A DNA stretch of 37,363 bases, from NCBI GenBank assembly GCA_021162685.1, contig JAGGYF010000035.1, forward strand, positions 1 through 37,363, in the 5' to 3' direction. Positions 1 through 37,363 of the stretch are shown in pieces. The DNA comes from Candidatus Iainarchaeum sp. Lineage in GTDB: Archaea > B1Sed10-29 > WALL01. Within the stretch, counting starts at the first letter, position 1; each line of letters opens with the position of its first letter. The notes beneath the pieces are model-generated. The model made no database searches. It was given only the letters and a program-made list of their open reading frames with translations, and had not been told where the DNA came from. The translations under genes and the position numbers were made by a program.

Positions 1-2
1 GC

Positions 3-275
3 GACCTCGAACAAATAGCGAACTTCTTTGAAGAACATGGCGATGAGATAAAAGACATTGATGAAGACCTGTATTACAAATTAGCGAATTATTACAACAC
101 AGAACTCGCCATATACAGATTGAACGAAATAAACAGAGGAGAAAACGTAGATGAAAATGTTGAATTCTTGGCAAATAACTATGGAGCTCTCAAAGACTCT
201 CTGGAAACACTTGGTAAGCATGATATTCTAGACGAAATGAAACGCGTTCTCAAAGAACATGGGTATGAAATTGAG
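3..275 (+). repeat. Copy A (partial) of ~330-bp coding module shared with the giant ORF
   Basis: 219-275 is identical to 12951-13007 (57 nt). 119-152 is identical to 12521-12554 (34 nt). 9-32 is identical to 12411-12434 (24 nt). Confidence 0.92.
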
Positions 276-1781
276 GCAGAAGAGCAACCAACAGAAGAAG
301 AGGTAGAAGAGCAACCAACAGAGGAAGCAGAAGAGCAGCCAACTGAAGAGGCAGAAGAACAGCCAACAGAAGAGGAACAACCAACTGAAGAGGTAGAAGA
401 ACAACCAACAGAGGAAGCAGAAGAGCAACCAACTGAAGAGGAACAACCAACTGAAGAAGAGGTAGAAGAACAGCCAACAGAAGAGGTAGAAGAGCAACCA
501 ACTGAAGAGGCAGAAGAACAACCAACAGAGGAAGAAGCAGCAGAACGGCCACCAGCAAAACCAAAAGTAAGAAGAGTGAGGAAGAGGAGGGTAAAAAGGC
601 TATGGAAAGGGTTGGCACCAGAAGAAAAATTGAAAAGAGCAGTTCTTGGTCTCAAGAGCAATGTACGAATATCCAGTGATATTATAGAAGAAGTTTCTTC
701 CATATGCTCCACAGAACTTGACGAAATTAGCGATACACCTTCAGAAGAGGAGAGAAGGATATTAGAGGACATGCTTGATTTTGCAGTATATTCAGGAAAG
801 ATGAATGCAGAGCAGATAAATAGGATTATCTCAAAACTTGGTTTGTTAGAAAGAGAACAGAGAGGAGAAAGTGAAGCAACACAGCGTTTGGCAGGAATTC
901 GTGATGTTTTGAGGAGAAGACACCCCTCTCTCTATCGTGAGATTTTTCCAGCAACGAGGCTGACCAGAGAGGCACAGGAAAACATCCTTTCGGGGTTAGG
1001 AATATCTGCTTATTACCACGATGAGATTCCCAAAACAATGCTTGACAGATACGCAGGTAAGAAAGTAGATGAGATAGTTAGTGCTATCAGGAAGGAGTCA
1101 TTGGACAAAATGAAAGACCTGCTTGGTGAAGGACTTTCTAATAGAATGCTAGATGCACAGCAGGTAATGTTTAACATTGCTTTAGAGAAGAAAGAGATAA
1201 AGCCAGAACAACTTGCAGAGATTAAGGAAGGATTTGAAAAGATAAAAGGAAAACTTGAAGAGAGCAACTATGAGGAGTTTAAGGAATTTGTTTCATCACT
1301 CGGACCAGAACTCAGATCACTTGTAGAAACACCAAGCGAAGCGGTCAAAAACCTTAATCTTAAAATGAGAGCAAAACTGAAATCATTAGAACTTAGGGAA
1401 AAAGGAGAGTTTTATAATCCAGATGTTGTCGCGGAGAATGTAGTGAAAGGAATTTTCCCGGAAGAGAAGGTCGATATGCTTTTAGAAGCACTAGGTAATC
1501 TTAGCAAGTTTACAAATAGAAGAGGGAGTTTGGAACACTTTGCTGAGAGACTTTCTTCATCGCCAAGAATACTTGATGAGTGTATTGATTCTTTTAGGAG
1601 AATAGGTAAAGTGTTTGCTTCATTGCCAGATTATGATAAGGAGGCAAAAGATGTATATAAATCAAACTTGGATACATACTTCTCGCTGGGTGAAGACTTA
1701 GCTATTGAAAAAATAAAAGAGTTTGCGGAAAGAATAGAGAGCGAGATGAAAGGCAAAACGACAAAGAAGGGGGAGAAATGA
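3..1781 (+). CDS. 5'-truncated repeat-containing protein (shared ~110-aa module, acidic EEQPT repeats, basic patch, helical C-terminal region)
   Basis: The frame is open from base 3 (DLEQIANFFEEHGDEIK...), upstream of the TTG at 120 used by the ORF track. The N-terminal part matches the repeat module at 12357-13013. The stop overlaps the next ATG (ATGA). Confidence 0.85.
   Translation, partial: DLEQIANFFEEHGDEIKDIDEDLYYKLANYYNTELAIYRLNEINRGENVDENVEFLANNYGALKDSLETLGKHDILDEMKRVLKEHGYEIEAEEQPTEEEVEEQPTEEAEEQPTEEAEEQPTEEEQPTEEVEEQPTEEAEEQPTEEEQPTEEEVEEQPTEEVEEQPTEEAEEQPTEEEAAERPPAKPKVRRVRKRRVKRLWKGLAPEEKLKRAVLGLKSNVRISSDIIEEVSSICSTELDEISDTPSEEERRILEDMLDFAVYSGKMNAEQINRIISKLGLLEREQRGESEATQRLAGIRDVLRRRHPSLYREIFPATRLTREAQENILSGLGISAYYHDEIPKTMLDRYAGKKVDEIVSAIRKESLDKMKDLLGEGLSNRMLDAQQVMFNIALEKKEIKPEQLAEIKEGFEKIKGKLEESNYEEFKEFVSSLGPELRSLVETPSEAVKNLNLKMRAKLKSLELREKGEFYNPDVVAENVVKGIFPEEKVDMLLEALGNLSKFTNRRGSLEHFAERLSSSPRILDECIDSFRRIGKVFASLPDYDKEAKDVYKSNLDTYFSLGEDLAIEKIKEFAERIESEMKGKTTKKGEK
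276..540 (+). repeat. Coding tandem repeat, about 11 units of (A/V)EEQPTEE
   Basis: Imperfect 18-27-bp units (gaagagcaaccaacagaagaa and variants), all in frame. Confidence 0.92.
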
Positions 1782-2440
1782 TCCTAAAGAAAAAGGCAAA
1801 GAGTGTAGGGTATAAGGGATTTAAGGAATTTCAGAAGCAGGTAAAAAAGCAAGAAAAGCAAGCCAAGAAGATCAAAGAATGGCACCCAATTGAAAAGCGG
1901 TTTGAGAAGTATAAGCAAAAGGTTACGACAGAGGGAAGGAAAAAGGTGAAACTTTTTGGTACAGAGGTTATCGCGAATGAGGAAGAGGCGAGGATTGTTA
2001 AGAGATACCTTGAAGCAACAAGGGCAACAGAAGCATTTGGTGAGGTAAAAAAACCAGAGGAATTAGTAGGAGAGAAGATACCAGCAAGAGTTATGCGCAG
2101 AGCGATGAGGTATGACCAAGTTCTTAGGGAAATGGAGAATATAGAAGAAGGAGAACAAATACCAAGTATGGAAAGAGTTGAGGGCAAAGAGCCAGAGGAA
2201 GAAAGGCAATCAGTTATGCCCACTGAGCCACAACGGCCCAGGGGAGAGACAGAGGAGGTTATACAACCAATGACTGAAGACACTGAGGGAATGATGGTTC
2301 CTTTGGAGACTGAAACAGTGGAAAAGAGAGTATACAAAAGAGGAGTATATGTTAGTGGAGCAGGATTTGAGATTGGTGCCATACTTCCCATAATAATTAT
2401 ACTTGTAATACTTTTCATCATACTCAACTTCATAAGGTGA
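1778..2440 (+). CDS. Hypothetical protein with basic N-terminus and a single C-terminal transmembrane anchor
   Basis: 220-aa ORF coupled to the upstream stop. It ends in AILPIIIILVILFIILNFIR. Confidence 0.8.
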   Translation: MILKKKAKSVGYKGFKEFQKQVKKQEKQAKKIKEWHPIEKRFEKYKQKVTTEGRKKVKLFGTEVIANEEEARIVKRYLEATRATEAFGEVKKPEELVGEKIPARVMRRAMRYDQVLREMENIEEGEQIPSMERVEGKEPEEERQSVMPTEPQRPRGETEEVIQPMTEDTEGMMVPLETETVEKRVYKRGVYVSGAGFEIGAILPIIIILVILFIILNFIR

Positions 2441-2444
2441 GGGA

Positions 2445-5400
2445 TTGCCACTGTTCAGAAAGAAGAGAAGGCCGTTTATATGGTTGAAACCTGGCGAAAG
2501 AAAAGCATACAAAAGAGTAGTGGATAGAAGACCGTTTCCAATAGGTATGAGGAAGCCCTATGAGCAGGTAAGGGGGCTGTTTGAAGAGGCAAGAGAGAGA
2601 GTACCAGAAAAAAGGCCGGAGGAGAAACCAAAGGGCATAGACATTGAGCGATTGAAAAGATTAACAGGGCAACCACCTAAAGAACAAGAGAGAGTACGAA
2701 TTGACATTGGTAAGTTGAAAGAGGCAGCAGAGCGACCAGAGGAGAAACCAAAGGGCATAGACATTGAGCGATTGAAAGCATTGGCAGAGCGACCCATAGA
2801 AATAGAGGTTCCAGAGGAAAGAGAGCTAACAGAAAGAGAGTTTATAGATACGCTCCGTTTTTACGTTGAGCACGGAAAACCAATCTCTGGATGGCTGAAA
2901 GCAAAGATAAGGGAAGGAGGGTATGACCTAGACAGATTAATGGAAGCAGCAGGCGTTCCACCAGAGGAAAAACCAGCGGCGCTTCCTCTACCAAAACCTG
3001 TACCTGTGAAACGTATTACACCATCTGAGGAGTTACCAGAAGAGAAGATTAGGGAGATTAGAGAAACAGAGCTAAGCAAAAATACCGTATACAATATATT
3101 TGAGCCATATGATATGAAGGTACTTTACCTCAACTTGATTTTGAATAAACCTAAGGAGATGCTACAAAATAGTCAATTTCTGCGTGATGAGATACGTGCA
3201 TTAGCTCAGAATGGGGAGTTACATGAAGAAAAGGCAAACAAGATTCTTAGCGAATTTGATACATTCAAAGAGCAGATTATTCCTATAGTGGAAGAGCACG
3301 GAAAGATACTTGTAGATGCAGAGAAAAAGCAAGAGAAGATACTTTCAAAGGTTGATGAAATAGAAACAAGTGTCAAAGAGCACGAAAGAACAATCAGTGA
3401 GTTAGAAAAAAGGCTTGGACAGACAAATCCAAATGAGATGAAAGAGCTCGGAGATGGATTAGTTGCTGCGATAGGAGATATGAGGAAGCAAAAGGAAGAA
3501 CTTGAAGCATTGACAAGGGAACTTAAAGAGAAGATTAAAGGCGACACCGTAGAGAGAGAAACAGAGGAAGCACGCAGAAAGCTTGAGGAGAAGATTACAC
3601 GTTTGGAAGGAAATTATGTATTACTAGAAGAGGCAGTTGACAAGCATCTAGATATGCTCTCAGAGAGTATGGAGAAACAGAGGATGCAGTTGGAACAGAG
3701 TGCCTCGCTCCTCAACGAAATGGTTAAGAAAGGAACATACTCATTAGAGGATGTACAAAAGGTTTCTGGTGTAGTAAAACAACTAAACGAAACAGAGAGA
3801 GAAAAAGAGGATAAGGAGAATTACGTTAAGCAGTATTCAGATGTTATAAAGTCAATGAGAAAAGGGGACAAGCTTAGCGAACTAGAGACACATCTAAATG
3901 GGCTTTCCGAGACTATTAAGAATACATCTATCCAACTAGAGGAAGCAGTAAACAGGATAATAGAATCAACCAAGCCACCGTTAACTCTTGCTAGGAGAAC
4001 AGCAGAACAGATTGGAAACGTATTAACTGGTTTGGAAGAGGATATAAAACCAGAAAGGAGAGTAATGTTGAAAACATTAGAACATTCTCTTGGGGAGTAT
4101 GACACGAGAATAGAGAATGCCGAGAGAGCAATTGAGCATTTAAATGAGTTAAATAAGTCATTTGATGTTGAGGATGAACTAAAAGATGCAAAAAAAATCA
4201 TTGAAAATTTGAGGGATTCTAGAAATAAAGCAGAAGAGACATTACGCAATATGAAGATGACATACGAAAGACTAGATGAGAAGAAGAAGCTGCTCTCTCC
4301 TGAAGACATACAAGAGATTGAGAGGGGACTTAATGCTCCAATAGACCATGTAAAGCCAGATGTGGCCATAGGGGCAATAGAGGATTATTTGAATAAGAAA
4401 CAAAGAGAGGGCATAAAAACAATTGAAAGGGTTGTAACAGATATCCGCACAAAAGGCGTCCCAGAGATTTCTGTTAGTATAGATGAACTAACAAAAGCTG
4501 TTGAGACATTAAAGAAAGCAGGTGTTCCTGGAGATGAGGTCAATGAACATCTTGAGAGGGTTAAGGGAGAACTTTTATCAAGAATGCAGAGGGACACAGA
4601 AGAACTTAAAAAACAGGTGGATTCAAGGACAATGAAGATTGAGGAAAAAATTTCGGAGATAGAAAGGGACCCAAGTGCGATTGATGAAGTAATCAAAATG
4701 AGGGAAGAAATAGAGGGATTTAAGGACAGGATAGATGAGATGGTTGCACTTCAGAAAGCAGCAGAAGAAAAAGGTGTTGAAGTTAAGGTTTCTCTTGATG
4801 AGATAAAACAAAGCGTTGAAGAGCTACCAAATGAAATTAATCAGAAGATAAAGGAGGCTGTGGAAAAACAGATAGTGCTGATGACTAAGCAGCATGAGGA
4901 AACAGTGAATAAAATAGATGAAGAGATGCAGAGACTTAGATTGGATCTTGGTGTAGCAAAAACATCTGAAGACATTGCTGAAATCAATTCAAGATTAAAT
5001 GAAATTCAAACCAAATACAGCGAGCAACTGAGAAAGATTAGCGAAACCATTGAAAAACTTAAAACTGAACCGACCGAAGAAGCCGTTGGAAGAACGTTAG
5101 AAGAATTAAACAAAAAGCAAGAGGACATTGAAAGCTCTATTAATGCGTTAAGGGCAGAGGTCTCCGAAACCCATTCAAAACTTTCTGAAATAAGTGATAT
5201 TGTTAGGAGGATTGAGAGCACTTTATCCGATTTACCAAAGTATGAATTACAGGAACTTCCTTCCAAGATGGATGAAATAAATGCTCAAATAAAGCTTCTA
5301 GCAGAGAAAGGCGTATCAGAAGAGAAGATCAATGAATTGAGAAGAAATCTAATTTCAGAGATGAGCAGGCGATTTGAGGAACAGACAAATAGGTTTGCTA

Positions 5401-8400
5401 GCACAGAGGAAAAGATTACTAGGAATATTGAGGAGATAAATGAAACAATTAAAAATCTAAGTGAAAGAATTTCAGAAGAAGGCGTTTCAGAGCAGATAAA
5501 CAAGCTTGTTGAGGCAAGGAGAGCCCTCTCAGAGGAATTGCAGAACTTGAGAAGAGCAGTAGACATACTAAAAGAGGTCTCGGGTAAAGAAATTGACCTT
5601 GGCGGTGTGGACGAACTAGTTAGGCAACATGAGGCAATAAAAGACGGCATTTCTGATTTGGTCAAGAAGCAAGAAGAATTGGGAAGAAAGATTGAGGAGA
5701 ATGAAACTAATACAGAACAAGCAATACAAGATGCAATGGATAAACTCTCTAGTGAACATAACACAATTATCTCTAGACTTACAGATATTGATGAAAGACT
5801 GGATGAAAATCTCACCAATATAAAATCGGCAGTTGAAAGGGAGGAGACGCTAGATACAGCAATGATTGAGAACATCAATAAGTCAGCAGAGCAGATTAAT
5901 AGGTTGAGGTATGAATTGGAAACAGTAAGAAAATCAATTGAAAATATCAGAGCAATTGGAGCCGACACAACAGAGCTTGAGAGAAAACAGAACGAAATTT
6001 TGAGAAGGATTGATGAGTATAAGGAGAGGCTTGAAGAAAAGGTCACTAAAGGATTCGAAGAGATACAAGATTTGGTTAATCAGAAAATTAATGATGTAAA
6101 TGCAAACATGGATGAAAAATATGAAAAATTTAAGAACCTTATCCTACAACTTCCATCAAACCCACAACTGATTGATGAAATAAGAGGAGCAAGGGACGAT
6201 ATAATAAAGACACGCAACGAATTAACTACGAAGTTAGATGTTATACAAAGAACAATTGACGATTTAAAACGAAATCCTCACTTCAAGCCGCCAGACACTT
6301 CTGGAATAGGGGAGAGATTACGTAACATTGAGGATTTGATTAGAAATGAAGCGGATAATGTTGTTAGCAGTGTTGTAGAAGAACATAAAAAGACAAGAGA
6401 GGACTTAGAAAGAAGAGCAGAAGAACTAGACAAGAAACTAGAGGATGCAATCAATAGACTAAAAAAACCTGGGATAACAGATGAAGAAAGGGAAGAGCTG
6501 GTCAGGGAAATAAAAAAGATTGCAGAAGATAAGGACAAAGTATATAAGCAATTATCTGAGTTATCAGAACAACTGAGCAATGTGAGTGCAGGACTTAGTG
6601 GCTTGGGCGCGAAGGTAGATGCGTTAAAAGATGAGCATAAAAAGTTGTCAGATGAGTTATCCCAGATCTCTAGAGCTACTACTGAAATCACCTCAATGCT
6701 TTCCAGATTAAGCACGAGAGTTGCAGAAAAAGAAGACATAGATGTGGTGGTCAGAAGGTTGGAGGAGCAAGGCGAAGAATTAACAGGACTTAGAGAGATG
6801 CTTGAAACATTTATCAAACAAGCAGAAGGAGGAATGCGGGAAGCATATATGGAAGACATCTTGAGGGAAGATGAGAGATGGAGAAAGGAGGTAGAGGAAC
6901 TGGAGAAGAAAGAGCGAGAATATGAAGAAACAGGTAAGGAACTGGATGAATTGAAAAAGGCCATTGAAGAATGGAAAAGAGAGGAAGTTGGTAGGCCTCC
7001 TGTGAGTGATGAGGAGATTAGAAAGGAAGTTGAGAAATTAGAGGAGCATAAGAAAGAGTTAGAAGAGATGAGCAAAGAGTTAGAAACGTTTACTTATGGA
7101 AGGGTCCGGTCATTAGTTGCTGAGGGGTATCCCGAGGAAGCAACTTCAGAACTAGAAACACTTGCAAGCCAGGGAAGATACAATGAATTTTTGGATAAGT
7201 ATGAAGAACTTGTTAGGACAGCTATAACTGCAAAGGGTATAATAGATAGGGTAATTGAATCCGTTCCAGAACATTTGAGGGGGAGAGCAATTGATACCAT
7301 AACCAAGCCAGAGGCAATGGCAACAATGGCGCCAGTTGAGATTGAAGACCTGGTAAAGAAGCAGGTTGAGTTGTTTTTAAGGGACGAATTAAACAAATTC
7401 TATGAAAAGAACAACGTATCAAGGGATTTGCAGACCTATCTTGATGCTCTGGTATCTGCTGGAACCATTACTCCGAAGGATGTATTAGAGCAGAGCGATA
7501 TTTACAAAAGGATTGTGAAGGATTTTGAGGAAGTGAAAAGGAAAAGGGAGTTGCCAGAGGAAGTTGTTAAAGCAGTTGGAAAGGAGAGGGTTGAGGTTCC
7601 AGAAGAACATATAATACCTGTTACGAACGTTCCGAAGATAAACGAAATAAAATCGGATGCAAGGCAGGTTCTTCCGAACGAAGTTGTTGACTCTGTGCCA
7701 GATTATGAAGTAAATCAAATGCTTGATAAAGAGAATGTTCCAAAGCGTATACAAGAGCAACTGAAGAGAATAGAAGAGAAAGTAGATAAAATAGAAGGGC
7801 TTTTGCGCGAAAAGAAGGAGGAGTTAGAGAAGGAATATCCAGATCCAGCAAGAATTGCCGAAATAAACAAAGCTATAGAAAAGGCAGAGGAAGACATAGA
7901 AAAGTCAAAATCAACTATTGTGATTGGAGCGTTTATGGCACCAGAGAAGAAAGAGGAGATAAAGAAAGCACTTGATGACGCTAAGGATATTGAGAGGAGA
8001 TATAAACGCCTTGAAAGGGTCAAATCACCGTATGACCTATTTGGGGCAGAGATTCTTGAGACTATGCCAAAAACCCTCTCAAAAGAGGACGTAGAGGAAA
8101 TAGTAAATCCTGAAGGCATTGAAGAAAGGATAGCATCACTTGAAACCCAGGTAAGAGACCTGAAAGACAGGATAATGGAGCGTTCCAAAGAACCAGAAAA
8201 GATTGATGAGTTGATTGAATCAATTGAGGAATTCAAGAAAGCATTGACAAAACTTGCATTAGAATCAAAAGTTATAGGAAGAAATGAAGAGCAAGTTAAG
8301 AAAATTATGGATACGATTAATGGACTTAAGTCGGAGATAGAAGATGTTAAGGCAATAACTCCTTCTATCACCTCGGATCAAATTAATAAGACAGCAGAGA

Positions 8401-11400
8401 ACTTGGCTTCTGGAGCGATTACACCAGAGGATGCAGAAAATAGACTAAATTACTTCATGGATATTATCAAAAAGCAGGGATTGGTTCCAGAATCTTCAGA
8501 GTACAGGCAATTAATTGATTCTGTGAACAGGTTGCGTGAAGCACTGGAAAAAACAAAACTGAATAATGCTCTAAAAATACTTGAAGAACCCAGCATTGCA
8601 GAGGAGTTATTATGGGTCCAATCACTAAGTCCAGACATGGAGGGAGCGGGAGAAGTATTCAAGAGGGTGCACGAAGCATTGTTTATAGGCGATGTTGAGA
8701 GGATAACACAAGCAGTTGAAGAAGCAAAACGCATACAACCAGATCTAGAGAGGTCAGTTAAAGATGCAACAGTTGTTGAAGATGAAATCTCAAAGGAAAT
8801 AGAATCATTCATACCCACAAAAGCAAGTGATGAGGATATTGTCCGTGTCAGAAGGGAAATGGAAAGAACAAATGAGAAAATAGAGGAATTGGGACTCCTT
8901 TCAGAAAAGCCAGTAGTAAAAGAAATGATTGACAGATTGCAGACCAAAATATCTATACTAAATGAATTGATTGAAGAAGCAGAAAGAAGAAAACTGGGGG
9001 AAGTTGCAAAATCAAAGCCAATAGAAGAAGTGCCAGAGGAAATACAAAAGAAATTGAACAAACTTGATAAAGAATGGGAATCAGTTGAAGAAAAAGTGGA
9101 TGCATTATATGATAGGCTTGCCGAGAAAGTTGCAGAACTGGAGACAAAATGGCAGTCCATTGACAATTACTATAACAACCTTATAACAATGCTTGAAGAA
9201 GCCATTAAGAAGATGCCAGATGCAGAAGATACACTAAGAAACAAAATAGATGAATTGAAGAAACAAAGAGAAGAATTCAGAGAAACAATTTCAAATCAAG
9301 CAGGAAGCATAATCTCTGAAACAGCTGCGCCCGTTGATGATGTTTATGAAATAGACGAGTTGATAACATACAACATAGAGAAAGGCAATGAGGAGGAAGT
9401 AAAGTCATTGGTAGATCGGCTTGGGAAAAAACAAGCTGAAGCATACAAGAAGATGGAAGAACTTACGGAGAAGGCTGAAGCAAAGCTCTCAGAACTTTCA
9501 GAGAAACTCAAGGAGCATGAAGCGTTTAGATATATGGAAGAGGTTTTACCAGTACTTACAAAGGATGAGAGGGATAGATTCTTTGAGAAGGCTGCATTGC
9601 AGAGGGGGAAGTATCTTGTGAAAGAACCGGAAAAGACACCATTTGATTCAACGCCCGAGAGCATAGATAGCTGGCTGAGTCATTGGAGAGTATATCTATC
9701 CCAGAAGAGGCTTACTGAAGAAGAGCTTAAAGAGATGGTAGAGAGACGTAAACAAAAAGTAAAGGAGGATGTGAAAAGAGGGGTAGTGCGATTTGAGATG
9801 AAAAAGAAAAAAGAACCTGTTAAAAGACTTGTGAAATCAGAACCTCTGTTTGAAGGACTCTACGCGAAGTTGAAAAGCTTTATGAATCCTGAGGATTTCA
9901 AGGCACTTGAAAATAGAGTGAATGAAAAAGCAAGGAGTGAGCCCGAAAAGACTACTGAAATTTTTGAGTCAGAAGTCAGAGAGGAGCTAAATATTCCAGA
10001 AGAGAAATTCATTATTGATGGCGTTGATGAGAAAGCAGAGGAAGTAAAAGAGAAAAGAAAGGAAGAGTTATCAAAGAAAGAACCAGCAAGAATACTACAA
10101 GAAACAATAAAAGATGCGGAAAAGGTTGTTGAGACAGAAGGTATTGATGTAACGCAGGAAGAGATGAAAACATATTTAGAGATGCTTCCGATATCAATAC
10201 TTAAAGGCATGGAAGAAAGCAGAGAAACTGCAGTAGACGGATTAAAGAGGAGTATTGAGAAACAAGGTTTGCCTTCAGAAAAAGCAGAAGAGATTGTCAA
10301 AATTGTAGAAACAAGGATTAGGGATGCAAAACCAGCTTTTGACAAACAACTTGGAAAGGATGTGACAGAGGAGAAGAAAAGGATTATAAATAAGATTCCA
10401 GAAGCATTGCATGAAACGATAAAGAAAAGGACAGGTGTTGAAAACCTTTTAGAACTTGATAAAGACTTCCTCCAGGAAAGATTAGATGCCATAGAATTCA
10501 TTCAAAACACGTTCTTGCCTAGGTTCCCCGAAGCAGTAAAGTCTTTGAAAGAAAAGGTAAAAGTTCCTTTGGCATTGGTTTCTTTGGATGTTTTAAAGAA
10601 GGAATATGAAAAGGCAGAAAAGAAACGTGAGAAAGAAAATGAAGAGTTTTTGGATAGGCTTTCAGGCTGGGCTCAAGGTCTTCCTCCTGAAGTCTATTTA
10701 ACACCTGAAAAGAAGCCAACGATAGATGAAGCAATGTCAATTGCAAAACGGGCATTGAAGAAGATAGGGGAAGAATGGAAACTAAGTGAGGATACCTACA
10801 AAGCAGTTGAAAAAGGCGTTTCTGAATTTGTTGGTGCGCATGCTGGCAAATATAACACTACTAAGGAGTTGTATGATGCAATTATGACACATGCAGAGAT
10901 TATAAAGAGCAACTACTTGTGGGATTGGTTTGAGGAGTTTAGGGCATGGGCGATGAAACCCATTGAGAAACCAGTTGAAGTAAAAAAACCAGAGGTGAAA
11001 AAAGGCATATTAAGTCCAGAAGATGAAGCGTTCCTCCAGGGAATTCTTGATTGGGGAAAAGTGGTAGAAAAGCCTTTAGAAGCAACAGAATTCATGGTGA
11101 ATACTGCACTAACGTATTACATGAGTTCGCCGTTTAAGGAAGCCACTGATAAACTTCTAAGACAAGTTGGGATGTACAGAAATGAGAGGATGAGAAGGTC
11201 GCTAAAAGAAAAGGTGTTTAAGCAACTGTTTGAGAGAGCAACACAGTTTGAAAAAGCAAAACGCCTTTTTGAGGGCATATCCAGAGACAAACTTATAGAT
11301 GCTACTAGGTATATAGAGACAGCAAATAGAATGGTTGAAACAGCAATAAAGGAGAACAGAATAGGGGACGCAATAGATGTACTTGTGGACGAACTTAAGA

Positions 11401-14400
11401 GGTTCCCAGAGCATAGAACTGAAGAGGAAAGAAAGGCCATTAATGACCTCTTATCCAAATTAAGTGAGAAGAAGACAACGAACATCAAGGAAAAGACTGA
11501 AGAATGGATTGAACGTGTTGACAATGCATTTATTGAGGCACAAGGAGGGGAGCCAGAGCTAGAGCCGCCACCAAAAGAAGTGATAGATTACATCAAATCA
11601 AAGATGGAGGAAGGAAGGGATATAGAGCAAGCAATAGATGAATTAGAAGCAGAGACAGGCATTTCAATACCTGTTAGGGAGATAATAAGAGCAACCATTG
11701 AAAGAGAAGCATTTGAGATGCCAGAAGAGGATATTGAATCCCTTTACGGTAAACTAAATACGCTCTCTTCTCTTGGTATGCATGAAGAATCAGCAGAAGT
11801 CGCTAAAAAGATCATTGATCAAAGTCCAGGCGATTTTCTAATCCGTAGGATAAGAGTGGAAGAACTGTATAATGCAGGTAAGGTAAATGAGGCAATGAAA
11901 GAACTTGAGCAATACATAAAAGAAGCAGAGGAGAGGAATCCACCCTCTGTTAGCATGCTAGAAAATCTAAAAAGAAAGATCATAAAGGATACTAAGGAAT
12001 ACAAACAGATGAAAAGGTGGATTGAGGACCTACGCAAGACTGCAAGTATTCATGATTTGGGATATAATGCACTTATGAAGTTGTGGGAGGAAGGAAAGCT
12101 AACAAGAAAGGACGTAGAGAAAACGACAAAGCTATATGATCTATGGCGTAATATTGGAATGAATGAATATGTTCCTCCAGATGATAGAACACCACTGCAA
12201 AATGAGATTGCAGATGTAATAGAAGCCATAGGCCGAGGTGAAGAAGTAGATGATAGAATCAGAAACATAAAAGAGGAAGTGGAGGAAGTACATAGAAAAC
12301 AGGAGGAAGAAGCAAAAGAAGCAGAGGAATTTCTTGAAGAGATTTTAGGGGAAGCAACAGCAGAGACACTGAAAGAAGAGGCGGAGGAGCTTCTACAAAC
12401 AAACGACCTTGAACAAATAGCGAACTTCTTTGAAAAACATGGCGATGAAATAGAAGAGAGTGCTCCAGAGGTCTATAACAAACTTGAAAACTACTATAAA
12501 ACAAAACTTGCCATAGATGCATTGAACGAAATAAACAGAGGAGAAAACGTAGATAAAAACATCCTACTTTTAACATACCGCTACGAAGATTTCAAAGACT
12601 CCCTTGAAACACTTGGCAGGCATGATATTCTAGACGAAATGGAACGTGTTCTCAAAGAGAGAGGATATGAAATTGAGAAACCAACAGCAGAGACACTAAA
12701 AGAACAGGTGGATAGAGTCCTACAAACAAAAGACACTGAAAAAATAGGGTTCTTCCTTAGAGTGCATGGCGATGAAATAAAAAAGATTGATAAGGACCTT
12801 TACGACAGACTTTCACGCCTTCAGCTCAACACAAAACTTGCCATGGGCATATTGGATGAAATAAACAGAGGAGAAAACGTAGATGAAAACGTTAAGTATC
12901 TGGCAGAGCATTACGAAGGCATCAAAGACTCCCTTGAAACACTTGGCAAACATGATATTCTAGACGAAATGAAACGCGTTCTCAAAGAACATGGGTATGA
13001 AATTGAGAAACCAACTGAGGCAGAGTTGATACGTGTTGCGAGTATACATGATATTGCGAAAGAGCCAGAAAAATATGAATTCAGGGAGGACAGAAAGTTT
13101 ATCGTAAGGAAGAAGGGCACAAAAGCAGTGCAGGGTTACAAGTTGCATATATCCGCAAATGAGGAGAACTATGAGGAAGTATTCAAGACTGTAGCCCCAA
13201 TTGTTGAAAAATATGATATAGGATATAAGTTCGTGAAACCAGAGGAATTTGTAAACGCAAGAGAAACAGAGAACATCTATGGGAAGTTTATAACAATATA
13301 CACAGAGAACCCAGAACAAGCAGCAGCGATTGCAAAGGAAGTTGATGAAGCACTAGCAGAAAAAGATATAGCCACAGGCAGGAAGATAAAAGGGGACAAA
13401 CCATTACCAAACGGAAAATCTGGCCTAGTGTTCTACAGATATGGTGTCTATGATATGTCAATGCCTGGCTATGTTCATCCAGATGGATTAAAACAATACC
13501 AAGAAAGCGTCAGAAAATCTAAGGAAATGGGCCTTATACCACTATCACTAAGAAGTTGGCTAGATTTTGAGAGGAGGCAAGGAAGAAATTGGATAATTCC
13601 TGAGGAAAAGGATAGGAACGGTGTGCCAACAAAGGCAATTCCAGGTTTCCTTGAAAAGGATGAGCTAGAGGAAATGCTTACGAGAAAACCAGTTACACTT
13701 GATAGAGAGCATATAGCGCTCGCTGAAAAACTTGGATTAGATGCGGATAAGCTTAACGAAGAGCAGAAGGAAGCACTGGTCTATGCACAAAAAGCACTGG
13801 AGCTTGCTGAGGAAAACGGAGGAACAGAATGGAAAGAGGACAGATTGAGATTATTGACAGATTATAAGGATAGGGTAGAGAAAAAAGCCTACGAACTTTT
13901 GCTAAATGAATTGCAGATGAAAGCAGATGATTGGTGGGTAGGGAAAAGGCAATTATCTGTTGAGAGTGATGCACAAAGTCTTATAAGGGCATATCTCAAA
14001 GATGGTAAAGTGCCTGATGTAGATGAGATAACAAAAATCATCTATAGAGGCAGACCAAAGAAATGGCTTGAGAAAAAAGGGATGACGCAAGAAAAAATTA
14101 GAGAAATCGTTGAAGAGAGAGTTAAAGCAGAGGAAAAAAACTTAGAGGACGCTGAGAAGAGAGAAGGCGTTGTAAAGGTATTTGTTTATGGAACACTAGA
14201 GAGGCCCGGTTTCCTTGAGGAGATGGGAATCAACATAGATAATGTATCTTTCGTACGTGCTGTAGTACCTGGATTAAAGGCAACGTATCATGGTGGCCTT
14301 ATGAATGATAAATGGGCAAATCCTGTGAAGGCAGATGGAGAGGTATTGAGAGGGACAATCCTCTACATGAGACCAGAGGACTTTGAGAAGATGAAGAAGA

Positions 14401-14867
14401 ACGAGAGATTCTACGAATTTGGAGGTCAGGATGAGGTTGCTGAGTTAGAGAATGTAACTGCACTTGGAAGAAAGATTCCAGGTGTTAAGATATTCTATAA
14501 GAAGGATTATTATGAAATGAGCCCAGAGGAACTTGCGAAAGAAGATATAAAGCAGATGAAAAGTTATCTAGAATGGGGAAGGCGCATTATTAGCGAAGTC
14601 GATAATGACACTATTAAGAAGCTCGCAGAAATGGATCTCGGATCCTTTATAGGCATGGATGCAAGAGATATGTATAAACGTTTGAGGTTAGAATGCGAAA
14701 AGCGCGGGATTGATTTTAGAAAGATAGATGCATTTGACCCCTACTCAACAAGAGAACGCTTCTTTGAGTTGTGTTTGGCTGCAAAGGAGAAGATGGGGGA
14801 AGACGTGAGTAGGTATTTAGAAGAAGAAAAGGCAGTAGAAAAGGAAATTAATAAAAAAGAAGCCTGA
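2445..14867 (+). CDS. Giant (4140 aa) coiled-coil protein with C-terminal TPR-like, repeat, phospho-Ser/Thr lyase-like and GGCT-like domains
   Basis: Uninterrupted 12.4-kb ORF. TTG start lies 4 nt after AGGTGA. E/K/I/L-rich heptad-like sequence over roughly 3000 aa. Recognisable motifs QGYKLHISA...GKFITIY...FYRYG and VFVYGTL. Confidence 0.9.
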   Translation: MPLFRKKRRPFIWLKPGERKAYKRVVDRRPFPIGMRKPYEQVRGLFEEARERVPEKRPEEKPKGIDIERLKRLTGQPPKEQERVRIDIGKLKEAAERPEEKPKGIDIERLKALAERPIEIEVPEERELTEREFIDTLRFYVEHGKPISGWLKAKIREGGYDLDRLMEAAGVPPEEKPAALPLPKPVPVKRITPSEELPEEKIREIRETELSKNTVYNIFEPYDMKVLYLNLILNKPKEMLQNSQFLRDEIRALAQNGELHEEKANKILSEFDTFKEQIIPIVEEHGKILVDAEKKQEKILSKVDEIETSVKEHERTISELEKRLGQTNPNEMKELGDGLVAAIGDMRKQKEELEALTRELKEKIKGDTVERETEEARRKLEEKITRLEGNYVLLEEAVDKHLDMLSESMEKQRMQLEQSASLLNEMVKKGTYSLEDVQKVSGVVKQLNETEREKEDKENYVKQYSDVIKSMRKGDKLSELETHLNGLSETIKNTSIQLEEAVNRIIESTKPPLTLARRTAEQIGNVLTGLEEDIKPERRVMLKTLEHSLGEYDTRIENAERAIEHLNELNKSFDVEDELKDAKKIIENLRDSRNKAEETLRNMKMTYERLDEKKKLLSPEDIQEIERGLNAPIDHVKPDVAIGAIEDYLNKKQREGIKTIERVVTDIRTKGVPEISVSIDELTKAVETLKKAGVPGDEVNEHLERVKGELLSRMQRDTEELKKQVDSRTMKIEEKISEIERDPSAIDEVIKMREEIEGFKDRIDEMVALQKAAEEKGVEVKVSLDEIKQSVEELPNEINQKIKEAVEKQIVLMTKQHEETVNKIDEEMQRLRLDLGVAKTSEDIAEINSRLNEIQTKYSEQLRKISETIEKLKTEPTEEAVGRTLEELNKKQEDIESSINALRAEVSETHSKLSEISDIVRRIESTLSDLPKYELQELPSKMDEINAQIKLLAEKGVSEEKINELRRNLISEMSRRFEEQTNRFASTEEKITRNIEEINETIKNLSERISEEGVSEQINKLVEARRALSEELQNLRRAVDILKEVSGKEIDLGGVDELVRQHEAIKDGISDLVKKQEELGRKIEENETNTEQAIQDAMDKLSSEHNTIISRLTDIDERLDENLTNIKSAVEREETLDTAMIENINKSAEQINRLRYELETVRKSIENIRAIGADTTELERKQNEILRRIDEYKERLEEKVTKGFEEIQDLVNQKINDVNANMDEKYEKFKNLILQLPSNPQLIDEIRGARDDIIKTRNELTTKLDVIQRTIDDLKRNPHFKPPDTSGIGERLRNIEDLIRNEADNVVSSVVEEHKKTREDLERRAEELDKKLEDAINRLKKPGITDEEREELVREIKKIAEDKDKVYKQLSELSEQLSNVSAGLSGLGAKVDALKDEHKKLSDELSQISRATTEITSMLSRLSTRVAEKEDIDVVVRRLEEQGEELTGLREMLETFIKQAEGGMREAYMEDILREDERWRKEVEELEKKEREYEETGKELDELKKAIEEWKREEVGRPPVSDEEIRKEVEKLEEHKKELEEMSKELETFTYGRVRSLVAEGYPEEATSELETLASQGRYNEFLDKYEELVRTAITAKGIIDRVIESVPEHLRGRAIDTITKPEAMATMAPVEIEDLVKKQVELFLRDELNKFYEKNNVSRDLQTYLDALVSAGTITPKDVLEQSDIYKRIVKDFEEVKRKRELPEEVVKAVGKERVEVPEEHIIPVTNVPKINEIKSDARQVLPNEVVDSVPDYEVNQMLDKENVPKRIQEQLKRIEEKVDKIEGLLREKKEELEKEYPDPARIAEINKAIEKAEEDIEKSKSTIVIGAFMAPEKKEEIKKALDDAKDIERRYKRLERVKSPYDLFGAEILETMPKTLSKEDVEEIVNPEGIEERIASLETQVRDLKDRIMERSKEPEKIDELIESIEEFKKALTKLALESKVIGRNEEQVKKIMDTINGLKSEIEDVKAITPSITSDQINKTAENLASGAITPEDAENRLNYFMDIIKKQGLVPESSEYRQLIDSVNRLREALEKTKLNNALKILEEPSIAEELLWVQSLSPDMEGAGEVFKRVHEALFIGDVERITQAVEEAKRIQPDLERSVKDATVVEDEISKEIESFIPTKASDEDIVRVRREMERTNEKIEELGLLSEKPVVKEMIDRLQTKISILNELIEEAERRKLGEVAKSKPIEEVPEEIQKKLNKLDKEWESVEEKVDALYDRLAEKVAELETKWQSIDNYYNNLITMLEEAIKKMPDAEDTLRNKIDELKKQREEFRETISNQAGSIISETAAPVDDVYEIDELITYNIEKGNEEEVKSLVDRLGKKQAEAYKKMEELTEKAEAKLSELSEKLKEHEAFRYMEEVLPVLTKDERDRFFEKAALQRGKYLVKEPEKTPFDSTPESIDSWLSHWRVYLSQKRLTEEELKEMVERRKQKVKEDVKRGVVRFEMKKKKEPVKRLVKSEPLFEGLYAKLKSFMNPEDFKALENRVNEKARSEPEKTTEIFESEVREELNIPEEKFIIDGVDEKAEEVKEKRKEELSKKEPARILQETIKDAEKVVETEGIDVTQEEMKTYLEMLPISILKGMEESRETAVDGLKRSIEKQGLPSEKAEEIVKIVETRIRDAKPAFDKQLGKDVTEEKKRIINKIPEALHETIKKRTGVENLLELDKDFLQERLDAIEFIQNTFLPRFPEAVKSLKEKVKVPLALVSLDVLKKEYEKAEKKREKENEEFLDRLSGWAQGLPPEVYLTPEKKPTIDEAMSIAKRALKKIGEEWKLSEDTYKAVEKGVSEFVGAHAGKYNTTKELYDAIMTHAEIIKSNYLWDWFEEFRAWAMKPIEKPVEVKKPEVKKGILSPEDEAFLQGILDWGKVVEKPLEATEFMVNTALTYYMSSPFKEATDKLLRQVGMYRNERMRRSLKEKVFKQLFERATQFEKAKRLFEGISRDKLIDATRYIETANRMVETAIKENRIGDAIDVLVDELKRFPEHRTEEERKAINDLLSKLSEKKTTNIKEKTEEWIERVDNAFIEAQGGEPELEPPPKEVIDYIKSKMEEGRDIEQAIDELEAETGISIPVREIIRATIEREAFEMPEEDIESLYGKLNTLSSLGMHEESAEVAKKIIDQSPGDFLIRRIRVEELYNAGKVNEAMKELEQYIKEAEERNPPSVSMLENLKRKIIKDTKEYKQMKRWIEDLRKTASIHDLGYNALMKLWEEGKLTRKDVEKTTKLYDLWRNIGMNEYVPPDDRTPLQNEIADVIEAIGRGEEVDDRIRNIKEEVEEVHRKQEEEAKEAEEFLEEILGEATAETLKEEAEELLQTNDLEQIANFFEKHGDEIEESAPEVYNKLENYYKTKLAIDALNEINRGENVDKNILLLTYRYEDFKDSLETLGRHDILDEMERVLKERGYEIEKPTAETLKEQVDRVLQTKDTEKIGFFLRVHGDEIKKIDKDLYDRLSRLQLNTKLAMGILDEINRGENVDENVKYLAEHYEGIKDSLETLGKHDILDEMKRVLKEHGYEIEKPTEAELIRVASIHDIAKEPEKYEFREDRKFIVRKKGTKAVQGYKLHISANEENYEEVFKTVAPIVEKYDIGYKFVKPEEFVNARETENIYGKFITIYTENPEQAAAIAKEVDEALAEKDIATGRKIKGDKPLPNGKSGLVFYRYGVYDMSMPGYVHPDGLKQYQESVRKSKEMGLIPLSLRSWLDFERRQGRNWIIPEEKDRNGVPTKAIPGFLEKDELEEMLTRKPVTLDREHIALAEKLGLDADKLNEEQKEALVYAQKALELAEENGGTEWKEDRLRLLTDYKDRVEKKAYELLLNELQMKADDWWVGKRQLSVESDAQSLIRAYLKDGKVPDVDEITKIIYRGRPKKWLEKKGMTQEKIREIVEERVKAEEKNLEDAEKREGVVKVFVYGTLERPGFLEEMGINIDNVSFVRAVVPGLKATYHGGLMNDKWANPVKADGEVLRGTILYMRPEDFEKMKKNERFYEFGGQDEVAELENVTALGRKIPGVKIFYKKDYYEMSPEELAKEDIKQMKSYLEWGRRIISEVDNDTIKKLAEMDLGSFIGMDARDMYKRLRLECEKRGIDFRKIDAFDPYSTRERFFELCLAAKEKMGEDVSRYLEEEKAVEKEINKKEA
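2613..2790 (+). repeat. Three ~60-bp (20-aa) N-terminal repeats in the giant ORF
   Basis: ggagaaaccaaagggcatagacattgagcgattgaaa occurs at 2621-2657 and 2741-2777. The diverged middle unit reads RIDIGKLK. Confidence 0.85.
12357..13013 (+). repeat. Copies B and C of the ~110-aa module (tandem, 327 and 330 bp)
   Basis: TAETLKE...HGDEI...EINRGENVD...KDSLETLG(R/K)HDILDEM(E/K)RVLKE(R/H)GYEIEKP occurs twice. Confidence 0.92.
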
Positions 14868-15093
14868 GAGAACAAAAGATACATGCCCATCATGTGGCGG
14901 AGAGATTGAACTAGAGGATGCAATATGCCCCCACTGTGGTGCGGAACTTTATGAGTGCCCAGTATGTGGAGGGATATTAACAGAAGATGCTACTGTGTGC
15001 CCTCACTGTGGCAAACTATTTGATGAATTTGATGAAGAAGAGGAGCAACCAAAAGAGAAAGAAAAGAAAAGTTTTAGAGATCACTCCAAATAA
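14839..15093 (+). CDS. Double zinc-ribbon reading frame (4x CPxCG) with no ATG/GTG/TTG start
   Basis: The +1 frame relative to the giant ORF reads KRKLIKKKPERTKDTCPSCGGEIELEDAICPHCGAELYECPVCGGILTEDATVCPHCGKLFDEFDEEEEQPKEKEKKSFRDHSK*. It is bounded by TAG at 14836-14838 and TAA at 15091-15093. Confidence 0.75.
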   Translation, partial: KRKLIKKKPERTKDTCPSCGGEIELEDAICPHCGAELYECPVCGGILTEDATVCPHCGKLFDEFDEEEEQPKEKEKKSFRDHSK

Positions 15094-17900
15094 ATAGCCG
15101 GTTTTAATGGCATTGCCTTTGCTGACTTGTTGGATGGGTCGTATTTGTTCGGATCTGTTTCTTTGTAAACTGAGATGTCGTAACCGAGTTCATTCTTGAA
15201 AAAGTCAGTTGCAGAGGAAAGAATCTCATACTCATTGATGGGTTTTGCTGCTTTGTACTGGATAAACTTCCTTCCTAATTCTTTCACAAACCCCGGAAGT
15301 TGTTTTACGTACTGCTTAAGTTCTGGGTCTGAAGCCAACGTTTTCATTATTGTACTGAAATCAAAGGTTTCTTGAGAGATAATCTTCTGCAATGCTTTTG
15401 CTTTCCATTCTGCGCACGTGTATATGCATGCCTTTGTTGGTTTTTTCTTCACAAGTTTTTCTATGGCTCTTATATCAGATAGAACATCTGAAACAAGTTT
15501 TTCGGCAACGTCCAGCGATTTGTCAAATTCTTCCTCAAATGGTTCTGGCCAATTCTCTGTTGATACCAATGTTCCATTCTTTAATATTGTATGCCACATC
15601 TCTTCTGCGATATGTGGAGTAAAGGGACACATCATTTTAATCCAAGCAGATAGAACCTTTGCAATGGTTTCTTTATGTTTGCCCCCTCTTCTTTTGTACC
15701 ATTGGAGGTCTCTTGCGATCCCATAGAAGATTTCGTCACTTGCTGTTCTTATGTCATAGGATTCCATTGCATCTGTTGCTTTTTCTATGTGTTTATTCAT
15801 GTTGTACAGTAGCCATTGGTCTATATACTGTTTTTCACCACTTAGTTTTATGAGAGATTCAGCAAGCATATAATTCCTTCGTAGAGCATCTTTGTATTTC
15901 AAAACAATGTTCTCATCCCAGAATATATCTTGGTGGGGGCTAGCAACATGCGAGTAGTACAAACGCATTGCATCAACAGAATACTTTTCAATGGCTTTTG
16001 TTACTGGTTCAGCACCACCTTTTTTACTCATCTTTCCTGCTTTGCCCATTACCCACCAATTCACGAATATACCTCTTGGCCACTTTGTTCCTGGGAGAAT
16101 GGCAACATGATTCATAATGAAAACAGGAAAGTGTACAGTTTTGTGTTCCTTTCCACCGAGGTTTATGTCTAAAGGATACCAATAATCAAAGTCCTCCTTT
16201 ATTTGTTTCCATGTTTCATTCTTTGGCTCACCAATACCTAAAAACACATAGTCAAAGAATTCCTCAGTCATCTCCTCTGGTTTTATTTTTCCTTCGTTTT
16301 CATATTTGGATACAATGTAATATGCAGGGTATAGTGTTGAGTCCGCAATAGGTTCTATAATCCATTTTTCGTCAAAAGGGAACGGTGTGCCTAACCAAGA
16401 GCCTTGGCGCACACATGCTCTATCATCAAACCAGTCAAGGATGCTAGGCAATTGTTCCTTATACTCCTCCGGAATAATTGTCATCTCAGGGACCCACTGC
16501 TTTGCCTTTTCTGTTAGGTCAGGATCTGAATATTTTATAAACCATTGATTTGGGATTAGCTTAATCACTACATTTCGCCCACATCTACATATTACTGGTT
16601 CAGAGAAGGTATACATTGTATCTGCTTTTCCTTGCTCAATAAGGTCCTTCTTCACGGCATCTTTTGCTTCCTCAACCCGCATGCCTGCATATTTTCCACA
16701 ATTCTCACGCATGATTCCAGTATGAAATCCAACTTTGTATATCTCCTGCGTGGCTTGTTCAAGTTTCTCAACATCATGCTGACTTGTTATACCCATTCTC
16801 TCCACAATCTCTTTTGCTGGGAATTCATCATATCCTTTTGATTTTATTATGGGGATGAGCTTTATGGCTCTAACCCTTTCTGGGTCCAAGCCAAACCTCC
16901 TCATCAACTCCTCGTCCTTTTTTAGGTCTTCTAATGCAATGTAATCATAGGGTGCATCAGAAGGTACAGAAGTTACTAAACCACTGCCAACTGCTGGGTC
17001 TGGGAAGTAACTTGGTAGTATTGGAATCTCACGTTCAATACCTGGAGCCAAGCATGTTTTTCCTACTAAATCTTTACCTGGTATCTCTTCAAGTACTTTT
17101 ACGTCCCTTCCTTGGTATTTCAAGTTTTCAGCACATTCTTTTGATACAATCCATTTTTCATCTCCGATTGCTATCTTTACATATGTGACTTCGGGGTTCG
17201 CCCACATGTTTGTTTGGCCGTATACTGTTTCTGGTCTGAGCGTTGCTGCTATAAGATAACTATCTCCAAATTTGAACTTCAAAAGTGTGAATTCTAGTTT
17301 TTCCGCATTCCCTCCCTTCTTTATGTCTGTCTCGCTTGGGTCAACAGCAACTGGTCCACAATTTGGACAAAAAGCACCATAATATGGCTTCTGTACCAGA
17401 AGGTTTTTCTGCATAAGTTTTCTGAATTGCCACTGGATGAATTTTTGATATCCAGGATGCAATGTGCTTGTTAGTCTTCTCCAATCTATGAGAAAACCAA
17501 ATTTTTTCCAATACTCATTTGCGTAAACATCATAAAAGTAGTTGAGAACATTTCTGTAATCTTTAAAGCTCTCAATAGTTTTCTCATCAAGTCCATTATC
17601 TTTGAAGTATTGTATCATCTCCTTGTCCCCATTCTTTATTTTGTTGGCAATGGCAACTGCATGTATGCCCGTTGCATGAAAACCAGCAGGAAATAATACA
17701 TTAAAGTTTCGCATTCTCTTATAACGCGTTATGATATCTGAGTAGGAGTATCCTCTCATATGTCCAACATGCAGATATCCGGAGATGCCAGGATACGCAA
17801 ATATAAGATAGTATTTATCTTTATCATTCGGTTCTGCCTCATTTATTTTTGCCTTCTCCCATTCTTCTTGCCATTTTGCTTCTATGGATTTAAAATCCAT
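15081..17900 (-). CDS. leuS: Leucine--tRNA ligase, archaeal type
   Basis: HIGH-like GYLHVGH, CP1 editing motifs AATLRPET and GSGLVTSVPSDAPYD, KMSKS-like KMSKK, C-terminal KAMPLKPAIYLE. Start moved to the ATG at 17900, which follows GGTGAT. Confidence 0.96.
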   Translation of the reverse strand: MDFKSIEAKWQEEWEKAKINEAEPNDKDKYYLIFAYPGISGYLHVGHMRGYSYSDIITRYKRMRNFNVLFPAGFHATGIHAVAIANKIKNGDKEMIQYFKDNGLDEKTIESFKDYRNVLNYFYDVYANEYWKKFGFLIDWRRLTSTLHPGYQKFIQWQFRKLMQKNLLVQKPYYGAFCPNCGPVAVDPSETDIKKGGNAEKLEFTLLKFKFGDSYLIAATLRPETVYGQTNMWANPEVTYVKIAIGDEKWIVSKECAENLKYQGRDVKVLEEIPGKDLVGKTCLAPGIEREIPILPSYFPDPAVGSGLVTSVPSDAPYDYIALEDLKKDEELMRRFGLDPERVRAIKLIPIIKSKGYDEFPAKEIVERMGITSQHDVEKLEQATQEIYKVGFHTGIMRENCGKYAGMRVEEAKDAVKKDLIEQGKADTMYTFSEPVICRCGRNVVIKLIPNQWFIKYSDPDLTEKAKQWVPEMTIIPEEYKEQLPSILDWFDDRACVRQGSWLGTPFPFDEKWIIEPIADSTLYPAYYIVSKYENEGKIKPEEMTEEFFDYVFLGIGEPKNETWKQIKEDFDYWYPLDINLGGKEHKTVHFPVFIMNHVAILPGTKWPRGIFVNWWVMGKAGKMSKKGGAEPVTKAIEKYSVDAMRLYYSHVASPHQDIFWDENIVLKYKDALRRNYMLAESLIKLSGEKQYIDQWLLYNMNKHIEKATDAMESYDIRTASDEIFYGIARDLQWYKRRGGKHKETIAKVLSAWIKMMCPFTPHIAEEMWHTILKNGTLVSTENWPEPFEEEFDKSLDVAEKLVSDVLSDIRAIEKLVKKKPTKACIYTCAEWKAKALQKIISQETFDFSTIMKTLASDPELKQYVKQLPGFVKELGRKFIQYKAAKPINEYEILSSATDFFKNELGYDISVYKETDPNKYDPSNKSAKAMPLKPAIYLE

Positions 17901-18050
17901 GCTATCACCTAAGTGCTCCAATCTCTTCTTTTTTTTGTTTTATATCCTTGATAAGTTTTTTTAGTGAGAAAGGAACATGTTCTATTGGCACTTCTAATAG
18001 TTCAGCAGTTTCTATTAATATCTTCTCATAGTGTTTTAGTTCATCAAATT

Positions 18051-20765
18051 TCATGAGGCAATCAACCTCCTCTCTATCCTACGCTTTACGTCCTTGAATA
18101 GTTGCTCAATCTGTGGTTTTCTCTGTATAGGGATTGTTCCCTCTCCCTTATGTGGTGGTCCGCCTCCACCTCCACCTAACTTTTTGCATAATTCTGCTAC
18201 TATTTGTCCACCATTTATACCTTGTTTGACAAATTCAGAACCTACAGAACAAAATACATATATTCTGTCAGATATCCCCACAAGGAATAGGAAACGTTTA
18301 TCTGATGTTAGTTGCCTGGATATCTCTCGTAGGTAGTGCATGTTTGCATTATCAAATTTTTGGATAAGCACCTCATAATCTTTAATCCTCTCAATGTTTA
18401 ATCGTTCTGTTTTTGCCTTTTGTTTCCTTAACATTTCTAGCTCTTTTTTTATTTTTTTCCATTGTTCAATTAACTCTTTTGTTTTCTGTGGAACCTCCTC
18501 CAATGGCACATTTAGGATCTTTGCTGCTTCTTCTAGTAACTCCTTCCTATGCAACAATGCCTTCTCCGCTGAGCTTCCAGCAGCAAATGTTATCCTCACA
18601 ACACCATCTTGTATCTTTTCTGTATTGAGTATAGTAATCATTCCAATCTCTTTTGTATTTTTTACGTGTGTGCCACCACATGCCTCTACATCCCAGTCAG
18701 TTATATCCAAAACGAACAGTTCCTTTCCTGGGACAGCACCGCCCTGGTAAAGCCTCATGCCATATCTCCTTTCAGCCTCTGTTCTTGGCAATATCATGCG
18801 CTTGACTGGTCGTGCCTCTTGGATGACCTTGTTGGAAAGGCGTTCAATTTTCTCAACTTCTTCTTTTGAGGGGTTTTCATAGTGTGTTATATCCAAGTGC
18901 GCTTTTGATGTACTCTTATGTGCGCCTGCTTGGTATACATGCTTTCCAAGCACGCGTCTGCATGCCCCATTAATAACGTGTGTTGCAGTATGGTGCTGCG
19001 TAAGCAATGTCCTCCTATCCCAGTCTATTTTTCCATGGACTTTACCTTTGACAGGTTGTTCAACCCGATGTAAAATAACATCGCCGAACTTTTGTACGTT
19101 ATTTACTCGTATATTGTTTAGATATCCAGTATCATGCTCTTGCCCTCCAGATTCTGGATAGAATGCAGTTTGGTCAAGAGCAACCCATGTCTTGCCATTA
19201 ATCTCTCTTTCAGCAATTACAGTAGCATCAAATTCTTTGACATCCTCATAGTATAATTTTTTTGTTGGAGGAATACCCGAAACATCTACAACAAACTTTT
19301 CTTCTTCCTTTTTCTCTTTCATATGTCTTTCTGTAACCTTAACATAGAAGTTTGGTGGAATTTCAAACTGCTTACCTTCTTCCGCAGCAATCTCTGCAAT
19401 AAGTTCTGGTGTTATGCCCTGGGATTCGTATAATTGTACAAGTTTTTCCTCTGTAATCTTTTGGTTAGATGTCAATAACGTTCTTACAGTCCTTCTTGCT
19501 CTTTGCAGTGTGCTTCTGTATTTCTTTTCTTCAACCTCTAAAATCTTATGTATAGAATCTATATTTTCTATAAGAGAAGGATACAACGGTTTTAAATATC
19601 TGGCATGCTTTTCAGCAATATCTATGAGTTGGAAATCAAAAGAATGTTGGTTTATGAGATTTAGTGCTCTTCTCAATATTACTCTAAGGTTATACCCTCC
19701 TCCAACATTTGAAGGTAGGCCACCATCAGCAATTGCAAATGCTAATGCCCTTGCATGGTCACAGATTGTATATATTGCTTCTACTGGTGCAGTTCTTTTC
19801 TGCAATTCCTCAACAGATATACCCAACTGCTTTGCGATGGTTTGTTTTGAAGATAAAAGGTCATGTTCATCAGCATTTATTGCGCCTGCGAGTTTGGAAT
19901 ATTTCAGATAAAACGTTTGGTCATAATCAACATGCTTTTTCATATCCTCAATCACAGGACCGAATACAGCATCATATGCTGTGGGAGTTCCTTGTGAAAT
20001 CCATGCAAATCTTTCAAGCCCCGCGCCCATGTCAATGACTTTTTGTTCCATCTCTGTAAACTTTTCAGGAGTCCCCAAAAACTCTGTGAATACAGCATTT
20101 CCAAGTTCAAGTCCATGGGAATAGTACTCTAATGAACTACCAAAGGCATTTGGTCCAGCCCATATGTCCTCCACATATGTTATACTCTCTTCCGGAATGC
20201 CATACACCTTGGTGAGAAGTTCGTGATCTAGTTCAATACACCTATCCTTCCAATATCCTTTATTGCCTTCATATATACTATGCTGTCCTATCATGGTAAA
20301 ACAGGAGAAGTGCCTTCCAGATATACCAATATTTGGAATGTCATTGAACCTCAAGCAAACTTGAGGGACAATAAGAGGGTTTGCAGGCATTTCAAATACT
20401 GTTTTGTTGCCTACGCTTCTCTGGAAATCAACAATAGAAGCAACAGTGAAATATAACCCAGGAAACCACCTGCATATTACTGGATACCTTGCGATGCTTG
20501 TATGGCCATGCTCAACAAAAAATTTCTCTATGGCTCGCCATGCTTTAATGTAATCAACATTTATTTTTGTAGGGGGTTTTCCCAAAAAAGAGTACTCCAC
20601 ACATGGAGGGTCTCCACAGTACTCTGTATTGCTTTTTGTCCAGAAAAACTTTCCACATTTTGGGCATTGTTTCCTTTTCCAACCATCCTCAAATAGGGAC
20701 ACCTTCCAGTACCTATCTGGATTTTTCCTAAACATCCTCATAACGTTGGATTTATCTACGCCCAT
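18051..20765 (-). CDS. alaS: Alanine--tRNA ligase, archaeal type
   Basis: N-terminal CPKC...CGDPPC, VIDMGAGLER, GGGYNLRVILRR, editing motifs HHTATH and EACGGTH, C-Ala GGGGGG. Confidence 0.97.
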   Translation of the reverse strand: MGVDKSNVMRMFRKNPDRYWKVSLFEDGWKRKQCPKCGKFFWTKSNTEYCGDPPCVEYSFLGKPPTKINVDYIKAWRAIEKFFVEHGHTSIARYPVICRWFPGLYFTVASIVDFQRSVGNKTVFEMPANPLIVPQVCLRFNDIPNIGISGRHFSCFTMIGQHSIYEGNKGYWKDRCIELDHELLTKVYGIPEESITYVEDIWAGPNAFGSSLEYYSHGLELGNAVFTEFLGTPEKFTEMEQKVIDMGAGLERFAWISQGTPTAYDAVFGPVIEDMKKHVDYDQTFYLKYSKLAGAINADEHDLLSSKQTIAKQLGISVEELQKRTAPVEAIYTICDHARALAFAIADGGLPSNVGGGYNLRVILRRALNLINQHSFDFQLIDIAEKHARYLKPLYPSLIENIDSIHKILEVEEKKYRSTLQRARRTVRTLLTSNQKITEEKLVQLYESQGITPELIAEIAAEEGKQFEIPPNFYVKVTERHMKEKKEEEKFVVDVSGIPPTKKLYYEDVKEFDATVIAEREINGKTWVALDQTAFYPESGGQEHDTGYLNNIRVNNVQKFGDVILHRVEQPVKGKVHGKIDWDRRTLLTQHHTATHVINGACRRVLGKHVYQAGAHKSTSKAHLDITHYENPSKEEVEKIERLSNKVIQEARPVKRMILPRTEAERRYGMRLYQGGAVPGKELFVLDITDWDVEACGGTHVKNTKEIGMITILNTEKIQDGVVRITFAAGSSAEKALLHRKELLEEAAKILNVPLEEVPQKTKELIEQWKKIKKELEMLRKQKAKTERLNIERIKDYEVLIQKFDNANMHYLREISRQLTSDKRFLFLVGISDRIYVFCSVGSEFVKQGINGGQIVAELCKKLGGGGGGPPHKGEGTIPIQRKPQIEQLFKDVKRRIERRLIAS

Positions 20766-20801
20766 AGTAACCCTAATGTTTAGTCATTTATTATATAAAA
20801 A

Positions 20802-21086
20802 CTATAATAGTCCTGTACTCATCATTCTACGCAGCGTTATTATGAAAATACCAATACTGATTATGAAGTAGAGTAGAGGGATAACCTCTTTAAACAATGG
20901 AAGTTTTTCAGATGAAAAGACTATGGCATCAATAATTGCCCAGACAGAAGATAATACATAGATCTGATAGGTAAACGCACTCACCAACTTTCTCCTATAA
21001 TGTTTTAGCCTCATAGATACTACTCCTAGGAATATGAACATTGCAATCAGGAAGAGAATAGTCCTGCCAAGGGCAAGTATATTCAT
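20802..21086 (-). CDS. Small membrane protein (about 3 TM)
   Basis: 94 aa, hydrophobic. ATGA overlap with the upstream gene and GGAGG upstream. Confidence 0.7.
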   Translation of the reverse strand: MNILALGRTILFLIAMFIFLGVVSMRLKHYRRKLVSAFTYQIYVLSSVWAIIDAIVFSSEKLPLFKEVIPLLYFIISIGIFIITLRRMMSTGLL

Positions 21087-21349
21087 ATGTATCCCTCCAC
21101 CTTGCTATAGTAGATTCCCATGATGATAAGCAAAAAGGCAATCATTGTTTCTGATGTTTGGACAGCGGCATCCCATTCAAAAAATGTAAAGAAGTGGAAT
21201 AGCATCATCCAGAAAACAATCAATGTGAGAAGAGAAGATAGGTACATATACCTCTTTTTTGGCACTCTTCTCACTTTGGATGTAAGATATAGCATGAGTA
21301 CAAATGTTGCAAACATTAATGAGCCATTAACCACCCATATTGTCTCCAT
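21083..21349 (-). CDS. Small membrane protein (about 3 TM)
   Basis: Start taken as the ATG at 21349 (METIWVV), after AGGTGG and 9 nt past the KaiC-like stop. Three hydrophobic segments. Confidence 0.7.
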   Translation of the reverse strand: METIWVVNGSLMFATFVLMLYLTSKVRRVPKKRYMYLSSLLTLIVFWMMLFHFFTFFEWDAAVQTSETMIAFLLIIMGIYYSKVEGYI

Positions 21350-21357
21350 ACTACCAC

Positions 21358-22059
21358 CTATGCAAAGAACTCCTCTACTTTGACCTCCAATCCTTTCTCT
21401 GTAAGAGAAAAGTTGATCCACTTGAGTGGGTGTCTTGTATCAAGCATCCTCACTACCCTAAGCCTTCTTTGCCCATCTTTTAATACCATTTCAATTGTAC
21501 CGTCGCATACGTAATCAAGTGTAGAAACAACCCTTTCATTGTGTAAACCTTCTTCTAACACAACCATTGCGATAGAATTGTTTGTTTTGATTGTTCCACT
21601 AAATACTTGGAGGAATTTGAACACGCTCTTTTCATCCCCATACATAAGGAAATCTGATATAGAGTCTATGATTACCCGTGATGGAAGTTTTGTCTTTTTT
21701 AATCCCTCTTTTACAAGTTCGTTCAACTCATTTAGCTCAAGAAGGGAGTGTAACCTTGCAACTCCTTCTTCGTTTTTCAGTTCTCTTCTGGGAGTCCTCC
21801 AGGAATAGCAATCTATGAAAAACACATTTTTCAATATCTCTTTGTTTCCACCACAATAGTCTACTAACACCTTTTTTATATGCGAAACAGGCTCTCCCGT
21901 AACGATGTAGATGGCAAATTCCCTGTTTTCTAAGCCTTTACATATGAATTGCTTACAGAATGTTGTTTTTCCAGAACCTGGTGGGCCTCTTAAAAGCAGT
22001 ACTGCTTTTGATGGAAACCCTCCTCCTAATAATTTGTCAATTCCGGGCACTCCTGACAC
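21358..22059 (-). CDS. KaiC/RAD55-family single-domain ATPase
   Basis: GVPGIDKLLGGG, Walker A GPPGSGKT, Walker B VIIDSIS, DYVCDGTI, RRLRVVRM. Start uncertain (see findings). Confidence 0.9.
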   Translation of the reverse strand: MSGVPGIDKLLGGGFPSKAVLLLRGPPGSGKTTFCKQFICKGLENREFAIYIVTGEPVSHIKKVLVDYCGGNKEILKNVFFIDCYSWRTPRRELKNEEGVARLHSLLELNELNELVKEGLKKTKLPSRVIIDSISDFLMYGDEKSVFKFLQVFSGTIKTNNSIAMVVLEEGLHNERVVSTLDYVCDGTIEMVLKDGQRRLRVVRMLDTRHPLKWINFSLTEKGLEVKVEEFFA

Positions 22060-22076
22060 ACGTCGCTTGTTTATCT

Positions 22077-22724
22077 TTATCCCTCCTTTAAACTAAATGC
22101 ATACATAAAAAACATACCCATTAATGTGGATGCAATGCCAGTTAAAGGTGTTGAGGCAATTCCTAGCAATGGGAGGAAGGCAGTTATTGTAATGATGCTA
22201 ACAAACAATGCAACACCGGAAAAGATTAGTAGTATTCTCTGCTTGTTTATCTTTTTCACAAGGGATGACTCTAGCTTATATATGAGATAGAGAGAGTAAG
22301 CATTTACTAGTATAACATATTCCAAATAAATCCATATCAATGGACCAAATTCCATCACATATCCATACGCGATGTGCTTTATGGATACAACCATTGTTTT
22401 AGTGAACAGGACAAAAACAGAGAGCAACCCAGGTATTGCGTAAAAGCTTATGGGCAGTTCCCTATCAAAAAAACGTTCAACAAAGTGTAGTAGAAACATT
22501 GCGGAGAACGCGGCAAATACATATGCGCTCCTAACCAGGAGTAATGCATAAGGAGGATGGGAAATCCTAAGAATCATCTCAGATGCATTCCATGCAACAA
22601 CGCACGCAAGTGCAAAAATAAATGGCGGATGATATCGCGTTTTCTTTATTTTGGGTATGAGATAAAGAAGAAGGCCCAGGTTCACAAAAAATCCAATCAT
22701 TGAGAAGATTGCAAGGAATCGCAT
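22077..22724 (-). CDS. Stand-alone 7TM sensor domain (HisKA_7TM-like)
   Basis: About 7 hydrophobic helices with the family-like pattern AW...LLHF...FGP...Y...KQ..LI..G...PLT. No cytoplasmic output domain. Start chosen ~22 nt below a TATA box; upstream ATGs (22742, 22763, 22787) are possible. Confidence 0.72.
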   Translation of the reverse strand: MRFLAIFSMIGFFVNLGLLLYLIPKIKKTRYHPPFIFALACVVAWNASEMILRISHPPYALLLVRSAYVFAAFSAMFLLHFVERFFDRELPISFYAIPGLLSVFVLFTKTMVVSIKHIAYGYVMEFGPLIWIYLEYVILVNAYSLYLIYKLESSLVKKINKQRILLIFSGVALFVSIITITAFLPLLGIASTPLTGIASTLMGMFFMYAFSLKEG

Positions 22725-22745
22725 GATTGATTTTAGGGACATCTC

Positions 22746-22780
22746 CTTATAAACCTTTTCCATGCAAAAGTATATTAATA
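22746..22780. promoter_or_regulatory. Back-to-back divergent archaeal promoters
   Basis: Minus strand GAAAAGG-TTTATAAG lies ~22 nt before ATG 22724. Plus strand GCAAAAG-TATATTAATA lies ~22 nt before ATG 22802. This spacing suggests leaderless mRNAs. Confidence 0.55.
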
Positions 22781-22801
22781 TAGTCATTACTAGAAAAGAG
22801 T

Positions 22802-24505
22802 ATGAACGCTTCTCTTACTGCAATGTTTAAAGCGCATAGGAAAACGATGGGGAAACAGTTGGAAGAAACACTTGTTTTGTTGCTAAGAAAATATAAGAAG
22901 AAGATAGCAAGGGAGTGGGCAACTAGACTCAAAGAAATTGCAGAAAGTAGAGGACAAAGACTCTCGTTCCCAAAGCACAAGCAGAGATTTGAAAAGGTCG
23001 TTGAGTATATAACAGAAGAAATAGAGACAGGGGAGACAGAACAACTCAAGCGCTTTTTTCTAACCATCGCGAAGAGAAGTCCAAGTTTTGGGTTTTCAAT
23101 TGAGGAGGTACATATCGGATTTTCTGTGTTAAAGGAGGTAATGTATGAGATTATTGAGGAGAATACCTCAAAGCCAGAGCAGGTAAAATTGCGTAGATTA
23201 TTCAGACGTGTTGTTGATGGAGATACTATACTACTGGCAAAGGCATTTCTGGGTGTAAGAGAAGAAGAGTTGAGGACATCAGAAGAGAAGTATAGGTTTT
23301 TAGTTGAAAATTCAACAGATACAATATTTACTATAGGTTTAGATGCAAAATTCTCTTTTATCAATAAGCATGGAATAAGAACCAGTGGGTTTAGTGAGGA
23401 TGAACTTGTTGGCAAACCATTTACAAAGATTATACCGAAAAAGGATAGAAAAAAAGCAATGGGGATATTCAGACAGGTTATGCAGGGAAAAACCATACGG
23501 AATGTTGAATTGCCTGTTTTGCACAAAAATGGCGAAGTTGTAATTATGGAATTTAGAGCAAAACCAATCTACAAGGAAGGAAAGAGTATTGGGGGCATAG
23601 GTGTTGGGAGGGATATAACAGAACGTAAGAAGATGGAAAAACAACTAAGAGAAACAACAGAGCGATTGAAGAAGATATTGATGGATTCTACAGTATCAAT
23701 AATTATTGTAGATAAAAAAGGTCACATAGAGATATTCAACAAAGGTGCGCAGAAACTTACAGGATATTCCCAAACTGATGTTGTTGGTAAGCCAGTAGAT
23801 ATCTTGTTCTCTGGCGAAGATAAAAAGGTAATAGTAGAATTGTTAAAAACCAAAGCTAGGGCAAAGGGGATTGAGGCAGTATTCAGAAAAAAGAACGGGA
23901 AAACAGTTCCTGTTGCACTTTCTATATCCAACCTATACGGAAATCAGAAAAATCCTTCTGGGGCAATAATCATTGCCATAGATGTTTCAAAGATAGAGCG
24001 AATAAAACAAGAATTAGTTAGAGAGAGGGACTTTGCTAAAAAGATTATAGAAACTTCTCCTTCTCTCATCGTTGTTCTGGATAAACGTGGGAGGATATTG
24101 CTTCTGAATAAATGGGCTGAGAAGATATTGAAATGTGACAGAGAGAAGTATATTGGAAAAAGTTGGTTTACGCATTTCCTCAGGAAAGAGGATATTATAC
24201 CCCTGAAAAAATACTTCAAGGAACTTTTGAAAGGCAATGTCAAACACAGACACAGAAGTAGGGTAGTAACAACAGATGGAAAGACCCGTACAATTGAATG
24301 GGACAATGCAATCATATATGACGAAAAAGGCGACATAGAAATGATTATCAGCATAGGCAGAGACATCACAGAACAGTTGCGCTTAGAGGAAGAATTAAAG
24401 AAAAGGTTAAAAGAGCTTGAAACATTTAAGAAATTTGCTGTTGGCAGGGAGTTGAGAATAATTGAACTAAAAAACAGGATAAAGCAGTTAGAGGCAATAA
24501 GATGA
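22802..24505 (+). CDS. Sensor protein: globin-like/RsbRD_N-like N-terminus, 3 PAS/PAC domains, C-terminal coiled coil; no kinase domain
   Basis: SEEKYRFLVENS...GRDITERK, then two more PAS units ending AIDVS and GRDITE. Terminal AVGRELRIIELK. Confidence 0.88.
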   Translation: MNASLTAMFKAHRKTMGKQLEETLVLLLRKYKKKIAREWATRLKEIAESRGQRLSFPKHKQRFEKVVEYITEEIETGETEQLKRFFLTIAKRSPSFGFSIEEVHIGFSVLKEVMYEIIEENTSKPEQVKLRRLFRRVVDGDTILLAKAFLGVREEELRTSEEKYRFLVENSTDTIFTIGLDAKFSFINKHGIRTSGFSEDELVGKPFTKIIPKKDRKKAMGIFRQVMQGKTIRNVELPVLHKNGEVVIMEFRAKPIYKEGKSIGGIGVGRDITERKKMEKQLRETTERLKKILMDSTVSIIIVDKKGHIEIFNKGAQKLTGYSQTDVVGKPVDILFSGEDKKVIVELLKTKARAKGIEAVFRKKNGKTVPVALSISNLYGNQKNPSGAIIIAIDVSKIERIKQELVRERDFAKKIIETSPSLIVVLDKRGRILLLNKWAEKILKCDREKYIGKSWFTHFLRKEDIIPLKKYFKELLKGNVKHRHRSRVVTTDGKTRTIEWDNAIIYDEKGDIEMIISIGRDITEQLRLEEELKKRLKELETFKKFAVGRELRIIELKNRIKQLEAIR

Positions 24506-25422
24506 TGGACAAGATTGTTGTGATATCTGAACCAATAAGTGTCATCTTCCTATTCATCATCATGCTCGCTGCTTTGGCAATAGTTATCATAGAGCAATGG
24601 AAACAGAGTACTGACAGGAAGATAAAGGAGAGGACAATACAATTGCGTGGATTACTTAAAGAAAGGGAGAAAGAGAAAAAGGAATTAGAAAACATGCATG
24701 CTGCATTATTGAATATGATGGAAGACTTGAATGAATCATATGAGGAATTAAGGAGAACAGACGTTTTGAAATCAAGGTTTATAAGGGATATGTCACATGA
24801 ATTGAAGACCCCAGTTGCAGTAATCTCTGGTAATATCCAACTTCTTAGGGATAAGAGGATATACACAAATAGAAAACGCTTGGAAGAAGTATTGGATATG
24901 CTTGATAGAAACATAAAACGGCTTGAAGGAACAATTGATGAGCTTTTGAACATATCTCGTTTAGAATCACTTGATTTTGTTTTTAAGAAGGTGAACATAT
25001 CAAAGATAATAAAAGAAAAGGTAAAAGAGTATGAACCAATAGCCAAGGCGAAAAATCTAAAGTTAGTTTATAAGGTTGAACCACTACCAAAAATTATGGC
25101 CGATGCTGAAAGAATAGGGTATGCGATAGGTAACATTATAAGTAATGCTATAAAATTTACAGATAAAGGATATGTCAAAATAGAGGCGAGGAAAAAGGGG
25201 AACGAAATAATCTTTAAGGTGAAAGATACAGGGAGGGGGATACCAAAGAAAGATACTGATAAGGTTTTCCGCAAGTTCTATAAGGTTTATCCAGAGATCC
25301 CTGGGACAGGCATTGGGCTTTCAGTGACAAAGGAGATTGTAGAGGCGCATGGAGGGCGCATATGGTTCAAAAGCAAGGAAGGAAAGGGAAGCACTTTTAT
25401 ATTTGCTATACCCATAAAGTAA
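24502..25422 (+). CDS. Membrane-anchored histidine kinase (HisKA + HATPase_c)
   Basis: N-terminal TM, H box MSHELKTP, N box NIISNAIKFT, G1 DTGRGI, G2 GTGIGL. Confidence 0.95.
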   Translation: MMDKIVVISEPISVIFLFIIMLAALAIVIIEQWKQSTDRKIKERTIQLRGLLKEREKEKKELENMHAALLNMMEDLNESYEELRRTDVLKSRFIRDMSHELKTPVAVISGNIQLLRDKRIYTNRKRLEEVLDMLDRNIKRLEGTIDELLNISRLESLDFVFKKVNISKIIKEKVKEYEPIAKAKNLKLVYKVEPLPKIMADAERIGYAIGNIISNAIKFTDKGYVKIEARKKGNEIIFKVKDTGRGIPKKDTDKVFRKFYKVYPEIPGTGIGLSVTKEIVEAHGGRIWFKSKEGKGSTFIFAIPIK

Positions 25423-25432
25423 TGGTGGTGAT

Positions 25433-25807
25433 ATGGGCAACATATTGATAGTGGAAGATGAGCCTGATATGGCAAGAACTATTCAAATTATGTTGGAGAG
25501 TGAAGGTTATTCAACAGAAATAGCAGAGAATGTAGACAAAGCAATGAACATACTCAAAACAAAAGGTGCGGACCTTGTTCTGTTAGATATTATTCTGCCA
25601 CAAGTGCATGGAGATGTTTTACTCAAAAAGATGCAGAAGTCAGAGAAACTAAAGAAAGTACCAGTGATTGTTGTTACAGTTGTTGACCCTGTAACAGGCA
25701 TTAAAGAGGATATGAAAGAGATAAAAAAAGATGTAGGTTTCATATCCAAACCATTCAAAAAAGAACATCTTTTGAGGGAAGTAAAACAAAGATTAAAGGA
25801 CAACTAA
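25433..25807 (+). CDS. Stand-alone response regulator receiver (CheY-like)
   Basis: ILIVEDE, phosphoacceptor in LLDIILP, VIVVT, SKPF. GGTGAT SD. Confidence 0.93.
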   Translation: MGNILIVEDEPDMARTIQIMLESEGYSTEIAENVDKAMNILKTKGADLVLLDIILPQVHGDVLLKKMQKSEKLKKVPVIVVTVVDPVTGIKEDMKEIKKDVGFISKPFKKEHLLREVKQRLKDN

Positions 25808-25837
25808 GAGCAGAGGTAGTGTAATATATAGACTAAC

Positions 25838-26629
25838 TTACTTAGGAAATACCTTCATCAAGAATTCACAGTATGTGTCACCCAAGCCCCAGCATTTTGT
25901 TTCTTTTACAGCCACATTTTCAAGTTCTAGAAATTGGCAAAACGCGCCCCTAATCAATCCTCTTGTTATGTGACAAACTGGTTTATTCACTAAAGGTATG
26001 CCTGAGGCAACTGCACATTCATCAACTCTAAACGTGTACATCTTCATATTGCTCTCTTTTTCATCCTTCTTTGTTTTGTAGGTAACGATCCCTATCTTCT
26101 GTTCTTTGAAATATTTCACAATTGCATCTGCTAACTCATCTGTGTTCTTTGGTTTATATATTCTGACAAGTCTTCTTCCGATATTCTCACCTGCTTGGAC
26201 ACTATTACGTTCTGCTTGAAACTCTGGCATTATGTCATGGGCAGAATATATAAGTTCTTTTAGCAAATCAGCTGCAACCTCATTTTTTAGTTTCACTCGC
26301 GTTCCTTCAGGCGTTTCATATGTGAAGTCCATCTGATGCCCGTTTTTGAATACTTCCTCAACATCAAACTTGTACCCCTGTTTTTTTATTTCCTCTAAGA
26401 GTTCAACAATCTTGACACCACTCACAATTAGCACTTCTTTCAATTCATTTATTGTTTTTCCAGGGACAAACGCCCTTATCTCTCCGTTTAGGAAAACCTG
26501 TATCCTTAAGTTCCCTATGCTTTTCTCAAATAATTCAAGACCATCTACTTTCTTTAGCCCGCTGATTTTTGAGAGCTTCTTTGGGTCTAAATGCATCCCG
26601 ATGTGATATACATACGCCTGTGCTTGCAT
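25838..26629 (-). CDS. V4R-domain protein with an unassigned N-terminal domain
   Basis: ECAVASG...PVCHITRGLIRG...VKETKCWGLGDTYCEF. Confidence 0.88.
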   Translation of the reverse strand: MQAQAYVYHIGMHLDPKKLSKISGLKKVDGLELFEKSIGNLRIQVFLNGEIRAFVPGKTINELKEVLIVSGVKIVELLEEIKKQGYKFDVEEVFKNGHQMDFTYETPEGTRVKLKNEVAADLLKELIYSAHDIMPEFQAERNSVQAGENIGRRLVRIYKPKNTDELADAIVKYFKEQKIGIVTYKTKKDEKESNMKMYTFRVDECAVASGIPLVNKPVCHITRGLIRGAFCQFLELENVAVKETKCWGLGDTYCEFLMKVFPK

Positions 26630-26638
26630 ATAACCACT

Positions 26639-27331
26639 TTATATAATCTCCTCTTGGTAGACAACAATACCCTTCGGTGTTATTTTGAATGGATAGATAT
26701 TGTTGCTATGGGCAACTCCCCTCATCTTCACTATCTCTAATGCTCTTCTACGTTCGTTTCTTACAGGTATGTTATACAAAACAATGACACCATCAACAAC
26801 GAACTCCTCTAGCGTGTATGTGGATGCCTCCCTCGTGAGGCTTTGACTTTCAGATGTTAGGAGGACTGTACAATCAAGGTTCTCCAAAAATCCGAGAAGG
26901 CCGATTAGCTTTCTTCTGAACTCAAATGTGTCACGTGTATTAAGTCGCAGTATAGTTAATGGGTCAATAACAACCCTCCTGACTTTATGTCTTGTAACAT
27001 ATGATTGTAACATATCTGTTAGTGTATCCCAATCAAATTTGTCCACAGTAGTTATCACAATATTTCCTTCTCTCAAATGTTTTTCTAAGTCCCAATTGAA
27101 TCCTTGACTCAGGTTCTCAACAAGTTTTTCTGATTTTTCTTCTAATGAGATAAACAATCCTTTATCACCAAACTTTTCAGCACCATTATACAAAAACTGC
27201 ATAGCGAATGTTGTCTTTCCAGAACCCGGCCCACCAGTGACCAAGACGTGCCTCTTTTTTAGGAGTCCACCACCAAGCATCTCATCCAATCCCTTAATTC
27301 CTGTTGGCACCCTTGGTATCTTCTCTTTCAT
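26639..27331 (-). CDS. KaiC/RAD55-family single-domain ATPase
   Basis: VPTGIKGLDEMLGGG, GGPGSGKT, ISLEE, VVIDP, EEFVVDGVI, RALEIVKMRG. Confidence 0.93.
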   Translation of the reverse strand: MKEKIPRVPTGIKGLDEMLGGGLLKKRHVLVTGGPGSGKTTFAMQFLYNGAEKFGDKGLFISLEEKSEKLVENLSQGFNWDLEKHLREGNIVITTVDKFDWDTLTDMLQSYVTRHKVRRVVIDPLTILRLNTRDTFEFRRKLIGLLGFLENLDCTVLLTSESQSLTREASTYTLEEFVVDGVIVLYNIPVRNERRRALEIVKMRGVAHSNNIYPFKITPKGIVVYQEEII

Positions 27332-27361
27332 TATACCACCATTTTTTACTTATGAATTGCC

Positions 27362-27392
27362 CCTATTTAAATATATCATATGTATAAATATA
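27362..27392. promoter_or_regulatory. Putative divergent TATA boxes between the KaiC-like gene and agmatinase
   Basis: TATTTAAATATA and TATAAATA in the 64-nt intergenic gap. Confidence 0.45.
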
Positions 27393-27395
27393 GTT

Positions 27396-28262
27396 ATGGA
27401 AAAACTGGAGTATTATCTGGGTCCGCCGTTTAAACTTTTCGGGACTAGCGTATCCTTTGATGATGCAGATATCGTGGCTTATGGCATCCCTTTAGATTCA
27501 ACAACAACATTCAAGAAGGGATGTTCAAGAGGACCAAATGCGATTAGAGAGGCATCACTAGAAATTGAGACATTTATTTCAGATAGGAGTATAGATGTTT
27601 TGGATGTGAACTCAATCTGTGATATTGGAGATATATGGATCCCAAAAGGAGATGTTACACAGGCGTTGGACACCATTACAAAAGTGACATCTATCATCTT
27701 GAATGCAGGCAAACTTCCTATAGCGTTAGGAGGCGAACATCTAATCTCACTTGGGTGCGTTCGGGCTTTTGATGATATTTCTTTAGTTGTGTTTGATGCA
27801 CATGCTGATCTAAGAGATGAGTATATGGGCGATAAGTACTCTCATGCAACATGGTTGTACCATGCAATGTCAGTTATAAAACCAGAGAATATTCTAGTTG
27901 TGGGTGTTAGATCATTGAGTAAAGAAGAACATAAATTGGCTGAAGAAAAGGATATCACCATGTTGTTCATGCACGATATACTAAACGATATGGATGATAC
28001 ATTAGCACTTCTACGTGAAAAAACATCGGGAAAGCGCGTTTATCTAAGTTTTGATGTGGATGCATACGATACATCATATGTTCCTGCAACAGGCACACCA
28101 GAACCTGGGGGCTTGACAATCCACCAAGCAGCCGAATTCCTAAGAAACATCAACGGAGAGATTGTTGGAGTAGATATAACAGAAACAGCAAGGGATCCAG
28201 AGATGATTACACCAACAACTGCAGCGAAGACTATTGTTGAGATATTAGGTTTGTTTGCATGA
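27396..28262 (+). CDS. speB: Agmatinase (ureohydrolase family)
   Basis: GPNAIREAS, GGEH, DAHADL, SHA, SFDVDAYD, TGTPEPGG. Start moved to ATG 27396 because the longer ORF would overlap the divergent gene. Confidence 0.9.
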   Translation: MEKLEYYLGPPFKLFGTSVSFDDADIVAYGIPLDSTTTFKKGCSRGPNAIREASLEIETFISDRSIDVLDVNSICDIGDIWIPKGDVTQALDTITKVTSIILNAGKLPIALGGEHLISLGCVRAFDDISLVVFDAHADLRDEYMGDKYSHATWLYHAMSVIKPENILVVGVRSLSKEEHKLAEEKDITMLFMHDILNDMDDTLALLREKTSGKRVYLSFDVDAYDTSYVPATGTPEPGGLTIHQAAEFLRNINGEIVGVDITETARDPEMITPTTAAKTIVEILGLFA

Positions 28263-28601
28263 GATAATTTTGAGTATCCCATACGGCGTGTTATTATAAT
28301 ATTTCACAAATGCATTCGCCTTTATCCTTACCTTTTTTCTTGATTTTGTGTATCTTGTCCCTTCTACAATCTTTGGTTTTTCTGATGTGACAATGTCATA
28401 AAACAGTTTTCTTTGCGTTTCTATTTCTTCCGGTGGTGAGCCATCAAAAAAACTTCTTCCTTTCACTTCATCTAAACTATACCCAAGAATGTTTAGTATC
28501 CTATCCGAAACATACAACTCTTCTGTTGTGTACATATCAATGATAACATCCACATCCGGATTATCCCTTAAAATCTTCTTAACTGCATCCATACTAGTCA
28601 C
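28245..28601 (-). CDS. Stand-alone PAS-domain protein
   Basis: ILRDNPD...YVSDRILNILGYSLDEVKGRSFFD...TKSRKKVRI fits a PAS/PAC pattern. Confidence 0.75.
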   Translation of the reverse strand: MTSMDAVKKILRDNPDVDVIIDMYTTEELYVSDRILNILGYSLDEVKGRSFFDGSPPEEIETQRKLFYDIVTSEKPKIVEGTRYTKSRKKVRIKANAFVKYYNNTPYGILKIISCKQT

Positions 28602-29086
28602 TTATTTTGCAATCTTTTCATTATTTCATCAATCTTCCCCTCTTCCTCAACCTTTTTCATAAGCATTAGAGCAAACATATGTGATTCATCAACGCCATAC
28701 TGTTTAGCATACTGGCTCAAGACAGACATTACGTTTTCTGGAAGTCTCACTTTAACATCCTCAATCTCTTGCTCTGCGCGAATCTTTTCAACATGTGCTT
28801 TTATCTCTTCCTCTGTGAGGTCTGGCTCAGAAGCCAGAGAAGCATGCAACTCAACTAGATTTAAAGACAATTCCCTTCCCTTACGCGCGGCTTCTCTGTC
28901 CAGGATATCCTGCGCCCTTTCTATTGTTTCTTTGTCTTTGGGTGATACTGTCCTTGGGGCAACATACCTTACAAAATCAAGAATTGCTCGCCTATAAAAC
29001 TCGCTTGTGCGCGAATATCTTTTCTGTATAACCTCATCAGCCATGCGCTTTGTTTCTTTTGGTACTTTAAATATCCTTTCAATCAT
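28598..29086 (-). CDS. Putative DNA-binding protein with two ribbon-helix-helix domains
   Basis: RIFKVPKETKRMADE...YSRTSEFYRRAILDF and VKVRLPENVMSVLSQYAKQYGVDESHM both fit the CopG/RHH pattern. Confidence 0.65.
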   Translation of the reverse strand: MIERIFKVPKETKRMADEVIQKRYSRTSEFYRRAILDFVRYVAPRTVSPKDKETIERAQDILDREAARKGRELSLNLVELHASLASEPDLTEEEIKAHVEKIRAEQEIEDVKVRLPENVMSVLSQYAKQYGVDESHMFALMLMKKVEEEGKIDEIMKRLQNK

Positions 29087-29095
29087 AAAAATCAC

Positions 29096-29355
29096 TGGTA
29101 GTGGGCCATAGTCTGCCTTCTGTTTTAAGCGGCATTCGACTTAGCGTCCCTACGGACTTGCACGCTTTGAGGCCATGCGAGCACGTTCCACCTCCACACC
29201 ACCGCTCAGTTCTTCACATCATTGCTGTAGGCAGTGTAGGAGTATCGTTTCTGCTCTCGCACAGGGATTTGCACCCCGTTAAGGCCACCTTTTCAGGCGC
29301 GTGGGCAGAACTTCCTCAGGAGATTATCTCTCCCGTAGCCGCTCACCCACTACCA
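29096..29355 (-). ncRNA. rnpB: RNase P RNA, short, type-M-like
   Basis: Terminal P1 stem UGGUAGUGGG/CCCACUACCA. CR-I GAGGAAGUUCUGCCCAC is complementary to CR-V AACAGAAGGCAGAC (P4). GCAGAAAC and GUGCAAG elements present. 260 nt. Confidence 0.92.
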
Positions 29356-29399
29356 AGCGACTTTACAATAGCCGCTATATGTATTTCTATTGAGTGAGA

Positions 29400-29415
29400 T
29401 TTATAAATGTTTTGC
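29400..29415 (-). promoter_or_regulatory. Putative BRE/TATA for RNase P RNA
   Basis: GCAAAACA-TTTATAAA on the minus strand, ~45 nt upstream of P1. Confidence 0.5.
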
Positions 29416-29484
29416 AATATCGTTAGTTTTTCTTGTTTAATAGTTCTCTTAAAGAAAGATTATCAACTTTCTTAAGAAGTCTTC

Positions 29485-29757
29485 TCACATCTTCGTGGTC
29501 CTCCCTTTTTTATCGATCTTTTTCCTTACTAGTTCAATAAAATCTCGTGTATGGAGTTTTCCTTCATGCACAATCATTCTATGCCTATCTAAAAGAGTCT
29601 TGGACCATAGCGGATTATTTTCTATCTTTCTCGCAATTTCAATAAGCTCAGGCCTATTCCCTATCCTGCGTTCGGGCCCAACTCCTCTCATGAGCTCTCC
29701 TGCTTTTTTTACCTTGCATAAAACGCATTCTTGTGCGTTCAGCAGCTCTTTTGGCAT
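29485..29757 (-). CDS. Small basic hypothetical protein with a CxxC motif
   Basis: 90 aa. GGTGAT SD and a TTTATATA box upstream. Confidence 0.62.
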   Translation of the reverse strand: MPKELLNAQECVLCKVKKAGELMRGVGPERRIGNRPELIEIARKIENNPLWSKTLLDRHRMIVHEGKLHTRDFIELVRKKIDKKGRTTKM

Positions 29758-29828
29758 ATAATATCACCAGTGGCTTTTAGTTTTTGCAAATATATAAACT
29801 CAACGCAAAAATCCGAAGAAATAGAAGA

Positions 29829-29887
29829 TGTTCCCAGCCGAATTCGCTGCTGGGAACAATGTTCATAGGAAATTCCATCTATGAACA
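29829..29887. repeat. Two tandem hairpins downstream of 23S (3' ETS structure or terminator)
   Basis: TGTTCCCAGC-N10-GCTGGGAACA and TGTTCATAG-N10-CTATGAACA, flanked by U-rich tracts on the minus strand. Confidence 0.6.
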
Positions 29888-29919
29888 AAAAGAACGTTGC
29901 GCCCTCGGATTCCCGAAGA

Positions 29920-29945
29920 GTTGCATGTGAGGTGTAGGTTTAGAG
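29920..29945 (-). other. 3' arm of the 23S processing stem with canonical BHB
   Basis: Pairs with 34023-34048: 13-bp helix, 3-nt bulge, 4-bp GAGG/CCUC helix, 3-nt bulge, 6-bp helix. Confidence 0.9.
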
Positions 29946-30306
29946 GTTCGCACTCGAGCTCTTAGTACTCGCGGGCTGAACACGTCGCCGAAGCTTCGTG
30001 CTTACACCCCGAGCCTATCAAGCCCGTCTTCTACGGGTGCTCTCGTCCTCGTACGTAACCTCAGTTGCCCAAGGCACGTACAAGGAATGGCTGACTCGTT
30101 TTGGGGGGGGCTTCGTGCTTAGATGCCTTCAGCTCTTATCCCCTGGAGCGTAGCTGCCCAGCCTGCCCTGTCGGACAACTGGTAGACCAGAGGCTCCGAT
30201 CCATCGTTCCTCTCGTACTAGATGGACCTTCCCTCAGTCAGCCAACACTCCTACTAGGTGCCGCCATACTGTCTCGCGACGTACTGAACCCAGCTCACGT
30301 AAGCCT

Positions 30307-31355
30307 GTCATCTCCAGAGGAAGTCCGCTTATGACAATAATTTACCCAACCTTCGCAGCTGCTTTCCTTTTGTTGGATGTCTTGAAGGAATCAGTTGAAC
30401 AAACTTTTTCAACGAATTCCTTGCACATATAGCCAGATAATAATTTATTCTTTCACCAGAGTCCTTGTTTACTTTCCCAGAGTTGATTCCCATGTTTTCA
30501 AGCATTTCTTTGATATGCTTGAGCCCTTTGGGTTGTTTTGAGAAAACCTGATCTGAGGGTCTTCCTCCCTCACCAAACAGGTCCCTTCTGCATCCCAAAA
30601 ACCTGCAATGAAATGCTTTTGTATCTCTTCAGAAGCCTTCAAAACGCATTTTGGTGTTTCCCAGCTTGCCTGCGATTTAACAGGCATTTCCAATACTTTG
30701 TGGATATATTCTCCAACTAACTCGCTGTACAGCGTGAGAGTGGTTTGCTTGATAACTGGTCTCACACCAAACTGGTTCAGATAGATTGGCACGAGCGTTT
30801 CACGGAGCCAAGGTTGTTCGCTTTGCTCCATGCCCAGTCCAATGACGTTTCCATCGACTTGGATAAGCCAGCCATCTCTCAACGCACCTGCGAGATAAGC
30901 CAAATCCTTGTTGATTTGCATTGGAAAATGCACTGTCTTGGCTTTGTTGGTAACCATTTTCAAAGAGATTCTTTCAAACTCATCTACCAAACTGAGGTAG
31001 ATTTTTACTGGCAGGTTTCTCCTTCCACTCAAGTATTGATATGAAGTCCACTTGTTTACTCCAAAGTGTTTTTGAAGGTAAGTGGCTCCGCCTCTGTCTT
31101 TGAGTGTTTTTTGAATTACTTTGAACTCTTTCGAATTCAAAACAACTCTTGTCTTGACTGCCTTTTCTCCAAGAATCTCCATCAAATCAACACCACATAT
31201 CTGTTTTGTTTGTTGTGGTGTGATTTTCATTTTAATCACCGCTCCTACTCTTGGGAAAAGCAAGTATATATTGATTTAGCGTTAGCGACCGCGAAGCGGG
31301 AAATCAATATATACCTGCTGGCTTTCTGGTGAAAGAATGCGGACCTCCTACTGGT
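30307..31355 (-). mobile_element. 1049-nt archaeal BHB-type 23S intron (about E. coli 2565/2566) carrying a homing endonuclease gene
   Basis: Junctions CC-CAUC-AA^A...GAUG-AC^A-GG. Removal restores UUCACCCAUCAAAGGCUUACGUGAGCUGGG, whose GGCUU pairs with the upstream AAGCC. Intron terminal stem AGGAGGUCCGC/GCGGACUUCCU. Confidence 0.9.
30329..31230 (-). pseudogene. Two-motif LAGLIDADG homing endonuclease with HTH-like N-terminus, split by a -1 frameshift (pseudogene or recoded)
   Basis: LAYLAGALRDG and HFIAGFWDAEG. The C-terminal LKHIKEMLENMGINS...YYLAI...FVQLIPSRHPTK lies in the -1 frame. SD AGGAGCGGTGAT precedes ATG 31230. Confidence 0.85.
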
Positions 31356-31386
31356 TTGATGGGTGAACAACCCCACCCTTGGCTGC

Positions 31387-31430
31387 CTACAGCCGCACAA
31401 GCCAAGCTCTTGACGAGCGACTTGTGCGGT
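31387..31430 (-). mobile_element. 44-nt BHB-like mini-intron in 23S helix 91 loop (about E. coli 2534)
   Basis: GCAG-CA^A-[hairpin]-CUGU-AG^G. Removal restores GGCUGUGCAGCAGCAGCCAAGG. Confidence 0.88.
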
Positions 31431-34022
31431 TGCTGCACAGCCAGGATGGCTTGAGCCGACAGCGATGTGGCAAACCGCGGGGTCGATGTGGGCTCTTGCC
31501 CGCGACAACCCTGTTACCCCCAGGGTAGCTTTTCTGTCAGAACAGGCCCCCATCAAAAGGGACACTGTTGTTCGCTAAGCCCGGCTTTCGCCCCTGCGTT
31601 CCATGCTGTGCGGAACACAGTCAGGCCAGCGTTTGCCTTTGTCTCTTGACACCGGATTTCTGACCCGGTTAAGCTGACCATTGGGCGCCTTTGATACCTT
31701 TTCAAAGGCGTACCGCCCCAGTCAAACAGCCCACCTGGAGCTGTCCTCGCCGAAGCGAGTAAACGACACAGTTGGAACAAGGCAGTGTCTCATTGGCGCC
31801 TTCACACACCCTGACGAGCGTGCTTCGACGGCTCCTGCCTACGCTTAATAGTCCCAACCATGGCATAACACCAGGCTGCTGTAAAGCTCCATGGGGTCTT
31901 CGCGCCCCAGTAGGAGTCCGTGGCATTTTCACCACGTAGTAGGTTCACCAGGTTCCTCCCTGGGACAGTGGGAGTCTCGTTACGCCCTTCATGCAAGCCG
32001 CCAATTAAGCGGCGAGGTATTACGCTACCTTAAGAGGGTCAGAGTTACCCCCGCCCTTCACCGGCGCTTGGCTCCGTTGTGCCGGAGTTTAACGTACCGG
32101 CAGTGGGCAGACGTCAGCCCCCGTAAAAATGGTTGCCCATTGTCGGGGACCTACGTTTTTGGTAAACAGTCGGACTCCCCTTGTCACTGAGACCTGCTAC
32201 TCCCGAAGGGTAGCAGGCACCCCTTCTACCAAGGATACAGGGCCAATTTGCCGATTTCCCTAGGGAGGATTCTCCTGCCACACCTTAGCCTTTTCAGCCA
32301 GGGCACCTGTGTCAGTTCTGGGTACGATTACAACAGATCCCATTTCCTACGTTCCTTTTCATGGGTCCCTGGAATCGACCGAACCCTTGCGGGCCCATCC
32401 AGGTTTGTGGCACTTCTCTCCTTTACGGATCTCCATGCCACTATCCCTGTTAGACAGAACGACGGTTCTGCTCGGCCTATCCGGAGACGTCAGAACGTAG
32501 GCTTTCGTTGCCGAAGGGTACTGTTGTAGTACCGGAATATTAACCGGTTTCCCTTTCCCAGGCTTCGGGTTGCGGGCCTGGTTAGGATCGACTAACTCTC
32601 GGCTGACGAGCGTTGCCGAGAAACCCTTGCCCTTTCGGTGGTCAGGATTCTCACCTGACTTCGCTGTTACTACTGGCAGGATCTTCATTCCAGCAAGGTT
32701 CATTGGACCTTACGGCCCAACTTTATCCCTCGCCGGACGCCTCCTTACCAGATCAGAAGCAAAATGCTTCTGCTCTCAGGTATCGGTGGCTGGCTTAGCC
32801 CCGTCCATCTTCGCGGCCAATAACCTAGACGGGTAAGCTGTTACGCACTTTTTAAAGGATTGCTGCTTCTGAGCATACCTCCCCGTTGTTTTAGGCTATT
32901 GACTCGCTTTGCCTTTAACACTTAGCCAGCGCTTAGGGACCTTAACCTGAGGCTGGGTTGTTCCCCTTTCGGACGCGGAGCTTACCCCCACGCCCCGACT
33001 CCTGTCTTCTCAGACGCCAATACGTTCGGAGTTTGACAAGAAGGCTGAGAATTTCTTCCCTTGACCTTCTAATCAGTGCTCTACCGCATTGGCTGTCTCA
33101 GACAAGGTCATCCTACGAGATGTCTCAGGAGGAATCGGCTATTGCCCGGCTCGATTGGAATTTCACCCCTACACGCAGGTCATGGGAACGAATTGAGCTC
33201 AGCACCCCTTCGGTCCTCCATCAGCCAGATGGCTGACTTCAACCTGCCCACGTGTAGATCGCCCGGGCTTCCGATCTTACGGCCTTGATTAAGAGCCCTT
33301 ATGGGACTCTGCCCCTCTCCGAAGATGCGGGCTTTCGGTTTCCCTACGGCTTCGCTCCTAAGAGCTTAGCCTCACCAAGACCGTAAACTCCCTGCCTCAT
33401 GCTTCAAGACGAACGACGCAACCCTGGTTGGCTACTCTCGTACTAATGGCTTGCGCCATGTTCCTTCGAGTAGCTTAGCCTTTCAGGCCGCGTCTCATGT
33501 AACCGTTTGGTTTCAAGCGCTTTTCATCCCCCTTCCGGGGTCCTTTTCAGCTTTCCCTCACGGTACTAGTGCGCTATCGGTTTCAGGATGTATTTAGGGT
33601 TGGGAGTTGATTCTCCCAGTTCCCGCGCGACTAACCAACGCACGGTACTCTGGATCCCAGATAACAACCAACGCATTGCTCTCCTACGGGACTATCACCC
33701 TTTATCGTGCTGCATTCCAGCAGACTTCGGATTGCATGCATTGGCCGAATCTGGTCCACGACACCACATCTCCTGTAGATTGCTCTACAGGATTCGGTTT
33801 GCCCTGTTCCGCTTTCGGTCGCCCCTACTCACGGAATCGCGGTTGCTTTCTCCTCCTTCGGGTACTAAGATGCTTCAATTCCCCGAGTACCCCATTGTTG
33901 CCAATGAATTCGGGAATCCCAGGTTCTACGGCTGTATGCGCCTCGCCTGGGCTTATCGCAGCTGACCACGCCCTTCATCGGCTCCTGAACCAAGCTATCC
34001 ACCAAACGGCGTAACGCGAAGT

Positions 34023-34048
34023 CTCTAAACCTACATAACCTCTGCAAC
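34023..34048 (-). other. 5' arm of the 23S processing stem (BHB)
   Basis: Complementary to 29920-29945. Confidence 0.9.
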
Positions 34049-34148
34049 CGTCCTTTCGGACGCGCAACGTCACTGCGGATGTCCTGGCTAGGGACCTCCA
34101 CTCTGTTGCAATCACATTGCGTTTTTACACGCAATGCTCATCTGCAAA

Positions 34149-34220
34149 TGGACTCGGAGGGATTTGAACCCCCGACCCCTCGCGTGCAAGGCGAGTGCTC
34201 TTCCACTGAGCTACGAGCCC
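34149..34220 (-). tRNA. tRNA-Ala(UGC), CCA not encoded
   Basis: GGGCUCG/CGAGUCC acceptor stem with G3:U70, CUCGC-CUUGCAC-GCGAG anticodon arm, GUUCAAAUC T-loop. Confidence 0.97.
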
Positions 34221-34781
34221 ATGGTGAGGATTTCAAGGTTACTCAGCCCAGAGTAGTGGGGGATTTCCCCCCGTATGTGTGGGTCAGAACGATTCGGGTT
34301 CCCGTTTGCACACGTCACTTCCTTTTTAGAAAAGGAGGTGATCTAACCGCAGGTTCCCCTACGGTTACCTTGTTACGACTTAACCCTCCTCACAAAGTTC
34401 AGATTCGACTAGACCCTTGGTGGATCTAGCCTCGTCTGAACCTCGCTCGGATGGTTTGACGGGCGGTGTGTGCAAGGAGAAGGGACGTATTCACCGCGGG
34501 ATAGTGACCCGCGATTACTAGGGATTCCATCTTCATGAGGGTGAGTCCCAACCCTCAATCCGAACTAAGCCAAGGTTTACGGGTTTGGCTTCCCCTTTCG
34601 GGGTCGCATCCTATTGTCCTTGGCATTGTAGGCCGCGTGTAGCCCAGGAAATTCGCGGCATACGGACCTACCGTCGCCCGCTCCTTCCTCCGACTTATCG
34701 CCGGCAGTCCCTCCAGAGTGCACCTCCTTCCGTGGAAAGAGGTTTGCAACTGGAAGCACGGGTCTCGCTCGTTGCCTGACT

Positions 34782-34827
34782 TTCTGCCGTGACTGCCTCG
34801 AGCATCTTGACAACTCGCCAGTCACGT
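34782..34827 (-). mobile_element. 46-nt BHB mini-intron in 16S (about E. coli 1092/1093)
   Basis: C-CUGU-UA^A-CGUGACUG...CAGUCACG-GCAG-AA^A-G. Removal restores CCUGUUAAGUCAGGCAACGAGCG. Confidence 0.9.
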
Positions 34828-35395
34828 TAACAGGACACCTCACGGCACGAGCTGACGGTGGCCATGCACCAGCTCTCAGCGCGTCAAGTAAGCCCTTCAG
34901 GCTGACCATCATACTGCTGTCGATCCTAGTGAGATGTTCGGCGTTGTATCCAATTAAACCGAAGCCTCCACCCCTTTTGGTACGCCCCCGCCATTCCCTT
35001 TAAGTTTCATCCTTGCGGACGTACTCCCCAGGCGGCCGGCTTAACGGCTTCCCTACGGCGCAACACAACCTCGGAGGTTATGTTACACCAAGCCGGCATC
35101 ATTTACGGCTAGGACTAACCGGGTATCTAATCCGGGTCGCTCCCCTAGCTTTCGTCCCTCACCGTCGAGCCCGTTCCAGTTGGACGCCTTCGCCACCGAT
35201 GGTCCTCCCGGGATCACAGGATTTTACCCCTACCCCGGGACTACCTCCAACCCTTCCCGGCTCCAAGTCCTGCAGTATCCCTGGCAATTCCGATAGTTAA
35301 GCCACCGGATTTCACCAGGGACACACAGAACCGGCTACGGACGCTTTAGGCCCAATATACGTGAACACCACTCGGGCTGCCCGTATTACCGCGGC

Positions 35396-35439
35396 TTCCA
35401 GTTTGCGAGCACAGTTCTTAACATATTGTCCTCGCAAAT
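35396..35439 (-). mobile_element. 44-nt BHB mini-intron in the 16S 530 loop (about E. coli 523/524)
   Basis: G-CCAG-CC^A-UUUGCGAG...CUCGCAAA-CUGG-AA^G-C. Removal restores GUGCCAGCCGCCGCGGUAA. Confidence 0.9.
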
Positions 35440-35548
35440 GGCTGGCACGGGTCTTACCCAGCCCTTATTCCCCAAGCGGTCTAGACTTGGGAAAAGGCTA
35501 CATAAGTAGCCACTTGGAGTCCCCCTGTCACGCTTTCGCGCATTGCAG

Positions 35549-35579
<31 letters not shown>

Positions 35580-35929
35580 AGGGTCCTTGTCTCAGTACCC
35601 TTCTCCGGGCTACTGCTTTCACAGCCCGTACGGATCACAGGTTTGGTGAGCCGTTACCTCACCAACAGCCTAATCCGCCGCAGGCTCATCCTATGGCGCC
35701 CGAAGGCTTTGAGGAATGGAACGTTCCAGTATCCATTCCCTATAGCGTATTACCCTCAGTTTCCCGAGGTTATCCGCTACCATAGGGTAGATTACCCACG
35801 TGTTACTGAGCCGTTTGCCGAGTGCTCTAGGCACTCTGACTTGCATGGCTTAATCGGACTCCAATAGCGGTATTCTCCAGCAGGATCAACTGGAGTTTGG
35901 GCCAAATTAGGAGTACTTCCTTAATTGGC

Positions 35930-35958
35930 ACGGGAATGTCCCTTCGTTCTGACCCACA
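35930..35958 (-). other. 5' arm of the 16S processing stem (relaxed BHB; partner about 34278-34305)
   Basis: UGUGGGUCAGAACGA-AGGG-ACA-UUCCCGU pairs with ACGGGAA-CCC-GAA-UCGUUCUGACCCACA. Confidence 0.8.
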
Positions 35959-36128
35959 TCAGATGGAATAGCATAGCTTCCCATCCTCATGAAACTACAT
36001 GAGCATACATACTAGTGAGCATAATGCTACTACTCAGAAACCTCCTCTCGGAGATTTCCTCATGAAAGGCACCATTTTCGGTTCGAAAATGGCAAAAATC
36101 GTGCAAGCCTATATTATATTATTAGGGC

Positions 36129-36144
36129 TTTTTAAACCTTTCGG
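36129..36144 (-). promoter_or_regulatory. rRNA operon promoter (BRE + TATA)
   Basis: CCGAAAGG-TTTAAAAA on the minus strand, ~235 nt upstream of 16S. Confidence 0.75.
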
Positions 36145-36280
36145 TTGGCCGGTCGGGCAGAATTCGCAGGGGAGTAGGTTCTACCACAAAAAGCTAAGTG
36201 ATGAAAGCCATCTTTCCCCTTCAAAAGAAGTAGAGATTCTTATACTGGGAGTAGTTGGGGATTAAAGTCGCAAAGCCGTG

Positions 36281-37189
36281 TCACCTTGCAACCTTGAACC
36301 CTATGATACACTTTCCATCACCAATTGGACAGTAAGCCCTTACCCTTCCTGCGATATTTTGGTTAACCGTCAGTGTCTCTCCATCGCACTCAAATGCGTC
36401 GTGGTCTGTAAACATATAGTTCTCGCACTTTGCCTCTGAATCATCACTTCCATAATCTGCACCATCACAGCAGAACACTACCATGCCTCCATTCATTCCT
36501 ACCTCTTCTGCAATAGCATCTGCCTCATATTCGACTCCTTCCTGGAACTGCACAACTGCTGTTGATGTACTCGCAACACCTCCCATCCTCACCTTGTTCA
36601 GCTCTTGACCCATAATTGTTAATGGATGTTCTCCATAAACTGTGATAACTCTCTTGCTCGGGATGCTCAGCTCATATATGAAAAGACCAGCCCAAGCAAA
36701 GAACAAAACCGCTGCTATGCCTATAACTGCGACCTTTTGGCCTGTTTGCAGCGAGCTGAACTTCTTCCTCAGCGGAGACTTTCTCTCACCTACTTCCTTA
36801 AAAGCCTCTTCAAGCGCCATAACCGCCATCAGCACCATGCCCCCATAAAAACCAAAGATTGCTAAGAGAACGAATACGATTGATATCATCTGGATGTCAA
36901 TCACGGCAAAAGCCATTGCAAGTATGCCTGCTACAATTCCACCAGCGAACAGGGAGATGCCTATGCTCAACGTCTTTGTTTCCTTTTTAATTATGTTCTT
37001 CTTTTCCAGCGTGCCAAGTACTGTTAAAATTATGCCACTAAACAATACCAGAAGCCCCAAAAGGAATACGAGAAACATGGTGCCTGAAATGTACACGCCC
37101 AGTATATCCAATGCAGATAAGACCGCTAACACTCCTATACCCACAAGAAGGGCCCACTTACCAATTTTAATTGCATTCATTTCAATCAC
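36281..37189 (-). CDS. Multi-pass membrane protein with Cys-rich C-terminal (probably extracellular) domain
   Basis: About 5 TM segments followed by a 6-Cys domain. Start is GTG 37189 or ATG 37180. Confidence 0.8.
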   Translation of the reverse strand: MIEMNAIKIGKWALLVGIGVLAVLSALDILGVYISGTMFLVFLLGLLVLFSGIILTVLGTLEKKNIIKKETKTLSIGISLFAGGIVAGILAMAFAVIDIQMISIVFVLLAIFGFYGGMVLMAVMALEEAFKEVGERKSPLRKKFSSLQTGQKVAVIGIAAVLFFAWAGLFIYELSIPSKRVITVYGEHPLTIMGQELNKVRMGGVASTSTAVVQFQEGVEYEADAIAEEVGMNGGMVVFCCDGADYGSDDSEAKCENYMFTDHDAFECDGETLTVNQNIAGRVRAYCPIGDGKCIIGFKVAR

Positions 37190-37362
37190 ACCAAGTATAT
37201 TGCATTAAAGAACGGCCAAAGGAAAAGCCCTATTACAAGAGCATAAAAGCAGTATCTCCAAAGGCTCAATTTGCCATATAGCTTTTTGAGTATAAAGTAA
37301 GGCGCGCCCCACACCAGTGCAAACATCAGACCTGCAGTAATCCACTGCAGAGGAATATAATA
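37186..37362 (-). CDS. 3' end of a membrane protein, truncated by the window edge
   Basis: Open frame YYIPLQWITAGLMFALVWGAPYFILKKLYGKLSLWRYCFYALVIGLFLWPFFNAIYLV*. Its stop overlaps the next GTG. Confidence 0.6.
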   Translation of the reverse strand, partial: YYIPLQWITAGLMFALVWGAPYFILKKLYGKLSLWRYCFYALVIGLFLWPFFNAIYLV

Positions 37363-37363
37363 C

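Follow-up and report, generated by a model that had tools for sequence, protein, structure and literature searches.

Irreversible phosphate removal by beta-elimination is known from two settings: the biosynthesis of lanthipeptides, and the action of a small number of type III effectors by which the MAP kinases of the host are disabled. To our knowledge, eliminylation as a weapon has so far been found only in type III effectors of bacteria directed against eukaryotic MAP kinases. In the portion of a 2014 survey considered here, SpvC-like and LanL-like lyases were both confined to bacteria (PMC4159009). Our literature search, which covered main texts, identified no study of LanKC-type lyases that stand alone, whether in archaea or in toxin systems, and the term 'lyase' is absent from the main text of a preprint on giant genes (10.1101/2023.11.21.568195). 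Here we describe a lyase domain of this type near the C-terminus of a giant protein, which is encoded within a stretch of 37,363 nucleotides (hereafter the window) from a DPANN archaeon. The genes at the start of the window are as follows:

3..1781, plus strand: ORF1, its 5' end cut by the contig start, in which a module shared with the giant protein is followed by QPTEE repeats (11 copies), a basic patch and a helical domain without assigned family.
1778..2440, plus strand: ORF2, a charged protein of 220 aa with a hydrophobic anchor at its C-terminus, fitted tightly between ORF1 and the giant gene.
2445..14867, plus strand: giant ORF of 4140 aa, an open frame with the lyase domain near its C-terminus.

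No Pfam family was detected above cut-off in ORF1, and no family match was obtained for ORF2 (Pfam, NCBIfam and PHROGs). The giant gene is followed, on the opposite strand, by the genes for LeuRS and AlaRS. The giant protein, which is rich in Glu (16.7%) and Lys (11%) and has 2 Cys, appears to be soluble and largely coiled-coil-like; besides RamC_N, family profiles gave weak matches of coiled-coil type alone (SMC, Rad50 and tape measure). The domain under study is the following:

13062..13664, plus strand: phospho-Ser/Thr lyase domain (RamC_N / OspF fold), residues ~3540-3740, assigned by PF25816, LanKC sequence matches, and an AlphaFold model with Foldseek.

An earlier reading of the sequence alone (the sequence-only reading) had proposed a lyase domain of the OspF/SpvC/LanKC type at 13080-13660, and all the motifs on which it relied, QGYKLHISA, GYKFV, YGKFITIY, GDKPL and VFYRYG, were found in this order in frame 1, with Q3563 at 13131 and VFYRYG at 13428-13445, inside the single open frame of the giant protein. 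Such agreement lies far beyond chance, and the assignment was confirmed by several lines of analysis. The RamC_N profile PF25816 matched the giant protein at residues 3543-3672 with 65.2 bits (E 7e-18, cut-off 27), covering profile positions 12-141 of 191, and scored 70 bits (E 2e-19) against the domain alone and 70.9 bits in the search of the whole genome. Among PDB sequences, phmmer identified ThurKC (8sao, E 1.7e-6) and 11 further LanKC-type sequences, and a family HMM constructed from 150 relatives, with the window sequence left out, gave 167 bits over residues 3540-3682. At E up to 10, the only further Pfam family matched in the domain was a weak Response_reg_2. The core of the AlphaFold model (pLDDT > 90) shows the compact alpha/beta fold of the ThurKC lyase domain, OspF and SpvC, and structural comparison by Foldseek placed the lyase domains of LanKC proteins first (ThurKC at the top with E 1.4e-8, then CuvL and SalKC), followed by OspF (E 3.5e-6), SpvC/VirA, HopA1 and LxmY. 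Residues ~3540-3740 thus form a phospho-Ser/Thr lyase domain of the RamC_N / OspF fold.

The functional residues were located by alignment with LanKC-type proteins, including ThurKC and VenL:

13140..13148, plus strand: K3566-L-H3568 in GYKLH; the Lys aligns with ThurKC K65, SpvC K104 and VenL K51, the His with H67, H106 and H53, respectively.
13227..13229, plus strand: K3595 in GYKFV, aligned with the catalytic base, ThurKC K94, SpvC K136 and VenL K80.
13284..13301, plus strand: K3614 and Y3619 in GKFITIY; the Lys corresponds to ThurKC K117 and VenL K103, the Tyr to the conserved VenL Y108.
13395..13397, plus strand: D3651 in GDKP, aligned with ThurKC D152, SpvC D201 and VenL D137.
13437..13439, plus strand: R3665 in FYRYG, aligned with ThurKC R163 and SpvC R213.
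13491..13664, plus strand: divergent C-terminal segment, residues 3683-3740, the expected site of the third phosphate-binding Arg (ThurKC R191 / SpvC R220).

All the positions predicted to be catalytic (K, H, K, Y, D and R) are retained. In ThurKC, K65, K117 and R163 bind phosphate, H67 is the general acid and K94 the catalytic base (PMC10604976); residue roles were taken from this paper and from PMC8341899, the latter also for the positions essential in VenL. Of the eight ThurKC residues whose importance is known from mutagenesis, seven could be aligned. Six of them (K65, H67, K94, K117, D152 and R163) have identical counterparts, Arg takes the place of K108, and all the residues essential in VenL are kept except W50, which is Tyr in the window protein. 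In an alignment of 74 members, the invariant or nearly invariant core columns (G45, K47, H49, P66, K76, G94, K95, T98, Y100 and R146) are all conserved in the window domain, K95 being invariant and K47, H49, K76, Y100 and R146 nearly so. By homology with SpvC, VenL and ThurKC, the domain, which appears intact, is probably a beta-eliminase with a protein substrate. In the mechanism that we propose, K3566, K3614 and R3665 would hold the phosphate of pSer or pThr in the bound peptide, the alpha proton would be taken by K3595, and H3568, oriented by D3651, would protonate the leaving phosphate. The product would be dehydroalanine or dehydrobutyrine, and the site could then never be re-phosphorylated.

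The C-terminal end of the domain is less regular. The segment after HPDG (residues 3683-3740) has pLDDT < 50 for model residues 168-214, the alignment to the family HMM ends at HPDG (residue 3682), and three alignments (A1, A2 and A3) gave three placements of the terminal motif. The basic residues of this segment are R3690, K3691, K3693 and R3724, none of them assignable to ThurKC R191. The R191A mutation impairs ThurKC (PMC10604976), while the VenL counterpart of this residue is dispensable and the W50D mutant of VenL is inactive (PMC8341899). These features would be in agreement with a domain that has kept the fold and lost the activity, serving as a phosphopeptide-binding or structural module of a giant scaffold, since its last third is divergent, is modelled with low confidence and lies outside the family HMM alignment, Tyr stands in place of the Trp that VenL requires, and the Pfam match stops short of the profile end. 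We consider this explanation improbable, because every alignable catalytic residue is kept, while dead enzymes usually lose the base or the acid. The Trp position is occupied by Tyr, Phe or Ile in the nearest relatives as well, so that Tyr at this position is a feature of the group rather than a sign of decay. In addition, contigs assembled from the public reads of one study, possibly the source of the window itself, carry variants at 7 sites within the domain, of which 5 are synonymous and 2 conservative.

The sequence-only reading had noticed neither a kinase nor a LanC cyclase nor a precursor peptide in the window, which we could confirm and, for the kinase and LanC, extend to the whole genome (98.4% complete). 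No Pkinase match was detected in the giant protein at E up to 1, and no LANC_like / LanC cyclase domain was found in the giant protein, the window or the genome, although the same search gave 3 matches in an actinomycete genome with a LanKC-type locus that was used as the positive control. Kinase matches in the genome were of the RIO family only and sub-threshold for Pkinase, leaving no cognate lanthipeptide kinase outside the window; neither a Hanks-type kinase above the Pfam cut-off nor an FHA domain was present, and the genome carries a single RamC_N copy. The full-length equivalog models of NCBIfam remained below their cut-offs, with 64 bits for LanL (NF038150, cut-off 650) and 60 bits for LanKC (NF038151, cut-off 575), the lyase part alone matching. 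The 235 ATG-ORFs of 20-90 aa in the window (30 mostly outside large genes) were screened crudely for two properties, 2 or more Cys and a Ser/Thr/Cys content of 30% or more in the C-terminal half. This yielded no lanthipeptide precursor, all the small ORFs with both properties being antisense within large genes or rRNA. In the domain tree, the window sequence stands outside the 49-row side that contains all 30 kinase- or LanC-linked rows. Judged from these sequence comparisons, the lyase domain of the giant protein is not a lanthipeptide enzyme. A cryptic split pathway, with kinase, cyclase and precursor located elsewhere or too divergent for recognition, would explain why class III/IV synthetase lyase domains are the best matches in both sequence and structure, and clusters with kinase and lyase as separate genes are described in the part of the 2014 survey considered here (PMC4159009). 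This is highly improbable in view of the missing LanC, the RIO-only kinases, the lack of precursor-like ORFs and the position in the tree; moreover, such an enzyme at residue 3540 of a coiled-coil protein of this size would be unprecedented among the 107 architectures that we scanned.

The setting of the domain within the giant protein was then defined by the following features:

9030..10985, plus strand: residues ~2196-2847 of the giant protein, a conserved core colinear with the 3127-aa giant protein of G007, a genome of the same order.
12405..13028, plus strand: a helical module of ~100 aa in two tandem copies, which immediately precede the lyase; ORF1 opens with another copy at the contig start.
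14178..14414, plus strand: possible GGCT/AIG2-like region (VFVYGTLERPGF...), Pfam GGACT E 0.083, below cut-off.

The core shares 35% identity with the G007 giant over 657 columns (BLASTP, E 1e-111), the homology ends at residue ~2847, and the G007 genome has no RamC_N match. The C-terminal extension beyond this point (~1290 aa) is variable and houses the lyase as one of its modules. The helical module copies are 66-69% identical in protein sequence to residues 1-108 of ORF1, so that the same ~100-aa module stands before the lyase in the giant protein and, in ORF1, before another C-terminal domain. Searches of two protein collections did not recover the giant protein itself, its C-terminal 840 residues gave no match among giant proteins in a word-index search, and the lyase is the sole part that it has in common with other giant proteins carrying RamC_N.

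We examined three further proposals about this region, none of which was confirmed. A second enzyme domain of the GGCT/AIG2 type is an unconfirmed candidate, as the Pfam GGACT match is sub-cut-off, there is no sequence match in the PDB, and neither the family search of the own genome nor the word-index search gave any; against true archaeal GGACT, BLASTP aligned the first motif alone. Homology of the upstream helical repeats with the N-terminal repeats of short DPANN proteins was also not supported, as BLASTP aligned only the lyase part. An origin of the giant gene from a phage or mobile element was rejected as unsupported. All its PHROG matches fell in the coiled-coil-like part of the protein, and the families concerned were tape-measure-like, apart from one of unknown function. 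The GC content is even over the giant gene and its neighbours.

The repeats flanking the junction raise the question of whether the assembly fused a separate lyase gene with the giant ORF by way of the repeated modules, and some public contigs indeed carry a different sequence before 13059 and 13200, while one skips 12355-13011, an in-frame deletion of 657 bases. Such an artefact is very unlikely, however, because the frame stays open for 4140 codons and through both junctions, the repeats are too divergent at the above level of identity to collapse in assembly, and contig X4 (13012-13123) bridges the boundary between repeat and lyase, where read depth was observed in three runs. In the contigs with a different upstream sequence, this sequence is open and in frame, which would be expected for a second related gene, not for a break.

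Relatives of the domain were gathered by an exhaustive protein search, and public genomes were scanned with an alignment of 5 sequences; the domain query gave no match in the word-index protein search. The nearest relatives are short stand-alone DPANN proteins of ~260-320 aa with a different N-terminal region, including P0003 of 'Ca. Diapherotrites' (a genome of the same family), which is 47% identical, and P0006 of 'Ca. Aenigmatarchaeota'. The lyase domain was detected in 5 of the 465 archaeal genomes sampled, all of small-genome lineages, and RamC_N in 2 of the 31 genomes of the phylum. The domain is therefore rare in archaea, in line with the earlier view that it would be unusual for an archaeon, but it is not unique, as DPANN hold a small group of stand-alone forms; the window copy is the one archaeal relative built into a giant protein. 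Fusions among the relatives include eCIS_core (4), PT-HINT (2), FHA (4), LRR, annexin, ART-PolyVal, Metallophos and DnaJ, and neither the stand-alone nor the fused members of the nearest group carry a kinase or a cyclase. Housekeeping genes surround the short homologues of archaea, and no neighbour gene is shared across 4 distinct loci.

For the biological role, we tentatively favour the explanation that the domain is an active phospho-Ser/Thr beta-eliminase, independent of any lanthipeptide pathway, that acts as a payload against the phosphoproteins of another cell, most likely those of the host. The lyase would then be one exchangeable module on the C-terminal extension of a conserved giant coiled-coil scaffold, and would target phosphoproteins made by foreign kinases, in all likelihood the kinases of the host that this DPANN archaeon needs. 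This explanation is favoured because the core is kept while the C-terminal region varies, because relatives are fused to eCIS_core, PT-HINT and the other modules named above, because other giant proteins have only this domain in common with the window giant, because the module before the lyase precedes another domain in ORF1, and because the archaeon itself has no Hanks-type kinase above the Pfam cut-off and no FHA domain. The sequence-only reading had proposed host or competitor proteins as targets, which several features of the locus do not support. The giant protein has no signal peptide or export signal (sequence analysis), no membrane segment (best 19-residue hydropathy 0.83) and no recognised delivery, trafficking or pre-toxin processing domain (Pfam, NCBIfam and PHROGs), and no immunity-like gene lies immediately downstream of the giant gene; furthermore, the housekeeping context of the short relatives also fits a cellular role.

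The same active lyase may instead work in the archaeon's own cell, erasing pSer and pThr irreversibly on self proteins, either as a one-way switch or for making dehydro-residues for cross-links. Candidate substrates would be those of the RIO kinases, autophosphorylating KaiC-like ATPases, the giant protein itself and the Thr-rich acidic repeats of ORF1. The lack of an export signal or delivery module and the gene context of the short DPANN homologues are in agreement with this role, the FHA, Metallophos and DnaJ fusions of relatives suit intracellular phospho-signalling, and the window contains two KaiC-like genes as well as the QPTEE repeats of ORF1 in the same gene row. We regard it as possible but rather unlikely, since a genome devoid of Hanks-type kinases (at the Pfam cut-off) and FHA domains offers few obvious substrates. 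An irreversible eraser in a 1.1-Mb genome, so sparsely distributed within the phylum, points to no conserved housekeeping function, and its place in the variable extension suggests an accessory, fast-changing role. Returning to the payload explanation, it is conceivable, though doubtful in this full form, that the archaeon, a host-dependent DPANN member of hot vents, brings the scaffold-borne lyase to its host and irreversibly erases Ser/Thr phosphorylation there.

The LanKC-type lyase domain thus exists also on its own, in DPANN archaea and in bacteria, in the latter behind toxin-delivery modules, beside the phosphothreonine-binding FHA domain and in unrelated giant proteins. This distribution suggests that eliminylation is used more widely than has been studied, in microbial conflict or signalling. 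If the targets are indeed those of a host, eliminylation would serve generally as a means of conflict among microbes, archaeon against archaeon included, and the relatives linked to eCIS, PT-HINT and FHA would be its bacterial counterpart. For the biology of DPANN, the domain offers a concrete predicted enzymatic activity that can be assayed, in a giant protein of the kind suspected of a part in host interaction. Enzymology would gain a compact predicted lyase, kinase-free and probably suited to high temperature.

Among the known systems, the lyase of class III/IV LanKC/LanL synthetases is the best match in sequence and fold, with the catalytic residues (Lys, His, Lys, Lys, Asp and Arg) in common; the GKFITIY motif is shared by the LanKC/LanL branch and the window domain and is absent in OspF/SpvC. 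In contrast to LanKC/LanL, in which the lyase is N-terminal, the window protein carries the domain at residue ~3540 and is devoid of kinase, cyclase and precursor, and the domain itself differs by the Tyr in place of VenL W50, the divergent C-terminal segment and the tree position outside the kinase/LanC-linked group. The type III effectors OspF/SpvC/VirA (3I0U, 2Q8Y, 2Z8P and 3BO6) resemble the window domain in fold (E between 3.5e-6 and 3.6e-5 by Foldseek, over ~140 columns at an rmsd of ~3 A) and in having the same acid/base pair and Asp, and the window domain likewise would work alone on proteins phosphorylated by a foreign kinase. It differs from these effectors in the low identity (16-19%) without a shared Pfam family, the LanKC-type Lys in place of one of the three SpvC arginines, the archaeal setting, in which type III secretion and a MAPK target would not be expected, and the location inside a giant protein. 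The unnamed RamC_N proteins of uncultured prokaryotes, none of which has been characterised, are free of kinase and cyclase as is the window protein. Compared with polymorphic toxins, the giant protein has no known trafficking, pre-toxin or processing domain and no adjacent immunity gene, and the 2012 catalogue of these toxins does not mention the lyase within the first 300,000 of its 357,715 characters (PMC3482391, term search). The giant protein nonetheless resembles the polymorphic-toxin or polyvalent architecture in its combination of a conserved core with a variable C-terminal region and in the adaptor-like module placed before different domains, and relatives of its lyase are found behind PT-HINT and eCIS_core and beside ART-PolyVal.

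Translation in frame 1 gave, between 13080 and 13660, the motifs QGYKLHISA, GYKFV, YGKFITIY, GDKPL and VFYRYG in that sequence, all inside a single open frame of 4140 codons (2445..14867, forward strand), bearing out the coordinates and the residue estimate (aa ~3545-3740) of the sequence-only reading, which had placed an OspF/SpvC/LanKC-type phospho-Ser/Thr lyase domain within this giant protein. RamC_N (PF25816), the Pfam model of the N-terminal lyase domain of class III lanthipeptide synthetases (LanKC), matched residues 3543-3672 far over its curated cut-off of 27 bits (65 bits, E 7e-18; 2e-19 with the domain alone), in agreement with the LanKC-type identity. By sequence alone, 12 distinct solved LanKC-type chains were matched, the best being ThurKC (8sao, E 1.7e-6), and the NCBIfam equivalogs for LanL (class IV) and LanKC scored 64 bits (cut-off 650) and 60 bits (cut-off 575), the match being confined to the lyase part. 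The fold was checked on an AlphaFold2 model of residues 3520-3752, made from a 74-sequence alignment, with a mean pLDDT of 77 (>90 in the core, model residues ~30-150; <50 in the poorly defined stretch 168-214). Its Foldseek matches in the PDB were headed by the LanKC lyase chains ThurKC, CuvL and SalKC (E 1e-8 to 1e-6), followed by the effectors OspF (3i0u, 3.5e-6), then VirA and SpvC (about 1e-5), and lower by PneKC, HopA1 (9e-3) and the class V LxmY (5e-2). For the predicted structure this ranking is the one that a member of the LanKC branch of the OspF fold should give, and the same structural neighbours are reported for the ThurKC lyase domain by Hernandez Garcia and Nair (PMC10604976).

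The catalytic residues were mapped on ThurKC, for which the chain index in the PDB-sequence alignment equals the published numbering minus 3.

Catalytic residues of ThurKC and their equivalents in the giant protein
ThurKC K65 and H67: K3566 and H3568, motif GYKLH, identical
ThurKC K94: K3595, motif GYKFV, identical
ThurKC K108: R3606, conservative change
ThurKC K117: K3614, motif GKFITIY, identical
ThurKC D152: D3651, motif GDKP, identical
ThurKC R163: R3665, motif FYRYG, identical

The catalytic K, H, K, Y, D and R positions first read as apparently retained are borne out, with ThurKC K65, H67, K94, K117, D152 and R163 identical and the Y100 column also kept. According to PMC10604976, dehydration by ThurKC is abolished by K65A, K94A, R163A and K108A and impaired by H67A, D152A, K117A and R191A, while a review (PMC8341899) lists W50, K51, H53, K80, K103, D137 and R149 as essential for VenL (class IV), and R156 as dispensable. 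All these essential residues are present in the window domain except W50, replaced by Tyr, and this position is likewise Tyr, Phe, Ile or Ala in the nearest relatives. The window also keeps every (nearly) invariant core column of 74 family members (G45, K47, H49, P66, K76, G94, K95, T98, Y100 and R146, aligned-piece numbering). Three alignments gave three different placements of the C-terminal motif, in the region of ThurKC R191 and SpvC R220, and an HMM of the family from which the window sequence had been left out aligned residues 3540-3682 at 167 bits, ending at HPDG. The domain thus looks competent, with one phosphate ligand, the equivalent of ThurKC R191 or SpvC R220, left without an assignment. 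By homology, it would bind a phosphorylated Ser or Thr within an extended peptide, K3595 would take the alpha proton and H3568 would protonate the departing phosphate, and the product, dehydroalanine or dehydrobutyrine, would leave the residue permanently unphosphorylatable. The window copy probably carries out this beta-elimination chemistry of the family; a domain that is dead, or that only binds, is improbable.

The partners of a lanthipeptide pathway were searched in the window and in the genome. No kinase or LanC domain was found by Pfam in the giant protein, and the other genes of the window encode LeuRS, AlaRS, two KaiC-like ATPases, PAS/histidine-kinase and response-regulator proteins, a V4R protein, an arginase-family enzyme, RNase P RNA and an rRNA operon. 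The rRNA operon (23S, tRNA, 16S; 31220-35896) has 54-55% GC as against 39% for the genome, and the proteins abound in Glu and Lys, as those of thermophiles do. A crude screen of 235 small ORFs of the window yielded no Ser/Thr/Cys-rich precursor candidate outside the large genes, so that the initial statement of no kinase, LanC or precursor in the window stood. The genome (1.11 Mb, 45 contigs, 98.4% complete) carries one RamC_N match, that of the giant protein, and gave no match to LANC_like, a search that works, since three matches were obtained in an actinomycete genome with a LanKC-type locus. The only Pkinase-like matches in the genome are two RIO-family kinases under the Pfam cut-off, and no FHA domain was found there. 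A hidden RiPP pathway served by the lyase is thus hardly credible.

An exhaustive HMMER search over 1.84 billion representative proteins identified 304 relatives with E of 1e-3 or lower, 24 of them with 1e-10 or lower, and a maximum identity of 47%. Pfam architectures were determined for 107 (39 plus 68) of the best 150, the other 43 all being <350 aa. Pkinase and/or LanC were present in 30 of these 107, always with the lyase N-terminal, and the highest-ranked among them stands at number 58; neither domain was found in the 47 scanned proteins of the 57 ranked higher, the other 10 being 147-348 aa. Fusions other than synthetases among the 107 include eCIS_core (4 proteins), PT-HINT (2), FHA (4), LRR, annexin, DnaJ, Metallophos, ART-PolyVal and an EDR1-type peptidase, and several proteins are 1200-4000 aa long. 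FHA is a phosphothreonine-binding domain, and its fusion to RamC_N in P0028, P0033, P0036 and P0044 would couple pThr recognition and destruction within one polypeptide. In a FastTree of 151 domain sequences and 175 columns, a quick tree with many weak branches, the smallest side of any branch to contain all 30 kinase/LanC-linked rows comprised 49 rows (branch support 85); the window domain lay outside it, within a 25-row side together with the five best matches, two FHA fusions and the ART-PolyVal giant. At this level the tree shows the window domain as separate from the synthetase group and resolves nothing finer.

The best match, P0003 (321 aa, 47% identity), is recorded as a hypothetical protein of 'Candidatus Diapherotrites archaeon' and its gene lies in G002, which belongs to the same family as the window's genome; another relative, P0006, bears the name 'Candidatus Aenigmatarchaeota archaeon'. 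With the Pfam model, the domain was detected in 5 of 465 sampled archaeal genomes: 2 of 31 in the window's phylum, 3 of 301 in a second small-genome phylum and none of 133 in a third phylum with larger genomes. For the remaining archaeal copies the open frame measures 260-325 aa, except in G002 with 469 aa against 321 aa in the annotated protein. Their neighbours vary by locus (topoisomerase VI and tRNA endonuclease; a RadA-like gene; DeoC, GAPDH and TIM; Hjc and a hydrolase), and no kinase, cyclase or FHA partner was found beside them at the loci examined. A one-genome-per-species scan gave 535 related stretches; among the best 80, the top one comes from a MAG named 'archaeon' (L009), and the remaining 79 stand under bacterial names, mostly actinomycetes, with a few Paracaedibacteraceae, Odyssella, Finniella, Oligoflexia and Planctomycetota. 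Paracaedibacteraceae, Odyssella and Finniella (L018, L033, L044) are names of intracellular symbionts of protists, and Oligoflexia (L011) is that of a predatory group.

The giant protein consists of 16.7% Glu and 11% Lys with two Cys, and since its most hydrophobic 19-residue window reaches 0.83, it has no membrane segment and no obvious signal peptide. Beyond the lyase, Pfam, NCBIfam and PHROGs gave weak coiled-coil-type matches only. A motif VFVYGTLERPGF... at 14178-14414 looks like the opening part of gamma-glutamyl cyclotransferase (GGACT/AIG2) domains, with a Pfam E of only 0.083 and negative results in other tests. G007, a genome of the same order, encodes a complete giant protein of 3127 aa (L097, 2174-11557), colinear with the window protein over a core of ~650 residues (~2196-2847; 9030-10985) at 35% identity (E 1e-111) and unrelated past residue ~2847. 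This core defines a family of DPANN giant proteins with variable ends, and since the similarity stops after it and G007 lacks RamC_N by the Pfam model, the lyase sits in a lineage-specific C-terminal extension of ~1290 residues. Two metagenomic giant RamC_N proteins (3690 and 4005 aa) have only the lyase domain in common with the window protein, and therefore the domain has entered large proteins several times independently.

Elements accompanying the lyase
12405-13028, forward strand: helical module of ~100 aa, in two copies immediately before the lyase
1778-2440, forward strand: ORF2, 220 aa, charged, with a C-terminal hydrophobic (tail) anchor

A third copy of the module (66-69% identical) begins ORF1 at the contig start; 11 QPTEE repeats come next, then a basic patch and an unrelated helical domain. 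ORF1 (3-1781) is truncated where the contig begins and may represent the last part of another large protein of this type. Its repeats (270-540, residues ~90-180) hold Thr in a strongly acidic context before the basic patch PAKPKVRRVRKRRVKR, and possibly represent a candidate phosphorylation substrate encoded beside the lyase gene. ORF1, ORF2 and the giant gene are tightly packed on a common strand, ORF2 overlapping the stop of ORF1 and ending 4 bases ahead of the giant gene; three libraries gave no family match for ORF2.

The integrity of the fusion was examined in four public runs of one study, labelled hydrothermal vent metagenome, in which the locus is represented by short low-depth contigs; these runs may be the source of the window. 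The lyase region is found there at at least 99% identity (for example 13293-13837, zero differences), and one contig (13012-13123) spans the boundary between repeat and lyase. Other contigs carry different upstream sequence before 13059 and before 13200 (two runs each; X1-X3), in frame and open in both cases; most simply, they would come from another lyase gene of the community, related to this one but with a different upstream part. One low-depth contig (run X4) omits 657 bases (12355-13011) in frame, and with them both modules; this skip may be a repeat artefact, because its shorter side has just 30 letters. An assembly artefact as the origin of the fusion itself is very unlikely. The contigs show seven single-base variants in the lyase domain, namely five synonymous changes plus two conservative replacements (V to I, R to K), as compared with two synonymous of nine elsewhere in the covered part of the giant gene, the numbers being small in both.

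As for the target, we tentatively favour proteins outside the cell, of a host or competitor, because relatives are fused to delivery modules, the lyase is placed in the variable end of a conserved scaffold, the own genome has no Hanks-type kinases or FHA domains, and DPANN archaea lead a host-dependent life. The main rival, a role inside the archaeon's own cell, is somewhat less likely; it is supported by the lack of any export signal in the giant protein and by the position of the short archaeal homologues among housekeeping genes.

As an enzyme the domain is of a kind already described, its family being covered by a Pfam model. Literature searches and a term search of the polymorphic-toxin catalogue found no description of stand-alone LanKC-type lyases; the supplements, outside their scope, may hold entries. 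SpvC-like and LanL-like lyases are exclusively bacterial according to a 2014 survey (PMC4159009). The novelty lies in where the domain occurs and how it is arranged, as a kinase-free LanKC-type lyase forming part of a giant archaeal protein.
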